A DNA stretch of 64,000 nucleotides. Source: Candidatus Aenigmatarchaeota archaeon. Its GTDB lineage: Archaea > Aenigmatarchaeota > Aenigmatarchaeia > QMZP01 > JAFGSV01. The stretch is taken from positions 24,543 through 88,542 of the forward strand of contig JAFGFG010000009.1 in the NCBI GenBank assembly GCA_016931255.1, read 5' to 3'. The translations under genes and the position numbers were made by a program. This document shows, piece after piece, positions 1 to 64,000 of this stretch. Position 1 is the stretch's first letter; each line of letters begins with the position of its first letter. The notes under the pieces are model-generated. The model was not told the DNA's origin, did not search any database, and saw only the letters and a list, made by a program, of their open reading frames with translations.

Positions 1-454
1 GAATATCGACGTCATAGTATTTTCTGTATCTCTTGATATCGCTTTTAAGACGCCTTCTTATGGCTTCTGCTGTCTCCTTTTCATCAGCGTATCGGCTTTC
101 ATTCCTCTTGGTGTTGCTCCTGACATCCTCATAAATTCTCTTTGCACCCACTTCAAATTCCACATCAAGAAAAACCTTGAATGAATGCGGGATGAGGAAG
201 AAACTCGTTCTTCCCTCGATTATGAAGTTGTCCTCTTTTTTCCCCAACTCTTTCTGAAAATCATCAACCTCTTTGTCTGTCCACGGTTCATTCTCCCCTA
301 TTTCATTCAGCTGGTCGAGGTTCATGCCTCTTTTCCTGGCAATCTCACGTCTCATCCCTCCCACGTAATACCGTTTCATGCTGAGTTTTCTGGAAATAAT
401 CTTCGCAACAGTGCTCTTTCCTGCACCTGGCATGCCTGAAATGCTTATTATCAT
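1..454 (-). CDS. cmk: cytidylate kinase (3' end runs off window)
   Basis: Manual translation from ATG at 454: MIISISGMPGAGKSTVAKIISRKL...FIIEGRTSFF...RRLKSDIKRYRKYY. P-loop NMP kinase of archaeal Cmk type; ATGA overlap with upstream stop. Confidence 0.85.
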   Translation of the reverse strand, partial: MIISISGMPGAGKSTVAKIISRKLSMKRYYVGGMRREIARKRGMNLDQLNEIGENEPWTDKEVDDFQKELGKKEDNFIIEGRTSFFLIPHSFKVFLDVEFEVGAKRIYEDVRSNTKRNESRYADEKETAEAIRRRLKSDIKRYRKYYDVDI

Positions 455-1323
455 CTTACCATGTCTCCAAGCTGGTCCAGAATATCGACAATCCTTTTTT
501 CCCTTTCGGGCTCTTCGAAGATTATCGTACCGGTTATACCATAAGATAATGCGGTTCTTATTAAATGCTCCAGCTTGAGGTCTGATCCTATGAAAGACAT
601 ATGTCCTAGCTCCCCGGACGGTCCGTACTTTATGCCCGAGAAGAAGAAGTAAGCATCACGCATCCATGCCTGGCCGATGCCCCTGTTGAGCTGGTCAACC
701 ACGCTCCTGAAGTTGTCCTGTGTTTTCAGGTATCCGGCACCTCTGGCATGTATATGCGCCCAGTTTATCACAGGCTCCGTGTTTGTGGTCCTTTTACATA
801 TCTCTATTACATCTTCAATACTTCCGAGTTCTCCTACCCTTCCTGTGTTCTCTATACCTATCTTCGCTTTCACCCTGAGCTCATTGACAATCTCATTTAT
901 CTTGTAAACAACGAGCTTAAGTGCCTGCTGCTGGGGCATTCTCGAATAGAAATTCGGATGTATTGCGAATGTCCTGCAGTCCATGACAGATGATATTGTC
1001 GAGAAGAGCCTGAGCTTGTTTTCAGGCATGTCCCCGAAGTCTGTCTGCCTGAGAGAGAGTTCTATGCCGAATTTCTTTGCAATATTCTTCAGTCTCAGGA
1101 GGTCGCCATAGTATTCCTTGTACAGTTCAGTCGTGTCCTGTATGTTCGCGAAAAGCTCCGGGGGGAGGACAAGCGCCCTGAAGCCGACCTTGTACAGTTC
1201 TCTCAATGCTTCAAGAGCCTGGTCTATTGTCTTTACAATAGGGATAGTGGAAACACCGTATGTCACCCCTATTTTCATTCCAAGCCTGTCCTGCATTTTC
1301 AGGGCTTTTTTTCGTATTAGCAT
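451..1323 (-). CDS. endonuclease IV-like TIM-barrel protein, several metal ligands degenerate
   Basis: HPNFY, IENTGRVGELGSIEDV, WAHIHARG, FSGIKYGPSGELGH and IIFEEP match archaeal EndoIV-family motifs. Confidence 0.7.
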   Translation of the reverse strand: MLIRKKALKMQDRLGMKIGVTYGVSTIPIVKTIDQALEALRELYKVGFRALVLPPELFANIQDTTELYKEYYGDLLRLKNIAKKFGIELSLRQTDFGDMPENKLRLFSTISSVMDCRTFAIHPNFYSRMPQQQALKLVVYKINEIVNELRVKAKIGIENTGRVGELGSIEDVIEICKRTTNTEPVINWAHIHARGAGYLKTQDNFRSVVDQLNRGIGQAWMRDAYFFFSGIKYGPSGELGHMSFIGSDLKLEHLIRTALSYGITGTIIFEEPEREKRIVDILDQLGDMVR

Positions 1324-1391
1324 AATATTATATTAACGGAACCAAAATATTAGAGAATCCCTTAACCTCGTTATTTTAAAGAAAATGACAC

Positions 1392-2156
1392 CTAAGCTGC
1401 TTGTGCAAGAACCTGTGGACGTAACAAAGAGCCGATATAACCGGAAGCTTCCTGTTTGTATCTCCTCATATTGTCTCTGAAACTTGTGATATTCGAATTT
1501 CCATAGTCCCTTCTGTACTTCTTCTGTTCTGTAATGTATGAGTTCGTTCCAGATTCTATATCAGCATTCGCCTCTATTATATCCCTCGCATCATCTCTTT
1601 CACTTGTCAGTTTCCTTATTGTGCCGCTGTAGTCCTGGTTGCTGTGGAATGTCTCGTGGTCAACTGTCTTCTGCAATTGCTCTTCGTTCATTCCTATGCA
1701 GTTTCCTGTAGCCAGTGACTTATCTATCACAAGCCTGCTTGTTTCCGGATTGTATGTGCCGTTCACTCCCATGAGCTTTTTCACGCCATTCTTTGTCTTT
1801 ACATACCAGCCCGGAAGGTCCTCAACTGCTATTTTCAGCTTTCCCCAGTGGAAAGGTATTGCTCCTTCCTTGTACCTGAAATAGTCCGTGAACTTGTCTA
1901 TTGCGCGGCTTATGTATTTTCCGACGAGCGATTTTGAGTTTCCAAGATATGTCGGCTCCGGGAGGTCGTCTTTCCCTATGAGACTATTTGACATTGAATC
2001 CGGAATTACATTGTATTTATCCCCAAGTTCTTTCAGTACAGACTTGTATGAATTCTCGTCTATATTCACCTCTAAGGCTCTCTTTGCAGGGCTTTCAACG
2101 AATTCAGGGCCTGCGTAAAGCTCTCTTTGCAGTCTTTCTAAAGGTGAATCTGCCAT
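1392..2156 (-). CDS. hypothetical protein with HExxH zincin-like motif
   Basis: VNGTYNP...TVDHETFHSNQ...IIEANAD; upstream GAGTGA RBS and TATA box. Confidence 0.6.
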   Translation of the reverse strand: MADSPLERLQRELYAGPEFVESPAKRALEVNIDENSYKSVLKELGDKYNVIPDSMSNSLIGKDDLPEPTYLGNSKSLVGKYISRAIDKFTDYFRYKEGAIPFHWGKLKIAVEDLPGWYVKTKNGVKKLMGVNGTYNPETSRLVIDKSLATGNCIGMNEEQLQKTVDHETFHSNQDYSGTIRKLTSERDDARDIIEANADIESGTNSYITEQKKYRRDYGNSNITSFRDNMRRYKQEASGYIGSLLRPQVLAQAA

Positions 2157-2207
2157 AATATCACTCGTTTATTAATGGTCACAAAACTTTAAAAGGAGAA
2201 AAAACGA

Positions 2208-2639
2208 TTAACCGGCGACTCTCTTCTGTTTCTTGGCGAATATCACGAGTTCGCCGAGCTTTTCCATCATCTTTGGCTCTGATGCGATTATATCAGAAGC
2301 AGTGACTATTCCAAGAAGCTTTTTCCCCTCGACTATGGGGAGCTTTTTGATTCCCTTTTCTGTCATTATCAGTGCACCTTCCTCAATGCTCTTTTCAGGG
2401 GTTGTGTGAACAACATCGCTTACCATTATGTCACTGACCTTGGTTTCATGCGGATTTTTACCCTTGCTTACAACCTTCCTTATTATGTCATCCTCTGTGA
2501 TTATGCCTGTAAGCTTTCCGTTGTCAACTACAACGAGATAGCCGATGTTCTCCTCTGTCATCCTTGCTGCAGCCTCTGTAACGCTTATACCGGCTTCGGT
2601 CTTCTCGATTTCCTTTTGCATTATTTCACCAAGCTGCAT
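2208..2639 (-). CDS. CBS-domain pair protein
   Basis: Start MQLGEIM after AGGTGA RBS; GIITEDDI and KLPIV..GIVTASDI CBS motifs. Confidence 0.9.
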   Translation of the reverse strand: MQLGEIMQKEIEKTEAGISVTEAAARMTEENIGYLVVVDNGKLTGIITEDDIIRKVVSKGKNPHETKVSDIMVSDVVHTTPEKSIEEGALIMTEKGIKKLPIVEGKKLLGIVTASDIIASEPKMMEKLGELVIFAKKQKRVAG

Positions 2640-2640
2640 A

Positions 2641-3225
2641 TTATTCACCTGATTTCTTCTCCCATCTTGGTACGAAAATCCTGTATTTGTCTTTGTCCTC
2701 AAGTTCCAGAAGTACTCGTCTGACTATGAGTTTCTCAGGATTGGGGAGTAGCGGAACCCTTTTCTTTATGCTGTCGAATGACTCGAATGCAGCCTTCTTG
2801 CGCTCTTCTATTATCCCCCATAAGTGCCTCTTGCCTACCCCCGGAAGCAGTTCAAGCTGATGAAGTCTTGTTGTCACAGGTCCTGACTTGTTGAAGAAAT
2901 TGAGGAATGTCTCTGGATTCTTGGTCACTATCTTTTCCACGATTTCTGTGACTTCGTCCCTTGCGACTGATGTCAGGTCTTTGTAGTTTATCCTTTTTCT
3001 GATGTATCTGACATCACTCCTCTTTCCATCTCCTATGTATACCCGGTCTTCGGTCTTGAAACTGGCATCTTCTCTTGTTATGACCTCCAGCAGGGAGAAA
3101 TATCTTTCTCCTATCACCTGGGCTACTGGCTCTGATCTCTGCATACCGGAGTGCCCCTTTGCGAGGTAGTCCAGCACCAGTGCCCATTCATCCTTTTTTA
3201 TAGGTTTGACTGTCATTTTTCTCAC
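2641..3225 (-). CDS. DUF655 family putative RNA-binding protein (HhH)
   Basis: VLDYL...QVIGERYFSLLE...RLHQLELLPGVGKRHLWGIIEER. Confidence 0.85.
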   Translation of the reverse strand: MRKMTVKPIKKDEWALVLDYLAKGHSGMQRSEPVAQVIGERYFSLLEVITREDASFKTEDRVYIGDGKRSDVRYIRKRINYKDLTSVARDEVTEIVEKIVTKNPETFLNFFNKSGPVTTRLHQLELLPGVGKRHLWGIIEERKKAAFESFDSIKKRVPLLPNPEKLIVRRVLLELEDKDKYRIFVPRWEKKSGE

Positions 3226-3313
3226 TTCCTATGATTACAATGAATCTATATTTTATATTAATTTAGTCGCTTGGTCCCAGAAAAATTTATAACTGCCCTC
3301 TACAATTAAAGAT

Positions 3314-3700
3314 ATGGCAACAAAAGCTAGCACAGTAAAGGCTCTCAAACCGGGGCATTACGTCATAATAGAGGACGAACCATGCAAGGTTCTGAGCATC
3401 TCCCTATCAAAGCCGGGAAAGCACGGGTCAACGAAGGCGCGTGTCGATGCCGTTGGCATATTCGACAACAAGAAAAGGAATTTACTCAAACCGGCAGACT
3501 CAGCTGTTCAGGTCCCGATAATCGAAAAGAAGAAAGCTCAGGTAATCTCAGTTTCAGGAGCATATGTCCAGCTCATGGACATGGAGGAATACAATACATT
3601 CGACGCATCAATACCTGAAGAGATGAAAGGAAAGCTTGAGTCAGGCCAGGAGATAAACTACTGGAAAATCGGTGAAAAGGTTCTTGTGAAGGAGTCCTGA
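3314..3700 (+). CDS. eif5a: translation factor aIF5A
   Basis: Hypusine motif SKPGKHGSTKAR. Confidence 0.97.
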   Translation: MATKASTVKALKPGHYVIIEDEPCKVLSISLSKPGKHGSTKARVDAVGIFDNKKRNLLKPADSAVQVPIIEKKKAQVISVSGAYVQLMDMEEYNTFDASIPEEMKGKLESGQEINYWKIGEKVLVKES

Positions 3701-3788
3701 AAAGAGGATTTCCCATATACTGATGTGGAGTAATATAGAACTAATCCATCTGTTGGATTTTTAAGCTTTTTATGACAAACGAATATTC

Positions 3789-3878
3789 ATGAAAAATCTT
3801 TGGTACGACGAAGAGGACGAAGAGGCTGACGAAGACTCGGATGAAGATAGCGAAGATGTAGAAGAAGACGATTGGTAA
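3789..3878 (+). CDS. putative 29-aa hyper-acidic microprotein
   Basis: Manual ORF MKNLWYDEEDEEADEDSDEDSEDVEEDDW*, GAR/GAY codon-rich, downstream of a TTTTTAAG box. Confidence 0.5.
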   Translation: MKNLWYDEEDEEADEDSDEDSEDVEEDDW

Positions 3879-3949
3879 ATGATTCTTCCTTCTCCGGTCA
3901 ACACTTTTTGATAGGTTTATTTCGCTGTAATTTAAGAAAAATCAGGAAT

Positions 3950-4738
3950 TCACTGTGAATTCCACATGTTATTGAACATGTGCTCAAGCGCTCCTGCTGA
4001 GACATGCTTTGAAGCTGCCCAGAAAGCGACATCCTGCGTGTGGTGCACTTCTGCTGTGTCTGTCAGTGCCATCATGAAGTGCTCCCCGTCTACTGTGAAT
4101 ATCCTTCCCATTGAAGCCGGAAGCGGCTTGACCTCAGCGATTGACGAGAGTGTCTTGGCTGTCTTTGTTTCAGCATTCGGTGTAAGAATCCTTATCTTTG
4201 CACCAGACTTCTTTGCATTCTTCAGTGAGTTGTGATGCTTGTCATGGATTTCGGCGAGGCCTTCGTCAGTTGTGATTATGTTTATGCTACTTCTGGCGCC
4301 CTTGAAAAGTGATTTCATCTGCTGGTTGATCGAGAAACTGCCTTTCAGTGTTCCTGCGAGGTCAGAAGCCTGAATCATTGAGAATCCCTTGTTGTATATT
4401 TCCTCAAGCTCTGTCATCACGCTGGATCCGGTCATCTTTTCCATCCTGTCTATTGTGTCCGTATGCTTTCGGTGGAGGTTATCCTTTGCCCTTTCAATCG
4501 CATCCTTCGGTGCAAGTGAAACATACTTTATGGGCTTGGATGACTGCGCAACTACGAATCCCTTGTCAGCAAGTGACTCAAGAACATCATAAGAACGGGA
4601 CCTCGGAACCTTTGCAATCTCAGAAACCTCACCGGCTGTTGCAACACCCTTGGCTATGAGTGCCACATAAATCTTTCTCTCGTAAAGATTAAGGCCGATG
4701 TTCTTCAGTGCATCGAGTATTTCCTGCGATCCCAACAT
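3950..4738 (-). CDS. TrmB family transcriptional regulator
   Basis: GLNLYERKIYVAL...VPRSRSYDVLESLADKGFV wHTH plus C-terminal effector-type domain. Confidence 0.92.
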   Translation of the reverse strand: MLGSQEILDALKNIGLNLYERKIYVALIAKGVATAGEVSEIAKVPRSRSYDVLESLADKGFVVAQSSKPIKYVSLAPKDAIERAKDNLHRKHTDTIDRMEKMTGSSVMTELEEIYNKGFSMIQASDLAGTLKGSFSINQQMKSLFKGARSSINIITTDEGLAEIHDKHHNSLKNAKKSGAKIRILTPNAETKTAKTLSSIAEVKPLPASMGRIFTVDGEHFMMALTDTAEVHHTQDVAFWAASKHVSAGALEHMFNNMWNSQ

Positions 4739-4798
4739 ATTATCTCCATTTGTTACTGCTTACTAATTAACATTTATATTTTTAAATGTTTTTCCGAA

Positions 4799-4822
4799 CA
4801 CAGTAGTCACAAAACCACTGTG
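4799..4822. promoter_or_regulatory. imperfect palindrome, candidate operator upstream of the TrmB gene
   Basis: CACAGTAGT-N6-ACCACTGTG (8/9 complementary) in the trmB/hisS divergent intergenic region. Confidence 0.4.
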
Positions 4823-4937
4823 CTGAATATGAAATATGTTAGTAAGTTATTTAAAGATATTGTCACTTCTTAGTAGTCTAAAAATACGAGCCATATTTCT
4901 TTATACATGTTACAGAAATAATTAACAGGTAAGAGTT

Positions 4938-6167
4938 ATGTCAAAGTTCCAGCCGCCACGAGGCACAAGAGACTTCCTTCCGGATGATATGGTCAGGAGA
5001 AGGGATGTTTTCGAAAAGATAATGGATATCTTCAGGAGGTACGGCTATGGCGAGGTGTGGACGCCCGCATTCGAGGACTTCGAGCTTCTGTCAAAGAAGT
5101 CAGGACCTGAGATTGAGGAAGAGATATATTCATTCAAGGACAAATCCGGCAGGAAACTGGGACTGAAATTCGATCCCACAGTTCCCATATGCAGGATAGT
5201 CGCATCGAACCCGTCGCTCCAGAAGCCTGCAAGGTTCTGCTACATAACAAACATGTGGCGCTATGACCGTCCCGGCGCCGGCCGCTGGAGGGAGTTCTGG
5301 CAGTCAGGCGTTGAGCTCATAGGCCCAATGACACCGGAAGCTGATGCAGAGATGCTCGCGCTTGTAAGCGATTCCCTGAAAGCCATCGGCGCGAAAGGAT
5401 TCTACTTCAGGATAAGCTCAAGAAAGATAGTGGATGCATTCGTCAGGGAGGCGGGAATACCTGAGAAAAGTACAGCTGATGTATTCAGGGCCATAGACAA
5501 GCTTGACAAGATAGGCGAAAGCGGCGTCATGGCTGAGATGAAATCACGCGGAATAAAGCCTTCGCAGGCTGACGCTTTCATGGATTTGATAAAAAGCGGG
5601 AAGTCCGGCGGGCCTGAGCTTGATGAATTGAAATCCATACAGGCTACAGCCAAGAGGATGGGCGTGCCGAATGTCGAGATAGACCTGAGCATCGTGCGCG
5701 GCATTGATTATTATACAGGGTTTGTTTTCGAGACAATGGTTAAGGGGTTTGAAAAACTGGGCTCTGTTGCTTCAGGCGGGCGCTACGACAAGCTCATTGG
5801 AATATACAGCGGGAATGATGTGCCTGCAACAGGATACGGTATGGGCATAGACCGCCTGCTTGAGATAATACCAGAGAAGGAAGCAGAGCCGCCTGTCACA
5901 GTATTCGTTGTGCCTGTTAAAGACGAAGTCAAAAATGATGCCATTGCGATAACCCAGGTACTGAGGGGCAGGGGAGTGAGCACTGAGACAGAGATGATGG
6001 GAAGGAACATACGAAAGCAGCTCGAATATATATCCAAGAGGGGCATACCTTTCGCAATCATAGTGGGGCCGAGCGAGGTCAGCGCAAAGAAGTACACACT
6101 CAGGGACATGAAGACCGGCAAGGAAACGAAGCTTTCATTGGATTCCATAATCAGGAAACTTGCTTAA
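4938..6167 (+). CDS. hisS: histidyl-tRNA synthetase
   Basis: PRGTRDF, WRYDRP..GRWREFWQ, RGIDYYTG, GGRYD. Confidence 0.97.
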   Translation: MSKFQPPRGTRDFLPDDMVRRRDVFEKIMDIFRRYGYGEVWTPAFEDFELLSKKSGPEIEEEIYSFKDKSGRKLGLKFDPTVPICRIVASNPSLQKPARFCYITNMWRYDRPGAGRWREFWQSGVELIGPMTPEADAEMLALVSDSLKAIGAKGFYFRISSRKIVDAFVREAGIPEKSTADVFRAIDKLDKIGESGVMAEMKSRGIKPSQADAFMDLIKSGKSGGPELDELKSIQATAKRMGVPNVEIDLSIVRGIDYYTGFVFETMVKGFEKLGSVASGGRYDKLIGIYSGNDVPATGYGMGIDRLLEIIPEKEAEPPVTVFVVPVKDEVKNDAIAITQVLRGRGVSTETEMMGRNIRKQLEYISKRGIPFAIIVGPSEVSAKKYTLRDMKTGKETKLSLDSIIRKLA

Positions 6168-6740
6168 CTATTTTCTGAAGAACGAAAGATAAGCCGTATG
6201 CATGAGACCTTTCGTTTCGGGCCTGGTGCCTGTTTCCTTAACTGCCATCTCCCTGACTATGCATTCAATAGACTGCTCGTGCTTCAGACCCTTTTCAATG
6301 CACAGCAGGACGAATTTCCTCATCTGCTCCACTGTAGGGAGATACGAGACCAGATACCCGCCTTTCTTCAGCGCACTGCAGACATGGTCAATTGCATGCC
6401 AGGGCTCCGGCATGTCCAGCGTGATTACGTCCACGTCCTTCTCATCAATGCCTTTGAATATGTCGCGATTTTTCACTTCCACATACTTCTCAAATCCTGC
6501 TTTCTTTACGTTCCTTGCGGCAATCTTCGAAAAATCCTCGCGCAACTCGTAGGAGAAAACCTTTCCTTCGGGTTTCACCTGATTCGCAAGGAAGATTGAA
6601 AGAAATCCTGAACCCGCTCCTGCGTCAACAACCATGTCGCCTGACGTGAGTCCTGTAAATGCGGCTATCATCCCCGCATCCTTGAGAGTTATAATCTGCG
6701 GCCCCCTCGCAAGCTTCCTGAATAGTTCCGGTATTCTCAT
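6168..6740 (-). CDS. trmI: tRNA (adenine-57/58-N1)-methyltransferase
   Basis: PQIITLKD, DAGAGSG, LDMPEPW, YLPTVEQ, HTAYL; likely start MRIPELF at 6740. Confidence 0.9.
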   Translation of the reverse strand: MRIPELFRKLARGPQIITLKDAGMIAAFTGLTSGDMVVDAGAGSGFLSIFLANQVKPEGKVFSYELREDFSKIAARNVKKAGFEKYVEVKNRDIFKGIDEKDVDVITLDMPEPWHAIDHVCSALKKGGYLVSYLPTVEQMRKFVLLCIEKGLKHEQSIECIVREMAVKETGTRPETKGLMHTAYLSFFRK

Positions 6741-6820
6741 AAGTAAACCTCTAACCAACTGTTTTAAAAACAATACATTTATTAACATTACCCAGTATAA
6801 TTACAGATGCGTGGTTGCCC

Positions 6821-7117
6821 ATGAAATATCCGAAAAACAAGAACACATACTGCCCGAAATGCAAGAAGCATACTGAGCACACAGTCAGCATAAGCAGCAG
6901 GAAAGGGAGAGGAAAGGCACACCCGTTGTCAGAGGCTCAGAGGAGATTCAAGGAAAAGCTCAAGGGATACACTTCATTCCCAAGACCAAATCCGAAAGGT
7001 GACGGAAAGCCCACGAAAAAGCTGGACCTAAGGTTTAAATGCAAGGAATGCAGCAAGAGCCATACGAAGAGCAGCGGCAGCTTCAGGGCAAAAAAATTCG
7101 AATTTAAGGGGAAATGA
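6821..7117 (+). CDS. rpl44e: 50S ribosomal protein L44e
   Basis: [12 protein letters not shown]...[15 protein letters not shown]. Confidence 0.95.
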
Positions 7118-7118
7118 T

Positions 7119-7286
7119 ATGACTGGAGATTTTCTTAAGGTAAAGTGCAAGGACTGCAAGAATGAGCAGGTAATATTCTCAAAGCCCGCAGGCGAGGTAA
7201 AGTGCCTTGTATGCGGCTCTGTACTCGCGAAGAATACAGGCGGACGGGCTGAGATAACAGGCAACATCATAAAGAACGTTGAATAA
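7119..7286 (+). CDS. rps27e: 30S ribosomal protein S27e
   Basis: Manual ORF MTGDFLKVKCKDCKNEQVIFSKPAGEVKCLVCGSVLAKNTGGRA...; conserved L44e-S27e-aIF2a order. Confidence 0.95.
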   Translation: MTGDFLKVKCKDCKNEQVIFSKPAGEVKCLVCGSVLAKNTGGRAEITGNIIKNVE

Positions 7287-7336
7287 AGAAACGCTTCCGG
7301 GAGCTTTTTAAATATCTCTCTTCTCTATGTTATCGT

Positions 7337-8101
7337 ATGAGAAAGCGAGGTCTGCCGGAAAGGGGTGAGATGGTTGTCTGCGAGATAACCAAGATAAATC
7401 CCAATTCCGTTTATGCGAAGCTTCTTGAATATGACAGAAGCGGAATGATACACGTCTCGGAGATAGCCAAGCGATGGGTCAAGGACATCCGTGAGTTCGT
7501 AAAGCTCAGGCAGCTCGTTGTGTGCAGTGTCGGCCGCGCTGATGAGAATGATATTTCTCTTTCACTGAAAAGGGTGAACAAGAATCAGGGAGACAGGAAA
7601 CTCCAGGAATACAAGAAGGAGATGAATGCTGAGAAGTTCCTTGAGCAGATAGCCAAGCAGCTGGGAAAGACACTCGAGGAAGCATTCGAGGAAGTCGGTT
7701 ATGACCTTGAGGAGAAGTTCGGTTCAGTAAACAAGTCCTTCGAAACAGCCCTGAGGAATCCCAACCTTCTCGCAGAGAAGGGGATAAACAAGGAATGGGC
7801 GGACGCCATCACCGAAATGGCCAAGAAGAATTATGTTGAGAAGACTTACGAGGTGAAGTCCAAACTCAATCTCGTCAGTTATGCTGAGAACGGCATGGAA
7901 GTTATCAAGGGCGCACTCATGAAGGCTGCGGAAAATGGGCTTGATGTAAGGTACATATCCGCACCCAAATACCAGATCACCGGAACCGGCAAAAACATAA
8001 AGGAAGTCAAGGAGCTTGTCGAAAACGTAAGCAGGGAAGTGGTCGGGAAAGTAGAAAAGTCCGGAGGGGAGTGTAGCTTCGTCCTTGAGGGGAAGAACTG
8101 A
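7337..8101 (+). CDS. eif2a: translation initiation factor 2 alpha subunit
   Basis: S1 domain LPERGEMVV...GMIHVSEI...ISLSLKRV; YISAPKY. Confidence 0.95.
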   Translation: MRKRGLPERGEMVVCEITKINPNSVYAKLLEYDRSGMIHVSEIAKRWVKDIREFVKLRQLVVCSVGRADENDISLSLKRVNKNQGDRKLQEYKKEMNAEKFLEQIAKQLGKTLEEAFEEVGYDLEEKFGSVNKSFETALRNPNLLAEKGINKEWADAITEMAKKNYVEKTYEVKSKLNLVSYAENGMEVIKGALMKAAENGLDVRYISAPKYQITGTGKNIKEVKELVENVSREVVGKVEKSGGECSFVLEGKN

Positions 8102-8120
8102 ATTCTCCACAGGTGGTACC

Positions 8121-9452
8121 ATGGTTCTCGATACATTCGGAGACTCGATAAAGAAGATTTTCAGTAAAGTTACTGGTTACTCTTTAGTAGACAAGGAAAA
8201 GGTCGATGCGCTTGTCATAGAGCTGCAGAGAGCGCTGATACAGGCTGATGTTGACATAGAGTTGATAGCAGAGCTTTCCGGAAGGATAAAGAACAACGTT
8301 CTCAAGAAAGATCTTCCCAAGGGCATGAGCATGAAGGAGGTCCTTGTCAAGAACCTATATGATGAACTGGTGTGGTTCCTCGGAGAAAAGAGCAATGGTC
8401 TTGAGCTGAAGAAGCAGCGCATACTTCTCATAGGGCTTTTCGGTGCCGGAAAAACAACTGCAGCCGGAAAGCTTGCGAAATGGTTCCAGACACGCGGTCT
8501 TCAGGCAGGTCTTGTTGCATGCGATGTTCACAGGCCCGCAGCCCAGGACCAGCTTGAGCAGAACGCAAAAAGGATAAACGCGCCTGTCTACAGGGACGGC
8601 AAGGGCGCAGACGGCGTGGCAAAGGAAGCTGTCAAAAAGTCAAAGGAACATGTGATGATTTTCGACTCTGCGGGGCGTGATGCGCTTGACGGTGAACTCG
8701 CAAAGGAACTGAAGGCCCTGAGCAAGACGGTTAACCCCGACGAGGTCTTCCTTGTCATACCCGCTGAGCTTGGACAGGCCGCGCGGACGCAGGCATCCGA
8801 ATTCTCAAAGCTTGTTGGCATAACAGGCATAATAATAACAAAAATGGACGGCACTGCAAAGGGCGGTGCCGCGCTGGCTGCATGCAGGGCAGCGGGTACG
8901 AGCGTCCGTTTCATTGGAACAGGCGAGAAGATAGGCGACCTTGAAGTCTACGACCCGAAGCGTTTCATCGGAAGGCTAATCGGATACGGCGACATTGAAG
9001 GACTCATGGAAAAGGCAAAAGAAGCAGGCATGAGCGAGGATGTCGCAAAGAGGATAATGGACGGGAAGTTCACAATGAGGGATTTTCAGGAGCAGATAAA
9101 GTCAATGAAAGGAATGGGTTCCATGACCAAGATGCTCGATATGCTTCCCGGCGGTTCCTCTGCATTGAAGAAGAAGCTTCCTGATGGTTTCCTCAGCAAT
9201 CAAGAAGAAAAAATGAAGAAATGGGAATTTGCTATAAATTCCATGACACCCCATGAGAGGGAGAATCCCGAAGACATAACCTCCAGCCGCATAAAAAGGA
9301 TAGCTTCAGGATCGGGCATGAGGGAGGACGAGGTCAGGCATATGATGAAGTCTTACAAGCAGATAAAGAAAGTGATGAAGATGACGAAGGGCGGGAAGGC
9401 ATTCAAGCGCGGCCCGTTCGCGAATATAGCGAAGCAGTTTGGGATGGGATGA
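8121..9452 (+). CDS. srp54: signal recognition particle protein SRP54
   Basis: ALIQADV, GAGKTT, DSAGR, TKMDGTAKGG and Met-rich M domain (SRIKRIASGSG). Confidence 0.96.
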   Translation: MVLDTFGDSIKKIFSKVTGYSLVDKEKVDALVIELQRALIQADVDIELIAELSGRIKNNVLKKDLPKGMSMKEVLVKNLYDELVWFLGEKSNGLELKKQRILLIGLFGAGKTTAAGKLAKWFQTRGLQAGLVACDVHRPAAQDQLEQNAKRINAPVYRDGKGADGVAKEAVKKSKEHVMIFDSAGRDALDGELAKELKALSKTVNPDEVFLVIPAELGQAARTQASEFSKLVGITGIIITKMDGTAKGGAALAACRAAGTSVRFIGTGEKIGDLEVYDPKRFIGRLIGYGDIEGLMEKAKEAGMSEDVAKRIMDGKFTMRDFQEQIKSMKGMGSMTKMLDMLPGGSSALKKKLPDGFLSNQEEKMKKWEFAINSMTPHERENPEDITSSRIKRIASGSGMREDEVRHMMKSYKQIKKVMKMTKGGKAFKRGPFANIAKQFGMG

Positions 9453-11086
9453 TTATGAAGGTTACGATAGCTCAGCTGAATCCTGTGGTCGGGGACATAG
9501 ACGGCAACCTTAAGAAAGCAAAGGATGTGCTCTCCAATGCCGGTGGCACGGACCTCGTGGTATTTCCTGAGATGTTCCTAACAGGATATCCGCCGAGGGA
9601 CCTTCTCGAAAAGAAGTATTTCATAGAGAGGTCTATGAAGGCTGTTGAGAAGCTTGCGAAGGCTTCGGAGAATTACGATTTCGGTATAATAGTAGGTGTT
9701 CCTGAGAAGAACGGGGGTAAAGAGGGAATGGGGCTTTACAATACTGCTGTTCTCCTGCATAAGGGGAAAAAGAAAATAGTTCAGCGAAAATCACTCCTCC
9801 CAACTTATGACGTATTCGATGAGGCAAGATATTTCGATCCCGCAGATAAGATAGATGTTGTCGGTTTCGGTGATGAAAAAATAGGGATTTCGATTTGCGA
9901 GGATGCATGGAATGACCCTCAGCTCTGGCACAGGCGGCACTATGACTTCAATCCCATAGAAGAGCTTGCAAAGAAAGGCGCTACCCTGATGATAAACATA
10001 TCAGCCTCGCCGTTTCATCTAGGGAAAGGCCGCATAAGATACAGGCTTGTCAGCAATCATTCAAAGAAGCACGGTGTCCCATTCATCTACGTCAATCAGG
10101 TGGGGGCGAATGACGAACTGATATTCGACGGAAGGAGTATATTCACTGACTCAGATGGAAAACTGGTGACATCACTTCCTCCATTTAAGGAAACGGTTGT
10201 CACAGTCGACACAAAAGAAAAGGGTAAATCCGAATACATCGAGGAGGGAGAAATGGAGAGCCTCGAAAGCGCTCTTGTTCTTGGAGTGGGCGATTACTTC
10301 AGGAAGTGTGGATTCAGGGAAGCGGTTGTCGGACTTTCAGGAGGCATAGATTCTGCTGTGACATGTGCACTGGCTGTCAAAGCACTCGGAAAAGAGAATG
10401 TACTGGGAATATCGATGCCTTCCAGATTCTCGTCCACGGGAAGCGTTGACGACTCCGAGAGGCTCGCAAAAAATCTTGGCATAGAATTCAAGGTTATACC
10501 AATAAAGGAAGTGCATGATTCTTATATTGCCACGCTGAAGGAACATTTCAAGGGGAAGAAGGAAGACGTTACAGAAGAAAACATCCAAGCAAGGATAAGG
10601 GGAAATCTCCTCATGGCGTTCTCGAACAAGTTCGGGCATCTCGTGCTCTCAACCGGCAACAAGAGCGAGGTTTCTGTCGGCTACTGCACACTTTACGGAG
10701 ATATGACAGGAGGACTTTCCGTGATATCGGATGTCCCAAAGACAATGGTATATGAACTTGCCAGATACATCAACAGGAATAAAGAGATAATTCCCAAAGA
10801 GACCATAGAGAAACCGCCTTCTGCAGAGCTGAGACCCAATCAGAAGGATCAGGACAGCCTTCCGCCTTATGATATACTCGACGAAATACTGAAGTATTAT
10901 GTTGATGAAAGGCTTTCATCGGATGAAATAAAGAGTAAAGGATTCAACAAGGACACAGTTGACTGGGTTATAAGGACTGTCAACAGGAACGAATACAAGA
11001 GAAAGCAGGCTGCTCCCGGACTGAAGGTCACTTCCAAGGCTTTTGGTCAGGGACGAAGGATACCAATAGCTGCAAAGCACGAATGA
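9449..11086 (+). CDS. nadE: glutamine-dependent NAD+ synthetase
   Basis: Nitrilase domain (FPE, K, ICEDAW) fused to SGGIDS / ENIQARIRG / TGNKSE / PPSAEL synthetase domain. Confidence 0.95.
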   Translation: MIMKVTIAQLNPVVGDIDGNLKKAKDVLSNAGGTDLVVFPEMFLTGYPPRDLLEKKYFIERSMKAVEKLAKASENYDFGIIVGVPEKNGGKEGMGLYNTAVLLHKGKKKIVQRKSLLPTYDVFDEARYFDPADKIDVVGFGDEKIGISICEDAWNDPQLWHRRHYDFNPIEELAKKGATLMINISASPFHLGKGRIRYRLVSNHSKKHGVPFIYVNQVGANDELIFDGRSIFTDSDGKLVTSLPPFKETVVTVDTKEKGKSEYIEEGEMESLESALVLGVGDYFRKCGFREAVVGLSGGIDSAVTCALAVKALGKENVLGISMPSRFSSTGSVDDSERLAKNLGIEFKVIPIKEVHDSYIATLKEHFKGKKEDVTEENIQARIRGNLLMAFSNKFGHLVLSTGNKSEVSVGYCTLYGDMTGGLSVISDVPKTMVYELARYINRNKEIIPKETIEKPPSAELRPNQKDQDSLPPYDILDEILKYYVDERLSSDEIKSKGFNKDTVDWVIRTVNRNEYKRKQAAPGLKVTSKAFGQGRRIPIAAKHE

Positions 11087-11148
11087 TTTAATTATTAGCG
11101 AGTAGTGATTAAATAAATATTTATAAATATGTCATTCATAGATTTTCT

Positions 11149-11895
11149 ATGTCAAATAGCATGGTTAGCATTCCGAGGCTAAAAATATATGGTGCAGGAG
11201 ACTTCAACAGGAATGTTCCATACTTTCTGGAAGGCGATATTTCGCCTGAGATAAATAACTACGAAAAGAAGTTCTTGGATATTCATAAGGAAACAATAAC
11301 ACTCGGCGAGCAGGCAGGATTGTGGAATTCTTATCTCTTATCAGAGCTTGGCGAACTCGATCTCGGGGAAGCAAAGAACGCAATCTATTCAGTGTTCGAA
11401 GGCATCGGCGGTGGAAACTTCACAAATGACGCATGCAACTATGATGGTGGGATAAAGCTCAAAAAATCCAAGAAAACGGACAGGTCAGTCGAGTGGATAA
11501 TACACCCTGAAAGTTTCGAGAAGAAGAACGGCATATGGGTAGCAAAGATTGGTCCGGATTCCGAAGTTAAACATATTATTATTCCTTCATCTGGTTATGT
11601 ACAACTTACATGTGATGGAGCATTCAGGCCTGATACAGGAACACCATTTTCCACTGTGAAACTTCGGCCTGACGCTGTCAAGTCATGGATAGATGCCGGA
11701 TACAGTCCTGAATTCGCAGAAAAAGCTGTTACACACTTTTATTGTAGGCACGAAGGAAAAGGAACAACTTCTGTTGGTCGCTGGAATAAGGGCGACCACT
11801 ATGGGCAGTTCAATCTTTATGCCGTATATGACCCAGACTATGGTGGAACTGATTTCGGATCACTTGCGCTAGAATCAATCTCAGTGAAAAAGTAA
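11149..11895 (+). CDS. hypothetical protein
   Basis: 248-aa ORF with its own TATA box; no confident family. Confidence 0.6.
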   Translation: MSNSMVSIPRLKIYGAGDFNRNVPYFLEGDISPEINNYEKKFLDIHKETITLGEQAGLWNSYLLSELGELDLGEAKNAIYSVFEGIGGGNFTNDACNYDGGIKLKKSKKTDRSVEWIIHPESFEKKNGIWVAKIGPDSEVKHIIIPSSGYVQLTCDGAFRPDTGTPFSTVKLRPDAVKSWIDAGYSPEFAEKAVTHFYCRHEGKGTTSVGRWNKGDHYGQFNLYAVYDPDYGGTDFGSLALESISVKK

Positions 11896-11950
11896 GAATC
11901 ATGAACACGCAAAATTACTATTTAAATACACTCTTCTTTTCATCTTCTTT

Positions 11951-13135
11951 ATGAAAAACATAAATACTGGAAAGAAGCGTTCCAAGAACGAATGTACATT
12001 TGCCAAGTCCGAGATTATAGAATTGGCTACAAATATTCTTAAGAGAGGCAATGTGTGCAACCACTGCCTCGGTAGACAGTTCGCGCATGTCTCTACAGGG
12101 ATGACAAACAAAGAGCGCGGAGCTGCTATAAGGACTCACCTGAAGAAGAAAGAGAACATCAAATGCGAAGTATGCGGTGACATATTCAGAAAGCTCGACA
12201 AGTATGCTGATGCCGCAGCAGCCCGGATGAAAAAGCTCGAATACAGTACATTCCTTGTGGGAACAATCCTCAGCAGCGAACTGATTTCGGAGGAAGAAAG
12301 CCTCTGGGAAGATGTTGGAATAGAATACTGCGAATCAATAAAGAGCGAGCTTAACAGGGAACTCGGAAAGGTCATATATGACAGGGTCAAAAAGGAGCAC
12401 GATCCAAAGATGCCGGATGTGACAGTGATACTTAATCTTGACAAAGACCGGATAGAACTGAATGTATCCTCACTTTTCATAAGAGGTGAATACAACAAAT
12501 TCAAGAGAGGTCTTCCCCAGACCAAGTGGGACAAGTACGACGAAACCCTTGAGGATGTCATAGCAGCGCCATTCATGCTGGCAACAGGCGGTGACGGCCA
12601 TTCCCTTCACGCAAGTGGAAGGGAGGACATCGACGCTTTATGCTTCGGGGGAAGGCCTTTTGTCCTTGAGATAAAGAATCCTGTAAAAAGAAACATAGAC
12701 CTGAAGAAGATGGCAGCTTCTGTCAAAAAGACAGGCAAGGCCGAGATACTGGGATTAAAATTTGCCGACAGAAGGGAAGTCGTTAAAGTGAAGAGCATGC
12801 AGAACGACAAGAGCTACAGGGCGCTCGTTGAATTTGCGAAACCAGTCAAGGACATTGAAAAACTCGGCGAGCTTAACAATACGGTCATAAATCAGCGCAC
12901 TCCCCACAGGGTTGAGCACAGAAGGGCTGATAAGGTGAGGAAAAGGAAGGTGCTTGGCATATCCTGGAAGAGGATTAATAATAAAAGCTTTGAGTTACTA
13001 ATAAAAGGAGAAGCTGGGTTATACATAAAGGAACTGGTAAGCGGCGATGACGGAAGGTCGAAGCCGTCTGTTTCCGGTTTACTCAAGAATCCGGCAGTTG
13101 TCAAGGAACTTGATGTAGTTAAGATATGGAAATGA
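11951..13135 (+). CDS. pus10: tRNA pseudouridine(54/55) synthase Pus10
   Basis: CNHCLGRQF, HASGREDIDAL, QRTPHRV, GLYIKELVSGDDGR; start uncertain. Confidence 0.93.
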   Translation: MKNINTGKKRSKNECTFAKSEIIELATNILKRGNVCNHCLGRQFAHVSTGMTNKERGAAIRTHLKKKENIKCEVCGDIFRKLDKYADAAAARMKKLEYSTFLVGTILSSELISEEESLWEDVGIEYCESIKSELNRELGKVIYDRVKKEHDPKMPDVTVILNLDKDRIELNVSSLFIRGEYNKFKRGLPQTKWDKYDETLEDVIAAPFMLATGGDGHSLHASGREDIDALCFGGRPFVLEIKNPVKRNIDLKKMAASVKKTGKAEILGLKFADRREVVKVKSMQNDKSYRALVEFAKPVKDIEKLGELNNTVINQRTPHRVEHRRADKVRKRKVLGISWKRINNKSFELLIKGEAGLYIKELVSGDDGRSKPSVSGLLKNPAVVKELDVVKIWK

Positions 13136-13139
13136 TAAT

Positions 13140-13430
13140 ATGGTAAAGTCATCAAAGGGACTCAGGGCAGGAACAAGGAAGAAGTTCACAAAGAATCTTC
13201 GTGACAAATTCACAGTTACACCCTACCTCATGGAGTTCAATGAAAATGACAGAGTAACTGTTATGCCAAAGCCTTCGTCAGTCAGCGGAATGCCGCATTT
13301 CAGGTTCAAGGGTGCAGCAGGCATAGTGACCGGAAAGAGAGGGACTGCATACACAGTCGAAGTTAAGATTGGGAACAAGAAAAAGACAGTAATTACAAAG
13401 CCAGAGCATCTTGTCCCGGTAAAAGTTTAG
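13140..13430 (+). CDS. rpl21e: 50S ribosomal protein L21e
   Basis: SKGLRAGTRKK...GMPHFRFKG...PEHL. Confidence 0.95.
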   Translation: MVKSSKGLRAGTRKKFTKNLRDKFTVTPYLMEFNENDRVTVMPKPSSVSGMPHFRFKGAAGIVTGKRGTAYTVEVKIGNKKKTVITKPEHLVPVKV

Positions 13431-13438
13431 GTGATATT

Positions 13439-13768
13439 ATGGAAATAAAGAACGAAAAAGTTGTAACTTCGTATGACGCTAAGGCTATCCTGAAGAAGAG
13501 AGAGAAGGAAAGTGAGCTTAATTATGAGCAGAAGAATGCGCTTGATTATCTCAGCAAGTTCTGCAAGCTTCCCGAGAAGGACATAAAAGCACTCGTGGAA
13601 AGACTTTCTAAGATAGAAAAGCTTCTTGACAGGCATGTTGTCGCAATAGTGGAGACCATGCCCAAGGACGACGACGATCTCAGGCTGCTGTTCGCAAATG
13701 AGAGGATAGTCCTTGAGGACAACGAGAAAAAGCAGATTCTCAGCGCTGTGAAAAGTCTTGGCAAATGA
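13439..13768 (+). CDS. rpoF: RNA polymerase subunit Rpo4 (F)
   Basis: ELNYEQKNALDY...MPKDDDDLR; follows rpl21e as in the conserved archaeal operon. Confidence 0.88.
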   Translation: MEIKNEKVVTSYDAKAILKKREKESELNYEQKNALDYLSKFCKLPEKDIKALVERLSKIEKLLDRHVVAIVETMPKDDDDLRLLFANERIVLEDNEKKQILSAVKSLGK

Positions 13769-13824
13769 ATGTATTGGAAGATGCCAGTTTTGGTCTTTTA
13801 TATGTATACTCCACTACCGATAAG

Positions 13825-13857
13825 TTTATAAATAGCTTGGGTGATAGTTTATATCAC
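13825..13857 (+). promoter_or_regulatory. tfb promoter: TATA box plus downstream GTGATA-N5-TATCAC palindrome
   Basis: TTTATAAA at 13825-13832; perfect 6-5-6 inverted repeat at 13841-13857. Confidence 0.5.
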
Positions 13858-13888
13858 TTTACTCGTATATTCACTAAAGAGGAGTAAC

Positions 13889-14863
13889 ATGGAACAAAAA
13901 ACTGAAGAAAATGCTGGAGAAAAACCTGAAGAAAAAAAGAAGCCTACATGCCCTGAATGCAATAGCGAGAACATACAGTTCGACCCTAACAGGGGCGAAT
14001 CTGTCTGCATGAAGTGCGGACTTGTTGTTGACGAAGCAGCAATCGACGTTACTCAGGAATGGAGAGCATTCGACGAAGACCAGAGATCCAGAAGGGTCAG
14101 AACAGGTGCTCCGCTTACTCCCACAAAGCACGACCAAGGTATAACAACTGAAATGGGTAAAGGCCGTGGCGAATTATTTAAAGTGGCTCCGAAGAAGAGA
14201 GCGCAGTACTACAGGCTTACCAAATGGCACAAGAGGCTCATAAAGTCAAAAGACAGGAACCTCTCATTCGCATTCTCAGAACTTCAGAGGCTTATATCAT
14301 TCTTAGGACTTTCCCAGTCTATACACGAGAAGGTCGCCAAGCTGTACGAAAAGGCAGTTGAGGGCGGTCTTGTAAGGGGAAGAAGCACAGAGTCCATAAT
14401 CGCAGCGCTCCTTTATACTGTATGCCGTGAGGAAGGTGCTCCAAGGACACTTGACGAGATATCGAAGGCGTCCGGGATAAACAGGCGTGACATAGGCAAG
14501 ACCTACAGGTATGTCGCCAGGAAGCTGGGGATGAGGATACTGCCTGCAAAGTCGCAGGATTATGTTCCGAGGTTCGGTTCACTTCTCGGTCTTTCCGAAA
14601 GGGTTCAGGTAAGGGCAGTCCATGTTCTGGATGAGGCAAGCCAGTATGATGTCACATCAGGAAAGGGCCCGATTGGTGTCGCAGCAGCAGCCCTTTACAT
14701 TGCAGCTGTTCTCGGCGGCGAGAAGAAGACACAGAGAGAAGTTGCCGATGCCATAGGCGTGACAGAGGTGACCATAAGAAACCGCTACAAGGAAATCGTT
14801 GACAAGCTCGGCATCAGGGAAGAAGTGGAAGAGAAGGTCAAAGAAGAGGAAGACAGCAACTAG
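13889..14863 (+). CDS. tfb: transcription initiation factor IIB
   Basis: Zn ribbon CPEC..CMKCG, EWRAF, cyclin repeats, VTEVTIRNRYKE; RBS GAGGAG before ATG 13889. Confidence 0.97.
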   Translation: MEQKTEENAGEKPEEKKKPTCPECNSENIQFDPNRGESVCMKCGLVVDEAAIDVTQEWRAFDEDQRSRRVRTGAPLTPTKHDQGITTEMGKGRGELFKVAPKKRAQYYRLTKWHKRLIKSKDRNLSFAFSELQRLISFLGLSQSIHEKVAKLYEKAVEGGLVRGRSTESIIAALLYTVCREEGAPRTLDEISKASGINRRDIGKTYRYVARKLGMRILPAKSQDYVPRFGSLLGLSERVQVRAVHVLDEASQYDVTSGKGPIGVAAAALYIAAVLGGEKKTQREVADAIGVTEVTIRNRYKEIVDKLGIREEVEEKVKEEEDSN

Positions 14864-14907
14864 ACTGTCACCTAAACTTTTATAGCATTTATTGTATTAG
14901 AAAAACT

Positions 14908-16674
14908 ATGAGAAATGCGAATTTCGCTTTCTATGGAAAACAGGCTGTCATTTATAACAACGGTGTGATACCTGACACAAGTGAAGAGCTTGTGTTGTCA
15001 GGCCTTTTTGAGCATGTTTTCATGGATTACATGCAGCATCTCCGCGAGAGGGATTCACCGCTTTTCGATATTGTTCCAAAGGGCATCAGCCGAAAGAAGC
15101 AGGACAGTCTGATGCTGATGATAATCAGAAAGCTCACGCACATGAGGCACGACGAGGTGGCAATGGCATTCCCTCAGGCAAGGGAAGTCTTCAGGGACAC
15201 ATACATGCTTAATGAATTTGTCGAGAAGCTTTACAATTTCTGGAGAAGCTTCGAACGATTCTTCATATGTTATTCGCTCGAAGGCGGGGGCGAAGACCAG
15301 GAATACGACAAGCGGCCTTACAGGACGTTCAACCATACAATCGAGATACTTAATCACCTTACAAGGACGGCTTACAGGGATATATGCGAGAACATAACAG
15401 GGGAACATCCCAGAGTCTACAGGCAGGTAGCTGCAGGCTGTCAGATAGGCGTTATAGCGGGCGAGAAGGAAATGCCTCTCGGAAAAAAGTATGCAAATAT
15501 GTCTGCTGTTCCTGTGATAAGGCAGGTCTTCATGTCGCCGCCTCTCATTCTTGACCCGACGATGAACAAACGGTCAGGTATTTTCAGGGAAGTCAATGAG
15601 AATCCATTGGAGGGTGTTGATTTCACATCAGGGGAATGGCTGTGCTATCCTGCAAAGGTATGCGATACCCTGATTCATGTTTTCTTCCATTCGCGCTTCA
15701 TGGGACTTGGCACATCACTCGCCAACCTCTTTGACCTTGCAGACGATGAAGACCTTACAAAAAAGCCTGATGCAATATACGCATTCGGCGTGCCGATGAA
15801 GCACATGAAGAAGTACGGGAAGAATCCCACTGTATTCTTTGAGGACAGTAAGAACAAGATTTTCGTTGGAGCTGTCCCGGGTGATGACAGCTACGGATAC
15901 TTTGGATATCTCAAAAAGATGATACTTACTCTCCATAACATAGTCTCGATAAAGAAGGGCCGCCTTCCGGTTCACGGAGCTATGGTGCGTATAAGCATGA
16001 AGAACAGGAAAACCGCCAATGTTCTTGTCTGGGGAGACAGCGGCGCCGGCAAGTCCGAGACACTGGAAGCATTCAGGATGCTCGGAAAGAAATACATCCG
16101 GGACATGACAGTCATATTCGATGACATGGGCTCACTTGGAATCGACAGCAACGGAAAGGTGATTGCTTACGGCACGGAGACCGGCGCGTTCGTCAGGCTT
16201 GACGACCTCCAGCCTGGTTTTGCATTCGGAAACATGGACAGGACCATGATACACAGCCCTTACACCATAAACAGCCGTGCGATACTTCCGATAACAACCC
16301 AGTATGAAGTGACGAAAGGCCATGAAATAGATTTCCTTCTCTATGCAAACAATTACGAGAGCGTGGACGCTGAGCATCCGATACTCGAAAGGTTCAGCGG
16401 TATTGAGGATGCACTGAAGGTCTTCAGGGAGGGGGCGAGAATGGCCAAGGGCACTACAACTGAAACAGGGCTTGTATATTCATTCTTCGCAAATCCTTTT
16501 GGCCCCGTTCAGTACAAGGACGAATACGATAGGCTTGCAAAGAAGTACTTCGATAAGGTGTTCGCTTCGAAAGTATTTGTCGGCCAGCTTCGAACGCGCT
16601 TAGGCATATCCGGCATGGAAACCAAAGGCCCGCAGGAAGCTGCTAAGGAACTATTCAGGATTATTTCAGGTTGA
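14908..16674 (+). CDS. phosphoenolpyruvate carboxykinase-like protein (bacterial-type family)
   Basis: YFGYLKKM, PVHGAM, GDSGAGKSE, IFDDMG, GTETGAFVRLDDL, ANPFGP. Confidence 0.75.
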   Translation: MRNANFAFYGKQAVIYNNGVIPDTSEELVLSGLFEHVFMDYMQHLRERDSPLFDIVPKGISRKKQDSLMLMIIRKLTHMRHDEVAMAFPQAREVFRDTYMLNEFVEKLYNFWRSFERFFICYSLEGGGEDQEYDKRPYRTFNHTIEILNHLTRTAYRDICENITGEHPRVYRQVAAGCQIGVIAGEKEMPLGKKYANMSAVPVIRQVFMSPPLILDPTMNKRSGIFREVNENPLEGVDFTSGEWLCYPAKVCDTLIHVFFHSRFMGLGTSLANLFDLADDEDLTKKPDAIYAFGVPMKHMKKYGKNPTVFFEDSKNKIFVGAVPGDDSYGYFGYLKKMILTLHNIVSIKKGRLPVHGAMVRISMKNRKTANVLVWGDSGAGKSETLEAFRMLGKKYIRDMTVIFDDMGSLGIDSNGKVIAYGTETGAFVRLDDLQPGFAFGNMDRTMIHSPYTINSRAILPITTQYEVTKGHEIDFLLYANNYESVDAEHPILERFSGIEDALKVFREGARMAKGTTTETGLVYSFFANPFGPVQYKDEYDRLAKKYFDKVFASKVFVGQLRTRLGISGMETKGPQEAAKELFRIISG

Positions 16675-16675
16675 A

Positions 16676-18457
16676 CTACTCCACATAATAGTATGCATTC
16701 CTGCTCTTCTGCTCGCTGTCCTTCTGCGAGTCCGGCTTGTTCGCGCGCGCTCTTCCTGTCTGCGGGTCGCGCCTGAATGTGATGCCGATTTTCCTGAGGA
16801 AGTGGTTCATGCCGTCCTTTGAGTTCATCGGCGCCATGCCGTGGCCATGGACACCGCGCTTCCCGTCGAATATCATGAGCCTGTCAGACATGGCATCGAG
16901 AATCTGCAGGTCGTGGTCAACTATGAAAGCGGCAAGCTCCTTGCTTTCTATGACCTCGCGGATGAGCTTTGATGCGCGCAGCCTCTGCTCGACATCAAGG
17001 AATGCAGTCGGCTCGTCCATGAGAAGTATGTCGAATTCCTTTCCAAGCGTCGCTGCTATGGACACACTCTGCATCTCTCCTCCTGAAAGCGATGAAAGTT
17101 TCTTTTCCATGAGCCTATCAAGGTCAAGCATATGGATAATTCTCTGCTTCATCGTCTTGTCAGTCATCTCCTTCTGCAGGTACAGCCTGACTGTCAGGCC
17201 CTTTTCGTCATCATCCAATTCTATCCTTTGGGGCTTGTATGCAAGCTTCATCTTCCCAAGAGCTTCCCCGTTGTCAGGCTTGACATTGCCTGTAAGCATA
17301 TTTATGAAAGTGCTCTTTCCGGTTGCATTGGGACCTAGTACCCCGATGATTTCACCCTTGTAAAGATTGCCGCTGTCTGTTTCCAGTGAGAATTTATCAA
17401 ACTTTTTCGTGAACCTGGGAAATGTCAGGAAATGCTTGGTCTTCAGTGTATTCTTCATGCCTTTCCTGAAGATTATTTCTTCGTCCCTGAAGCGGACGTT
17501 TTCCTCTTTTATCATACCTTCAAGATACGTGTTTATGCCGACCCTGACACCATAAGGCTTTGATATCACGCCGAACACAGCCGGCTTTCCATAGAGCATG
17601 TGCACCTGGTCTGCGAGGTAATCGGCAACAGCAAGGTCGTGCTCGACAACCATGACCATTTTGTCCTTCGAAAGCATGCGTATGGCTGCAGCGACCCTTA
17701 GCCTCTGCTCCACGTCAAGGTAGGAGCTCGGCTCGTCGAAGAAGTACAAATCAGCATCCTTCATCATCGTTGCGATAACAGCCAGCAGCTGGAGTTCGCC
17801 TCCTGAAAGTGTTTTGATGTCCTTGTTCATTATGCTTTCTGTCCTGAGTATATCCGAGAGTTTACTGAGTTTCTCCTGATTCTCCATCTTTGAGAAAATA
17901 TCTGAAACATTTCCTTTGAATGTTTTCGGTATCTCGTCGATGTTCTGGGGCTTGTAGGCTAACCTAACATTGCCTTTCTGCAATTCAGTGAAGTAGTTCT
18001 GGAGCTCGCTTCCCTTAAACATGTCCATTATCTGGTCGAATGGGACATCCTTATCAATAAGTCCGAGATTTGGCTTCATCTTGTCGGACAGTATCTTCAC
18101 AGCAGTAGACTTTCCAATTCCGTTCTGTCCTATCAGTCCAACAACCATTCTGGGCTTTGGTATCGGAAGCCTGAATAGCTGGAACTGGTTTCTTCCGTAT
18201 CTGAAAACAGGATTCTCCTTCAGTTCGCCCGGAAGGTTGACAATGGAAATTGCTTTTGTCGGACACTTGTTGACGCATATGCCGCACCCTATGCATAACA
18301 ACTCATCTATGTTGGGCTTGTTGTCATCACTGTTTATGGTTATGCATTCCTCTTCAGACCTGTTCACAGGGCATATCCTCTTGCAGAGATGGCTGCATGT
18401 GGTTGGCTTGCATAGTTCCCTGTCTAAAACCGCGATTCTCTTTGGCATGTGAATCAC
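16676..18457 (-). CDS. rli: ribosome recycling ATPase ABCE1/RLI
   Basis: N-terminal 4Fe-4S motifs (CIGCGICVNKCP) and two ABC domains. Confidence 0.97.
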   Translation of the reverse strand: MIHMPKRIAVLDRELCKPTTCSHLCKRICPVNRSEEECITINSDDNKPNIDELLCIGCGICVNKCPTKAISIVNLPGELKENPVFRYGRNQFQLFRLPIPKPRMVVGLIGQNGIGKSTAVKILSDKMKPNLGLIDKDVPFDQIMDMFKGSELQNYFTELQKGNVRLAYKPQNIDEIPKTFKGNVSDIFSKMENQEKLSKLSDILRTESIMNKDIKTLSGGELQLLAVIATMMKDADLYFFDEPSSYLDVEQRLRVAAAIRMLSKDKMVMVVEHDLAVADYLADQVHMLYGKPAVFGVISKPYGVRVGINTYLEGMIKEENVRFRDEEIIFRKGMKNTLKTKHFLTFPRFTKKFDKFSLETDSGNLYKGEIIGVLGPNATGKSTFINMLTGNVKPDNGEALGKMKLAYKPQRIELDDDEKGLTVRLYLQKEMTDKTMKQRIIHMLDLDRLMEKKLSSLSGGEMQSVSIAATLGKEFDILLMDEPTAFLDVEQRLRASKLIREVIESKELAAFIVDHDLQILDAMSDRLMIFDGKRGVHGHGMAPMNSKDGMNHFLRKIGITFRRDPQTGRARANKPDSQKDSEQKSRNAYYYVE

Positions 18458-18948
18458 TCAGATGAAAATTCAGCATTCTTTCCGTATACGAGCTTTATTA
18501 TCCTGCTGAAATTCTGGGGGCTTATCCTCGGCCTCCCGTGCGATGCGGTTACCCTGTAGATTTCCTCACCGTCTTTGTAGATTGTATTGACAGAAACAAC
18601 CCTGAGTGGCATGAGAAGGCTTGAGGCGAAATCCTTGATGTCGGATGCTTCCTCGACGACCTTGACACTCTTCCCTAGTTCCTTCTCAAGCTTCCTGGCA
18701 TTCTGGCCCCCTGCGCCTATCACATTCGGAGCATCACCCTTTCCGCATATTATCACAGCCATGTCAGGAGACTCGACAACATCCACTATGCTCACATCCT
18801 TGAGTTGTTTCTTTTCACCGGATAGTTTTAGAAGAAACGACGATACCTTTACAACTGTCTCGCTTACTTCCCCTCTTTTGACCTTTTCTTCGCATGACCT
18901 GCAAAGGATGCCTGATTTCAGGCACATCTCGCATACGGGCGTTTTCAT
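18454..18948 (-). CDS. archaeal NusA-like KH-domain protein
   Basis: PVCEMCLKSGILCRSC Zn motif plus VIGAGG KH motif. Confidence 0.8.
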   Translation of the reverse strand: MKTPVCEMCLKSGILCRSCEEKVKRGEVSETVVKVSSFLLKLSGEKKQLKDVSIVDVVESPDMAVIICGKGDAPNVIGAGGQNARKLEKELGKSVKVVEEASDIKDFASSLLMPLRVVSVNTIYKDGEEIYRVTASHGRPRISPQNFSRIIKLVYGKNAEFSSE

Positions 18949-19015
18949 ACCAAAACCTCTACAAGAAGATTTATAATAGTTTGTAATTTATAAGAGCCGC
19001 CGCATAAGATTTACT

Positions 19016-19858
19016 ATGGCAGAAAATTGGTACGGCACAATGAAGAAATGCATGAAAGATTCATTCAAAACCCTTTCTGCAATTCAGTGGAAGAGCAACA
19101 TAGTAACAGCACTGAAGATGTCCATAGAGCCAAAGAGGTTCGTGCCTTTTTTCTTCATCCAGTCTGCAATCATACTTCTCACTCTTCTCCTTACCGGAGA
19201 CACAATATCCGGTAACATCGCTTTTCTGGATGCCGGAATAATGACTGCGGATGTCCTGCTTCCTGTAATAGGGATGATGATGGCCTTCGGTGTTCTCATG
19301 ATTGTCAATGTCTGGATAACCGGTGCTATGATATACCAGGCAAAGAGCCCCAAGGAATACAGGGAGAGCTTCCGTCTGGCTTTCGGAAAGCTGCATCATC
19401 TTATCATAGCGATGTTCATTGTTTCGTTAATATCCAATCTCAGTAGCATGGTACAGTACATCGGAGCCCTTTTCGTGCTGCTGTTCACATTGATGTTCTT
19501 GTTCGTGAACCAGTCAATAATGATAAGCGGGAACAGTTTCCTTGAAGCGCTGAAAAACAGTTCCAGGACATTCTGGGGCAAGAAGATTGCTGTTCTGTCA
19601 TCCTTCGTGGTCGGAATGGCAGTGACCTTTGCTATAGTTGGAATCTCAAGCATCCCGCTGCTGGGCGTCTCTTTCATGCAATACCCATTCCTTCTTGACG
19701 GCAGCACAGTCGCTGAACTGGAAACTTTGACTGACACGCCCCTGATGTACGCTGCGTCAGTGATCATTCTTCTCGGAATAGCGATATCAACAGTCTTCAG
19801 CATAAGGTTCATCACAGATGTCTATCTCCAGCTGAAGAAAAAGAAATGGGCATTCTAA
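19016..19858 (+). CDS. integral membrane protein
   Basis: About 6 hydrophobic segments; ALKNSSR loop. Confidence 0.7.
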   Translation: MAENWYGTMKKCMKDSFKTLSAIQWKSNIVTALKMSIEPKRFVPFFFIQSAIILLTLLLTGDTISGNIAFLDAGIMTADVLLPVIGMMMAFGVLMIVNVWITGAMIYQAKSPKEYRESFRLAFGKLHHLIIAMFIVSLISNLSSMVQYIGALFVLLFTLMFLFVNQSIMISGNSFLEALKNSSRTFWGKKIAVLSSFVVGMAVTFAIVGISSIPLLGVSFMQYPFLLDGSTVAELETLTDTPLMYAASVIILLGIAISTVFSIRFITDVYLQLKKKKWAF

Positions 19859-19890
19859 GGATTTTTATATCCCTCCGAAAAGAATAGACT

Positions 19891-21048
19891 ATGCTTCTTG
19901 GATTTGTGGGGCTTCCGAACAGCGGAAAGTCAACTATGCTCAAGGCTGCGACACTGGCAGATGTCCAGATAGCCAATTATCCTTTCACCACGATAGAGCC
20001 CAATCAGGCTGTCGGATACCTGATAACAGACTGCCCGTGCAGAAAGCTCGGTGTTTCGTGCAATCCCCAGAACTCGAAATGCCTGAACGGAAAGCGGTGG
20101 ATACCAGTGAAGCTTCTGGATGTCGCAGGTCTTGTTCCGGGTGCCCATGAGGGCAAGGGCCTTGGCAACAGGTTTCTCGACGACCTCAGGCAGGCCGATG
20201 GTCTCATACATGTGCTGGATGCATCAGGACTCACTGACTCTGAGGGCAAACAGCGTCCATCAGACAATCTCTGGGACCCAGAAAATAACATAAAGGTTCT
20301 TGAAGGGGAGATAGACGAGTGGCTTTTTGACATCATACAGAAGAACATAGAGAAGGTCGAGAACCTCGCGCGCATGAAAAAGATACCTGTGGAAAGGCTG
20401 CTCGGTGAAAAGCTGTCGGGCCTTGGCATAAACGAGGACGACATAAAACGTGCTTCCGGAAAAGCTGACATGAAGAGCAGGGAATTCGCAACCATCCTGA
20501 GGAAGGAGTCAAAGCCCATCATGATAGCTGCGAACAAGATAGACAAGGAAAGCGCCAGAAATAATTATGAATCTATAAAATCAAAGCGCCAGAATGTGAT
20601 ACCGACTTCAGCTGATTTCGAGCTCGCTTTAAGGGAGGCCGCTGAGCACGGCATGATAGATTACCAGCCAGGTGACAGCGACTTCAGCCTGAAGGGCGAT
20701 GTGAACGAAAAGCAGAAGGAAGCACTTGAGTTCATACGCAGAAATGTCCTCAAGGTCTATGGCTCAACCGGCGTCCAGAAGGCGCTCAATTCAATGGTTT
20801 TCGACATGCTCCATTATATTCCCGTCTATCCTGTGGCCAGCATAAGCAGGCTCTCGGACTCAAAAGGCAACGTGCTTCCGGATGTGCATCTCGTGAAGAA
20901 GGGCACCACGATGAAGGAGCTCGCCGGAAAGGTACACAGCACAATGGCTGACAAGTTCATAGGCGGGCTGGACCTCGACAGGAAGAAGGTCGGTGCAGAC
21001 CACGAGCTTAAAAGCGGGGATGTTGTGGAAATAATATTTTCAAAGTGA
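19891..21048 (+). CDS. ychF: YchF/Obg-family translation-associated NTPase
   Basis: GLPNSGKST, ANYPFTTIEPN, DVAGLVPGAH, ANKID, C-terminal TGS domain. Confidence 0.92.
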   Translation: MLLGFVGLPNSGKSTMLKAATLADVQIANYPFTTIEPNQAVGYLITDCPCRKLGVSCNPQNSKCLNGKRWIPVKLLDVAGLVPGAHEGKGLGNRFLDDLRQADGLIHVLDASGLTDSEGKQRPSDNLWDPENNIKVLEGEIDEWLFDIIQKNIEKVENLARMKKIPVERLLGEKLSGLGINEDDIKRASGKADMKSREFATILRKESKPIMIAANKIDKESARNNYESIKSKRQNVIPTSADFELALREAAEHGMIDYQPGDSDFSLKGDVNEKQKEALEFIRRNVLKVYGSTGVQKALNSMVFDMLHYIPVYPVASISRLSDSKGNVLPDVHLVKKGTTMKELAGKVHSTMADKFIGGLDLDRKKVGADHELKSGDVVEIIFSK

Positions 21049-21052
21049 TTTT

Positions 21053-21784
21053 ATGCTTTACCTGATAGGTCTTGGGATTGGTAACGAAGGAGACATCCCA
21101 GTCCGCGGGCTTGAGGCATGCAGGGCATCGGACCATGTTTTTCTTGAGCTCTACACAGCGAGGTGGCCCGGAAGCCTGAAGAAGCTCGAGAAAGCTGTTG
21201 GGAAGAAAATCAATATGCTCCAGCGCTCTGACATCGAGGAACATGTATCAAAGCTTGTAAATCTTGCAAAGAAGAAGAAGGTTTCAGTCCTTGTGGCAGG
21301 CGACCCCCTTAGTGCCACAACGCACCTGAACGTTCTCATGGAAGCGAAGGAGCAGAAAGTCAGGACAGAAGTTATTCACAGCTCGTCCATACTCACAGCA
21401 GTTGCAGAGACAGGACTTTCCCTCTATAATTTCGGCAGGACTGTTACAGTAGTCGCTCCTGCAAAGGATTACGCTCCGACATCTTTCTATGACTATGCGG
21501 TTGCCAATAGCAATCAGGGGATGCATACACTCTTCCTTCTGGACATAGACATGGACACGTCACAGGCCATGGAAGTACTGCTCATGATAGAGAAGGAGAA
21601 GAAAAAGAAGCTCTTCAGCAGCGACACCAGACTTATAGCGTGCAGCGGGCTTGGCTCGGGAAAATCCGTAATCCGGTACCGCATGGCAATAGACCTGCTC
21701 AAGAGACCACTCGGGCCGCCGGCTGTGCTGATACTTCCCGGAAAGATGCATTTCACCGAGGAAGAGTATCTCAAATCCCTCTGA
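21053..21784 (+). CDS. dph5: diphthine synthase
   Basis: LYLIGLG, LELYT, GDPLSATTH, GLSLYNFG, HTLFLLD. Confidence 0.95.
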   Translation: MLYLIGLGIGNEGDIPVRGLEACRASDHVFLELYTARWPGSLKKLEKAVGKKINMLQRSDIEEHVSKLVNLAKKKKVSVLVAGDPLSATTHLNVLMEAKEQKVRTEVIHSSSILTAVAETGLSLYNFGRTVTVVAPAKDYAPTSFYDYAVANSNQGMHTLFLLDIDMDTSQAMEVLLMIEKEKKKKLFSSDTRLIACSGLGSGKSVIRYRMAIDLLKRPLGPPAVLILPGKMHFTEEEYLKSL

Positions 21785-22016
21785 TTCTGATGCTTTCCCT
21801 GATACCGGTTCTGAAAATTCAAAAACATCAATTTTTCAGTTAAAAACGATATCATGCGTCCAATAACAAGGCTTATAAAGCCTTATGTTAAGTATAATTA
21901 ACATCCGGAAACATCAAAAAACGCACATTTTTTCGAGTAAAATCGACATCAGTAAAGCAACAATAACCTTTATAAAGACCAAAAGTAACTACTATATAGG
22001 GATAAATTAGGTGAAT

Positions 22017-22622
22017 ATGATGACTAAGGAAAAAATTGTTCAGGATGGAAGAGAGGAGATTTCTGTAGCTTTCGGTCCGCAGAGTTTCAAAAAGGCTGAG
22101 AATGAGCTTTTTTCTGAGAAGATAGACCCTGTCAGGGCAAGGAGCTTCTGGGGAGAGGTTGGAAAGGCTGCAATAGAGATAGGCAAGGCTGTAGCCACAA
22201 GACCCACAAGGGCCAGGGCAAGGATTGGCGCTTATGATATTCTGGGTGTAGGTGTTGAAGAGAACAAGATTCCTTCTTACAGGAACGCTCTCACAACCAC
22301 ATACACCAAGGTCGGCAATGATTACCTTCAGAAGATAACAGGAGAATTTGGTAAATTCGTCTACGGTGCAAATGACAATGGTGATATTTACGTGAACAGG
22401 AATCTTGACATAGCTGATGAGAAGGCCACAAACCTTCACGAGTATGCGCACACGGACAAGCCTCATGCAGGCGAGACAGAGGTCGAGGCTACCGGAAGGG
22501 CTTATGCTGAATACATAGCTGATAACGACTACAGCGGCCAGATAAGGGAGCTTGCAAGAGCTGCCCTTATAGGCTTTGAAAAAGTGGAGGGAAAGTCCTT
22601 TAACGGGTTTTCCTACAATTAA
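22017..22622 (+). CDS. hypothetical protein with HExxH zincin-like motif
   Basis: VYGAND..IYVN...NLHEYAHTD...GETEVEATG; AGGTGA RBS. Confidence 0.65.
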   Translation: MMTKEKIVQDGREEISVAFGPQSFKKAENELFSEKIDPVRARSFWGEVGKAAIEIGKAVATRPTRARARIGAYDILGVGVEENKIPSYRNALTTTYTKVGNDYLQKITGEFGKFVYGANDNGDIYVNRNLDIADEKATNLHEYAHTDKPHAGETEVEATGRAYAEYIADNDYSGQIRELARAALIGFEKVEGKSFNGFSYN

Positions 22623-22633
22623 GGGGAATTGAT

Positions 22634-22816
22634 ATGATGACAGTAAAACTTCAGAGGATGGCGAAGTACGCGAACGATGTAGACCTGCTGATGTCACTTG
22701 TGACACAGAAGGGCCTGGACCCTTTCGCAGAAGAGAGGAAGAACAGCATGCTCTATCAGCTCGAGGCTGAGGAGATTACTGCTGACAGCGTTAAAAATCT
22801 TATGGAGAATGCTTAA
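22634..22816 (+). CDS. small hypothetical protein (60 aa)
   Basis: GGGGA RBS; sits between two co-oriented ORFs. Confidence 0.55.
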   Translation: MMTVKLQRMAKYANDVDLLMSLVTQKGLDPFAEERKNSMLYQLEAEEITADSVKNLMENA

Positions 22817-22829
22817 AGGAGTGATTACT

Positions 22830-23714
22830 ATGGGAAGACTTGACAAGCTTTACGATGAAAGCATAATGATAAAAAGGCCTATGAAGGGAACTAGAATTGG
22901 TAGCATAGGCAAGATGATTGTGAACAAAGTCGGAGAAGAGCTTGTCAAAAAAATTCCTGATTCTTCTGGTGCAGGTATTCTTAGCGGTGTTTACAATTCA
23001 GCGAAGAACGGTCTTAGGGAAACACTTCAAGCAAAGAAGCATAAGTATGGTAAGGATGCATTTGAGAATCCCATATCTGGACTTAATAAGATTGTCCAGA
23101 ATGGATGGTCTCTTTATCACCTCAAGGACGGTCTCACTACAATGGACAGCGTTTACACTGTCGAGAGGGGTGGCGCAGAGTATATGATTTATATGCAGGG
23201 AGATGGCGAGAGCTTAAGCACCGCAGATCTCTCTTACATGGCTGACAATGTGAAAGGAAAGGAAGCGGAAGTTGAAATGAGTCTCTACAACAGTCTGGAA
23301 AAGTTCAAAGACGACGACTCAGTTGAAGCTGGCGTTTACGAAGAGCTTACAGACAACGACGCAAAGCAGACGATGGATAAAAACAGAGTACCATCTGAAT
23401 ACAGGCGCGCAGAGCTTTGGTTATTCGGAAAGAAGGGAAAGAGGACAGTCGTTGGCACAGCATCTGACGGTTCAAAAATAATAAGATACGAGAAGCCTTC
23501 TACAGCTGACTTTCTTAAGTATTATGGAAGAATGGATCTCATGTACAGTGCACTTTCCATGACTGCAGCTCCTGCTGAAGGTATTCTTTCAAACCAGGCT
23601 AAAGAAAACCTCTATGTGTCAGAAGCGGTAAACAGCATAGAATCAACAAAGAGGGCCTACGGTGGTGGGGCAAATCCACTTGCGCCTCACTCAATATACA
23701 GGAATGTCGCCTAA
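22830..23714 (+). CDS. hypothetical protein
   Basis: GGAGTGA RBS before ATG 22830; no recognised motif. Confidence 0.6.
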   Translation: MGRLDKLYDESIMIKRPMKGTRIGSIGKMIVNKVGEELVKKIPDSSGAGILSGVYNSAKNGLRETLQAKKHKYGKDAFENPISGLNKIVQNGWSLYHLKDGLTTMDSVYTVERGGAEYMIYMQGDGESLSTADLSYMADNVKGKEAEVEMSLYNSLEKFKDDDSVEAGVYEELTDNDAKQTMDKNRVPSEYRRAELWLFGKKGKRTVVGTASDGSKIIRYEKPSTADFLKYYGRMDLMYSALSMTAAPAEGILSNQAKENLYVSEAVNSIESTKRAYGGGANPLAPHSIYRNVA

Positions 23715-23753
23715 AATCCAAACTTATTAATCTTTCTTTGGTCATTAATTATT

Positions 23754-24419
23754 ATGGCTGATATTCTCACTATGCTGCAGCAGCTTCTCTGCTACGGGAA
23801 CTACTCGTGCATGCAGGAGTTTCAGCAGTACATGTACCAGCCTGTTGAAGGGCTGTTTTATGCGATATTCTTTCCCGTTGTTTTCATAATAATTTTCATA
23901 TACATAATAGCTGGCACTGTGGGCCAGTTCAATAGGGGAATAAGACTTCTTGTGGCAATGGCTGTATTTGCTTTCATAATATTACAGGGATGGTACGGAT
24001 TCTTCATTTCACTGAGCAAGATGTGGCTCATTATCATAGTGCTTTTGGGATTCCTTTGGATGCTGCTGCATACGTTTGTCGGCAGAGGCCGTGGTGAAGG
24101 CACTGCCAAAGGAAGAACAGGCGGCCACGACGGGTTTAAAATCGCTGGTATAGATGTTGGTGGTGCGGTCTGGAATAAGCTTACTGGCACCACCGGTGTC
24201 CAGCTTGAAACGCTTAAAGCGGATATTGATACGCTTGAATCAACACCAGTAGGCATGCACGGAATAGATGAGATGACTTCAAGGATAAACGGAAAGCTGC
24301 TTGAGCTTAGAGGCGACCCTGCGAAGTACGGCCTTGACAAGGGTAAAGTTGACAAATTAATGCATAGATACATGGATTTATGTAAGAAAAAGGGTGTGAA
24401 GGCGAACCTTCCTAAATAG
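23754..24419 (+). CDS. membrane protein (3 TM plus soluble C-terminal tail)
   Basis: Hydrophobic FFPVVFIIIFIYII, LLVAMAVFAFII and WLIIIVLLGFLW segments. Confidence 0.7.
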   Translation: MADILTMLQQLLCYGNYSCMQEFQQYMYQPVEGLFYAIFFPVVFIIIFIYIIAGTVGQFNRGIRLLVAMAVFAFIILQGWYGFFISLSKMWLIIIVLLGFLWMLLHTFVGRGRGEGTAKGRTGGHDGFKIAGIDVGGAVWNKLTGTTGVQLETLKADIDTLESTPVGMHGIDEMTSRINGKLLELRGDPAKYGLDKGKVDKLMHRYMDLCKKKGVKANLPK

Positions 24420-24427
24420 GTGATTAG

Positions 24428-24865
24428 ATGGCACTCGATTTCACAGCACTGGAAACGCTTCTCCCCTTCCTTCTGATACTCGCTGTTTCATACGGGGCTC
24501 TCGAGACAGTGGGAATGTTCAGGAACAAGGCCGTGAAGGCCATAATAGCTGTGGTTCTCGCGTTCTTTGCTATTTCCAATTCCATGACAGTCACTTACAT
24601 AAACGGCCTGCTTCCGTATGCAGCCATACTTTTCATAATTTTCTTTGGCATAGGCTTCGTCAAGAAATCACTCAGCGGTGGGCAGAAGGACAACGAGCTG
24701 ATAATAATCATCATAGTGCTGGTCATGCTGTTCGTGGGCTCGCTGTACACAACGACAAGCGATTTCAATATGTACCAGTACAACGAGCTTGTATGGATAG
24801 CCGGCATAGCTGTCATAGGTGCGATACTGTATGGCGCATACAGAATGAAAGAGCCTGTAAGGTGA
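24428..24865 (+). CDS. multi-pass membrane protein (LPFLL..A..YG family)
   Basis: LLPFLLILAVSYGALE; about 5 TM. Confidence 0.75.
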   Translation: MALDFTALETLLPFLLILAVSYGALETVGMFRNKAVKAIIAVVLAFFAISNSMTVTYINGLLPYAAILFIIFFGIGFVKKSLSGGQKDNELIIIIIVLVMLFVGSLYTTTSDFNMYQYNELVWIAGIAVIGAILYGAYRMKEPVR

Positions 24866-24869
24866 TTTA

Positions 24870-25205
24870 ATGGCGGCATTCGAGACCATGGTACGGTTTC
24901 TTGAGTCACTTGGTGTCTTCAATTACCTTGCTTTCGTTCTTCTTATCACAATTCTCTATTACTCTTTCGAATACATTCTCAGGAACATAAAGGCGCTCGA
25001 AAAGAGGCAGACTCACAGGATGATACTGGCAGTAGTACTGTCAGTTGCCGTGACTGCGCTGATGTACGTCATTTTCTTTCCTGTGGCCGGCTCAGTAGGC
25101 ATGGTTGTCGCTGGTATTGTTTTCATATCTGCGGTTTTCTTCCTTCTGGCTGCAACAGGCATGAGGCTCGGAGGAATGGACATTCCCTCCCTTTTTCGGA
25201 AGTAA
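24870..25205 (+). CDS. small membrane protein, probable paralog of neighbours
   Basis: MAAFETMV...YLAFVLLITILYY; about 3 TM. Confidence 0.7.
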   Translation: MAAFETMVRFLESLGVFNYLAFVLLITILYYSFEYILRNIKALEKRQTHRMILAVVLSVAVTALMYVIFFPVAGSVGMVVAGIVFISAVFFLLAATGMRLGGMDIPSLFRK

Positions 25206-25255
25206 CCGGCTCAATACCATGAAAGTTTATAAGTCTTCCCACGCAATAACATTTT

Positions 25256-25816
25256 ATGGGACTATTCGAAACAATGGTTCAGAACATGCAGAGGATGGAG
25301 TTCTTCCAGTATCTCTTCCCATTCCTGCTCGCATTCGCTCTTCTTTACGGGCTTATGCAGTGGGCATTCAAAGAAAACCTTGGCGGTAGGAGGGTGCATA
25401 CGCTCATAGCGATTATTCTTTCATTCTTCGTAATGCTTTATTCGAGCTACAACACATGGCTTTTCGCGCTCCTTACAACCACTTCAGGCATATGGCTTGG
25501 GCTTGCAACAGTTGCACTTCTGTTAGTGCTCTTCGCACAGCTCCTTGGCATAGACATAGGTTCAATGCTGAGTGGCGCCGGGGGAAGCAAATACCCATGG
25601 ATAAAGTGGATAATCCTCCTCATCATTGTCTGGATCGTTCTGTCAGCGTTCCTTGGATACGCAGGTATGTCAGCATGGCTTCCATACTGGCTTACAGGCA
25701 GTGATCTTTGGACAGTGCTTCTCGTAGTCGTCATCATAGGTGCAGTCTTCTACTTCGTTGGTGAAGACAGCGGCAAATCCAGCGGTGGCAGCGACGATAA
25801 GGCGAAACCGAGTTAA
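25256..25816 (+). CDS. multi-pass membrane protein (LPFLL..A..YG family)
   Basis: MGLFETMV...LFPFLLAFALLYGLMQ; about 5 TM. Confidence 0.75.
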   Translation: MGLFETMVQNMQRMEFFQYLFPFLLAFALLYGLMQWAFKENLGGRRVHTLIAIILSFFVMLYSSYNTWLFALLTTTSGIWLGLATVALLLVLFAQLLGIDIGSMLSGAGGSKYPWIKWIILLIIVWIVLSAFLGYAGMSAWLPYWLTGSDLWTVLLVVVIIGAVFYFVGEDSGKSSGGSDDKAKPS

Positions 25817-25856
25817 TTTTTTACACTTTTTCTCTTTATTTCAGAATTAGATGAAG

Positions 25857-26924
25857 CTATCTGCTTTTGGGCGGTGCGTATCTCGGGGGCTCACCAGGCT
25901 CGTCGTCTTTCTGAGGTTCCGGTGCTTCCCTGGCCTTAGGCTTTTCAAGCGGATTTTCTGTCATAACCTTCTTCTCAGGAGTCTTCGGAGGCTCGGGAAC
26001 AGGAGCAGGCGACGAAGCGAACTTCATCTTTCTTATGGATTCAATCATGGGGTTCAGCGAGCTTTTTACAACCTCTTCAATGGAGTCGATTCTTGCGTTG
26101 GTTTCCTCTATGCTTTCTTTCTGAATACCTATATCCTTTTTCAGGTTCATCACCTCATCTGGTGATGATGCCCCGCTCTGGGATGATGAATTCTTCATAT
26201 CACTTTCAATTTTCTCAAGTCTTTCTTCCAGATCGCTGAACCTGACAGCTATTTCTTTCATTTTTTCATCAGCTATCTCTTCAGTGAGCTCCTCGATGTC
26301 TCTTCTTCTGCGCTCCTTGAGTATCCTTGTTCTGTCATCCTTGTCCTTTGGTAGCGGCGATCTTGCAAAAGGCAGGGGTTCGAGTTCATCCCTTGGCACG
26401 GGAGGCGGACCCATTCCGGTGGAGTCTTCCATCCTGTCAATAAAAGCATCAGGTCCCATTTTCCTTTCTTTCGGCACATCGTCGATGTCATCCATGTCGT
26501 CAAGGTCATCGTCCCACTTGGTTGGCGCAAACTGATTCTTTGGTGCAGCAGGCGGCATATTGAATCCCCTTGGTGAAAAAGGCTCGTCACCCGTCATATC
26601 ATCAATTTCCGGTTGCTGAGGCGATGGCTGTTCTGGAGACATTGGCGGTATTTGTCTGGGCTGAAGCGGCCTCTGCGGCTCCTGTGGCATTGCAGGCATC
26701 TGTGGAACTCCCTGGGCCGAGCCAGAAGAACCTGACCTCATGGCGTCCTTCATTGCGCGGTCAACCTCTATGGGGCTGAATCCGTCCTCTCTGAGTGTTT
26801 TTACAATCTCCGGTTCCGAGAAGCCCTGAGAAGACATGGAAAGAACTTTCTGAGTGGGGACACCCCTCCCCCCGGCGGCTGGTGCCGGTGGCGCATTACC
26901 CTTCTTTTTCCCCAATCCTAACAT
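25857..26924 (-). CDS. Pro/Asp-rich disordered protein with N-terminal helical domain and coiled coil
   Basis: GFSEPEIVKTLREDGFSPIEVDRAM; low-complexity centre; DIEELTEEIADEK coiled coil. Confidence 0.7.
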   Translation of the reverse strand: MLGLGKKKGNAPPAPAAGGRGVPTQKVLSMSSQGFSEPEIVKTLREDGFSPIEVDRAMKDAMRSGSSGSAQGVPQMPAMPQEPQRPLQPRQIPPMSPEQPSPQQPEIDDMTGDEPFSPRGFNMPPAAPKNQFAPTKWDDDLDDMDDIDDVPKERKMGPDAFIDRMEDSTGMGPPPVPRDELEPLPFARSPLPKDKDDRTRILKERRRRDIEELTEEIADEKMKEIAVRFSDLEERLEKIESDMKNSSSQSGASSPDEVMNLKKDIGIQKESIEETNARIDSIEEVVKSSLNPMIESIRKMKFASSPAPVPEPPKTPEKKVMTENPLEKPKAREAPEPQKDDEPGEPPRYAPPKSR

Positions 26925-26967
26925 AATCAGTACCGCATTTATAATTACTTTCATCTCTACTTAAAGA

Positions 26968-27354
26968 TTACTCAGGTGCCTTATCTGGCTGCCCTGCAAG
27001 CCGTGGGAGGATTGACTCGAACAGCTTTACTGTCTCCTCAACCCTCTTCAGCTCACTCTTCTTTACCATGAACTGGAGCTGCTTCACAACCTCCTTCAGT
27101 GTGTTATTGACTGTATTCGTTTTCTCGTCGAGAGCTGTCATCTTTTCTTCAATACCCTTCAGCCTGACATCAAGTGATTCAAGCTTTCCTGAGAACGATT
27201 CATCAAGAGAGCTTATCCTGCTGGTGAGAATCCTTTCCCTTTCCTCAATGAGCCTGAGCCTCTTTGTGTTGTCGTTGACCCTTCCGACGATTTCGTTGAC
27301 TATCGGCGCTCCGCCCTTCTTCTTTCCTGAAGACTGCTCATTCATGACAGGCAT
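26968..27354 (-). CDS. coiled-coil protein
   Basis: Heptad-rich RLRLIEERERILTSRISSLDE...ELKRVEETVKLF. Confidence 0.7.
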   Translation of the reverse strand: MPVMNEQSSGKKKGGAPIVNEIVGRVNDNTKRLRLIEERERILTSRISSLDESFSGKLESLDVRLKGIEEKMTALDEKTNTVNNTLKEVVKQLQFMVKKSELKRVEETVKLFESILPRLAGQPDKAPE

Positions 27355-27439
27355 AATATCAAACTCCGGTTATTTTTATTTAGTCTGCCACAATATAAAA
27401 GTACACAGAGATTTGAACAGCAGTTCAGGTGACCGGTTT

Positions 27440-29686
27440 ATGGCTTCAGGCGAATACACGTATGATGAAGACGAGCAGAAGCTCAGGCTCAATTATCTCG
27501 GTTCTGCTTTTGGCGCGAGTGTGGAGGATTATGCCGAATGCATGGCAGATGTCATAGACAAGATTCTCGAGGTCAAGAGCGTCAGGACAATAATACTGAC
27601 CAAGGACAGGGAATACGAGTACGGTCCGGACCAGACTAAGATGCTTGTGGAGATATCCAATGTCATAGAGGATGTCGTCCGTGAGAGGCTCACAGGAAGG
27701 ATAAAGGCAGCTGACAACCTCCAGAAGCGAATGATACCCGAGATGAACGCGCGTGTTCAGGAGATTGTGCTGAACCTCCTGAGGCGGGACCCCATAGGCG
27801 CCTATGTCGAGGTCATACGCGAGATGAGGCGCGTCAAGATAAAGGCAAAGCATACCAATCAGAAGAGCGTTTATGATTTCTACGTGGACTATCTGAAGAA
27901 TGTTCTCAATGTGCTGAAGACCAAGCTTGAGGCAACACAGATAATAAAGCTCGCAAAGCCTCACATAGCCGGATATACGCAGGGCGACAGGTCTCTCTAC
28001 CGTGAGATGTTCGTTCCGAGCATACGGCCTAACTTCATGCTCACCCGTTACATGATAACACCTCCTGAGAACGGCAGGTCTGTCAAGAGGTACAATGTAG
28101 GCGACACGGAAGTGGAGATTTTCAAGCTTCCTGACAGGGCTGAATACTTCTACTATGTTCTGCCTCCCGAGTTCATTCTCAGCGAAGAGAAGTATGCTGT
28201 GCTGGATTCCGCGCGGAGGTACATGGCTACCCATAGGCCGAAGGATGCTGAATTCGTCAGAACAGGAAAAATACGCGAGGTCTTCTTTAGCATAGGAAGG
28301 GACATGATACGGGAAGTGGCCGACCAGCAGAGGGTGCACCTGACATCAAAGGACATCGAGCAGCTTGCCACCATACTTACAAGGTATACAGCAGGCCTTG
28401 GCGTTCTCGAGATACTGCTTGCTGACGAGAAGATTCAGGACGTGTACGTCAACTCTCCTGTTGAGTCACAGCCCATACTGATAAACCATTCGGAGTTTGA
28501 GGAGTGCAGGACCAATCTCATACCGACGCAGGATGATGCCGAGGCATGGGCTACAAGGCTGAGGATGCAGTCTGGAAGGCCTCTGGACGAGGCCAATCCT
28601 GTATTGGACACTGATGTGTCTGTTCCGGGAGGGAATGCAAGGTTCTGCGTAATCACGAGAACGCTGTCTCCGCATGGCCTTGGCTTTGCCATAAGGAGGC
28701 ACAGGGACAAGCCATGGACGCTGCCGCTTTTCATAAACGCCAAGATGCTCACGCCTCTGGCTGCCGGCACACTTTCATTCCTCATAGACGGCACAGCGAG
28801 CATGCTGGTCGCAGGTGGGAGGGGCGCAGGTAAGACATCCATGCTTGCGAGCATAATGCTTGAGATACTGCCGAAAACAAGGATTGTCACCATAGAGGAT
28901 ACACTTGAACTGCCTGTGGACCAGCTCAGGGACATAGGATATAACATCGAGCGCCTGAAGTCCCGTTCTGTCCTGACAATGGTGGAAACAGAAGTGGCCT
29001 CGGACGAGGCTCTCAGGACTGCGCTAAGACTTGGTGATTCTGCGCTGGTTGTGGGCGAAGTCAGGTCAACGGAAGCCAGAGCCCTGTACGAAGCCATGAG
29101 AATAGGTGCGCTTTCCAATGTGGTTATGGGCACAATCCACGGCGAATCAGCTTATGGTGTCTTTGACAGGGTCGTGAATGACTTGGAAGTTCCCATGACA
29201 TCATTCAAGGCCACTGACATAATTCCCATATGCAAGAGCCTCCGTTCTGCTGACGGTCTCCACCGTTTCAGGCGAATGACAGAGATAACAGAAGTCCGCA
29301 AGAAATGGGAAAAGAACCCTGACAAGGAAGGCGGCTTCGTCAACCTTTTCGAATACTCCGCAAAAGAGGATGAGATGAAGCCTACGGATACACTTGTCAA
29401 CGGCGAATCCGAGACACTGAACAGGATTTCAAGCTACGTCAGGGAATGGCACGGCGACTGGGCAGCTGTGTGGGAAAACATAAAACTCAGGGCTGACATC
29501 AAGAAGGCCATGGTGGAAATGAGCATCAGGACGAAACGGCCTGAACTGATGGAGGCGGAATGGTGCGTGAAGTCGAATTCCATGTTCCACCTTTTCTCAG
29601 AAATCACGCAAAAGGATGTCGGGGCAGTTGAGGCAAAGACAGTCTACGATGAATGGCTCAAGTGGTTCAGGAGCAGCATAAGGTAA
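27440..29686 (+). CDS. type II/IV secretion / pilus assembly ATPase with long N-terminal extension
   Basis: AGGTGA RBS; GGRGAGKT Walker A, TIEDTLEL, LRLGDSALVVGEVRS, GTIHG. Confidence 0.93.
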   Translation: MASGEYTYDEDEQKLRLNYLGSAFGASVEDYAECMADVIDKILEVKSVRTIILTKDREYEYGPDQTKMLVEISNVIEDVVRERLTGRIKAADNLQKRMIPEMNARVQEIVLNLLRRDPIGAYVEVIREMRRVKIKAKHTNQKSVYDFYVDYLKNVLNVLKTKLEATQIIKLAKPHIAGYTQGDRSLYREMFVPSIRPNFMLTRYMITPPENGRSVKRYNVGDTEVEIFKLPDRAEYFYYVLPPEFILSEEKYAVLDSARRYMATHRPKDAEFVRTGKIREVFFSIGRDMIREVADQQRVHLTSKDIEQLATILTRYTAGLGVLEILLADEKIQDVYVNSPVESQPILINHSEFEECRTNLIPTQDDAEAWATRLRMQSGRPLDEANPVLDTDVSVPGGNARFCVITRTLSPHGLGFAIRRHRDKPWTLPLFINAKMLTPLAAGTLSFLIDGTASMLVAGGRGAGKTSMLASIMLEILPKTRIVTIEDTLELPVDQLRDIGYNIERLKSRSVLTMVETEVASDEALRTALRLGDSALVVGEVRSTEARALYEAMRIGALSNVVMGTIHGESAYGVFDRVVNDLEVPMTSFKATDIIPICKSLRSADGLHRFRRMTEITEVRKKWEKNPDKEGGFVNLFEYSAKEDEMKPTDTLVNGESETLNRISSYVREWHGDWAAVWENIKLRADIKKAMVEMSIRTKRPELMEAEWCVKSNSMFHLFSEITQKDVGAVEAKTVYDEWLKWFRSSIR

Positions 29687-29721
29687 TTTTTTTCTTTAAA
29701 GAAAACGAACAAATAATTAAC

Positions 29722-31821
29722 ATGTCGTTTTTCAGCAGGAAGAAGAAGGCTCCTCAGGCACCTGCTTACAGCACCGGCCAGCTTGATCCCAGAATGATAA
29801 ACATCTCATCAAGGGAGTACAGGCTTTACCGCAGCAAGTCGGAATTAAGGCTGAACTGGTATGAGCAGCTGGCCAAGTTCGCTGTCGGCATAATAAATGT
29901 GAGTTTTGACAAGAAGACCACGGATGACATAAATGCCGCAATAGACTTCACAGGACTGCGCATAAAGCCGAATGCGCCGACAGCTCTGTTCCTGATGAGC
30001 ATTATATTCTTCTCGTTCCTCGGAGGATTCCTGTTTGCGCTGAGGATAGTCCCGACAGCCTATGGAGTGATTGCATCAGTGATACTCGGGCTTGCTGTCG
30101 GGTACTTCCTGATGTCGTATCCGAAAAGCCATATGAAGACGCTCCGCATACAGGCAAGCTCGCAGGTCGTCCTTGCGATACTCTACATGGTGGTGAGCAT
30201 GAGGATATCGCCGAATGTCGAGCGCGCGCTGAGGTTCACGTCGTCCAACATATCAGGCATGCTTGCATGGGACATGAGAAGGCTCCTGTGGGACATAGAG
30301 ATGGGAAAATACTACTCAGCCAACGAAGCGCTTGCGAATTACATCGTCAAGTGGAAGCCTGAGAACGAGGAATTCTCGGAAGCGCTGAGAATGATAGTGG
30401 ATTCGCAGAGCCAGATCCAGGAAAAGGCTGAAAAGACTTTGGACGAGGCGCTCAGGGTTGTCCTTGAAGGGACGAGGGACAGGATGAAGCACTATGCGCA
30501 GGACCTTCAGATGCCTGTCACCATGATTCACATGATGGGCATAGTCCTTCCGATACTCGGCTCTGTGATGGCTCCGATGGCAGCAATTTTCCTGTCAGAC
30601 ATGATTACGCCATGGCATTTCCTTGCCGGATACGACATACTGCTGCCCATTCTGCTTGTGTGGTTCATAAACAACACGCTGAGCAAGCGTCCTGTGACAT
30701 TCTCAAAGATAGACGTCTCGCAGCATCCGAGCCTTCCGCCGCCGGGAAGCTTCATGATCAGGAGCGGTAAGAAGAGGATAATAGTGCCCGCATTACCCAT
30801 AGCGCTCCTTGTGGGGGCCCTCATACTAATAATGCCTGTGCTGTATTTCGCTGAGCATTCAGAATTTCTCATAGTCCCGATGGTCGATGACGGCAGTGGA
30901 AACATGGTGCCGTCTGAAATCCAGGACCCGGCTCCGGATACGACTCTCCTTATGTCCATACTGATAACAGTAGGAGCCGGAGCGTCGCTGTCCATATACT
31001 TCCTCCTCTCCAATCTCCAGCGCTCGCGAGTCGAGGCCACTGTATACAAGATGGAATCTGAATTTGAACTGGCTCTTTTCCAGCTGGGCAACAGGATATC
31101 CGGCGGCACACCTCTGGAGATAGCTGTTGAGAAGGCTGCTGTGGATGTGAAGGACATGGAGATTTCCAATCTCTTCCAGATTGTCCTGAGGAACATGCGC
31201 AACTTCGGGATGACATTCGAGAACGCGCTGATGAATCCCCAGAGCGGCGCGCTGAGATTCTACCCGAGCAGGCTGATACAGAACGTGATGAGAACCATAA
31301 CAGACACCGCCAGGAAGGGCGTGCAGTTCGCTTCGGAATCCATGCTCACTGTATCCAAGTACCTGAAAAGCGTGAGGGAGACACAGGAATACATGAGGAC
31401 GCTGCTTTCTGAAACCACGAGCAGCATGCAGTTCCAGGCTTATGGAATGGCACCGCTCGTGAGCGGCCTCATAGTGGCAATGTCCAGCGTCATCATACAG
31501 ATCATAGGATTCCTCGGCACCAGGCTCAACGAGTTCGGCCTGCAGGACAGCTTCGGCATAGACCCGAGCTCTATACTGGGGTCATCAAGTGCTGTGACCC
31601 CCGCGATGTTCCAGCTCATAATGGGAACGTACCTCATAGAGGTGATAATAATCCTTGCCATGTTCGTGACCAAGGTCAACAGGGGGGATGACAAGTCGAG
31701 CCAGTGGCTGCTGGCCGGAAAGATGATATTTATAGCTGTGATAATATACTCCATGGTTGCAATAGGCTCAAGTATGATGTTCGGCAGCATGATAGAGGAT
31801 GCGATGAGGACACTCGCGTAA
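29722..31821 (+). CDS. TadC/GspF/ArlJ-like pilus membrane platform protein (two fused repeats)
   Basis: Directly follows the ATPase; ILYMVVSMRISPNVERAL and LFQLGNRISGGTPLE repeats; many TMs. Confidence 0.82.
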   Translation: MSFFSRKKKAPQAPAYSTGQLDPRMINISSREYRLYRSKSELRLNWYEQLAKFAVGIINVSFDKKTTDDINAAIDFTGLRIKPNAPTALFLMSIIFFSFLGGFLFALRIVPTAYGVIASVILGLAVGYFLMSYPKSHMKTLRIQASSQVVLAILYMVVSMRISPNVERALRFTSSNISGMLAWDMRRLLWDIEMGKYYSANEALANYIVKWKPENEEFSEALRMIVDSQSQIQEKAEKTLDEALRVVLEGTRDRMKHYAQDLQMPVTMIHMMGIVLPILGSVMAPMAAIFLSDMITPWHFLAGYDILLPILLVWFINNTLSKRPVTFSKIDVSQHPSLPPPGSFMIRSGKKRIIVPALPIALLVGALILIMPVLYFAEHSEFLIVPMVDDGSGNMVPSEIQDPAPDTTLLMSILITVGAGASLSIYFLLSNLQRSRVEATVYKMESEFELALFQLGNRISGGTPLEIAVEKAAVDVKDMEISNLFQIVLRNMRNFGMTFENALMNPQSGALRFYPSRLIQNVMRTITDTARKGVQFASESMLTVSKYLKSVRETQEYMRTLLSETTSSMQFQAYGMAPLVSGLIVAMSSVIIQIIGFLGTRLNEFGLQDSFGIDPSSILGSSSAVTPAMFQLIMGTYLIEVIIILAMFVTKVNRGDDKSSQWLLAGKMIFIAVIIYSMVAIGSSMMFGSMIEDAMRTLA

Positions 31822-31848
31822 TTTATACCATAGTTACCAATACTAATT

Positions 31849-34737
31849 ATGATTCTCAAGGGAGTCCTCGGAACTGAGATGACGCTGGGGAGCTTCACCA
31901 AGCTGCTCATGGTCGTCTTTGTAATGATTGGATTCACGCTCTTCATAACAGGCGTTGCCACGAACATGAACGAGACGACCAGCAAGGCCTGCCAGAAATA
32001 TCCGGAGCTTCCTTTCTGCAGTGGAAGTGAAGATGACATTTCAGCATTAAATGACAAGATTGCGGTGCATTCCACACAGGCTCTCGCATGCGCGATAAAA
32101 AGCGAGTGGCTTGGAAGGTCGCAGGAATGCGCCGTTGGAATAAACGACCTTCGCAATAGTGACGATCTCGCACAGCTTTCTGGAATGGACCTCAGTGACG
32201 AGGATTTCTACATTCCCAGTGAATTTGCCAAAGTCGAATGCCATGCGGTAACCACAGTCGAGAATCCCGGAAAATCCAGAATAATAGAATATGATGGAGG
32301 CATAGCCAGCGACAATGTCTGCTACCAGTACGTCGAGGGCACAGGATGGATGTGGAGTGACTGTGATGAGGAACTCCTTCCATTGTCAGACCAGCACCCC
32401 CCCGGCGTGAACAATCTTCCCCTTGTCCACGACTATTTCAGGGACAATGTCATTGCTTTCGGTAATACAAAGACCGAATCGTACAATTACCTTCTGGGGC
32501 TTTTCGAGGGAACGCTGAACGGCAATAACTATGCAGTGCTTGACGACAGCGGGAAGAGGCTTGTTTACAATGATGACACCGAGAAGATATCCAACGACAG
32601 GATAAGAGTGTGGCATTCCATGTCATTGGAGGAATATGAAAGCTCTTCATGGGCAGATAAGATTGCCAATGGAAAAGGAGGCTTCTGGGAAGGAGATGAC
32701 GACAGAATATTCGTGGAATTGATTGAAAGGTCTGGTCCTATTTATATGACATCGGGAACAGTGATCCATAAGCTTTATGAGCAACTGGATTATTACACTC
32801 CGGGAACTGCAGTCACGCTTGCAACCACGACATGCAAGGTGAGCGACTTCTACCTGCCCCAGGATTTTGACCAGATAAGGATATTGGGAATTACCATGGA
32901 TGAGCCGAGAGCATGGGTCGCAGGTTTCGGGGACCCTGAATACATCGTGTACTGGCAGGACTTCCCCCAGGGAGAAGACTATTCATGGACAAGCCTCGGC
33001 ACATGGCTTGATTCTGCACTTTTCGTCTTCTTTGCAGGAGCTCCTCTTGGCGCAATGGTAAAAGGCACAAAATACCTTATCAAGGGGGTCGGGAAGACAG
33101 TGATAAGCGAGGCAGGCGGCGCATTGGCATCAAAAGGAGATGATGTGATTTCATCCATGTTCAAAACGACCTCAGCAACAGACGAATCCATCCAGTATAT
33201 AATATACGAAGAGGGCGTGACCAAGGCAACAAGAAGGGCAGTCCTCACAGAAGCTGTCGAGAAGGGGTTCTTTTCCAAGGTTGTCACCAATATGAACAGC
33301 TACTACAAGGGACCGAGCACCACGTGGCTGTTCACCAAGGCTGGCGTGCTGACCGGGGCTGCCTGGGCGGCTGCCTACATTGACAGCCTCAATGAGAAGT
33401 TTATGAAGCAGAAGTCATCGATGGTCCTGAAGATTCCATTCGCTGACCCGCAGCTTTTCATGATAGAAGAGATGGCATCAGCGCCTGCTGACACGTCTTA
33501 TGACATATTCGGACCGGATACGTATCTCGGCCGCGAATCCGGCTCATACCCGCTTGGCATTGTCAGGCCTGTGATGCTCGACAAGACAAGCACCATCACG
33601 CTTACGGATGGAGGAGAAGGCCTTCAGAAGGATACGCTGTTCTATCTTGCATCGCCATGCCTTGCAGACCTTGACATAAAAAGGGAAACCATCTACTGCA
33701 GCAAGTATCTGTATAACTCAGCTGACCAGACATTCACGTGTTCAGACCCTATCTCAAGGGAAAGCGCGGAGAAAATGAAGGCACTTGGTTTCGAGGGTGT
33801 CAAGCCTTGCGGCTCTGCGCCTATAACTCTTGACGCTTTCCAGAACAACAGGCTTTTCAATGACAACAACAACGACGGAAAGTGGGATGAGGTTGTTGTC
33901 TATGGGCTGATAAATGAGATAGACTGGCTGAAGATAAGGGATATAGACTTCGACGGGACCTTCGACGGCTATGAAGCCAAGATAGGCAACAATATCATTG
34001 TATCCACTGGTGAGAAAACAGGAAAGATAGACATGGGGCAGGACGGCACGTTCGACTACACGTTCACCATCGTTGACAGGACATATGAAGTTGCCGGTTA
34101 TACAACAGAGATGGAGATAAAGGACATGTCCGGCAATTCTGTCAGCAATTCATGGTCATATCGAATGCAGGCGAAGGACCTCGTTGTATTCAGTGCGGTG
34201 GACAAGGAAAACATACTTCTGGGGCTTCCCATCGCCAGCGGCACCAATGTTGAAGATATGGAATTCACATTCCTTCACGGGACAAGTGCTGAATTCAAGG
34301 ACCCAGCAGACCCCGGCCCGCATCCGCTGAAGATAACGGATACCACAGGTGACGGTAAGATAGACACATTTTCAATGGGAAGGATGAGGCTTCTTGTCAG
34401 GGACACAACAGGGGACGGCTACTGGAATCGCTATGATGAGGACGATGACGGTCATCCTGATGTCTACGATTACGACAGGGAATACGGCACCATATACAGC
34501 CAATACTGCAGTATAGAAGGCATCACGATCACACCTGAGCTGAAGGAAATAGGCAAGGGGAATAATTTTTGCTACACCAGAATAAAAGAAGGACAAGCCA
34601 CAGCAATAATGGTTGGGTCTGCTGTTTTTGGAATTGTACTGGAGCAGTTTACAGGTGGCGTAGCGTCAGCAATCGTGGTAGGCATAGTCAATACTGGAAT
34701 CGCGTATGCACAGATGCAGGTCAAGAACTGGCCGTGA
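31849..34737 (+). CDS. giant pilin-like protein with Ca-binding DxDxDG-type repeats and hydrophobic hairpins
   Basis: MILKG|VLGTE then TM (class III-like, Glu at +5); DNNNDGKWD, DIDFDGTFD, DMGQDGTFD, DTTGDGKID, DTTGDGYWN, DEDDDGHPD. Confidence 0.65.
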   Translation: MILKGVLGTEMTLGSFTKLLMVVFVMIGFTLFITGVATNMNETTSKACQKYPELPFCSGSEDDISALNDKIAVHSTQALACAIKSEWLGRSQECAVGINDLRNSDDLAQLSGMDLSDEDFYIPSEFAKVECHAVTTVENPGKSRIIEYDGGIASDNVCYQYVEGTGWMWSDCDEELLPLSDQHPPGVNNLPLVHDYFRDNVIAFGNTKTESYNYLLGLFEGTLNGNNYAVLDDSGKRLVYNDDTEKISNDRIRVWHSMSLEEYESSSWADKIANGKGGFWEGDDDRIFVELIERSGPIYMTSGTVIHKLYEQLDYYTPGTAVTLATTTCKVSDFYLPQDFDQIRILGITMDEPRAWVAGFGDPEYIVYWQDFPQGEDYSWTSLGTWLDSALFVFFAGAPLGAMVKGTKYLIKGVGKTVISEAGGALASKGDDVISSMFKTTSATDESIQYIIYEEGVTKATRRAVLTEAVEKGFFSKVVTNMNSYYKGPSTTWLFTKAGVLTGAAWAAAYIDSLNEKFMKQKSSMVLKIPFADPQLFMIEEMASAPADTSYDIFGPDTYLGRESGSYPLGIVRPVMLDKTSTITLTDGGEGLQKDTLFYLASPCLADLDIKRETIYCSKYLYNSADQTFTCSDPISRESAEKMKALGFEGVKPCGSAPITLDAFQNNRLFNDNNNDGKWDEVVVYGLINEIDWLKIRDIDFDGTFDGYEAKIGNNIIVSTGEKTGKIDMGQDGTFDYTFTIVDRTYEVAGYTTEMEIKDMSGNSVSNSWSYRMQAKDLVVFSAVDKENILLGLPIASGTNVEDMEFTFLHGTSAEFKDPADPGPHPLKITDTTGDGKIDTFSMGRMRLLVRDTTGDGYWNRYDEDDDGHPDVYDYDREYGTIYSQYCSIEGITITPELKEIGKGNNFCYTRIKEGQATAIMVGSAVFGIVLEQFTGGVASAIVVGIVNTGIAYAQMQVKNWP

Positions 34738-34767
34738 TTTTTTAACGAGCAAACCCAAGTAATATCC

Positions 34768-34947
34768 ATGGAAGTCACAATGGGGGTTGTCATAACAGCC
34801 ATAATAATTCTTGTAGCAGGGCTTGTCTTTGCCACTCTCATATTCGGCTGGAGCGGTGATGCCCGTTTATGGATGGAAAGCGTGATTTCTCCATTCCAGG
34901 ACAGCCTCACCGGCGACAGGGTCACGGACCAGACCGTGAAGCCTTAA
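34768..34947 (+). CDS. 59-aa pilin-like membrane peptide
   Basis: Manual ORF MEVTMGVVITAIIILVAGLVFATLIFGWSGDARLW... Confidence 0.55.
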   Translation: MEVTMGVVITAIIILVAGLVFATLIFGWSGDARLWMESVISPFQDSLTGDRVTDQTVKP

Positions 34948-34986
34948 GGTGCATATTTTTAAGTAATCCCGGCCATAATTATAAGC

Positions 34987-35298
34987 ATGAAAGGACTTTC
35001 GATGACGCTGAGCATAGTCATTGTGGCTATAGTTCTTCTCGTGACAGCCTTGGTTGTACTTACGATATTCGGCGGGCAGATGTCAAGATTTCTGAGCATT
35101 TTTGGTGGAGTTCAGGATGAGGCAGTTCTGCAGAGTGCATGTAATCAGAGATGTGCATCCTATTGCATGGGTCATCTGAATGACAACCTGAATGCATATT
35201 CTTGGACAAGCATGGGTTCAGTTAAGGATGCCAATGGAAAAGATGCACTGTGTTCCGATGTAATGAATGGAATATCAGACCAGTGCACATGCCTGTAA
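34987..35298 (+). CDS. pilin-like protein (candidate major pilin)
   Basis: MKG|LSMTLSIVIVAIVLLVTALVVLTIF; Cys-rich small head; own TATA-like box. Confidence 0.75.
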   Translation: MKGLSMTLSIVIVAIVLLVTALVVLTIFGGQMSRFLSIFGGVQDEAVLQSACNQRCASYCMGHLNDNLNAYSWTSMGSVKDANGKDALCSDVMNGISDQCTCL

Positions 35299-35334
35299 TT
35301 CTTATTTTTATTTTCTGTTCTTCATAACAGTTGT

Positions 35335-35988
35335 ATGAAGGCTTCATTTCCCGGCATCAATACGTGGCTATGGACGATTCTTACCATAATAGTGGTCGCA
35401 ATGGCTCTGTACTGGGCAATGGGCCAGTTCGACAACATGGAACTGTCAAAAGCAACAGGAAGCACGGACCTTGCTATAGACACGGTCGTCTACTCAGAGG
35501 CGTATCCCCAGGTTTCCCAGAGCCAGATGGTAAGATACCTTCAGGATAACGGTGGGGAGCAGCTGAAGGACAAGGGACTTGCATTTTACAGGCTCGGTGT
35601 CCAGTACAATACTGACCCGGCATTCGCTGTGGCTGTCTCAAGGAAGGAGACATCGCTTGGGAAGGACACGTGCCAGCACATAAGCAGTGACTGCAACAAC
35701 TTCTTCTGCATCAAGGACACTACTGGAAATAGTCCCTGCGGCATATGGGCATCATATGCAACGCCTGAGGACAGCATTGATGCGTTCTACAAGCTTATTG
35801 AGTATTACAAGGAAAGGGGGCAGGATACCATAAGCGAGATTGCATGCGGTCCTGGCTCAGGGTTCAGCCACAGCTCAGGTGATTACTGCTACTGCGAGAA
35901 GGGAGGCTCTTTCTGCCCTACATGGGTAAGCGGCACGTCAAGCGTGCCTGCATTCACAGCGGAAATCCGTAACTATATGGCAGTATGA
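35335..35988 (+). CDS. pilin-like protein with GH73 glucosaminidase / lysozyme-like domain
   Basis: MKA| then TM; YNTDPAFAVAVSRKETSLG...NNFFCIK...YATPEDSIDAFYKLI. Confidence 0.72.
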   Translation: MKASFPGINTWLWTILTIIVVAMALYWAMGQFDNMELSKATGSTDLAIDTVVYSEAYPQVSQSQMVRYLQDNGGEQLKDKGLAFYRLGVQYNTDPAFAVAVSRKETSLGKDTCQHISSDCNNFFCIKDTTGNSPCGIWASYATPEDSIDAFYKLIEYYKERGQDTISEIACGPGSGFSHSSGDYCYCEKGGSFCPTWVSGTSSVPAFTAEIRNYMAV

Positions 35989-36014
35989 TATATTAGACCA
36001 GTGCAAATATTATT

Positions 36015-36131
36015 ATGGGAAAGATGAAGGCCATAATCGCTGACATGGGAATGGGTATGATAGAGCTTATCCTGACAATAGCAGTCATAGCGATAATAAC
36101 AGGCTATGTCATAATGATGATGTCGTCTTAA
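36015..36131 (+). CDS. 38-aa minimal pilin-like peptide
   Basis: Manual ORF MGKMKA|IIADMGMGMIELILTIAVIAIITGYVIMMMSS*. Confidence 0.55.
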   Translation: MGKMKAIIADMGMGMIELILTIAVIAIITGYVIMMMSS

Positions 36132-36161
36132 GTTTTAAGACTGTTTCGCCAAGAATAATAT

Positions 36162-36776
36162 ATGAAAAAGGGAAACGAACTGATGGCGAAGCCCCTCATG
36201 GCAGTGATGAGCCTGATCCTTTTCATCATGGTGCTGGTTTTCATGTATATCCAGCTCTCTTCAATCCTTTCTGGACCCTGCTGGAAGGAGACAATGAAGG
36301 GGCTTGAATTCTTCAAGAGGGAGACAAACGACGACCCAAGGCTCGTTATGGACCCTGAATGCATGGAAAAGACAATCTTCACTTCCAGTCCCGTTGTCTG
36401 CAAGCTGGCGTGCAGCAGGATTGATGACGGGGAGAGGATGAGGGAGTGCTCGGCCAAGTGCTCAGTCAATGCTTCCGACAGCGGAAAGACATTCATAATA
36501 GCTGTCCCACTGGACAGGGGGATTCTTAAGAGAACATCGCAGGCTGTAAGCAATCGCAATGTCGAATGGATATTTCCAGACAAGATGGAGGTTTTCGTTG
36601 CTGACTGTACAATAAGCGACCTGGCAGGATTCACCGGCGAAGACGGGAACAGCGTCTGCACGAAGGACGGCAATTCGTGGGAATGCTTCCCACAGGAAGA
36701 ATCTGCGACATACCTGCTCAAGATGACAGTCAGCACAGGAGACATTTGCACCATTGAAGGGCTAAGGACTGTTTAG
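36162..36776 (+). CDS. pilin-like Cys-rich protein
   Basis: MKKG|NELM then TM; many Cys. Confidence 0.65.
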   Translation: MKKGNELMAKPLMAVMSLILFIMVLVFMYIQLSSILSGPCWKETMKGLEFFKRETNDDPRLVMDPECMEKTIFTSSPVVCKLACSRIDDGERMRECSAKCSVNASDSGKTFIIAVPLDRGILKRTSQAVSNRNVEWIFPDKMEVFVADCTISDLAGFTGEDGNSVCTKDGNSWECFPQEESATYLLKMTVSTGDICTIEGLRTV

Positions 36777-36789
36777 CGTTTGTGGTCTT

Positions 36790-37224
36790 ATGGAAAGCAG
36801 CAGAAGCATGGTTGCGGTTATATTCGCCCTGATACTCGTAATGATATACTGGGTTGCGTGCGTATACGTACTTAACCCAATCCTTCGCGCGGAAAGCTCG
36901 TATGTTGAGCAGAAGATGTCATTCTACATAGATACGATGTCTTCTGTGAGCAGCGGCTCAGTCAAAGTGGAGATACCAAAGAACACTGTCAGCGCAATAA
37001 GCGTTGAGAAGCTCGCTAAAGGTGATTACGATGACTACACGATTCCTGAAGACGGCTGGTACGTGGTGGTAGCATACAGGATTGCAGGAACTCTGAACAA
37101 AGGCGTAAGCAGGATAAACTCGTACCCTGATGACGACAATATCAGAAAGACATTTACGTCCCCTGAAGACTTCTGCATAATAAAGAATGCGGACATGGAT
37201 TACGCGGTGGTGGGAAAATGCTGA
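36790..37224 (+). CDS. membrane-anchored protein, probable minor pilin
   Basis: N-terminal TM then beta-rich domain; operonic. Confidence 0.55.
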   Translation: MESSRSMVAVIFALILVMIYWVACVYVLNPILRAESSYVEQKMSFYIDTMSSVSSGSVKVEIPKNTVSAISVEKLAKGDYDDYTIPEDGWYVVVAYRIAGTLNKGVSRINSYPDDDNIRKTFTSPEDFCIIKNADMDYAVVGKC

Positions 37225-38051
37225 AAGGGCAGCTGGACATAGACATAGAGTTCATGGGAGGAACCATAATATTCGTGTTCTTCGCGATGATATTCTTCTC
37301 GATGCTTCTCTTCCCGATAGTCGCCAACAGCAGCGTGACATCAAGGGTTCACAATTCAGTGGACCAGCTCTCTTTCTCAAACCTAGCTGAGGCTTACATA
37401 GAGAGGGACTACGCCAACGAGAACGGAGTGCCGGATTTCCTCAGGATGTCTCTGGACACGAACCTGCTTAAATCGTTCCGTAATTTTGTGCTTTTCGAGC
37501 AGATTCCGTCAGGAAGGTTCATATTTCCAAAATATTCAGTGATGAGCATGAATCCGGATGATTCGATCGGGCATGATACATACGGCATAACGTGGACTGG
37601 TTTCGAGAACACAAAGCCCGGAGACATACTGATACCTGTCGGCAAGATTTCGCTTGTCGATGTCCACAGGAATGGCTCGCTTGTCATAATCGATGTGTAT
37701 GATTATCCCAGATGCTCGACAGGCACTTCAGAAAGAACCGGCCTCACAGTGTATCCGCTGTGTTCATCAGTGTCTGAAGCCAGTATCGTAGACTCGGAAT
37801 CAGCACGCGACGAACTCATACTTTCAGTCATAAACGGCGCATTTCCCGGCACGGTATTCTTCATGCGCGCAGCCAAAGACATAATGGTTTCTGACATCAT
37901 GCAATCCTTCAAGGGATATGTGAGCGCGACGTGCGAAGACAGCGGGGAACATAATGTTTGCATAAGAAAATTTAGTGATTACACTACTGCCACGAGGATT
38001 CATGTTGAAATTACTCCAGGAGGTTTCTTTTGGTATGAAAGCGGCGATTAA
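37218..38051 (+). CDS. pilin-like protein
   Basis: MLKG|QLDIDIEF then TM; overlaps both neighbours. Confidence 0.68.
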   Translation: MLKGQLDIDIEFMGGTIIFVFFAMIFFSMLLFPIVANSSVTSRVHNSVDQLSFSNLAEAYIERDYANENGVPDFLRMSLDTNLLKSFRNFVLFEQIPSGRFIFPKYSVMSMNPDDSIGHDTYGITWTGFENTKPGDILIPVGKISLVDVHRNGSLVIIDVYDYPRCSTGTSERTGLTVYPLCSSVSEASIVDSESARDELILSVINGAFPGTVFFMRAAKDIMVSDIMQSFKGYVSATCEDSGEHNVCIRKFSDYTTATRIHVEITPGGFFWYESGD

Positions 38052-39090
38052 CCTCATAGGCCTGGTGACAATAGGCACAGCACTGGCAGCTGTTATAATC
38101 ATGATACACGGTGTTCCGCATGCATCTGAGATGATCAAGGTGAACTCAGAGACATCGGCCTATATCAACGTCAACGACGAGACATCGAAGCTCATGCCGA
38201 TACTCGAATCAGGCAACATCAGCTTTGCTGCAATAGACCAGCTTGCATGCGATGTCCTCGGAATCACATACCACTATCAGGATGACTACATCGATGCTGT
38301 ACTCAAATCCATGGATGCAGGAATCATAGTTTACGCAGGAGGTATGGAGAAGAAAACATACGGCAATGAGAAGAGCGACAAACTGTTCGCTGATATACCT
38401 CTTCCCGGAGGGAAAATCGGAAACATCGCGCTCATGGTCGACATACCGCGGTCAATTTCAGAGGCAAGCTTCGGCTCCAATTGGATATGGCCGCTTGAGA
38501 CACTCACCGGTATGCATGTCAGTCACTGCTACGGCGAATACAGAGAGCTCAGCGACGGCTCAACCTATACGCATTCCGGTGTGGACCTTGGCGGTAATAT
38601 CGGAGACAATGTGCATGCCGTGGCTGACGGAGAAGTCATATTCGTATGCGATAATGATGAGAGAGAACTGACAGATGAGGAGAAGAACGCACGCATAAAG
38701 GGTAACTGCAGCGGATACGGTAACAACATAATAATAAAGCACGCTGGCCTGTATGCCAGATATTCGCATCTGCACACGGAAAATGGCGTGCTCGTCTCAG
38801 TAGGGGACATAGTCACGCAGAATCAGATTATTGGCAGGATGGGAAGCACGGGCCGTTCCTTCGGCGCGCATCTCGATTTCAAGGTGTATTCATACGAACC
38901 CTATGCCAATGGCGCGTCAGGATATGATGCCAATATAGACCCACTCTGCATGTACACGCCTGAATATCTTAAGAACGTAGTGAAGCTCACGTACGAGGAA
39001 AATGACAAGGACTGCCAGCAGTCGAAGCTGTGCATAAAGTACAGGCCGTCCATTTACACAGACATTGTCGAGGAGGACCTTACAATATAG
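38035..39090 (+). CDS. pilin-like protein with C-terminal M23 metallopeptidase domain
   Basis: MKA| then TM; WIWPL..., HSGVDL (HxxxD), AVADGEV, GYGNNIIIKH, YSHL, GSTGRSFGAHLDF. Confidence 0.88.
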   Translation: MKAAINLIGLVTIGTALAAVIIMIHGVPHASEMIKVNSETSAYINVNDETSKLMPILESGNISFAAIDQLACDVLGITYHYQDDYIDAVLKSMDAGIIVYAGGMEKKTYGNEKSDKLFADIPLPGGKIGNIALMVDIPRSISEASFGSNWIWPLETLTGMHVSHCYGEYRELSDGSTYTHSGVDLGGNIGDNVHAVADGEVIFVCDNDERELTDEEKNARIKGNCSGYGNNIIIKHAGLYARYSHLHTENGVLVSVGDIVTQNQIIGRMGSTGRSFGAHLDFKVYSYEPYANGASGYDANIDPLCMYTPEYLKNVVKLTYEENDKDCQQSKLCIKYRPSIYTDIVEEDLTI

Positions 39091-39098
39091 GTGATGCT

Positions 39099-39929
39099 AT
39101 GCGAAAAGGAAATGTTGCTAATATAGTGTATGCAGCGGGGTTGGTTATAATGTTTATTATAAGCGTTTATTACATTCTTCCTGCTCTCTCGAACACTGAT
39201 AAGAATCCTGTCATGGTGATGGTGGACAATACAGTTTACCTACTCAAGGATTCCGCAGAGGTCGCGAAGTCATTTGTGGACAATTCAGCCCGGTATTCAC
39301 TCTATCAGGCGGTGTATTCCAATTCACTGAAAGGCGGCATGAATCAGACAGTAAATGCTGTCAGCATAGGCGGTACAACATATGAGCTATGGTATGACGG
39401 TGCAGATGTCTCGCCTGACGAGGTGAGAATAAAGGAAGAGCTGCGCAAGACTTTCAGTCATTGGTTCTCCATGTATGTGGGGCGCAGTGTGATAAAGGCA
39501 TTTACACCCGTCATGCCACCGAAATACAACGATTTCACATTCAGGAATGACGGATACTACCATACAGGTGTTTTTGCTGAATCGGATGATGTCATGCGTG
39601 CACAGATGACAATGGAGAATGGCGATGCGCTCACAGTGTCTGTGAATGCTGACATAAACATGAGCCTTCCAATACCTTACTTCCTGCTTGTCAGTGAAGG
39701 CAGGGAATTCAAGGACGACATAAAGGGCCAACTGACAAACTGCAGCTCAGAACTTACGAAATCTTACGAAAAGCCAGAACTTATTTTCTCTTCAATGGCA
39801 ACAATTTCCGATGGATATTGCATAGTCGCTGTTGATATCACGAGCAAGAGGGAATTTTTAGTATGGGACGGAAGTGCGTCTTTCAAACCCATAACCCTCA
39901 GATTCGCCATGCGCCAGTCAATGAGCTGA
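39099..39929 (+). CDS. pilin-like protein
   Basis: AGGTGA RBS; MRKG|NVANIVY then TM. Confidence 0.65.
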   Translation: MRKGNVANIVYAAGLVIMFIISVYYILPALSNTDKNPVMVMVDNTVYLLKDSAEVAKSFVDNSARYSLYQAVYSNSLKGGMNQTVNAVSIGGTTYELWYDGADVSPDEVRIKEELRKTFSHWFSMYVGRSVIKAFTPVMPPKYNDFTFRNDGYYHTGVFAESDDVMRAQMTMENGDALTVSVNADINMSLPIPYFLLVSEGREFKDDIKGQLTNCSSELTKSYEKPELIFSSMATISDGYCIVAVDITSKREFLVWDGSASFKPITLRFAMRQSMS

Positions 39930-40018
39930 GAAACATTTAAAAAACGAGATTTCAACAATCTATTACTAAGGCTACCGTCATGGTAGATACAGCAATACAG
40001 TACTTGGAGGTGTTAGTA

Positions 40019-40504
40019 ATGGCAGAAGAACAGAAGATACTCGACAGCGTAATCGGGGAAAACAAGCCGGCTGATGAAGAAACACAGCCGGAGACAGAAG
40101 AAGAGGTTCATGAAGAGCCTGTAGAGGAAAAACCAGAAGAATTACCAGAGGAAGCGCCTGAAGAAAAGACAGTGGAGCAGCCCGTCAAAGAAAAGGTATC
40201 ACCAAAGCCCGAGGAAAAGGCTCCGGTGAGGGAGAAAATCGGCGAGAACGTGATATTCGTGGGGAAGAAGCCTACAATGAGCTATGTGCTTGCCGCAATC
40301 ACCCAGTTCTCCGACGGGTTTGATGAAATACACATCAAGGCACGCGGAAGGAGCATAAGCACCGCAGTCGATGTCGCAGAGGTTGTGAAGAACCGTTTCG
40401 TTCAGGGAGCCAGGACAGATGTAACCATCGGAACCCATGAGATAATCGACGACCGGAAGAACAAGCTTAATGTATCCACAATAGACATAGCAATCAGGAA
40501 GTAA
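40019..40504 (+). CDS. albA: DNA/RNA-binding protein Alba with acidic N-terminal extension
   Basis: IFVGKKPTMSYV...KARGRSISTAVDVAE...VSTIDI; GGAGGTG RBS. Confidence 0.92.
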   Translation: MAEEQKILDSVIGENKPADEETQPETEEEVHEEPVEEKPEELPEEAPEEKTVEQPVKEKVSPKPEEKAPVREKIGENVIFVGKKPTMSYVLAAITQFSDGFDEIHIKARGRSISTAVDVAEVVKNRFVQGARTDVTIGTHEIIDDRKNKLNVSTIDIAIRK

Positions 40505-40617
40505 GTCGTTGTTTTTGTTTTCAGAAGAGCTACGGCTTTGTTCAAATTAATAAACATCAGCTCAAATATATACTATTTCAGTCTGCTTTTTCAGGCGGAT
40601 AAAAAAGGGGTGATTTT

Positions 40618-41853
40618 ATGGAGAAGTTCAGGATTAAGAAGATAAAGGCAAGGGAGATTCTCGATTCCAGAGGCAATCCCACCGTTGAGGTTGATGTTTA
40701 CACAGGCGCAGGGCTTGCGAGAGCCGCTGTGCCAAGCGGTGCCAGTACGGGCAAGCACGAGGCTATAGAACTCAGGGACGGAGGAAAGCGTTATGGCGGA
40801 AAAGGTGTCCTGAAGGCTGTCGGCAATGTCAACGGGCTTATAGCAAAGCATCTCACAGGTCATGATGTATCGAACCAGGCGGCTATTGACGAGACGCTTA
40901 TTGAACTGGATGGTACTGAAAACAAGTCCAGCCTCGGTGCGAATGCACTTCTAGGAGTGAGCATGGCTGTATGCAAGGCTGCTGCAATGGGAAAGGGTGT
41001 ACCCCTGTACAGATACATAGCAGGGCTTTCCGGGAACAAGAAGATTGCACTCCCAACACCTTCGATGAATGTCATAAACGGCGGAGCCCATGCAGGAAAC
41101 AAGCTGGACATACAGGAATTCATGATTCAGCCTTTCGGCAGGAATTTCGCAGAATCACTCAGGATGAGCGCGGAAACCTACCACATCCTCAAGGGAATAA
41201 TCAAGGAAAAGCACGGAAAGGATGCCATAAATGTCGGCGATGAGGGCGGATTCGCGCCTCCCATCAACAGCGCCACCGAGGCTATTGAGATGATTATGAA
41301 GGCAGTGGAGGAAGCTGGTTATCACGGAAAGATTTCCCTTGCAATTGACTCTGCTGCATCGGCATTCTACAAGAACGGAATATACCATCTTGACGGAAAG
41401 AAGTTCGACACAGGAGAGCTCGTGGATTTCTACGCAGATTTGTCGAAGACATATCCTATTGTCCTGCTTGAGGACCCCTTCGAGGAAGAGGACTGGCACG
41501 GATTCGCAGAGCTCACGCAGAAGATTGGCAACACTATAGTCGTGATGGGAGACGACCTTCTTGTGACGAATGTGAAAAGGATAAACAAGGCCATAGACAT
41601 GAATGCAGTCAACGGCCTGCTGCTGAAGGTGAACCAGATAGGCACAGTCACAGAATCAATAAGCGCTGCAAAGCTTGCAATGGCTAACGGATGGAGGGTG
41701 ATGGTTTCGCACAGATCAGGCGAGACTTCAGACAATTTCATAGCTGATCTGGTGGTAGGGCTTAACACAGGACTGATAAAGACAGGCGCTCCGTGCAGGT
41801 CCGAGAGGCTTTCAAAGTACAACCAGCTTCTCAGGATAGAGGAGGAGCTCTGA
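40618..41853 (+). CDS. eno: enolase
   Basis: [42 protein letters not shown]. Confidence 0.98.
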
Positions 41854-41861
41854 GCTTCCAC

Positions 41862-43382
41862 ATGTCTTCAAAGGTGCTCCTGATAATAAGGGACGGATGG
41901 GGTTTCAGCAAAGAAAAGAAAGGCAATGCGATAAAAGCCGCGAATACACCCAATGATGACCGTTATGTCAGCGAGTACCCGACTTCTGTAATAAAATGCA
42001 CAGGAAACGATGTGGGAAATCCTGATGGTGTTCAGGGAGGCTCTGAGGTTGGCCATCTGACAATAGGCGCAGGCCGGATAGTATGGCAGCCGTACGAGCT
42101 GATAAACCAGAAGATAAAATCAGGTGAATTCTTCAGGAACAACGTTCTCCTCGGCGCCATTGAGAACTGCAGAAAGAATGGAAGCAGCCTTCATGTTTCC
42201 GGTCTCTTCTCAGACCAGGGCATCCATGCAGACCTCAGGCACATGTTCGCGGTTCTTGAGCTTGCCAAGAAGAATGATTTCAAGCGCGTGTTTATTCATC
42301 TCTGTCTCGATGGAAGGGATGTTCCTGAGAGGTCCGCGCTGGGCTTCGTTAGTCAGCTAAACAAGAAGATTAATGATATTGGTGTGGGTCAGATAGCATC
42401 TGTTTCCGGTCGTTACTACGGCATGGACCGTGACAAAAACTGGAGCAGGACATTGGCATTCTATGAGCTCCTTACAGAGGGAAAGGGCTTTGAGGCTGAA
42501 AGCGCTGAAGATGCCATAAATGAAGCATATAATCGCGGGGACAAGACGGATTACTACATCAAGCCGACTGTCATTCTCAAGGATGGGAAGCCTGCCGCAC
42601 TGCTGAAGGACAATGACTCAATGATATGGTACAATTTCAGAAGCGACCGCTCAAGGCAGATAACAGCAATGGTGAACTCGCTTCCTTACTGCACTGAAAA
42701 AACCGGGAAGAAAATAAACGTCCATTATGTCTGCTTCTCGTCATATGACGACAACTGGAACATCCCTGTTGCATTCCCGCAGGAGAAGATTTCAAACAAC
42801 CTCGGAAACGTGCTTTCTGCCAAAGGCCTTAGCCAGCTAAGGATAGCCGAGACCGAGAAATACGCGCATGTCACGTTTTTCTTCAACAGCCAGGTGGAGA
42901 AGGAGAATCCCGGAGAGAAGAGGATACTCGTGGACTCACCGAAAGTGCCGTCGTATGACCAGAAGCCAGAGATGTCTGCATATGAGGTAACAGATAAGCT
43001 TCTGCAAGAGATAGGGAAACACGATTTTATTGCGGTGAATTATGCCAATCCGGACCTTGTTGGGCATTCAGGTGTCTTCGATGCCACTGTAAAGGCATGC
43101 GAGGTTGTGGATGAATGTTCAGGAAAGGTTGTCGAGAAGGCGCTTTCCAATGGATATACGGTTTTCCTGATGGCTGACCACGGTAATGCTGATCACATGC
43201 TCTACGAGGACGGCTCGCCCAATCCATCACACGGCTTCAATCCTGTCAGGCTGACAATCATAGGAAACAAAAAAATCAGCAAGCTCCGTGACGGCGGCAT
43301 GAAAGACATCGCACCAACCATTCTGGAAACAATGGGAATAAAGAAGCCGAAGGAAATGACAGGCAAGAGCCTTATTCTATGA
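41862..43382 (+). CDS. gpmI: 2,3-bisphosphoglycerate-independent phosphoglycerate mutase (GpmI type)
   Basis: DGWG, SEVGHLTIGAGR, DGRD, GRYYGMDRD, ETEKYAHVTFF, DLVGH, ADHGN. Confidence 0.96.
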   Translation: MSSKVLLIIRDGWGFSKEKKGNAIKAANTPNDDRYVSEYPTSVIKCTGNDVGNPDGVQGGSEVGHLTIGAGRIVWQPYELINQKIKSGEFFRNNVLLGAIENCRKNGSSLHVSGLFSDQGIHADLRHMFAVLELAKKNDFKRVFIHLCLDGRDVPERSALGFVSQLNKKINDIGVGQIASVSGRYYGMDRDKNWSRTLAFYELLTEGKGFEAESAEDAINEAYNRGDKTDYYIKPTVILKDGKPAALLKDNDSMIWYNFRSDRSRQITAMVNSLPYCTEKTGKKINVHYVCFSSYDDNWNIPVAFPQEKISNNLGNVLSAKGLSQLRIAETEKYAHVTFFFNSQVEKENPGEKRILVDSPKVPSYDQKPEMSAYEVTDKLLQEIGKHDFIAVNYANPDLVGHSGVFDATVKACEVVDECSGKVVEKALSNGYTVFLMADHGNADHMLYEDGSPNPSHGFNPVRLTIIGNKKISKLRDGGMKDIAPTILETMGIKKPKEMTGKSLIL

Positions 43383-43767
43383 TGTCTATGTCCTTTATCA
43401 GGACGATGTTGGGGGGTGTTTGCTTTCCGCGGTTGCACGGCTCGGAATCCATGATTTTGGTGGTCTTCCTAAGGAATTTGTTCAGTATGCTGGAAGTGAG
43501 CTTCGCGCCGGGTGATTTGTGCACTATCTGCTTGACAACGTTTATTTTCGTGGTGTAGTTGACAGTCACATCAGACGACAGCCTTTCGCCTTCCATTGTT
43601 ATCTCAAGCTCACCGTTGTTTATCTTCGCGTCGAATCTCACTCCGTCTATCTCCGTCCAGTCTATGACCTCTGCGAGATATTCCAGGTCACTGTCTTTGA
43701 CATCCCTGGCGAGAAGATTTCCCTTACTGTCTATGGAACCGAATATGGCCTTCAGCAGAAGCTTCAT
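43372..43767 (-). CDS. hypothetical protein
   Basis: 131-aa ORF starting 8 nt after the AMP phosphorylase stop. Confidence 0.55.
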   Translation of the reverse strand: MKLLLKAIFGSIDSKGNLLARDVKDSDLEYLAEVIDWTEIDGVRFDAKINNGELEITMEGERLSSDVTVNYTTKINVVKQIVHKSPGAKLTSSILNKFLRKTTKIMDSEPCNRGKQTPPNIVLIKDIDIIE

Positions 43768-43775
43768 AAATATAT

Positions 43776-45326
43776 TTACCTTTCCAGAATAAAGTATTTC
43801 GGGTGGTCCATAACCCTGGGTATCTTCTCAAGCAGCATGTCGTACTTCTTTCCGACACCGACTGCCCTTACTGACTGGGCTATCTCCAGCGCCCTTTCAA
43901 GCTTGTACTTCTTCTCAGCATAGATATCAAAGAGAGTGTCACCCTTCTTTACAGTGTCACCAATCTTCTTGTGAAGGTAAATTCCTGCGCCCTTGTCTTT
44001 TGGCGTGCCGGATGCCCTTGCTATCTCGACTATGGCACGGTTGTCTATCCATCCGACAACACCGCTGACAGATGATTTTACCTCAACCTTCTCAGGACCT
44101 ATAGGAAGGTCGTCCGGCTTTATGTTAGGGTCCCCGCCCTGCGCTTCTATTATCTCCTGAAGCTTTTTGTAGGCCTTTCCGCTCTTGAGCAGGCGAAGTG
44201 CTTCTTCTTTCCCGCTCTTTTTCATCTTGAAGTCAAGGAGCATTCCCGCTATTGTGGTTACCTTGTCCACGATATCCTCAGGTCCCCTCCCGTACATAAG
44301 CGTGCTGAGGGCCTCCCTTGCCTCGAGCGCCGGTCCTATTCCGTGGCCAATTGGCTGCTCGCCGAATGTGGACGCTCCCACTGTCTGTATTCCAAGCTTC
44401 TTTCCGAGAGTTATGAATTTCTCAGCCAGCGCTTCTGCGTCTTTTGTTGTTTTCACTTTCGTGCCTTCACCTGTGGGTATGTCTATGACAAGATACTTTG
44501 CCCCAACTGCCTTTTTCTTTGACATCACAGACGGCAGAAGAAGGGGGTCTATGGAAAGCGGATACTCGATTTTTATGAAAATGTCATCAGCAGGTGCGAG
44601 GTCCACAGCGCCTCCCCATACAAGGCATGCGTTCACCTTCTTTACAACGCGCTTGATTTCCTCAAGGTTGAGGTCTACAGGAGCCAGGCATTCGAACCTG
44701 TCTGCTGTTCCCGCGGGGGATGTTATTGCCCTGCTCGATGTCTTGGGTATCGTAAGCCCTGCTGCTCCTATCACAGGCACCACCATCATTGATGTCTTGT
44801 CACCCGGAACACCGCCTATTGAGTGCTTGTCGTAGATGTCCTTCTTTCCGAGGTCAAGCGTTTTTCCCGTCAGCGCCATGTGCCTTGAAAGCGATGCCAC
44901 CTCTGAAGTGGTCATTCCGTGATACTCGAGGGCTGTCACAAAAGCAGTGAGCTCTATTTCCGAGAGCCTCCGTTCAACCGTATCCTCGACAATCTTCCTT
45001 ATTGCGCTGTCATCGAGCGTCTTTCCGGCCATCTTGTCCTTTATGTACTTTATTGACATGGGTGGTGCTGATGGTATGACATCCACAAGCTGGTTAGGCT
45101 TGGCATTGGTATACCTTGAGATTTTTCTGTAAAGTCCAATCTCACCGCTCTTTATGAAATGCTCAGCGATGTTGACTATGCAGTTGACCTTTTTCCTGCC
45201 GACAATAAGCTCGACCCTGTCCAGAGGCCTTACGTCTATCTCTTCCGCATCCTCCTTGTTGAGAAGAACTATCGGCTTGTCAGCCTCAAGTCCGAGTATC
45301 TTTGCATTAAGCTTCATCATGACCAT
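43776..45326 (-). CDS. AMP phosphorylase
   Basis: DKHSIGGVPG, PKTSSRAITSPAGTAD, LAPADD, GPALEA; N-terminal extension typical of AMP phosphorylases. Confidence 0.95.
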   Translation of the reverse strand: MVMMKLNAKILGLEADKPIVLLNKEDAEEIDVRPLDRVELIVGRKKVNCIVNIAEHFIKSGEIGLYRKISRYTNAKPNQLVDVIPSAPPMSIKYIKDKMAGKTLDDSAIRKIVEDTVERRLSEIELTAFVTALEYHGMTTSEVASLSRHMALTGKTLDLGKKDIYDKHSIGGVPGDKTSMMVVPVIGAAGLTIPKTSSRAITSPAGTADRFECLAPVDLNLEEIKRVVKKVNACLVWGGAVDLAPADDIFIKIEYPLSIDPLLLPSVMSKKKAVGAKYLVIDIPTGEGTKVKTTKDAEALAEKFITLGKKLGIQTVGASTFGEQPIGHGIGPALEAREALSTLMYGRGPEDIVDKVTTIAGMLLDFKMKKSGKEEALRLLKSGKAYKKLQEIIEAQGGDPNIKPDDLPIGPEKVEVKSSVSGVVGWIDNRAIVEIARASGTPKDKGAGIYLHKKIGDTVKKGDTLFDIYAEKKYKLERALEIAQSVRAVGVGKKYDMLLEKIPRVMDHPKYFILER

Positions 45327-46555
45327 TTCCTGAGAGCCTGCGCAAGCTCATTATTATCTTTGGCATAATTCTTTAAATCGATGCCCTGCATTACTGCTTC
45401 AGCAGCCTGCCTTATCGCCATTGCGCCTTTCACTGTACCGCCGGGATGCCCGTGGCATCCACCGCCGAACTGGGCGATGATGTCTTTTCCCATCTTATTT
45501 ACAAGCTCCGGAAGCATGCCGGGTTCAAGCCCCCCCGATGCAACGGAGAATGTCCTTTTCAGGCCATGCCATTCATCATTTAGTGCATTCTGCAGAATTA
45601 TCGCGGGGTCTTCCTGAACCATCTTCCCAACGGATGCAGTTCCTATATGCAGCTGGTCCATTCCTATCATTCTGGAAATCCTTGAAATCACAAGCATGGA
45701 TATTCCGTGCTTAGGGTTCCGGTCAAATGCCGCATGCCCAGCTCTGTGCGCATGCATGACCATTTTCCAGTCCATGTTGCATTCCCGTATTGTCTGAAGT
45801 CCTGACCATCCCAGAGTGACTATGTCAACCATTATATACTCCCCACCATTGCTCATGACGAATTCTGCTCTTTTTTTCATTTCTTCTGTTTCCGCAGTGA
45901 TGTTAGGCATATAGACTTTCTTTTCACCGGTTTCATTTTCAGCCCTGTCCCGAAGCTTCAGCGTTTCTTTTATTCTCTTCTCAAATTTATTGAACCTCAT
46001 TGAGGAAAGGTTCTCATCATCCTTCACGATGTCAAGGCCTCCTCTCCATGCATCATAGGCAACTTTTGCGTGCTCCTTTTCATCAAGCCCTATCTTCGGC
46101 TTGACTATGGTTCCCAGAAGCGGTCTTTCATGGGTTTTGAGGAGAGTTCTTATTCCCTTTACTCCAACCTGTGGTCCCCTGAATGATTTAACTATATCCT
46201 TGGTAAAATGTATGTCATTAAGTCTGATGTTCTTTACATGCTTCATTCCGAAAATGTTCCCGCCCACTGAACTCATTATCTGGGGCACGTTTCCTTTTTC
46301 GAAAAGCTCTTCAGGATAAGCGATTTTCACGTTGTTGCCTTTTATTTCGAAGACCTTTGCGCCCATTTTCTGTATCTGCGGCTTCATTGTTGAAACTGCT
46401 GTCCACGTTCCTATGCTGGATTCCGCAGCCACATGCTCTGCTGCCTTTTCCACGTTGAGACCATGATTCGGCTCTATGTAGAAATCACATACAACATCGT
46501 TCTTTCCTGGCTTGTAATCAGGCTGTATGTATCCCGAGGGCTTTATGTTTGACAT
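45317..46555 (-). CDS. rbcL: RuBisCO large subunit, form III
   Basis: AAESSIGTW, GTIVKPKIGL, GGLDIVKDDE, HAHRAGH, loop-6 VGKM, SGG, GGGCHGHP. Confidence 0.95.
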   Translation of the reverse strand: MSNIKPSGYIQPDYKPGKNDVVCDFYIEPNHGLNVEKAAEHVAAESSIGTWTAVSTMKPQIQKMGAKVFEIKGNNVKIAYPEELFEKGNVPQIMSSVGGNIFGMKHVKNIRLNDIHFTKDIVKSFRGPQVGVKGIRTLLKTHERPLLGTIVKPKIGLDEKEHAKVAYDAWRGGLDIVKDDENLSSMRFNKFEKRIKETLKLRDRAENETGEKKVYMPNITAETEEMKKRAEFVMSNGGEYIMVDIVTLGWSGLQTIRECNMDWKMVMHAHRAGHAAFDRNPKHGISMLVISRISRMIGMDQLHIGTASVGKMVQEDPAIILQNALNDEWHGLKRTFSVASGGLEPGMLPELVNKMGKDIIAQFGGGCHGHPGGTVKGAMAIRQAAEAVMQGIDLKNYAKDNNELAQALRKWS

Positions 46556-46600
46556 ATTTCACCAATATATTCTATTCACATTTTTCAAATAAAAATCAAC

Positions 46601-47428
46601 TCAGAACAGTTCCGGGTATGCGCTTCTTACTTCCTGCAGGAAAACAAGAGGCGGATGGACGCCAAGCTCCGATATCACAGCTGTCACAGCCTCGTGATGC
46701 ACTCCCTCGAAAGCGAGATTCATGACAGTCACCCCTTTTGGTGCTCCCGGCCATACCTCTTTCGCTTCGCGCCTTTCAACAGGTTCCTTCCTGCCGAAGA
46801 CTGTCACAGGGTCATACTTCCAGGAATCAGTGCAGCAGTACGTGTCCGTGTCATGCTTGTTGGCTATCTCTGCAAACATCTCTGTGCCTATCTTGTTGAA
46901 TATTCTTCCCTCGCTGGTTATGGCATCAGCACCGAAAAGGAATATATCCGCATCCTTCAGGGCTATCCTTCCGCCTGAATCAACGAAATGCGTTACAGGA
47001 ATCTTCAGCGCAGCCAGCTCTTTTGCAGTTTTTCTTCCCTGAAGGAGAGGCCTGGTCTCCGTGTTGTAGACCTCGAACTTCTTTCCCTGGCGCTTTGCCT
47101 CTTTGAGTATTTCTATCACATTAGAAGAATGACAGTGCGTAAATACTTTCATACCATTCTCGATCTTTCTGGAACCGTATTCTGCGATTTTCTTTTTGGA
47201 ATCCCTTAGATGGCTCAGCGCAGCCGGACCGAGGTTCTTGGGGTTTGATTTCGCAAAAAGTATGGCGTTCCTCAGCGCGGGCTCTGTCGGCCTGAGGGAA
47301 ATGAGCTTTTCAATGGACTTCCTGTCGCTTCTGAGCATGAGTGCCCTGACAGCGGCTTTGGCGATATTCTGCGCTCCCTGTATCTTCACTGTGGTGATGT
47401 CGCGGCATATCTGCTCGAATTCTCCCAT
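46601..47428 (-). CDS. ribose-1,5-bisphosphate isomerase (eIF2B-like)
   Basis: IQGA, RPTEPALRN, THCHSS, TETRP, GADAI, NKIGT; first gene of the AMP-pathway operon. Confidence 0.92.
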   Translation of the reverse strand: MGEFEQICRDITTVKIQGAQNIAKAAVRALMLRSDRKSIEKLISLRPTEPALRNAILFAKSNPKNLGPAALSHLRDSKKKIAEYGSRKIENGMKVFTHCHSSNVIEILKEAKRQGKKFEVYNTETRPLLQGRKTAKELAALKIPVTHFVDSGGRIALKDADIFLFGADAITSEGRIFNKIGTEMFAEIANKHDTDTYCCTDSWKYDPVTVFGRKEPVERREAKEVWPGAPKGVTVMNLAFEGVHHEAVTAVISELGVHPPLVFLQEVRSAYPELF

Positions 47429-47469
47429 ATAATTAATTTAAAACTCCTTCTATTAATTTAGGATACCGT

Positions 47470-47576
47470 GCGGAGATGGCCGAATGGCTCAGGCGATCGG
47501 CTGCAAGCGGTATGTATGCGTATTCGCCGATACCGTTAGAAACCGGTTCAAGGGGGTTCGATTCCCTCTCTCCGCT
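47470..47576 (+). tRNA. tRNA-Cys(GCA) with 35-nt intron at 37/38 (47507-47541); CCA not encoded
   Basis: Acceptor GCGGAGA/TCTCCGC, anticodon stem ATCGG/CCGGT, CT-GCA-A loop, TTCGATT T-loop, U discriminator. Confidence 0.9.
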
Positions 47577-47607
47577 CTTTTTACTTTCTAGCGGTTTCAA
47601 AAAATAT

Positions 47608-48546
47608 TTAATCTCTTATGCCTTCCGTCAGCACCCTGAAGACTGATTCTCCCTCCGGAAGTGATGGAGAGTCTATAAGCCTTGCAATCCTCTTGTCACC
47701 CTTGGACTTGCGAAGGTACACACGGAATGTTGCCAGATGGCCCAGGATGTGGCCGCCTATCGGAGCAGTCGGGTCTCCGAACATTATGTCAGGCCTTGAC
47801 ATTACCTGGTTGGTTATGTAGATTGCAGCATTGTAGACATCAGCCATCTTCTGGAGCTGGTGGAGATGCCTGTTAAGCTTCTGCTGCCTGTCTGCGAGTG
47901 TTCCGCGTCCTGTGTAGTCTGAACGGAATGCTGATGTTATGGAGTCGACAATGATTAACTTTACATCACCGTTCTTGAGAAGGTCTTCCGACTTCTCTGC
48001 AAGTATCACCTGATGGTCGCTGTTGTAAGCCTTAGCGACATATATGTTTTTGAGGACTGTTTCAGGATTCATCTTCAGGCTTTCAGCCATCTGCTTTATC
48101 CTTTCGGGCCTGAATGTGCCCTCGGTGTCTATGAAAACAGCCTTTGCGCCAAGGCCGCCCTTGTCCTTCGGGAGCTGCACATTGACCGCGAGCTGGAGCC
48201 CTATCTGCGATTTTCCGGAACCGAATGCGCCGTGCATCTCAGTTATTGCCTGTGTCTCAATGCCTCCTCCAAGCATCTTGTCAAGGTCTGCCGAGCCTGT
48301 TGTAATCCTTTTCATTTCCTTTCGTTTTTTCATCACTTCAGTTGCAGGCTCGAATCCCATCTTGAGCTTCGACCTTGCGTCAGCGATTATTTTGGCTGCT
48401 GTGTCATTGCCTATTCCGGCAGCTGCTGAGAGAGTTCCTGATGAAGAAGCAGCTATGCTCATCAGGTCTGTGAAGCCTGCTTCCTTGAGCTTTTCAGCTG
48501 TCTTCTCACCGATACCGTTCACATCTTCAATCTGGGATTCAGTCAT
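47608..48546 (-). CDS. radA: DNA repair and recombination protein RadA
   Basis: [41 protein letters not shown]. Confidence 0.97.
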
Positions 48547-48619
48547 CAAAACACCTTAGCAAATATTTCAATCGAGGTTTTATAAAAATGTCATCAGTTG
48601 TTGTTTTTGACCATGTCAA

Positions 48620-49660
48620 CTAAGACAGCGACGCCAGAATCCTCTGGCATTCTTCCTTTACATTGACCTCTGAAACATTATTGGCAACTATCTCAATCTC
48701 CTTGCTGAAATCGTTCATCTTTGCCCTTCCCTCAATCATGTACTCCTTCCCGAGGTTGCTGAATGCGGTCCAGAATTCATCACCATCGGAAGCATACTTC
48801 TCCTTGACTTCCTCGGGCTTCATGCCGAATAGCTTCTCTGCCTGATCCCTGAACATCACTGCTCGTATGTTGCCTGAGCCGTCATCGAACACGCCTGTTA
48901 TCAGCAGCGTATAGAGAGGAGTGACATTTCCGTGCTCATTGCATATATATCCGTTTTCCACTTCCTTTATTCTTGCGCCGCACTTTGAGCATACTTCGAA
49001 GAAAGGCTTCTTCTTGTAAACCTGCATAAGGCAGCCCTTGATCATGACATTCATGCCCTCCTGGACATCCTTTATCAGAACCCTTTCTGACGGAACCTGA
49101 GGATACCTTGATGAGCCGGGATTGCCTTCAGTATGCGGCTGTTCGTTCTCTGCAGGAGCTTCTCCGGCTTCGACAATCTCTATTTTGCTTCTCTTGCTGA
49201 GCCTCAGTTCTGTTCCGTCTTTGTAATTGTCTTTCTTGGACCATGCGCCTGTAACCTTTATCAGGTTGTTCTTCCTCAGTCCAATGGATGATATGAGCTT
49301 CACTTCATCATTCCATAACGGAAGGCGTATTGTGCCGGTTTCATCCGCGAGTATCATGCTCTGGACTGTTCCGGTCTTCCCGTTCCTCTCAAATCCCTTT
49401 TCCTCGAAAACAGCAGAAATCCTTGCGACTATGTCGACATTCCTCATATCAGGCACTACATTGGCAATCTTCAGTTCCCTGTTGCCGTTCTCCCTGACAA
49501 GCTCGACTCCGAGCTCTCTTCCGACAATGTAGGCTGCTCCTTCCTCTGACACGAGATCGGAAAGCTCTGTCTGTTTGTCTTTTATCAAAACCCTTATTTC
49601 ATCAACTGTTTTGCCGGACTTGCCTGATATTTCTTCTATCAACTCTTCCAAAGAAAGCAT
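48620..49660 (-). CDS. replication protein A-like OB-fold protein with Zn finger
   Basis: LVSEEGAAYIV N-terminus, ADETGTIRLPLWN, CSKC...CNEHG, DDGSGNIRAV. Confidence 0.85.
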   Translation of the reverse strand: MLSLEELIEEISGKSGKTVDEIRVLIKDKQTELSDLVSEEGAAYIVGRELGVELVRENGNRELKIANVVPDMRNVDIVARISAVFEEKGFERNGKTGTVQSMILADETGTIRLPLWNDEVKLISSIGLRKNNLIKVTGAWSKKDNYKDGTELRLSKRSKIEIVEAGEAPAENEQPHTEGNPGSSRYPQVPSERVLIKDVQEGMNVMIKGCLMQVYKKKPFFEVCSKCGARIKEVENGYICNEHGNVTPLYTLLITGVFDDGSGNIRAVMFRDQAEKLFGMKPEEVKEKYASDGDEFWTAFSNLGKEYMIEGRAKMNDFSKEIEIVANNVSEVNVKEECQRILASLS

Positions 49661-49713
49661 GACTATTTGATGTACTTTAGATTTAAATGATTTCACTGTT
49701 CAAACCTTAATTA

Positions 49714-50619
49714 ATGAAACTATCCAATAATCAAAGGATAGGCATGCACTCGATATACGAAAAAATTTCAAAGGCATCTTTTGGCTGGCTTGTCGAGAAA
49801 AACATTGAAAGTTTCGAGCCCCTGAAACAGCATATAAGAGGGGCCAGAATAAATGTTCTGCTAAAGACATGGGTGAGCATGACATTCTTCACATCAGCTC
49901 TTGTTTACATTATATCACTTGCCTTTATGCTGATTTTAGGAATGTTCGTTGATGTGTTTTTCCTTCTGTACATGGTCATGGTTGTATTCGTTCCTGTGCT
50001 TGTTGCATCATTCACATTCCTGTTTTTCTATGTATATCCCATACAGAAGGCCAAGAGTCGTGCGAATTCCATTGAGAACAACCTGCCTTTTGCTATAACT
50101 CACATGTCCGCAACGTCGTCATCAGGCATACCGCCTGAATTCATGTTCAGCCTTATAGCAGGTTTCACTGAATACGGGGAAATTTCCAAGGAGGCCCAGA
50201 TGGTTGTGAAAAACATAAAGACATTCGGTGCTTCCAGCGTATCGGCCATGAAGACAGTAGCGTCACAGACACCTTCCAAAGAGTTCAGGAACATACTCCT
50301 CGGCATAAGCGCCACCATAGAGACAGGCGGAAACCTTTCCGCATACCTCAAGGAGATGTCAGACAAGGCACTGTTCGATTACAGGATAAAGAGGGAGAAA
50401 TACCTCAAGACACTTTCCACGTACGCTGACATATACACAGCTCTTCTTGTGGCTGCCCCACTCTTCCTCCTTTCAACTATGGCCACGATGAGCATTATAG
50501 GAGGGGATGTGATGGGTTTCAGCACTTCTGAAATAGTTACCATAATGACATGGGCCATACTTCCTGTGTTGAATGTGTCATTCCTAGCATTCATTCATGT
50601 GACCTATCCGGGTGTGTAA
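49714..50619 (+). CDS. type II secretion F / TadB-C family pilus platform protein
   Basis: IENNLPFAITHM, YGEISKE, TGGNLSAYL; start uncertain. Confidence 0.88.
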   Translation: MKLSNNQRIGMHSIYEKISKASFGWLVEKNIESFEPLKQHIRGARINVLLKTWVSMTFFTSALVYIISLAFMLILGMFVDVFFLLYMVMVVFVPVLVASFTFLFFYVYPIQKAKSRANSIENNLPFAITHMSATSSSGIPPEFMFSLIAGFTEYGEISKEAQMVVKNIKTFGASSVSAMKTVASQTPSKEFRNILLGISATIETGGNLSAYLKEMSDKALFDYRIKREKYLKTLSTYADIYTALLVAAPLFLLSTMATMSIIGGDVMGFSTSEIVTIMTWAILPVLNVSFLAFIHVTYPGV

Positions 50620-51483
50620 ATGAATATAAGAGAATATCTGATAGAGATCATAAGCGTTGTGATAGGTGCAGCCATAATCGCAGCCAATGTATTATTCTTT
50701 CCGTCTGTTATTCCTGAGGACATATTCGCAATCATCCAGCCAATTATGAACCTGATAGGAGCCCTGATAGCCATAGTGCCGCCTGTTCTCATAATATACG
50801 AGAGATACAAGGAGAACAAGGACATGGAGGCAAACTTCACTGTGTTCATATCAGACTTCACAGAGGCAATAGACTCGGGAATGACACTTCCCATGGCACT
50901 GAAATACTGTGGCAACAGGGACTATGGAATTCTCACCAAGCACATAAAGAACATCACTTCACAGGTTGACTGGGGCGTACCTTTCAGGGAGGCACTCAGG
51001 CTGTTTTCAAAGAACGTAAAATCCCTTCCCATAAAGAGGGCAATAACAACCATAATAGAGACCTATAAGGTTGGCGGGAAGATTTCAGACACACTGAAGG
51101 CAGTTGGCGAGAGCCTGCTTGAGATAAACAAGATAAAGGCTGAGAGGTCTGTCTCTGTCCAGTCGCAGATACTGACATCGTACCTCATTTTCTTTGTTTT
51201 CATATTCATTCTCGTCATACTGCAGAGCTTCCTGATACCGGCACTCACACCAAAAGGTGATGTAACAGGCATCACATCGCTGAGTGGAACCAGTACCCCG
51301 GAGATGTTCCCTCCTGAGATATTCATAAACTTCATACTTGTGCAGGGATTCTTCGCAGGACTTGCAACAGGAAAGATGGCTGAAGGCTCTGTAATTGCTG
51401 GTATGAAGCATTCGATAGTTCTCATAGTCATAGGATACAGTATATTCTCAATAGCGGCGAATGTGCAGTTCAGCTTCATATGA
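50620..51483 (+). CDS. type II secretion F / TadC family pilus platform protein
   Basis: SGMTLPMAL, DYGILT, WGVPF, GGKISDTL, QGFFAGLATGKM. Confidence 0.9.
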   Translation: MNIREYLIEIISVVIGAAIIAANVLFFPSVIPEDIFAIIQPIMNLIGALIAIVPPVLIIYERYKENKDMEANFTVFISDFTEAIDSGMTLPMALKYCGNRDYGILTKHIKNITSQVDWGVPFREALRLFSKNVKSLPIKRAITTIIETYKVGGKISDTLKAVGESLLEINKIKAERSVSVQSQILTSYLIFFVFIFILVILQSFLIPALTPKGDVTGITSLSGTSTPEMFPPEIFINFILVQGFFAGLATGKMAEGSVIAGMKHSIVLIVIGYSIFSIAANVQFSFI

Positions 51484-51513
51484 TATTTAAGATTCTGAAA
51501 GGAAAACTATAAC

Positions 51514-51948
51514 ATGGTGCGGAAAGGGATATCACCAGTTGTGGCGGTTGTCATACTCATTGCGATTGCCGTTATGATAGGAGGCATGGTCTCTTCCTGG
51601 GTCAGTTCCTTCGTTACTGATAACACTGCTCATGACGACTGTGGTATAAAGACACTGTATTCCCTGAGTGATGCAACCATCAATGAAACGAGCGGGGAAA
51701 TAAAGCTCAAGCTCAAGAACATCGGGAGCCTTCCTGTCTACGGCTTCAGCATTGAGGTTGACAACGGAACCACATTCGGCGTCTTTGAAGCTACATATCC
51801 TGATGCCAACTATACAGTAAGCCCCGGTGAAACGCAGTACATAATAACCAACACGACTTACAATATCACCAATGTGGAAAAACTGACAGTCAAAACAGTC
51901 GCGTGTAGTGGTTATGCTCCGACGCACGCCAATATCGTAAATCTTTAA
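51514..51948 (+). CDS. archaeal type IV pilin
   Basis: RKG|ISPVVAVVILIAIAV canonical class III signal. Confidence 0.9.
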   Translation: MVRKGISPVVAVVILIAIAVMIGGMVSSWVSSFVTDNTAHDDCGIKTLYSLSDATINETSGEIKLKLKNIGSLPVYGFSIEVDNGTTFGVFEATYPDANYTVSPGETQYIITNTTYNITNVEKLTVKTVACSGYAPTHANIVNL

Positions 51949-51983
51949 AAGCAGTTCGAATCAATAATAAAAAGGGTAGAGAA

Positions 51984-52418
51984 ATGAGAAAACAAAAAGG
52001 TATATCTCCACTGGTCGCAGTTATAATGCTTATAGCATTCACAATGATTGTTGCTGGTATTCTTGCAGGATGGGCAACACGTTTCGCCACCGAACAGAGG
52101 GCAACACTTGAGAAATGCGTCAGGGCAAATCTCGTAATCAAGAAGGCAATTTATGACACAGTTGACGGGAACGTGAGTCTCATGCTATACAATGCTGGCA
52201 CAGTCCCTCTGAAGGATTTCATGGTTCAGGTTACTTATGACGACACAGGACCGCTCATGCCCGAAACATGGAATATACAGACCACACTCGGAGCCAATGC
52301 TTTCGAAACATTCACGCACAATATCAGCAGTTCCAGCATAGAGTTTGTGGAAGTAAGGTCAATCGAGTGCCAGGGCGCTTATGACCTTCTAAGAGGATAC
52401 GACATTGTAATAAGCTGA
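51984..52418 (+). CDS. archaeal type IV pilin
   Basis: QKG|ISPLVAVIMLIAFTM canonical class III signal. Confidence 0.9.
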   Translation: MRKQKGISPLVAVIMLIAFTMIVAGILAGWATRFATEQRATLEKCVRANLVIKKAIYDTVDGNVSLMLYNAGTVPLKDFMVQVTYDDTGPLMPETWNIQTTLGANAFETFTHNISSSSIEFVEVRSIECQGAYDLLRGYDIVIS

Positions 52419-52422
52419 AATC

Positions 52423-54129
52423 TCATACAGATTTGAGACCAGTGACAAAGCCTCTCAGTTTCTTGGATTTTGTCTTGGCTTCATAAGGATGAATATCCTT
52501 CTTGACCCATTTCATGATGGTTTCAGGGTCTTTGTAGTACATGTGTATGAATTCAGCCACATTGTCGTACTTGGTGACATCATGTCTCTGCATCCATTCA
52601 AGAACCTTCTTTCTGTTCTGCAGTTCCTCTGTTATTTTCTGGTAGTTCATGCCCTTCTCGAATGATATCTTTCTGAGCAGTTCTGATTCGGATTTATGGT
52701 CTTCGAACTTGTCAGCAGCAGGGTCCCATGTGAAGCTTTTCAGCGTCTTTGCGCGCCCGGTTTCACTGTCAACGCTCTGTATCTCGACAACTTCCTTTAT
52801 CCTTCTCGCTGACTCCCCCCTTTCCTTGGACTTTATCATGACTATCAGAAGGTCAAGTGATTCAACAAGGCTTGGGGATATCTCTATCGGCGGTGTTTCG
52901 AGCCTTTTTATGACATCCTCAACGGAACCGGCGTGTATTGTGCCTATGCTTGGGTGGCCGGATGCCATTCCCTGAAACATGACGTATGCCTCTTTTCCCC
53001 TGACCTCACCGACTATCACATAATCAGGGTTCTGCCTGAATGATTCCTTGAGAAGTTCGAAAAGCGTTACCTCGCCATACCTCAGTCCTGATGCATCAGG
53101 AACCCCGAATCCTGTCCTTGAGACAGCGGGAATCCAGTTTTCATGCGGAAGGTTAAGCTCTCTTGTGTCTTCTATTGAAACTATCTTTGAACCAGGAGGT
53201 ATGAAAAGCGTTATGGCGTTCAGGAGACTGGTCTTTCCGGTGCTGACACCGCCGCATGTGAGTATCGACACACCTGCCTGCATTACAAGCCACATGTATG
53301 ACATGACATCAGCGCTTGCTGTTCCAAGGTTCATCAGTTCAATTGGGGAAAGTGGGTACTTCCTGAACCTTCTTATGGAGAATGTTGGCCCTTTTGTGGT
53401 GACGTCTTTTGCAAGGGATGCCTGAACCCTTGACCCGTCAGGCAGCGAACCGTCCAGAAGCGGCCTCGCATAAGATATGTAACGTCCGCATCTCTCTGAG
53501 AGCTTTACCACGAAATTATTCAGCAGGTCTATGTCTTTGAAAGTAATATTGGTCTCCACTGAGCCAAATCTCTTGTGCACAACAAATATGGGGCTGTTTA
53601 TTCCGTTACACCCTATGTCCTCTATGTAGGGATCGTGCATCATAGGTTCTATCTCATTCAGCCCTACAAAATCCCTGAATATGAAATACATCACATTTAT
53701 GTACTGTTTGTTCGTCAGCTTCATGTTCTCATCAGAGATGATTATGTTTACTTTCTCCTCAAGATACTCGATTGTCTTTCCCTTTTCCCTGAGACCTGTG
53801 AGGTCAATATCTATCATCTCGACTATATCGGACTTTATCTTGGCCAGAATATCCTTCTCAACGATTGTCAGTTTGGGCTCCTTTATTTCATAGAAGAGCA
53901 TCTTCTTTTCCTTGTCCCATCTGATATTGGCAGAAGCAAGCGGCTGCAGTAACGGGTATGAAATATTGAGTTCGCGTGCATTCTTCACTTTCGGCAGTTC
54001 TATGAGGTAAGCAGGCTCGCTGATAAAGAATTTAGGATATTTCCTCTCATTTTCCTTATTGAACAAGTTTTTGATGTCTTTCAGTGATTTCACTTCTTTC
54101 AGAAACTTGAAATCAGCGAACGATACCAT
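52423..54129 (-). CDS. type II/IV secretion / pilus assembly ATPase
   Basis: DPYIEDI, LPDGSRV, GGVSTGKT, SIEDTRE, RQNPDYVIVGEVRG, TIHA. Confidence 0.95.
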   Translation of the reverse strand: MVSFADFKFLKEVKSLKDIKNLFNKENERKYPKFFISEPAYLIELPKVKNARELNISYPLLQPLASANIRWDKEKKMLFYEIKEPKLTIVEKDILAKIKSDIVEMIDIDLTGLREKGKTIEYLEEKVNIIISDENMKLTNKQYINVMYFIFRDFVGLNEIEPMMHDPYIEDIGCNGINSPIFVVHKRFGSVETNITFKDIDLLNNFVVKLSERCGRYISYARPLLDGSLPDGSRVQASLAKDVTTKGPTFSIRRFRKYPLSPIELMNLGTASADVMSYMWLVMQAGVSILTCGGVSTGKTSLLNAITLFIPPGSKIVSIEDTRELNLPHENWIPAVSRTGFGVPDASGLRYGEVTLFELLKESFRQNPDYVIVGEVRGKEAYVMFQGMASGHPSIGTIHAGSVEDVIKRLETPPIEISPSLVESLDLLIVMIKSKERGESARRIKEVVEIQSVDSETGRAKTLKSFTWDPAADKFEDHKSESELLRKISFEKGMNYQKITEELQNRKKVLEWMQRHDVTKYDNVAEFIHMYYKDPETIMKWVKKDIHPYEAKTKSKKLRGFVTGLKSV

Positions 54130-54131
54130 AG

Positions 54132-54395
54132 TTACCTTTTCTTTCTTCTAACGATGTGCCTGTGCCTTGCGCAGCCCGGGCAAGCATGCATTTTGTTGCT
54201 CAGCAGTGATATTCCTCTTCCCCTGTTGCCAAGCTCTTCCTTCAGTTGCGGGTCAGTTATCCTGAAGCCTCGTACAACTGTGAATGTCTTGTATTTCGGG
54301 ACCTTTGTGCCACAGAATGTGCATGTAACAGTACTTTCCTTTCCTCTTCCCTTTCCGTGTTTCCATCCTCTTGTATATCCCTTGTTTACTGGCAT
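54132..54395 (-). CDS. rps26e: 30S ribosomal protein S26e
   Basis: GKGRG..TVTCTFCGTKVPKYK...HACPGCARHRHIVR matches the eS26 Zn-finger pattern; GAGGTG RBS. Confidence 0.8.
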   Translation of the reverse strand: MPVNKGYTRGWKHGKGRGKESTVTCTFCGTKVPKYKTFTVVRGFRITDPQLKEELGNRGRGISLLSNKMHACPGCARHRHIVRRKKR

Positions 54396-54462
54396 TTTTC
54401 CACCTCTTAAACTGTTAATTCTCATTTATTATAAGTGCATATCTTTATTACTTTCGGTTTTT

Positions 54463-55869
54463 TCAGCCCTTTATCACGCCAACAGGCTCAAACCTTGCCA
54501 CCTTGGTGCTTATATCAGCTCCGTGAACAGAATCCACAACTGCCTCTACATCCTTGTATGCAAGAGGGGCTTCCTCTGCAAGGCTCTTGGGATTGGGGCT
54601 TTTCGTCTCAATGCCTCTGCTTGAAAGCTCGTCCTTTATTTTCCCGCCCCAGAATTTCTTTATTGCAGCGTGCCTGCTCATGGCCCTTCCGGCTCCGTGT
54701 GCTGATGAGCCGAATGTCTTGATGAGCGCATTCTCAGTTCCCTGGAGAAGGTAAGAGCTTGTTCCCATGCTGCCTGCTATTATCACAGGCTTGCCCGGAT
54801 ATGAGCGTGTTGCGCCCTTCCTGTGAACATAAAGCTTCCTCTTCTTTCCGTCTATCTTGAATTCCTCGAGTTTGACTATGTTGTGGGCTATCGCATAGAG
54901 TGTATCCATTCCCATCTCTTCCCATGTCCTTCCGAATACCTTTTCGAATACTTCCCTTATCCATTTCGTCATGACAGCCCTGTTGGTGAACGAGAAGTTG
55001 ACAGCTGCCTGCATTGCAGCGAAGAAGTCCTGGCCTTCATCTGAATTGGCGGGTGCGCATGCAAGCTGCTTGTCCGGAAGCCATATGCCGTATTTCTTGA
55101 CAGCCTGCTCCTGTATCTTCAGGTAGTCAGAAGCCACCTGATGGCCGAGGCCCCTTGATCCGCAGTGAAGCATTATCATTGTCTGATTCTTTTTTTCCAG
55201 ACCCCATCTTGTTGCAGCATCTTTATCGATAATATCCGTTACCTTTTGCACCTCAATGAAGTGATTGCCCGCGCCAAGTGTTCCCAGTTGCGGCGCTCCT
55301 CTTTTTTTGGCCATGTCAGATACTTTCGACGGGTCAGCACCTGCCATCATGCCTCCTTCCTCCGTGGCAGCCTTGTCAGCTTTCGTAGCATAACCATTAT
55401 CAATCGCCCAGTCGACACCTCTGGAAAGTACTTCGTCCAGCTGGTCAGCTGACAGCCTGAGCTTCCCCTTTCCGCCAACACCAACAGGTATCTTCGTGAA
55501 GAGCTCGTTAACAAGTTCTTTCTGGCGTTTTTTTACTTCAATGCATGACAGGTTGGTTTTTATCAGGTTTATGCCGCAGTTTATATCAAATCCGCAGAGG
55601 CCGGCTGATATTATGCCTTCATTGACATCGAAAGCGGAAGCAGCTCCCATTGGCAGACCATAGCCCCAGTGCATGTCAGGGAGGCCTACAACAGGAGAAA
55701 TGACTCCTGGAAGGCATGCCACGTTGGTCAGCTGCTCAACAGCTGCATCCTCTATTGCATTAAGTATCTTCTCATTGGCTATTATCATGGCGTCAACCTT
55801 CATTTCCTTTCTCACGGATTTCGGCAGCCTCCATTCAAATTCATTGACCTTTTCAAGCTTTTCCTTCAT
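54463..55869 (-). CDS. rtcB: tRNA-splicing ligase RtcB
   Basis: PDMHWGYG, GFDINCG, GTLGAGNHF, HCGSRG, HRKGAT, HGAGR. Confidence 0.97.
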   Translation of the reverse strand: MKEKLEKVNEFEWRLPKSVRKEMKVDAMIIANEKILNAIEDAAVEQLTNVACLPGVISPVVGLPDMHWGYGLPMGAASAFDVNEGIISAGLCGFDINCGINLIKTNLSCIEVKKRQKELVNELFTKIPVGVGGKGKLRLSADQLDEVLSRGVDWAIDNGYATKADKAATEEGGMMAGADPSKVSDMAKKRGAPQLGTLGAGNHFIEVQKVTDIIDKDAATRWGLEKKNQTMIMLHCGSRGLGHQVASDYLKIQEQAVKKYGIWLPDKQLACAPANSDEGQDFFAAMQAAVNFSFTNRAVMTKWIREVFEKVFGRTWEEMGMDTLYAIAHNIVKLEEFKIDGKKRKLYVHRKGATRSYPGKPVIIAGSMGTSSYLLQGTENALIKTFGSSAHGAGRAMSRHAAIKKFWGGKIKDELSSRGIETKSPNPKSLAEEAPLAYKDVEAVVDSVHGADISTKVARFEPVGVIKG

Positions 55870-55879
55870 AAAATCACCA

Positions 55880-56293
55880 TCATATGTCAAGGCTCACCCT
55901 TGTCATGTAACCTTCCTTAGTTTTCTCGAACTTATATTTGTAGTATGTTACAGCCTTGACAACTGTCTCTCCCATTTCAGCTTCCATATCCTCGCCGAAA
56001 ATAGAAGCCTTCAGATGAGTGTTGTCTATCTCCCGGATTTCAAACTTCGAGAAGAACATGGACTCTATGTCTACGAGCCCTATCAGTTCCTGAAGCCAGT
56101 TTATCATAAGTTCTGCAGTGTCATTCGCAGTGACCTCCACATTGAGTTTTTTCCCGGTTTTTATGTCATCGACCCTGCATATTACAGTGAACATTGCTGA
56201 TGCTGCATTCTCGAACACTTCCTTCAGTGTCTTTCCATACGCCTCGAACATCACATCGGATGTCAGGTCGTCTATGATTCTGTATTTCTTCAT
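55880..56293 (-). CDS. archease
   Basis: TSDVMFEAYG, VKAVTYY, terminal DI; adjacent to rtcB. Confidence 0.92.
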   Translation of the reverse strand: MKKYRIIDDLTSDVMFEAYGKTLKEVFENAASAMFTVICRVDDIKTGKKLNVEVTANDTAELMINWLQELIGLVDIESMFFSKFEIREIDNTHLKASIFGEDMEAEMGETVVKAVTYYKYKFEKTKEGYMTRVSLDI

Positions 56294-56359
56294 ATTCACA
56301 CCATCTTCATTTACTCATTTTTTGTATACCCATTTATTTAAGCGGTCTTATAATTATTT

Positions 56360-57118
56360 ATGGTCGATCTTGTTAACGGGCCGGAAATGGGGCCGAGAGA
56401 AGTGAAAATAGGTTCCGGCAGGGTAAAGACGGGGATACCCGGGCTGGATGAAATAACTAATGGCGGAATTCCTGAGGGACATACAGTCCTTATCTCAGGC
56501 ACAGCCGGCACAGGGAAGACCATACTCTGCAGCCAGTATCTTTATCAGGGCGTGACCAGATACAAGGAGCCTGGTGTCTATCTCTCGTTTGAGGAGTCAA
56601 CTGAATCCATAAAGAGGAATGCGCTGAATTTCGGAATGGATTTCGCTGCGCTTGAAGCAAGCAAGAAGTTCAGGTTCGTCACCTATGACCCGTACCACAT
56701 AGATGACATAGGAACCCATCTTGAGTCCACCATAAGGGAAATAGGCGCAAAAAGAGTGGCTATAGACTCCATATCAGCGCTTAATTTCTACATGAGAGAG
56801 GGCACGAACTTCAGGAGAGTCCTGCTGAATATCAGCAATGCGCTGAAAAAGATGAAATGCACCACATTCCTGATATCCGAGATAGTCGCGGGAACCCAGG
56901 GACTCTCAAGGAACGGACTCGAAGAATTCATAGCAGATGCCGCTCTTGTGCTTTACTACAACAGGATTGATTCTTCATTCTCCAGAGCCATACAGGTCTG
57001 GAAGATGCGTGGCACTTCTCATTCCGAGAGTCTCCATCCATACAAGATAACAAAAGAAGGCATAAACATATACTCGAGCGAAGAGGCATTCGTTGACATG
57101 AAGCACAGGCTCGGGTAA
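56360..57118 (+). CDS. KaiC-like RecA-superfamily ATPase
   Basis: TGIPGLD, GTAGTGKT, SFEE, IDSIS, KMRGTSH. Confidence 0.92.
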   Translation: MVDLVNGPEMGPREVKIGSGRVKTGIPGLDEITNGGIPEGHTVLISGTAGTGKTILCSQYLYQGVTRYKEPGVYLSFEESTESIKRNALNFGMDFAALEASKKFRFVTYDPYHIDDIGTHLESTIREIGAKRVAIDSISALNFYMREGTNFRRVLLNISNALKKMKCTTFLISEIVAGTQGLSRNGLEEFIADAALVLYYNRIDSSFSRAIQVWKMRGTSHSESLHPYKITKEGINIYSSEEAFVDMKHRLG

Positions 57119-57224
57119 GATATTAAGATGATTCTCTGATGAATCTACCGGAAGATATCCTAAGAAAGCAAATATACATTCTGCTATTGAGTGCATAAGA
57201 AAATAAATGTAAATCCCGCAGGAT

Positions 57225-57485
57225 TCACACTATGTCATTTTCACTGACAATTATGAAGTCGCCTACGGATTTTACCGCTGAAAACGGAACAAGAATCCTG
57301 TTCTTGTCATCCTGCCTGAGATTCAGGTCTGATATATTTGTGGTTGGCTCGACAAGCACGAGGTTTATGAGCTCACCAGACTCTATGATGTAGTCCAGGT
57401 CGCCTACGACACCAAACTTCTTCCCTGACTCTTCAGAAATCAGAATTTTCCCTACAAGGTCTTTGCTTCTTACCCTTTCATCCAT
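57225..57485 (-). CDS. PRC-barrel domain protein (CdpB-like)
   Basis: LVGKILISEESGKKFGVVGDL...VPFSAVKSVGDFIIV. Confidence 0.85.
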   Translation of the reverse strand: MDERVRSKDLVGKILISEESGKKFGVVGDLDYIIESGELINLVLVEPTTNISDLNLRQDDKNRILVPFSAVKSVGDFIIVSENDIV

Positions 57486-57534
57486 TTTAACACCTTAACT
57501 TATTGCTTAATATAGATAAAAACTATTTAAAAAT

Positions 57535-58620
57535 CTATGCTTCAATGAACATAGTCTGGAACTTCGGATTAATCCTGTATTTGAATGCCTTCCCCTTTCT
57601 CTCCCTTATAACCATCTTGTCCTTCATGAGTCTCCTGAGGATGTTGTTCACAGACCTTATGGCATTCCCTGCGTCATTGTACTCCTTGGGGTCCATCTGC
57701 TTCACTACCTGCGTCGGTGTCATACCGTCGCCCTTTGAAAGTATCTCAAGGATACTCCTCTGCCTGTAGGGAAGCTCGTCAACACTCTGCATTGTTTCTC
57801 TTGAAGGCTTCTCTGACACGATGTCCTTCAGGAAGTCTGTGTCTATTGATGAGATGTTCTTCCCGATGGCATCTTTCACGAGGTCATTCGAGACCCTGAG
57901 AACCTCCCTCGGGAATCCGCTTGTCCTGTCGTATATGTATCGGACGCTGCTGGATGTGAACGGTTTCACATCTTCACCACCCACCCATTCTATCCTCCTC
58001 TTTATCAGTTCTCTTGTCTCTGCTGATGTAAGGTTTGTCAGTTCAACACGGTTCTCTATCCTTCTTCTGAATGTTTCAAGTTCTTCCATAAGTCTCTTTT
58101 CAAAGACCGGAAGACCTCCCATTACAAGTGAAAGGTTGTCTATCTGGTCTGTGAGGGTCCTTAACCATTCAAGTGATTCTCTTGTTGACTCGTGACATTC
58201 ATCCACAAGGAGAAGAAGCCTATTTCCCTTGGACCTTTTGTTTATCCAGTCCCCTACTTCGTATATTGTTATATTATTTATCTCAGAACGCATGAAAAGC
58301 CTTCTGAAGAATCCAGGCTTAACAATCTCGGTGAATATCTTCTTCCATCCTTCAGGGTCATTGGGAGGTTTTGGTACATAGAAAACCCTTCCATAGCCCT
58401 GAATCTTGTTGATGACATTCTTCATCATTGTTGTCTTTCCGGAGCCGGTTGGCCCCAGTATAAGTGAAAACTTGCATCCATTTGAGAGGTTCTCTATAAG
58501 CGAACGCATCTCACTTTCATATCCTACAAAAAGATCAGGCAGTATCTTGAATACAAACGGGTTTCCTTCCCATCCAAACAACTTCATATATTTTTCACTT
58601 GAGTATGATTCTTCATTCAT
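57535..58620 (-). CDS. ExeA/GspA-like AAA ATPase with C-terminal winged helix
   Basis: FGWEGNPF, GPTGSGKTT, LLVDECH, TSGFPREV; wHTH-like tail. Confidence 0.8.
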   Translation of the reverse strand: MNEESYSSEKYMKLFGWEGNPFVFKILPDLFVGYESEMRSLIENLSNGCKFSLILGPTGSGKTTMMKNVINKIQGYGRVFYVPKPPNDPEGWKKIFTEIVKPGFFRRLFMRSEINNITIYEVGDWINKRSKGNRLLLLVDECHESTRESLEWLRTLTDQIDNLSLVMGGLPVFEKRLMEELETFRRRIENRVELTNLTSAETRELIKRRIEWVGGEDVKPFTSSSVRYIYDRTSGFPREVLRVSNDLVKDAIGKNISSIDTDFLKDIVSEKPSRETMQSVDELPYRQRSILEILSKGDGMTPTQVVKQMDPKEYNDAGNAIRSVNNILRRLMKDKMVIRERKGKAFKYRINPKFQTMFIEA

Positions 58621-58675
58621 AGTTTCACATATTTATCAGTAGGTTTTATAAGCTTTTTTCACGTTTAGTTAAACA

Positions 58676-59038
58676 ATGAATGAACATCAGATAACACGGG
58701 TTTCTGTGGTGTTTTCAATTCTTAGTGTAGTCGCTATATACCTGTTATCAATTTCGGTTCCTGTCAAAGATATTAGTGTATGCCAGCTGGATTATTCAAT
58801 GAAAGGCAGCAGCGTGAAGTTGTCGGGAACTGTCACAGAGACATACGTGAATGAAGGTAATGTATTCTTCACATTATCTGACAGAGGATGTGAAACAAGG
58901 ATTGTTCTGTGGTCAAATATGGCTGATGAAGAAAGCTCAGGAATCTCCGACGGTAATAATATTATGGTCACCGGGATGGTAGATTCATACAGGGGCGAAC
59001 TGGAGATAATAGCAAAAGACGTGAAAACAATTGAATAG
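58676..59038 (+). CDS. membrane-anchored OB-fold protein
   Basis: N-terminal TM; VKLSGTV, FFTLSD, VTGMVDSYRGELEII. Confidence 0.75.
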   Translation: MNEHQITRVSVVFSILSVVAIYLLSISVPVKDISVCQLDYSMKGSSVKLSGTVTETYVNEGNVFFTLSDRGCETRIVLWSNMADEESSGISDGNNIMVTGMVDSYRGELEIIAKDVKTIE

Positions 59039-59043
59039 TCTGT

Positions 59044-60075
59044 TCAGAAATACTTACCAGCAGACTCAACCAACTTCACGCCCAACTTCACGCAATCTTC
59101 AATTGTCTTTATGTCTGCAACTTCAACAGGGGTGTGTATGTATCTCACAGGAACTGTGAGTGCCCCTGATGGTATGCCTTCCCTTATAATTGATGCAACA
59201 GAAGCATCTGTTGCCCCGCCTGACATCACATCGAACTGCAGCTTTATCTTGTTCTTTTCAGCAGTTTCCTTGACCCATTTCTTTACCTGCGGATGAATGA
59301 CACTCATCGCATCCTTGATGTCAAGTGCAGGTCCGTCGGACATCTTTATGGGAACTTCAGTCTCGTTTATGCCGGGAACATCACCTGCTATTCCTGTGTC
59401 TATTGCAAGCATTGCATCAGGATTTATGCTGAATGCAGAACCCCTCACACCTATGAGACCTATTTCCTCTTTCACGGTTCCCACAAGATAGACTGTTCCC
59501 TTGAATTTCTTCAGCGATTTGGCAATTTCTATCAGCGAAAGGCAGCCTATCCTGTTGTCAAATCCCTGGCCTGTAACCTTTGATCCTATGAGGTTTTCGA
59601 GTGTTCCGTGAACTGTTATGAAATCTCCGATTCCTATTCCGGCCTTCTTCACGTCATCTTCATTTGAAGCACCGACATCTATGAAGAGCTCTTTCATTTT
59701 GAATGGCTTCTTTCCTTCATCTTTTTCCTGTATGTGAGGAGGTTTCGAGCCTATGACACCGAAAACAGAACCTTTTTCTCCATGTATTTTTACCTTCAGC
59801 GTAGGCAGTATCCTTTCGTCCCAGCCTCCAATCTTCTCGAATGAGATGAAACCTTCCTTGCTGATGTACTTAACTATAAGACCTATTGTGTCCATATGTG
59901 CTGCTAACATTATCTTCGGTGATCCATTTCCTTTTCGGGCTATAAGGTTTCCGACTTTGTCAATCTTCACGTCATTTACATGTGGCTTTATTTCCTTGTG
60001 AATGATGTTCCGTATGTTATCCTCGTACCCGCTTATTGAATCGGCTTCCACAAGCTTTTTCAGCAATTCCTTCAT
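59044..60075 (-). CDS. M42 family aminopeptidase (TET-like)
   Basis: AAHMD, FDNRIG, EEIG, GATDA, RYIHTPVE. Confidence 0.93.
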   Translation of the reverse strand: MKELLKKLVEADSISGYEDNIRNIIHKEIKPHVNDVKIDKVGNLIARKGNGSPKIMLAAHMDTIGLIVKYISKEGFISFEKIGGWDERILPTLKVKIHGEKGSVFGVIGSKPPHIQEKDEGKKPFKMKELFIDVGASNEDDVKKAGIGIGDFITVHGTLENLIGSKVTGQGFDNRIGCLSLIEIAKSLKKFKGTVYLVGTVKEEIGLIGVRGSAFSINPDAMLAIDTGIAGDVPGINETEVPIKMSDGPALDIKDAMSVIHPQVKKWVKETAEKNKIKLQFDVMSGGATDASVASIIREGIPSGALTVPVRYIHTPVEVADIKTIEDCVKLGVKLVESAGKYF

Positions 60076-60101
60076 TTTATCACCTTATGCTATAATTTGG
60101 T

Positions 60102-61178
60102 TCACAGCCTTATTAACTTTGATTTTGTGAGCATTTCGAATCCCTTTTTCTCTATTAAAATATCATTTTCAAGCCTTAGTCCTCCAATGCTGTCTGAATA
60201 GACACCAGGCTCTACAGCAATGGTCATTCCCTTCTTTAGCACAGCGTCCTCTGATGAGAGCGATGGGTACTCATGTATCTGGAGTCCTATTCCATGCCCA
60301 AGCGAATGCCTTATATCGTAACCATGCTCTTCAAGTACTTTCTTGTATATTTCATGCAGCGATGAAACCTTCACGCCGTGTTTCACGACATTCCTGAGTT
60401 GTCTCCAGACTGTTTCCAGAGTTTTGTGCATTCTCTCTGTCTCAGCAGACATATGGCCCGATATGAAGGGTACTGTGACATCCGTATGGTATCCCATGTA
60501 AACTGAACCGAAGTCTATTATACCAGGACCATTTCCTATTTTCTTTCCAGAAGCCCCGGGGTACGGATGTATGAACGCAGAACGCCTTCCGGATGTCATG
60601 ATTGTCTCGAAAGCAGGCTTCTCTGAGCCCCTGAACTTGAGTTCACATTCAAGCTTTGATGCAATTTCCCTTTCTGTGAATCCATCGGAGAGTACGCCTT
60701 TCAGAAAAGCGATGCCTTTATTTGTTATCCTTGCGCTTTCACGGACAGCTTCAACCTCTCTTTCTTCTTTAACAGCTCTTTCCATTGCCATGAAAGTGCC
60801 TATGTCATCTGACCGTGATTTAAGCTTCAGAATCTCGGATGTCTTGAGTGAAAGAATGCTCTTGTTCACGCCTATCCGTTTGTATTCATTTACATGGGCC
60901 TTTATTGTACTGAAAAGGCTGTCACCTTTTTTTATCTGGATTATTTCATCAACGGATGCATCTGTTTCCGCGCGGTTTCTGTCGAGTTCTGTTACTATAA
61001 GCCTGGTTTTTTCATTGTCGAGTATAAGCGCGCCGTCGAGCATTCCATGCATTCCGGTGATGTATGGTATATTAGGGTCAAGTGAAGGCTCCATATTAAT
61101 GAAAAGAGCAGCATCCAATCCATTTTCATCTAGACTGGATGCTATTTTTCTCACTTTCCTTTCGCTTATCAGCCTCAT
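60102..61178 (-). CDS. Xaa-Pro peptidase (M24B)
   Basis: DFG..YHTDVT, HSLGHGIGLQIHEYP, EPGVY, RLEND. Confidence 0.92.
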   Translation of the reverse strand: MRLISERKVRKIASSLDENGLDAALFINMEPSLDPNIPYITGMHGMLDGALILDNEKTRLIVTELDRNRAETDASVDEIIQIKKGDSLFSTIKAHVNEYKRIGVNKSILSLKTSEILKLKSRSDDIGTFMAMERAVKEEREVEAVRESARITNKGIAFLKGVLSDGFTEREIASKLECELKFRGSEKPAFETIMTSGRRSAFIHPYPGASGKKIGNGPGIIDFGSVYMGYHTDVTVPFISGHMSAETERMHKTLETVWRQLRNVVKHGVKVSSLHEIYKKVLEEHGYDIRHSLGHGIGLQIHEYPSLSSEDAVLKKGMTIAVEPGVYSDSIGGLRLENDILIEKKGFEMLTKSKLIRL

Positions 61179-61180
61179 AT

Positions 61181-62413
61181 TTATTCAAGGTCTTTCTTGG
61201 ACAGTATGTTCACGCTGGAGTTTATTTCTTCCTTCTCCATGCCAATAAGGAACTTTACACCCTTGTCTGAAGCCACACCGTTGAGTTTCTGATCAACCGC
61301 GCCGTCGAATATTATTGTGTTGGGGTTGTCTATTGTCCTGAGGGTGTTGATGAGTTCTGTGACAGGAACCTTTCCGAGAAGCTGGTCCTTGGAGTCGTAT
61401 ATGCATGCGGCTCTTGTTCCTACAAGGTCAGAAAGTATTTTGCTGAATCTCTCTCTTTGTTCTTTTTTTATTCTTGGAGCCCTTTTCATTATACTTCCGC
61501 TGTTCGGTGGGGAGCTTGGTCTTGTACTTTCCGGCCTTTCATTCCTTCTGGATCTTGGTCCGGATGAATCCCTTCTGCCGGACCGGTCGTTCTTTTTTGA
61601 AAGGTACTGTGCGACTGTTGTCTTTTCCCTGAGTGCTTTGTAAACCTCTTTCTTTGAGAGGTCTTCCACTTCCTTTCCGTCAGGCGCAACTGCTATGAAA
61701 TCTATATCAGCTGTTTCAAGAAGACCCTTCAGGTTGAGTTGTCCTCCCCTGTCATCGTCCATGAAAGCTGTTGTTTCTTTTTCTCTTGATATAATCTTCA
61801 CGACCTCAGGAACATTTGCGCCTTCTATGGCAAGGGTGTTCCTTATGCCGTACTTCAGGAGGTTGATTATATCAGCCCTTCCCTCAACGATTATAAGTTC
61901 ATCTGAATCCAGCATGTTGGGTCCGCATGGAAGCCCGTTGAATGATGTTATTTCATGGGCCCTTACAGCTTCCTTTATTTCCTCCGACAGGTCATCCGCG
62001 TCAGGAACGCCGTTGTCTGCGAGTTTTCTCAGGATTTCCTTGGCCTTGTCCACAACATACTTTCTCTTGTCAGACCTTGTATCCTCAACATCTGTCACTG
62101 ATATGGTTGCTGTGCAGGGACCAACCCTTTCTATTGTTTCGAGTGTCGCTGCTATGAGCGCGGTTTCAGCTGCATCAAGAGAGCTTGGTATTATCACTTC
62201 ACCCTCTGACTTGCCGTCCTTTGATTTTATTGTGACTTCAACCCTTCCTATTCTCCCGGTTTCCTGGAGTTCCCTAAGGTTGAGGTCAGATCCAAGCAGA
62301 CCTTCTGTCTGCCCGAACACTGCTCCTATGACATCGGGCTTTTCCACTATCCCCTTCGCCTTTATCTGAGCCCTTACTACGTATTTTATTGATGTAGGCG
62401 CGAGTTTCGCCAT
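61181..62413 (-). CDS. dnaG: archaeal DnaG-like primase (exosome-associated)
   Basis: VEKPDVIGAVFGQTEGLLG, VEGRAD, DDDRGG. Confidence 0.95.
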   Translation of the reverse strand: MAKLAPTSIKYVVRAQIKAKGIVEKPDVIGAVFGQTEGLLGSDLNLRELQETGRIGRVEVTIKSKDGKSEGEVIIPSSLDAAETALIAATLETIERVGPCTATISVTDVEDTRSDKRKYVVDKAKEILRKLADNGVPDADDLSEEIKEAVRAHEITSFNGLPCGPNMLDSDELIIVEGRADIINLLKYGIRNTLAIEGANVPEVVKIISREKETTAFMDDDRGGQLNLKGLLETADIDFIAVAPDGKEVEDLSKKEVYKALREKTTVAQYLSKKNDRSGRRDSSGPRSRRNERPESTRPSSPPNSGSIMKRAPRIKKEQRERFSKILSDLVGTRAACIYDSKDQLLGKVPVTELINTLRTIDNPNTIIFDGAVDQKLNGVASDKGVKFLIGMEKEEINSSVNILSKKDLE

Positions 62414-62780
62414 AAACGTCACCTTCCTTTAATTCTTCAATCCGAAGCTTTCCAAACTTCTTAAAATGCCTTCTCAGCCTTGAGTTGACACGTATCCTGT
62501 ATGATCTTAACAAGCAACCCAGTCTCGCAGCTATTTTTTCGCCTTCAGAATCAAAATCAGTTAATATTACTACTTCCTGCCCTTCTCCGTTCCCGTTCGA
62601 ACAGTTCGATTTTGAAACATGAAATGTGAAATCTGCAAGTGGCTTACCGCCAAGATGCATAATATTCTTTACACCTAGTCTTTTTAAAGCCTTACTGTCT
62701 TTCAGCCCCTCGACTATGACAATCTTGTCTTCGAGTTCATCCAGACATTTCCTGAAGCTTCCGATACTATCCTCTCTCTC
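62286..62780 (-). CDS. small TOPRIM-domain protein (start codon unclear)
   Basis: In-frame upstream of the listed ORF: KIVIVEGLKDSKAL; then ILTDFDSEG. Confidence 0.75.
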   Translation of the reverse strand, partial: EREDSIGSFRKCLDELEDKIVIVEGLKDSKALKRLGVKNIMHLGGKPLADFTFHVSKSNCSNGNGEGQEVVILTDFDSEGEKIAARLGCLLRSYRIRVNSRLRRHFKKFGKLRIEELKEGDVYGETRAYINKIRSKGSDKGEGDSGKARCHRSSVRADRRSAWI

Positions 62781-63606
62781 AAAGTTCTATCACGTCGACG
62801 ATATCCCTTTCTGTTATTATGCCCAAAAGCTCATGGTCCTCCACAACAGGAAGGCCTCCTATTCTTTTGGTAATCATAAGCTTTACAGCCTCGTAAGCAT
62901 CATCATCCGGAGATACTGTATAAACGCGGCTTGTCATTATGATTTTTACGGAAGACTTCTGCTCCCTAAGTTTTACGGGGATATTATTCTTGTGAAGATG
63001 TGAAAGTATGTCCCTTGGGGTTATGATTCCGACAAGTATGCCATTCCTGACAACAGGCAGCCTTCTGAATCCTCCCATACCGAGCATCTTTGAGACATCC
63101 AGAACAGTGTGGCTGTCCTGAGCCACCAGCGGTTTTCTTATCATAAGGTCGGATACGCGGACACCCATGTTTCCCCTTATCTGCCTCACGATATCCCATT
63201 CGGATATGGTGCCTACAAGTTTCTTCCTGTATGTTATGGGATATGAACCCTTCCTGTGTTTCCTGAAGAATTCTATGGCATCATTCATCTTTGTGTTCCT
63301 GTCTATTGTGAAAACATTCTTGGTCATGGCATCCTTTATTCTCACTTCCAGTTCAAGCTTTCTTTTCTTTCCGACACCCGAGAGTTCCCTTATTATGTCA
63401 GTGGACGCGACCATTCCCTTAAGATTGCCTTCCCTGTCTGTTACAGGAAGCCTTCTGTACCGGTCTGAAAGAATGTGAAGCACATTTTTGACCCGGTCAC
63501 TCTCCATGCATGTGACAACCTTTTTGGAACCGATATCAGTGACTGTTGCATCTTTATTGAACCATCTGGATACATTTACGTGTTTCATTTCCCCTAATTT
63601 CTGCAT
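62779..63606 (-). CDS. multi-CBS domain protein
   Basis: Four CBS repeats (RRLPV, GSYPI, RRLPV, GGLPV). Confidence 0.9.
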   Translation of the reverse strand: MQKLGEMKHVNVSRWFNKDATVTDIGSKKVVTCMESDRVKNVLHILSDRYRRLPVTDREGNLKGMVASTDIIRELSGVGKKRKLELEVRIKDAMTKNVFTIDRNTKMNDAIEFFRKHRKGSYPITYRKKLVGTISEWDIVRQIRGNMGVRVSDLMIRKPLVAQDSHTVLDVSKMLGMGGFRRLPVVRNGILVGIITPRDILSHLHKNNIPVKLREQKSSVKIIMTSRVYTVSPDDDAYEAVKLMITKRIGGLPVVEDHELLGIITERDIVDVIEL

Positions 63607-63682
63607 AGTAGATTCTTGTATTCGCTAAATAAAAACGTGAAACAATGGTTAACATATTAACTAAACTCCACAAAAAATAAGC

Positions 63683-64000
63683 ATGGCCAAAACAGGTGCT
63701 GTCATCGAGAATGTGCTAAGGAAAATAACACCTTCTGACAGTGTAAGAAAAAAAACAGGCCGCGCTCTTTCAAAAATAGAGAATGCAACGGGCAAAGCCG
63801 TGAAAGAAGAGGGACTCACATATACGCTTGCAGGTTCATATCTCCGGGACACCTGGCTCAAGGACAAGAAGGAATTTGACATCTTCATTCTTTTTCCTGA
63901 AAGCGTAAGCAGGGAAAACCTGGAAAAGAGAGGAATGTCAATAGGGAAGAGCATTGTCAAGACACTGAATGGCTCATATGAGATAGCCTATGCAGAGCAT
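63683..64000 (+). CDS. cca: CCA-adding tRNA nucleotidyltransferase (3' end runs off window)
   Basis: Manual translation MAKTGAVIENVLRKITP...AGSYLRDTWL..EFDIFILF...IAYAEH, class I archaeal CCA motifs. Confidence 0.92.
   Translation, partial: MAKTGAVIENVLRKITPSDSVRKKTGRALSKIENATGKAVKEEGLTYTLAGSYLRDTWLKDKKEFDIFILFPESVSRENLEKRGMSIGKSIVKTLNGSYEIAYAEH

What the first reader, a model, noticed from the sequence alone, without database searches (positions are those of the whole stretch)
27440..39929. Archaeal type IV pilus-like operon armed with peptidoglycan hydrolases: candidate apparatus for breaching bacterial cells
Seen: ATPase, TadC-like platform, then ten co-oriented N-terminally anchored proteins, eight with K-G/A before the hydrophobic helix (class III-like). 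They include a GH73-like glycosidase, an M23 peptidase and a giant protein with pore-like hairpins. Known: archaea lack peptidoglycan; GH73 cuts its glycan and M23 its peptide cross-links; characterised DPANN hosts are archaea; bacterial Tad-like machines can mediate contact-dependent killing. Peptidoglycan hydrolase homologs have been noted in archaea, but I know of no described system in which both activities are pilin fusions in one pilus operon. Inference: a filament tip that digests a bacterial wall for attachment, feeding or killing, implying a bacterial host or prey.
Basis: partly seen in the sequence, partly recalled or inferred. Interest (0 to 1): 0.92.

Follow-up and report, generated by a model that had tools for sequence, protein, structure and literature searches.

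The report
Archaeal pilus operon carrying bacterial-wall hydrolases
A tiny DPANN archaeon that has no peptidoglycan of its own keeps a conserved pilus-like gene cluster whose pilin-like proteins are fused to enzymes that cut bacterial cell wall, which suggests that this archaeal lineage physically attacks or attaches to bacteria.

Summary
Window 27440-39929 (+) encodes a FlaI/TadA-type ATPase, a two-domain T2SSF-like platform and ten co-oriented N-terminally anchored proteins. Eight of them carry K-G/A before the hydrophobic helix. One is a GH73 glucosaminidase with its catalytic Glu conserved. One is an M23 endopeptidase. The genome is a 0.93 Mb Aenigmatarchaeota (DPANN) assembly with one prepilin peptidase and no Mur ligase.

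The main new result is comparative. The cluster is syntenic across the order. On the same conserved carriers, relatives swap M23, M15, GH73, SLT, Amidase_3, YkuD, VanY, PG_binding_1 and GDSL modules. Of 61 loci sampled, 46 carry a peptide- or amide-cutting module, 42 a glycan-cutting one, 38 both and 11 none. A co-fold supports binding of the M23 carrier to its neighbour (0.83 against a best control of 0.01). An independent assembly spans the operon, so it is not chimeric.

Best reading (about 0.65): a type IV filament machine displays murein hydrolases against bacteria. Signal processing, filament assembly, enzyme activity and the partner organism are all inferred. The giant protein's "pore-like hairpins" are unsupported. 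My literature searches found no description of this system. It is a new variant of known kinds, and interest is high.

The parts
27440..29686 (+). P1, secretion ATPase of the PilB/FlaI/TadA superfamily (748 aa) with a roughly 290-aa N-terminal extension specific to the lineage
   Evidence: Pfam T2SSE E 3.5e-16. NCBIfam FlaI 140 bits against a cut-off of 550, TadA 126.5 against 373, BasE 54.6 against 1000, so none is reached. The first 320 aa are present as a single copy in 87 of 91 genomes of the order at 41-100% identity.
29722..31821 (+). P2, polytopic platform protein with two T2SSF-like domains (699 aa). The ORF opens at 29653, so the start is uncertain.
   Evidence: Pfam T2SSF is sub-threshold at residues 154-285 in 2 of the 6 copies scanned (window and 1 of 5 orthologues). 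hhalign of residues 406-572 against the genome's own T2SSF proteins gives probability 92%, E 6e-7. About 10 hydrophobic segments. 66-73% identical in family relatives.
31849..34737 (+). P3, giant Cys- and Asp-rich envelope protein (962 aa) with a K-G class III-like N-terminus, one central and one or two C-terminal hydrophobic segments, and an invariant C-terminal W-P. Function unknown.
   Evidence: No hit in Pfam, PDB profile, Atlas or word-based homologue search beyond the lineage. Conserved Cys residues and motif. Hydropathy.
34768..34947 (+). s59, small N-terminally anchored protein (59 aa) without K-G/A
   Evidence: ORF listing. tblastn finds it in the same position in 9 of 11 family loci at E <= 1.4e-4.
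34987..35298 (+). P4, candidate major pilin (103 aa). Begins M-K-G followed directly by a 25-residue hydrophobic helix; 6 Cys.
   Evidence: N-terminus is almost invariant in orthologues. Strongest hydrophobic score in the genome-wide scan. No Pfam family.
35335..35988 (+). P5, class III-like helix, disordered linker and GH73 N-acetylglucosaminidase domain (217 aa)
   Evidence: Pfam Glucosaminidase 26.2 bits, below the 30.2 cut-off. 8 of 10 homologues carry PF01832. E105 is invariant and aligns with the catalytic Glu of LytB; profile E 1.2e-8. AF2 pLDDT 75.3. Foldseek: LytB 1.6e-5, AtlE 8e-4.
36015..36131 (+). s38, 38-aa class III-like mini-protein (K-A in the window, K-G-Q with a Glu a few residues later in relatives)
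   Evidence: ORF listing. tblastn in 5 of 11 family loci at E <= 2e-4, same position.
36162..36776 (+). P6, carrier-type protein (204 aa, 10 Cys) with K-G before the helix and a conserved P-C-W motif
   Evidence: Orthologues in 10 loci. No Pfam family.
36790..37224 (+). P7, N-terminally anchored 144-aa protein with R/K-x instead of K-G/A
   Evidence: Orthologues of 143-163 aa in 10 loci. No Pfam family.
37218..38051 (+). P8, carrier (277 aa) beginning M-L-K-G-Q. Overlaps P7 and P9, so translation is probably coupled.
   Evidence: K-G-Q/S is conserved in 9 of 10 orthologues. Orthologues in G002 and G003 are extended by an SLT domain (E 9e-5 and 5e-4).
38035..39090 (+). P9, class III-like helix, roughly 140-aa carrier domain and M23 endopeptidase (351 aa). 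The ORF opens at GTG 37975.
   Evidence: Pfam M23 E 7.3e-19. PDB zoocin A 2.6e-8, HxxxD present, and H-L-D in place of HxH. Foldseek ShyA 4e-10. Carrier alone is 140-190 aa in 13 relatives. M23 in 40 of 61, M15_4 in 5, GH73 in 2 and GDSL with M23 in 1.
39099..39929 (+). P10, carrier (276 aa) with K-G before the helix; predicted partner of the P9 carrier. The ORF opens at GTG 39030.
   Evidence: Adjacent to P9 in 59 of 60 loci. Co-fold with P9 residues 1-150 gives ipSAE 0.83 against a best control of 0.01. Orthologues carry SLT, PG_binding_1, Amidase_3, YkuD, VanY and GDSL.

Best explanation
The operon encodes a type IV filament (pilus or pseudopilus) machine of an Aenigmatarchaeota (DPANN) archaeon. 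Its subunits present murein hydrolases outside the cell.

Proposed mechanism:
1. The ten N-terminally anchored proteins are inserted in the membrane.
2. The eight with K-G/A are cut by the genome's single A24 prepilin peptidase.
3. They are extracted and polymerised through their hydrophobic N-terminal helices by the ATPase P1 on the platform P2.
4. P4 forms the shaft.
5. P6, P8, P9 and P10 act as minor-pilin-like carriers. P9 and P10 form a complex.
6. The GH73 module on P5 cuts the glycan strand of bacterial peptidoglycan on contact, and the M23 module on P9 cuts the peptide cross-links. Together they open the wall locally.

The archaeon makes no peptidoglycan, so the target is another organism: a bacterium that is a host, prey or competitor.

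Shown here: gene order, domain identities, conserved catalytic residues, conserved signal motifs, conservation and module swapping across the order, and a predicted P9-P10 interface.

Inferred: signal cleavage, filament assembly, position of the enzymes on the filament, activity on murein, and the biological purpose.
For: 1. Machine parts are present.
- T2SSE ATPase.
- Two-domain T2SSF-like platform.
- One A24 peptidase in the genome, 29.6 bits against a cut-off of 26.5.

2. Signals.
- Eight of ten proteins carry K-G/A before the helix.
- The motif is kept in 58 of 61 P9 and 54 of 60 P10 orthologues.
- A loose pattern marks 47 of 1019 ORFs genome-wide.

3. Enzymes.
- GH73: catalytic Glu invariant and aligned to LytB E585; fold match.
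- M23: E 7.3e-19, HxxxD and the catalytic His conserved.

4. Same carriers, swapped murein modules.
- P9 position, n=61: M23 40, M15_4 5, GH73 2, GDSL 1.
- P10 position, n=60: SLT 6, PG_binding_1 5, Amidase_3 2, GDSL 2, VanY 1, YkuD 1.
- 101 upstream anchored ORFs: SLT 28, GH73 5.
- 41 long members among the top 150 cluster representatives of the P10 family, drawn from 1.84 billion proteins: SLT 13, PG_binding_1 8, Amidase_3 4, and M23, M15_4, GH73 and YkuD 1 each. Non-murein modules were GDSL 2 and M64 1.
- By local HMMs, 46 of 61 loci have a peptide- or amide-cutting module, 42 a glycan-cutting one, and 38 both.
- GDSL is fused to M23 or Amidase_3 in the same protein.

5. Catalytic motifs: M23 HxxxD 39 of 40; SLT E-S/T at least 35 of 39; M15 zinc motifs 5 of 5.

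6. No peptidoglycan of its own.
- No Mur_ligase_M in a 93%-complete genome, while 12 of 14 control genomes match.
- The only M23 and GH73 genes of the genome lie in this operon.

7. Complex. P9 carrier with P10 scored 0.83 (runs 0.84, 0.82, 0.83) against a best of 3 controls of 0.01. That mark was reached by 58 of 80 solved complexes and 2 of 110 mismatched pairs. The runs share at least 69% of contacts and the partner's pLDDT is at least 84. My own alignments were used, so these counts hold only roughly. The interface is in the soluble domains.

8. Stand-alone carriers of 140-190 aa exist in relatives, as expected for a pilin-sized module that receives grafts.

9. Not chimeric. A 12,002-nt contig from an independent assembly covers 28688-40689 with 0 differences and the same depth as the flank. 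Synteny with Alba and enolase holds in relatives.
Against: - No experimental or expression evidence.
- The carriers and P4 match no pilin family in Pfam, whereas the pilins of the window's other locus do match Pilin_N.
- The AF2 model of the P9 carrier is low-confidence, pLDDT about 40-60, so a pilin fold is not shown.
- P5 is below Pfam's gathering score.
- The window's M23 has Asp instead of the third zinc ligand His. This is shared by 5 of 40 M23 modules, and one has Tyr.
- 11 of 61 loci have no hydrolase module, so the machine's basic role does not require hydrolases.
- Outside family f1, and in G006 of the same genus, the ATPase lies elsewhere in the genome.
- s59 and P7 lack K-G/A.
- Passages of Li et al. 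2021 (PMC8407114) argue that Aenigmarchaeota hosts are archaea. One of their reasons is that these organisms cannot make their own lipids. That weighs against a bacterial host, though not against bacterial prey or competitors.
- The 61 loci were picked from the stronger listed matches, so the M23 share is probably an overestimate. In one search about 38 of 91 genomes of the order show a full-length carrier-plus-M23 match.
Confidence: 0.65

Rival explanations
1. The same machine and the same murein target, but the purpose is antagonism or scavenging rather than a host relationship. The surface-displayed or released hydrolases would kill competing bacteria, or would free muropeptides from living or dead bacteria as nutrients. 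Any real host would be an archaeon.
For: Secreted archaeal M23 and GH73 enzymes kill bacteria (Strock et al. 2025, PMC12352652; section 6 and passages read). Li et al. 2021 argue for archaeal hosts and lipid dependence. 11 of 61 loci lack hydrolases, and module content varies between species as it does in weapon systems.
Against: No MurQ etherase above cut-off, 44 bits against 302, so no obvious route to use MurNAc; other catabolic genes were not searched. The locus is a chromosomal, syntenic, order-wide core cluster. That differs from the patchy, plasmid-biased pattern reported for archaeal weapon hydrolases. Membrane-anchored, pilin-like presentation implies action on contact rather than diffusion.
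Confidence: 0.2
2. The N-terminal helices are ordinary signal anchors. The hydrolases are membrane-tethered ectoenzymes that merely sit next to pilus genes, and are not processed or assembled by the ATPase.
For: P5 is only a helix, a disordered linker and the enzyme in the AF2 model. The carriers have no detectable pilin homology. The ATPase is unlinked in most families.
Against: The [KR][GA] position is conserved in 58 of 61 and 54 of 60 orthologues. Gene order is fixed, and P7 to P10 overlap or are separated by at most 8 nt, next to a canonical small pilin P4. In family f1 the ATPase and platform head the same cluster. The predicted P9-P10 contact lies in the soluble domains.
Confidence: 0.08
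3. The target is not bacterial murein. It would be an archaeal polymer, such as the pseudomurein of a methanogen host or glycans of an S-layer, or the archaeon's own envelope during machine assembly.
For: GH73 and M23 folds can in principle act on other GlcNAc or peptide bonds. One related record is labelled Methanosarcinales (L040).
Against: The swapped modules include Amidase_3 (a MurNAc-L-Ala amidase), M15_4 and VanY (D-Ala peptidases), YkuD, SLT and PG_binding_1. From established knowledge of these families, not tested here, they need MurNAc or D-amino-acid stems, which pseudomurein lacks. No Mur ligase was found in the own genome.
Confidence: 0.05

Closest known systems
Bacterial modular type IV pilins (Streptococcus sanguinis PilB and PilC; GspK), Raynaud et al. 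2021, PMC8179133 (passages read)
   Same: A pilin-sized N-terminal module carries a grafted functional module for presentation by the filament, and architectures are highly variable. In GspK the extra domain is inserted inside the pilin module. Here M23 is inserted before the last carrier strand in most families of the order.
   Different: The known examples are bacterial, and the grafts are adhesins, lectins or DNA binders. No passage found mentions peptidoglycan hydrolases or archaea (0 occurrences of either word). The pilin fold of the carriers is not shown here.
Sulfolobus bindosome (Bas) system
   Same: An archaeal type IV filament-like ATPase and membrane protein would assemble functional, non-structural proteins that carry class III signals at the cell surface (recalled knowledge). 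BasE is among the NCBIfam hits of P1.
   Different: The BasE score is 54.6 bits against a cut-off of 1000, so P1 is not a member. The cargo here is wall hydrolases rather than sugar-binding proteins.
Secreted archaeal peptidoglycan hydrolases (Woldo, an M23 enzyme, and Danwoldo, a GH73 enzyme, of Halogranum), Strock et al. 2025, PMC12352652 (section 6 and passages read)
   Same: An archaeon without murein uses the same two catalytic families, aimed at bacteria.
   Different: Those are soluble Tat/Sec-secreted enzymes with PG-binding domains, patchy in distribution and plasmid-biased. The words pili and pilin do not occur in that text. Here the enzymes have class III-like anchors inside an order-wide chromosomal pilus cluster.
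Large SLT-domain surface proteins of Woesearchaeota and Pacearchaeota (Castelle et al. 2021, PMC8204110; Vigneron et al. 2022, PMC9723730; passages read)
   Same: DPANN archaea encode murein-cleaving domains, read by those authors as a hint of bacterial hosts or prey.
   Different: They belong to other DPANN lineages and are single giant proteins up to 3,000 aa. The passages mention no pilus operon, no paired glycan and peptide cutters, and no module swapping on pilin-like carriers.
Wall-piercing hydrolases of phage tails and bacterial envelope machines (phi29 gp13 with lysozyme plus M23, FlgJ with GH73, VirB1 with SLT)
   Same: Glycan- and peptide-cutting modules are mounted on a filament or tube to open peptidoglycan locally (recalled knowledge). 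A phage Gp16 with M23 and a cyanophage pre-ejectosome are among the matches of P9.
   Different: Those cut the wall of the phage's host, or the cell's own wall during machine assembly. Here the producer has no wall of that kind and the scaffold is a type IV filament.
Tad-like Kil apparatus of Myxococcus (contact-dependent killing)
   Different: P1 reaches 126.5 bits against the TadA family cut-off of 373. No secretin or other Tad parts were looked for. As far as I recall, hydrolase-pilin fusions are not part of Kil.

Membership tests
Type IV filament (T4P, T2SS, archaellum) superfamily system | PilB/GspE/FlaI-family secretion ATPase | tested here: met
   Pfam T2SSE E 3.5e-16, above cut-off.
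Type IV filament superfamily system | Polytopic platform protein with T2SSF domains (PilC, TadC or FlaJ) | tested here: met
   hhalign probability 92%, E 6e-7 for the second domain. The first domain is only sub-threshold in Pfam (E 0.0078 and 0.012, in 2 of the 6 copies scanned: window and 1 of 5 orthologues).
Type IV filament superfamily system | A24 prepilin peptidase in the genome | tested here: met
   One match, 29.6 bits against a cut-off of 26.5, at G000:C2:222479-222823, outside the operon.
Type IV filament superfamily system | Subunits with a class III signal: short basic leader, G/A at -1, then a hydrophobic helix | tested here: met
   Eight of ten proteins. Conserved in 58 of 61 P9 and 54 of 60 P10 orthologues. 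This is a motif only.
Type IV filament superfamily system | Leader cleavage and polymerisation into a filament | not testable with these tools
   Needs proteomics, an in vitro peptidase assay or imaging.
Archaellum | FlaI equivalog score | tested here: not met
   140.2 bits against a cut-off of 550.
Bindosome assembly system (Bas) | BasE ATPase model score | tested here: not met
   54.6 bits against a cut-off of 1000.
GH73 N-acetylglucosaminidase (P5) | Pfam Glucosaminidase gathering score | tested here: not met
   26.2 bits against 30.2 for the window protein. 8 of 10 homologues carry PF01832 in precomputed annotation.
GH73 N-acetylglucosaminidase (P5) | Catalytic general-acid Glu and lysozyme-like fold | tested here: met
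   E105 is invariant and aligns with the Glu that is Gln in the LytB E585Q entry. Foldseek: LytB 1.6e-5, AtlE 8e-4.
M23 (LytM/lysostaphin) metallopeptidase (P9) | HxxxD zinc motif and catalytic His | tested here: met
   H180, D184 and H245 are invariant in A2. 39 of 40 modules have HxxxD.
M23 (LytM/lysostaphin) metallopeptidase (P9) | HxH motif, whose second His is the third zinc ligand | tested here: inconclusive
   The window has H-L-D. Census: HxH 34, HxD 5, HxY 1 of 40. Asp could bind zinc, but activity is untested.
Modular pilin (sensu Raynaud et al. 2021) | An autonomous pilin module that also exists without the graft | tested here: met
   P9 orthologues of 140-190 aa without a module in 13 of 61 loci.
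Modular pilin (sensu Raynaud et al. 2021) | Canonical pilin fold of the carrier: the alpha1 helix packed on a beta-sheet | tested here: inconclusive
   AF2 gives helix 2-31 followed by an alpha/beta region at pLDDT about 40-60. No PDB sequence match for the P10 profile.

The most novel reading that the evidence does not exclude
A whole order of Aenigmatarchaeota (DPANN archaea) lives on or preys on bacteria. It would use an enzymatic type IV filament, a pilus whose minor subunits are interchangeable murein hydrolases, to drill through the bacterial wall. This would be the first archaeal machine dedicated to breaching bacterial cells. It would also be the first molecular handle on cross-domain archaeon-on-bacterium parasitism.
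Probability: 0.35. Interest if true: 0.95.

Novelty: new variant of a known kind. Interest (0 to 1): 0.85.

Why it matters
All cultivated DPANN archaea have archaeal hosts. The main genomic study of Aenigmarchaeota explicitly set bacteria aside as hosts (PMC8407114, passages read).

Here a core, order-wide surface machine is armed with enzymes that have no substrate in archaea. This turns the question "do some DPANN attack or colonise bacteria?" into something testable, with defined proteins, motifs and probes.

It also extends the modular-pilin idea to archaea and to catalytic, wall-degrading modules.

Finally, it supplies a natural library of murein hydrolase modules shuffled on a common scaffold.

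My eight literature searches found no description of this system. Supplementary files of the papers were not seen and might list such genes.

Tried and rejected
- RNA evidence: no RNA holder listed. The two metatranscriptome runs of the same study gave only short contigs over conserved enolase motifs. Nothing can be said about expression.
- P5 single sequence against PDB: only chance hits. The family profile was needed.
- P3 giant protein: no Pfam family in the window copy or in 5 orthologues. Atlas gave no usable hit. PDB profile gave nothing. The word-based search found only 4 proteins. 'Pore-like hairpins' rests on hydropathy alone and is not adopted.
- P10 profile and P2 against PDB: nothing.
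- Pilin fold of the carriers: the AF2 model is too weak to judge.
- Chimeric contig: rejected.
- Remodelling of the organism's own wall: rejected, no Mur ligase.
- MurNAc catabolism: no MurQ above cut-off. Other catabolic genes were not searched.
- Other hydrolase modules in the own genome: none found by tblastn with the relatives' SLT, M15, Amidase_3, YkuD and GDSL modules.
- Donor lineages of the modules: not attempted, because the libraries give no taxonomy.
- One search failed on mistyped coordinates and was replaced.

Full report
**Where the window lies.** It is part of contig C2 of a 929,379-base, nine-contig genome that is 93% complete and 0.04% contaminated. Of the nine public records that encode relatives of P5, six are titled Candidatus Aenigmatarchaeota, two "uncultured archaeon" and one "uncultured Methanosarcinales archaeon". 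The flanks are ordinary archaeal chromosome: Alba, enolase and phosphoglycerate mutase downstream, and elsewhere an AMP-phosphorylase-like gene, form III RuBisCO, RPA, ABCE1 and RtcB.

**Anatomy.** Twelve genes lie on the + strand between 27440 and 39929.
- P1 is a T2SSE ATPase (E 3.5e-16). It reaches none of the curated FlaI, TadA or BasE cut-offs.
- P2 is a 699-aa polytopic protein. Its first T2SSF-like domain is only sub-threshold. Its second matches the genome's own T2SSF proteins at 92% probability, E 6e-7.
- Ten proteins with an N-terminal hydrophobic helix follow: P3 (962 aa), s59, P4 (103 aa), P5 (217 aa), s38, P6, P7, P8, P9 and P10.
s59 and P7 do not.
- Spacing is tight. P7/P8 and P8/P9 overlap, and P9/P10 are 8 nt apart.
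- The two small ORFs are conserved in position in family relatives.
- A loose class III-like pattern marks 47 of 1019 crude ORFs in the genome but 6 of the 8 larger operon proteins.
- The genome has one A24 prepilin peptidase and four T2SSE ATPases above cut-off.

**The two enzymes.**
- P9 carries a clear M23 domain (E 7.3e-19). Its nearest solved relative is zoocin A at 2.6e-8. Foldseek on the AF2 model gives ShyA at 4e-10, followed by LytM and lysostaphin.
- In P9, HxxxD and the catalytic His are conserved, but the HxH motif reads H-L-D.
- P5 scores below Pfam's cut-off (26.2 against 30.2 bits) and finds nothing in PDB as a single sequence.
- A profile of P5's ten homologues hits pneumococcal LytB at 1.2e-8. 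The invariant E105 lies on the Glu that is mutated in the E585Q entry.
- The AF2 model of P5 (pLDDT 75.3) matches LytB, AtlE and Atl glucosaminidases. In that model P5 is a helix, a disordered linker and the enzyme.

**Comparison with relatives is the decisive part.**
- The whole cluster, from the divergent upstream genes through P1-P10 to Alba and enolase, is syntenic in the genus and family.
- The P3-like, P4, P6-like, P9, P10 and Alba core recurs in other families of the order.
- A profile of P9 matches 81 of 90 other genomes of the order and 152 of 371 genomes of the phylum. Outside the order, M23 sits in proteins of 600-2000 aa with different architectures.
- I fetched 60 loci from 60 genomes of the order. 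They were chosen from the listed, stronger matches, so the sample leans towards M23 bearers.
- P9 and P10 are adjacent in 59 of the 60.

**Module census by Pfam.**
- P9 position, 61 with the window: M23 40, M15_4 5, GH73 2, GDSL 1 (together with M23), and bare carriers of 140-190 aa in the rest.
- P10 position, 60: SLT 6, PG_binding_1 5, Amidase_3 2, GDSL 2, VanY 1, YkuD 1.
- 101 upstream co-oriented anchored ORFs of 200-700 aa: SLT 28 and GH73 5. The other hits are unrelated neighbours: UbiA 2, T2SSF 2, VTT 1.
- With local HMMs, 42 of 61 loci have a glycan-cutting module, 46 a peptide- or amide-cutting one, 38 both and 11 none.

**A wider sample.** The P10 core has 440 cluster representatives at E <= 0.001 among 1.84 billion proteins. 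Among the 41 members of at least 380 aa in the top 150, the modules were SLT 13, PG_binding_1 8, Amidase_3 4, GDSL 2, and M23, M15_4, GH73 and YkuD 1 each. There was also one M64 peptidase, plus PKD/fn3 spacers.

**Motifs.** Catalytic motifs are largely intact.

**Position of M23 in the carrier.** In most families M23 is inserted before the last carrier strand. In the window's genus it follows that strand. This points to repeated grafting.

**What this means.** The carriers are a stable scaffold. What is hung on them is almost always an enzyme or binding domain specific to murein. The producer has no Mur ligase, and its only M23 and GH73 genes are in this operon. From what is established about these families, Amidase_3, M15/VanY, YkuD and SLT need MurNAc or D-amino-acid stems. 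That makes pseudomurein or S-layer targets unlikely, but I did not test it.

**The P9-P10 co-fold.** A co-fold of the P9 carrier (residues 1-150) with P10 supports binding. The score was 0.83 against a best control of 0.01. That mark was reached by 58 of 80 solved complexes and 2 of 110 mismatched pairs. The runs share at least 69% of contacts and the partner's pLDDT is at least 84. My own alignments were used, so the counts hold only roughly. The contacts lie in the soluble domains. This resembles a minor-pilin complex.

**Assembly check.** The source run's independent assembly has one 12,002-nt contig over 28688-40689 with no differences, at depth 16.5 against 15.8 on the flank. Together with the synteny, this excludes a chimeric contig.

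**Weak points.**
- There is no expression or biochemical evidence.
- The carriers match no pilin family, and their predicted fold is uncertain.
- The ATPase, although conserved as a single copy in 87 of 91 genomes of the order, is unlinked from the carrier cluster outside family f1 and in G006.
- 11 of 61 loci have no module.
- The window's M23 has the His-to-Asp change.
- Li et al. 2021 argue for archaeal hosts on the grounds of lipid dependence. A bacterial host is therefore less secure than a bacterial target.

**Literature.** I read passages of the papers below, and for Strock et al. also section 6.
- SLT-domain giants in Woesearchaeota and Pacearchaeota were taken as hints of bacterial partners (PMC8204110, PMC9723730).
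- Secreted archaeal M23 and GH73 enzymes kill bacteria (PMC12352652).
- Modular pilins are described in bacteria (PMC8179133).
- In the archaeal type IV pili survey, none of the six terms searched (peptidoglycan, M23, lysozyme, murein, DPANN, hydrolase) occurs in the main text (PMC4858521).
- The dark-matter review notes divergent pilins in DPANN loci (PMC6393860).
- None of the eight searches returned a description of hydrolase-bearing class III proteins in an archaeal pilus operon. Supplements were not available.

**Verdict.** The system is a new variant built from known kinds (type IV filament, modular pilins, archaeal murein hydrolases). Interest is high.

Noticed in passing
window 49714-54129: A second, separate type IV pilus locus. 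It has two T2SSF proteins (49714-50619 and 50620-51483, +), two Pilin_N pilins (51514-51948 and 51984-52418, +) and a PilB3-type ATPase (52423-54129, -). The genome has four T2SSE ATPases above cut-off in 0.93 Mb.
   Followed up: partly
L017:1730-5515 (G008); also ATPase frames of about 1,260-1,290 aa in G027, G020, G346, G021, G319, G333 and G324, and 1,804 aa in G035: The orthologous ATPase is interrupted by an intein with a LAGLIDADG domain in G008 (Intein_splicing E 1.5e-28). Similar open-frame lengths suggest inteins in several other genomes. The window's copy has none.
   Followed up: partly
window 38035-39090 (P9), HxH position: The third zinc ligand of M23 is Asp (H-L-D) in G000, G001 and G008 (G007 was not aligned), while G002 keeps H-L-H. 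Five of 40 modules have HxD and one has HxY. This may be a conserved variant metal site.
   Followed up: partly
alignment A2, columns about 160-180 versus the C-terminus: The conserved D-I-P-L-P-G-G carrier strand lies before M23 in the window's genus but after M23 at the C-terminus in other families. M23 is therefore inserted inside the carrier in one group and appended in the other. In the co-fold the same strand is the main contact with P10.
   Followed up: partly
L091:8920-10698 and L084:2366-4438: GDSL/SGNH esterase modules are fused in the same protein with M23 or Amidase_3. This suggests a peptidoglycan de-O-acetylase role rather than a lipase role. That is inference only.
   Followed up: no
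window 43776-46555 (-): An AMP-phosphorylase-like gene (Glycos_transf_3 plus PYNP_C) lies next to form III RuBisCO. This is the nucleotide-salvage pair often noted in DPANN.
   Followed up: no
window 45448-45546 (-) and 47470-47576 (+): ARAGORN calls a 99-nt tRNA-Arg inside the RuBisCO ORF, which is probably a false call. Rfam finds a 107-nt tRNA at 47470-47576 that ARAGORN missed, possibly because it contains an intron.
   Followed up: no
window 25857-27354 (-): Two divergently transcribed genes, a 128-aa coiled-coil protein and a 365-aa protein with a weak CorA-like hit, are syntenic with the ATPase in 5 family loci. Their function is unknown and they may belong to the system.
   Followed up: no
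L040: A P5-like GH73 (50% identity over residues 68-187) lies on a contig labelled 'uncultured Methanosarcinales archaeon'. This could be a binning label or a transfer.
   Followed up: no
window 39980-40504 (+): The Alba protein has an acidic, Glu/Pro/Lys-rich N-terminal extension of about 85 aa. The length of the extension varies among relatives, whose proteins are 97-215 aa.
   Followed up: no

Follow-up and report, generated by a model that had tools for sequence, protein, structure and literature searches.

The locus described here raises the question of why an archaeon without a bacterial-type wall should encode, in a pilus gene cluster, a likely cutter of that wall, an arrangement that suggests attack or feeding on bacteria. 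The gene concerned lies in a 64,000-nucleotide stretch of contig JAFGFG010000009.1 from a Candidatus Aenigmatarchaeota archaeon (hereafter the window). It is an open reading frame on the forward strand (35335-35988) with an ATG start and a product of 217 aa. The initial annotation had proposed a pilin-anchored, lysozyme-like GH73 glycosidase, pointing to a set of motifs and eight Cys, every one of which is present in the ORF. Our analysis favors an enzyme that is displayed on the surface or on a filament, is directed against bacterial peptidoglycan and is made as a pilin-like carrier of a DPANN pilus operon, a reading that we consider reasonably probable.

A diverged GH73-type domain

The product can be divided into three parts. 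Residues 1-33 (35335-35433) comprise, as judged from sequence and model, an MKA leader and a hydrophobic helix that may serve as a class III-like signal or as a membrane anchor. Residues 34-50 (35434-35484) form a flexible linker, with pLDDT <50 at residues 30-48 and a length and sequence that vary between relatives, and residues 51-217 (35485-35985), within the stretch aligned to pneumococcal LytB, correspond to the catalytic GH73-like domain. The stretch DPAFAVAVSRKETSLG spans residues 94-109 (bases 35614-35661) and includes Glu105, encoded by the GAG codon at 35647-35649; NNFFCIK corresponds to residues 121-127 and YATPEDSIDAFYKLI to residues 141-155. The Cys residues are found at positions 113, 120, 125, 135, 171, 185, 187, and 194.

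The Pfam Glucosaminidase model (PF01832), named in the initial annotation as a check, matched the protein with an E-value of 1.4e-5, but the score of 26.2 bits is below the gathering score of 30.2; a search of the six-frame translated genome gave 27.1 bits, and no NCBIfam family matched the protein. Among 24 phmmer relatives scanned, 13 were above the PF01832 gathering score. Since single-sequence phmmer against the PDB returned only noise (HIV gp120, E 0.13 or worse), a family profile was needed for this search. With it, pneumococcal LytB was the best match (E 1.2e-8), and 12 of the 13 sequences at E<=1 were GH73 peptidoglycan hydrolases. At the sequence level, the resemblance to GH73 thus exceeds chance.

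The predicted structure is in agreement with this assignment. When the AlphaFold model (pLDDT 75.3) was searched with Foldseek, ranks 1-14 were all GH73 structures, and VIA aligned model residues 45-217 with LytB 524-677 (Z 15.7, rmsd 2.5 A over 146 residues), followed by further GH73 enzymes such as AtlE (Z 14.0) and Ecd09610 (Z 13.8). All VIA matches with Z >=9.2 (ranks 1-19) were murein hydrolases. In a library of viral folds, phage glucosaminidases and tail lysins came out on top. The lysozyme-like fold anticipated from the sequence was therefore recovered in the model.

The Glu proposed as catalytic also withstood comparison. Glu105 occupies the GH73 general-acid position, at a helix end before a Gly-rich turn, and is aligned with the catalytic Glu585 of LytB, the chain of the E585Q mutant carrying Q in that column. 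Glu585 is described as the sole essential acidic residue of LytB (PMC4633669). Glu105 is invariant in all 23 aligned relatives, as are Asp94, Asn122, Phe124, Tyr186, and Trp197, and the surrounding motif DPAFAVAV..E is unchanged throughout the same 23 sequences. NNFFCIK was compared with NxFGI(K/T), which we take to be a GH73 motif and which is also visible in the LytB row of the profile alignment: Asn122 and Phe124 are invariant, and Cys125 replaces Gly in 17/23 sequences. Cys113, Cys120, and Cys125 co-occur, being either all present or all absent in each of the 23 sequences.

In the same 23-sequence alignment, the GH73 YATD motif is not recognisable; the clade has (H/D)CY(C/V) at this place, and the 217-aa protein HCYC. 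The motif is reported as highly conserved in GH73, with an Asp that AtlWM can do without and that LytB needs only in part (PMC4633669). Given that YATD is missing, we file the protein as a diverged GH73 relative rather than as a typical member. Both this change and the Gly-to-Cys replacement also occur in relatives above the Pfam gathering score, e.g., P0018 at 54.6 bits. As far as homology and the predicted fold are concerned, a diverged GH73-type N-acetylglucosaminidase is confirmed.

A conserved type IV filament operon

Eleven genes, all on the forward strand, make up the operon (27068-39929), and the GH73 gene is number six; among the other products are an M23 peptidase, several pilin-like proteins and an ATPase with its platform protein. 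The gene order is identical in all six loci fetched from other species of the genus. The first gene (27068-29686) encodes an 872-aa type IV filament assembly ATPase (PF00437 T2SSE, 58.9 bits), whose best NCBIfam match is FlaI-like with 139.8 bits, far under the cut-off of that family. The second (29653-31821) specifies a 722-aa polytopic, TadC/PilC-like platform protein with several hydrophobic segments. Its T2SSF match is weak (16.5 bits at residues 177-308), and its residues 448-584 align with the other T2SSF protein of the window (E 2e-6). A 962-aa protein follows (31849-34737) that has an MILKG leader and a helix at its N-terminus and a hydrophobic segment at its C-terminus; it matched no Pfam or NCBIfam family, and all hits of an Atlas search had TM <0.3. 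Next come a 59-aa protein with an N-terminal helix (34768-34947), with an ortholog in 4/6 fetched loci, and a 103-aa candidate major pilin (34987-35298; MKG↓LSMTLSIVIV..., the arrow marking here and below the predicted cut), whose KG leader and helix are kept in 6/6.

Downstream of the GH73 gene lie a 204-aa pilin-like protein with an MKKG leader (36162-36776) and a 144-aa protein that has an N-terminal helix but lacks a KG leader (36790-37224), both kept in 6/6 loci. The last three genes encode larger pilin-like carriers, and it is here that the species differ. The 277-aa carrier (37218-38051; MLKG↓QLDIDIE), recognised by its leader and orthologs, has in G271, another species of the genus, a 483-aa ortholog with an SLT-like end, the SLT match (20.1 bits) being below the gathering score of 21.3. 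The 351-aa carrier (38035-39090; MKA↓AINLIGL), for which the ATG at 38035 was checked, has a C-terminal M23 peptidase domain (PF01551, 68.2 bits), and its slot is occupied by M23 in four and by M15_4 in three of the seven genus loci, the window included. In this M23 domain HLD stands where HxH is normal for M23 peptidases, so that its activity is uncertain. Its AlphaFold model, built from a seven-row alignment, was unusable (mean pLDDT 43.1), and a word-based homology search with residues 1-175, covering the shared N-terminal scaffold of ~150 residues, matched only the carrier itself. For the 276-aa carrier (39099-39929; MRKG↓NVANI), likewise recognised by leader and orthologs, the counterpart in G272, again another species of the genus, is a 1203-aa protein with PKD, YkuD, and Amidase_3 domains. 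Carriers in the loci of other species thus bear other murein hydrolases, namely M15_4, SLT-like, and YkuD with Amidase_3.

The operon adjoins the Alba and enolase genes and the locus is chromosomal. A bacterial contaminant contig is ruled out by the presence of TFIIB, aIF2-alpha, aIF5A, RadA, Pus10, RLI, and Alba in the window and by the gene order kept in related species, and a prophage endolysin by the conserved chromosomal gene order. AT-rich, TATA-like stretches were seen by eye upstream of 34987 and 35335. Among the sequencing runs listed, one DNA data set, possibly from the source sample, and no RNA data set contained this DNA. A scan for sigma-70 promoters and terminators is not applicable to an archaeon.

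The pilin-like N-terminus

The 217-aa protein starts with a short basic leader whose last two residues fit [KR][GA] and which is followed at once by a hydrophobic helix, i.e., MKA and a single hydrophobic segment at about residues 5-33, which the AlphaFold model folds as a helix (6-33). An M[KR][GA] leader followed by a helix was found in all seven genus sequences; in two of these the leader begins at a Met inside the ORF as listed. The residues after the predicted cut (MKA↓SFPG) depart from what we take to be the class III cleavage pattern (Szabo et al. 2007 / FlaFind). A loose rule for leader and helix flags six of the nine products downstream of the platform gene, compared with 41 of the 227 ORFs in the genome whose N-terminus contains a hydrophobic segment. 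As regards the machinery, the genome encodes, in the region C2:222479-222823, an A24 prepilin peptidase (PF01478, 29.6 bits, above the gathering score of 26.5), and the ATPase and platform genes are within the operon itself. By sequence, the N-terminus resembles an archaeal class III, pilin-type signal.

A pilin head domain, the "lollipop" head on a long helix, is absent from the AlphaFold model, which consists of the helix, a disordered linker and the enzyme only. According to the model, the protein therefore acts like a carrier helix and not like a complete pilin. The description as "pilin-anchored" is plausible as a prediction with respect to the leader, the helix and the type IV filament operon, but it does not extend to a pilin head.

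Target polymer and proposed mechanism

Searches with Mur_ligase_M, Transpeptidase, and FTSW_RODA_SPOVE gave no match in the 0.93-Mb Aenigmatarchaeota genome, which is rated 93% complete; the same searches found these families in 13, 10, and 10 of 14 control genomes, respectively. Lacking a Mur ligase, PBP transpeptidase or SEDS gene, the archaeon would possess neither murein nor Mur-ligase-dependent pseudomurein that it might need to clear. The enzyme modules fused to the GH73-like domain or encoded in the same operon (M23, M15_4, VanY, Amidase_2/3, YkuD, and SLT) all act on murein peptides or glycan. Among the 24 relatives, the partners of PF01832 were Amidase_2 in two proteins, Amidase_3 in one and M15_4 in one, and giant Aenigmatarchaeota proteins join the GH73-like domain with M23 and Amidase_3, or with VanY. 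The domain is rare in the phylum, being found in 15 of 371 genomes. The murein target named in the initial annotation is therefore supported indirectly, at the level of sequence, by the M23 partner, the heads in other species of the genus, the domain fusions and the lack of murein-synthesis matches, and we regard murein as the presumed substrate.

Based on the above, we propose a small ectoenzyme in which the short basic MKA leader and a single hydrophobic helix are connected by ~17 flexible residues to a GH73-type domain rich in cysteine. Glu105 would be the general acid, and since the short lobe that follows NNFFCIK retains no other conserved acidic position, catalysis is probably substrate-assisted, as proposed for LytB. 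The A24 prepilin peptidase of the genome would process the protein, and the operon machine may display it on a short filament or at the filament tip, or else within a surface assembly resembling a bindosome. These two steps are suggested by the class III-like leader and helix in combination with an operon whose products include the filament ATPase and its platform protein as well as a candidate major pilin and other carriers. With the M23 peptidase as its partner, the GH73 enzyme would breach the wall of a bacterium serving as host or prey.

We tentatively put forward, as a possible extension, that the operon builds a murein-breaching type IV filament, in which carrier-helix minor subunits with interchangeable heads drill through the sacculus of a bacterial host. 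The heads would be the GH73 glycosidase and an M23 or M15 peptidase, joined in some species by an amidase, a YkuD module or a lytic transglycosylase. If this were the case, this Aenigmatarchaeota genus would be a cross-domain episymbiont or predator of bacteria, and its filament would be the first enzyme-functionalised one of type IV, as opposed to filaments with adhesins or binding proteins. The cultured DPANN archaea live, to our knowledge, on other archaea.

Alternative explanations

A plain signal-anchored ectoenzyme, held by an uncleaved helix on the membrane or under the S-layer and cutting bacterial wall on contact or as debris, would need no pilus machine. The layout of the model (helix, linker and enzyme, with no pilin head) fits such a protein, and so do the departure of the MKA leader from the canonical K/R-G↓ISP leaders of the second pilus locus in the window and the limited specificity of the leader motif noted above. 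Against it stand the retention of the M[KR][GA] leader throughout the genus and the place of the gene, fixed in 6/6 fetched loci between the candidate major pilin and the other pilin-like genes. Moreover, archaeal substrate-binding proteins with the same layout of a helix plus a functional domain are described as dependent on a type IV filament-like system (PMC13705601). We therefore consider simple anchoring rather unlikely, though it deserves serious attention. Far less probable is a housekeeping role, in which the enzyme would clear the archaeon's own envelope for its own filament. Bacterial FlgJ does tie a GH73 domain to filament assembly (PMC4752226), and the GH73 gene sits in a filament operon, but the genome offers no Mur ligase, PBP transpeptidase or SEDS gene, and we give this role very little credence.

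The substrate could also be another GlcNAc polymer, such as chitin, N-glycans or S-layer glycans of archaea, or pseudomurein if the host were a methanogen. The historical Pfam name of the family refers to an endo-beta-N-acetylglucosaminidase of glycoproteins, lysozyme-fold chitinases are among the fold matches (Z 8.2-8.7), and YATD is missing; on the other side, the best-ranked fold matches are all murein hydrolases and every fused or operon-encoded enzyme module is murein-directed. Pseudomurein is built with beta-1,3 links and contains L-amino acids exclusively; M15/VanY partners, being specific for D-Ala, would therefore be pointless on such a wall. A non-murein substrate is thus improbable in our view. 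Hardly credible is a catalytically dead, lectin-like module that binds the wall for adhesion only. It could be argued from the score under the Pfam threshold and from the Gly-to-Cys and YATD changes, but the general-acid Glu and its motif are invariant in 23/23 sequences, and relatives that pass the threshold carry the same changes. We thus retain the displayed, murein-directed enzyme as the preferred reading.

Comparison with known systems

LytB of Streptococcus pneumoniae (PDB 7pj3, 4q2w) is the best profile and fold match, with an aligned general-acid Glu, and the short lobe after the NNFF motif, devoid of a conserved second carboxylate, fits the substrate-assisted mechanism proposed for LytB (PMC4633669). 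However, LytB is an autolysin with which a bacterium cuts its own wall, and it carries choline-binding, SH3b, and WW modules, whereas the 217-aa protein is archaeal and has a pilin-like N-terminus, no wall-binding module, no YATD and a block of four extra Cys. FlgJ, which combines GH73 with a flagellar rod-cap domain (fold Z 9.1-9.8), also ties GH73 to a filament-assembly machine, a likeness that suggests wall cutting at the site of a growing filament. In contrast, FlgJ serves the bacterial type III flagellar system on the cell's own wall and from inside, and its long beta-lobe provides a second catalytic acid (PMC4633669); the archaeal enzyme would cut a foreign wall from outside. Phage virion-associated lysins (tail lysins and tape-measure-borne glucosaminidases), among the top viral matches, likewise place a GH73 fold on a filamentous device and cut the wall from outside, but they are viral structural proteins and not the product of a chromosomal gene in a conserved cellular operon.

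In bacterial modular type IV pilins, such as PilB-vWA and PilC-lectin of S. sanguinis, the pilus locus encodes proteins in which a linker joins a functional module to a pilin-type N-terminus; they contain a complete pilin module (IPR012902), unlike the archaeal protein with its helix only (PMC8179133). The survey of these pilins includes one peptidase architecture, and the word "hydrolase" is absent from its main text (PMC8179133). Archaeal class III substrate-binding proteins have a leader and helix followed by a functional domain and are served by a type IV filament-like ATPase/platform pair (PMC13705601, PMC3047682), but their cargo consists of ABC transporter binding proteins, not enzymes, and the main text of the former study contains no occurrence of enzyme, hydrolase or peptidoglycan (PMC13705601). 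With respect to the bindosome assembly system (Bas) of Sulfolobales, the operon ATPase scored 54.1 bits with the BasE model NF053672, whose cut-off is 1000, and the likeness, drawn by analogy, is in logic only.

Murein-cutting enzymes in DPANN archaea have already been published, including giant SLT proteins in Woesearchaeota and Pacearchaeota (PMC8204110, PMC9723730). In Halogranum salarium, Woldo (M23) and Danwoldo (PF01832 and PG_binding_1, thus the same Pfam family) have been described (PMC12352652). In all these cases murein-less archaea possess murein hydrolases thought to act on bacteria. The enzymes are Tat-secreted and modular with wall-binding domains, or reach up to 3,000 aa, and none is described in these reports as a pilin-like product of a pilus operon. 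A survey of modular hydrolases would probably miss the 217-aa protein, since it has no wall-binding domain and is below the Pfam gathering score. Among the freely available main texts searched, we found no earlier account of a murein hydrolase, GH73 or other, borne by pilin-like carriers of Aenigmatarchaeota.

Published genomics had only noted murein-cutting domains in some DPANN, mostly in giant proteins. The present locus is a compact and testable apparatus of eleven genes, two of which encode small enzymes likely to be expressed without difficulty, and in which glycan- and peptide-cutting heads are found on pilin-like carriers beside a presumed assembly machine and related species have different murein-specific heads. 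This operon context, absent from the initial annotation, is in our opinion more interesting than the enzyme alone. If the enzyme lyses bacterial sacculi and sits on a filament, this would establish that type IV filaments of archaea can display enzymes, and there would be direct molecular evidence of an archaeal lineage physically attacking bacteria. Finally, the small cysteine-rich GH73 domain may be of interest in the search for compact lysins.

Sequence, fold and conservation of the GH73 protein

The initial annotation had proposed a glucosaminidase-family enzyme at 35335-35988, and this open reading frame was borne out on the forward strand, with an ATG start and a product of 217 aa (the GH73 protein). 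The three quoted motifs were located at residues 94-109, 121-127 (NNFFCIK) and 141-155, Glu105 (codon GAG at 35647-35649) is the candidate for the catalytic residue, the eight cysteines are at positions 113, 120, 125, 135, 171, 185, 187 and 194, and the MKA N-terminus is followed by one hydrophobic segment (approximately residues 5-33). In the Pfam check, PF01832 (Glucosaminidase) was matched at residues 84-160 with E 1.4e-5, its score of 26.2 bits lying below the gathering score of 30.2. An NCBIfam search returned no matches and a single-sequence PDB search noise only. A word-based search of 5.8 billion clusters yielded 10 relatives at E ≤ 1e-3, 8 of which have a precomputed PF01832 annotation, and an exhaustive library contained 91 representatives at E ≤ 1e-3, 17 at ≤ 1e-10 and 4 at ≤ 1e-30; the family is small.

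The profile of an 11-row family alignment (A1) matched 13 PDB sequences at E ≤ 1, 12 of them GH73 peptidoglycan hydrolases, with pneumococcal LytB as the best match (E 1.2e-8). In the profile alignment the Glu105 column aligns to LytB Glu585, and the E585Q mutant chain has Q there. Glu585 is described as the sole essential acidic residue of LytB (PMC4633669). The AlphaFold2 model (mean pLDDT 75.3, pTM 0.69) consists of a helix at residues 6-33, a low-confidence linker (residues 30-48 with pLDDT <50) and a compact domain. In the Foldseek check against the PDB, ranks 1-14 were all GH73 enzymes (LytB, AtlE, Atl, Acp, Ecd09610, SagB). VIA-align superposed model residues 45-217 on LytB with Z 15.7 (rmsd 2.5 Å, 146 residues), followed by AtlE and Ecd09610 (Z 13.8-14.0) and by FlgJ, Auto and TM0633 (Z 9-10), while phage glucosaminidases and tail lysins topped a fold search of a viral library, with 10 matches at E ≤ 0.001.

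Asp94, Glu105, Asn122, Phe124, Tyr186 and Trp197 were invariant in an alignment of 23 sequences, comprising 7 from the genus, 9 other short forms and 7 domains cut from long proteins. Cys113, Cys120 and Cys125 co-occur in 17 of the 23 and are all missing in the other 6, which retain the canonical Gly at position 125; Cys135 was found in 16 of the 17. Because these cysteines are kept or lacking as a set, the pattern is consistent with two additional disulfides, in support of the extracellular, disulfide-stabilised domain that had been suggested. In the GH73 protein Cys takes the place of the Gly of NxFGI, and no YATD motif can be recognised; at that site all of the clade has HCY(C/V), relatives such as P0018 (54.6 bits) that score above the Pfam gathering score included. 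The short, length-variable lobe after NNFFCIK contains no conserved acidic residue in the 23-sequence alignment, a feature shared with LytB and Atl but not with FlgJ. We conclude from sequence and model that the protein is a predicted, diverged GH73-type enzyme, probably with a substrate-assisted mechanism. A GH73-like fold with its general acid intact supports the original GH73 interpretation.

The pilus operon

The GH73 gene is the sixth in a co-directional row at 27068-39929, all on the forward strand. The row opens with a T2SSE-type ATPase (27068-29686, 58.9 bits) and a polytopic platform protein (29653-31821) with a weak T2SSF match and a second T2SSF-like repeat, which aligns to the window's other platform protein (E 2e-6). 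A 962-aa protein for which no Pfam or NCBIfam family was found (31849-34737), a 59-aa helix protein (34768-34947) and a 103-aa candidate major pilin beginning MKG|LSMTL (34987-35298) precede the GH73 gene. It is followed by three proteins with an N-terminal helix (36162-36776, 36790-37224 and 37218-38051, the last a 277-aa carrier, that is, a pilin-like protein able to bear an enzyme head), an M23 peptidase (38035-39090, 68.2 bits) and a 276-aa carrier (39099-39929), with Alba and enolase directly after the operon. All nine products past the platform gene have one N-terminal hydrophobic segment, with [KR][GA] just ahead of it in seven of nine by eye; a loose leader rule was positive for six of nine, compared with 41 of 227 when all ORFs of the window's own genome that have such a segment at the N-terminus are counted. 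This genome also encodes an A24 prepilin peptidase (282-aa ORF, 29.6 bits, above the gathering score of 26.5). Upstream, at 23754-25816, lie four co-directional small membrane proteins of no family, of which two (MAAFETMVRFLE... and MGLFETMVQNMQ...) look by eye like paralogues; the final one is kept beside the operon in three related loci (L020, L021, L023).

The window has another type IV filament locus, separate from the first, at 49714-54129. It encodes a pair of T2SSF proteins, each scoring 59 bits, and a pair of 144-aa pilins whose leaders are of textbook form (MVRKG|ISPVVAV and MRKQKG|ISPLVAV); a 568-aa T2SSE ATPase that ends in PilB3_C lies on the opposite strand. Four T2SSE matches above the gathering score were found in the whole 0.93-Mb genome, and 41 of its 1081 ORFs begin with a [KR][GA] leader plus hydrophobic helix under the loose rule, many of them clustered and several very long (1427, 2103 aa). 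Predicted pilin-like surface proteins take an unusually large share of this genome.

Distribution and exchange of enzyme heads

The family profile was matched in 17 of 371 genomes of the phylum, two at the N-terminal helix only, so that the domain is carried by 15. Of the 10 genomes of the window's genus, its own among them, 8 have the domain; the other two are rated 76% and 84% complete. The predicted type IV filament operon is conserved: gene order from the 962-aa protein through enolase was identical in all six fetched loci of other genus species (the 59-aa gene was undetected in two), and the ATPase and platform genes were found in every fetched locus whose contig extends that far. Across these species the GH73 proteins are 42-49% identical, rising to 91% for the nearest.

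The putative murein-specific heads on the carrier proteins vary by species. Among seven genus loci, the window included, the M23 slot contains M23 in four and Peptidase_M15_4 (58-67 bits) in three (L019:12328-13296, L020:6012-6986, L022:6560-7543). The N-terminal scaffold, some 150 residues long, is homologous in the two types, and the exchange therefore looks like one head cleanly replaced by another on a common carrier; the model of the M23 carrier's scaffold gave no usable fold (pLDDT 43). In genome G272 the last carrier is 1203 aa long with PKD, YkuD and Amidase_3, and in G271 the ortholog of the 277-aa carrier (483 aa) terminates in an SLT-like module, whose 20.1 bits fall just short of the 21.3-bit gathering score. 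Other families of the class have the GH73 domain within open frames of 1,022-2,014 aa, one combining GH73, M23 and Amidase_3 among pilin-like genes and adjoining an SLT protein, another GH73 (53.3 bits) and VanY. Among 24 more distant relatives, PF01832 was accompanied by Amidase_2 (2), Amidase_3 (1) or M15_4 (1).

In the M23 domain, the motif at the second metal site is HLD (H-L-D-F/M-K-V), not the usual HxH, in all five M23-type sequences aligned (window 38035-39090 and orthologs in L021, L023, L024 and L028), with HxxxD (HSGVD) intact. HLD is a conserved variant of the zinc ligand in a predicted peptidase. The operon ATPase ortholog of genome G273 (L024:130-3915) is 1261 aa long because of an intein within its T2SSE domain (Intein_splicing 100 bits, LAGLIDADG_3 49.5 bits). 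Related loci in named genomes are assigned to Candidatus Aenigmatarchaeota in six of nine cases; another, L035 (50% identity over residues 68-187), belongs to an uncultured Methanosarcinales archaeon record, the other named ones all being Aenigmatarchaeota, and either transfer or mistaken binning could explain it.

Proposed mechanism and alternatives

We infer that the GH73 protein is anchored as a pilin. Its N-terminal helix would insert it in the membrane, the A24 peptidase would perhaps trim it after Lys2-Ala3, and the ATPase and platform machine would display it on a short filament or bindosome-like surface assembly made mainly of the 103-aa pilin. The linker could give the enzyme reach to a bacterial wall, where it would cut glycan strands and its M23 (or M15) partner peptide bridges. 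The chief alternative leaves this chemistry unchanged and takes the helix as a plain membrane anchor. It is favoured by the model, which contains no pilin head, and by a leader that is non-canonical when set against the textbook K/R-G|ISP pilins at 49714-54129; pilin anchoring is consistent with the gene's place in the filament operon.

Other readings appear much less likely. That the domain is a dead binding module sits poorly with the general acid, Glu105, being invariant in all 23 aligned sequences, and with relatives that share the departures from typical GH73 yet score above the Pfam gathering score. A substrate other than murein has to be weighed against the accompanying catalytic modules, all of which are predicted to act on murein. 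As for an autolytic role, the genome (929,379 bp, 9 contigs, 93.2% complete, 0.04% contaminated) contains one GH73 and one M23 match and none at E ≤ 0.1 to Mur_ligase_M, Transpeptidase, FTSW_RODA_SPOVE or Amidase_3; of 14 control genomes, 13, 10, 10 and 8, respectively, did give matches to these families. The lack of matches to the first three families gives no sign of own murein or Mur-ligase-dependent pseudomurein in this 93% complete genome. Elsewhere in the genome, at C8:16292-16507 (L040), a 308-aa frame weakly matches the SLT lytic transglycosylases (14.4 bits, E 0.016) and may encode a further diverged murein hydrolase.

Comparison with known systems

Murein hydrolases in archaea as such are already published. 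The haloarchaeal enzymes Woldo (M23) and Danwoldo (PF01832 plus PG_binding_1) are reported to kill bacteria (PMC12352652), and Woesearchaeota and Pacearchaeota are known to encode giant SLT-domain proteins (PMC8204110, PMC9723730). The Sulfolobus bindosome exemplifies functional proteins that carry a class III leader, and a 2026 survey lists thousands of substrate-binding proteins on such leaders; the words enzyme, hydrolase and peptidoglycan are absent from its main text, and ordered type IV filament loci are given as rare in DPANN (PMC13705601). In bacteria, functional modules grafted onto pilins are termed 'modular pilins' (PMC8179133). Our literature search found no description of an archaeal pilus operon whose pilin-like carriers bear murein hydrolases, nor of this small GH73 family. 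The GH73 protein itself represents a minimal and diverged form of GH73 borne by a pilin-like carrier, and the value of the finding lies mostly in the operon to which its gene belongs.

Further features of the window

The window encodes TFIIB, aIF2-alpha, aIF5A, RadA, RPA, Pus10, RLI, RtcB and Alba. Grouped at 43776-47428 are genes for an AMP-phosphorylase-like protein, the large subunit of a form III-type RuBisCO and an IF-2B-family protein, the last of these ribose-1,5-bisphosphate-isomerase-like. This set constitutes a nucleotide-salvage pathway previously reported for DPANN, and fits a scavenging lifestyle. ARAGORN called a tRNA-Arg at 45448-45546, within the RuBisCO gene, which is probably false. 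It missed the tRNA that Rfam places at 47470-47576 (42.4 bits), whose 107 nt would leave room for an intron.
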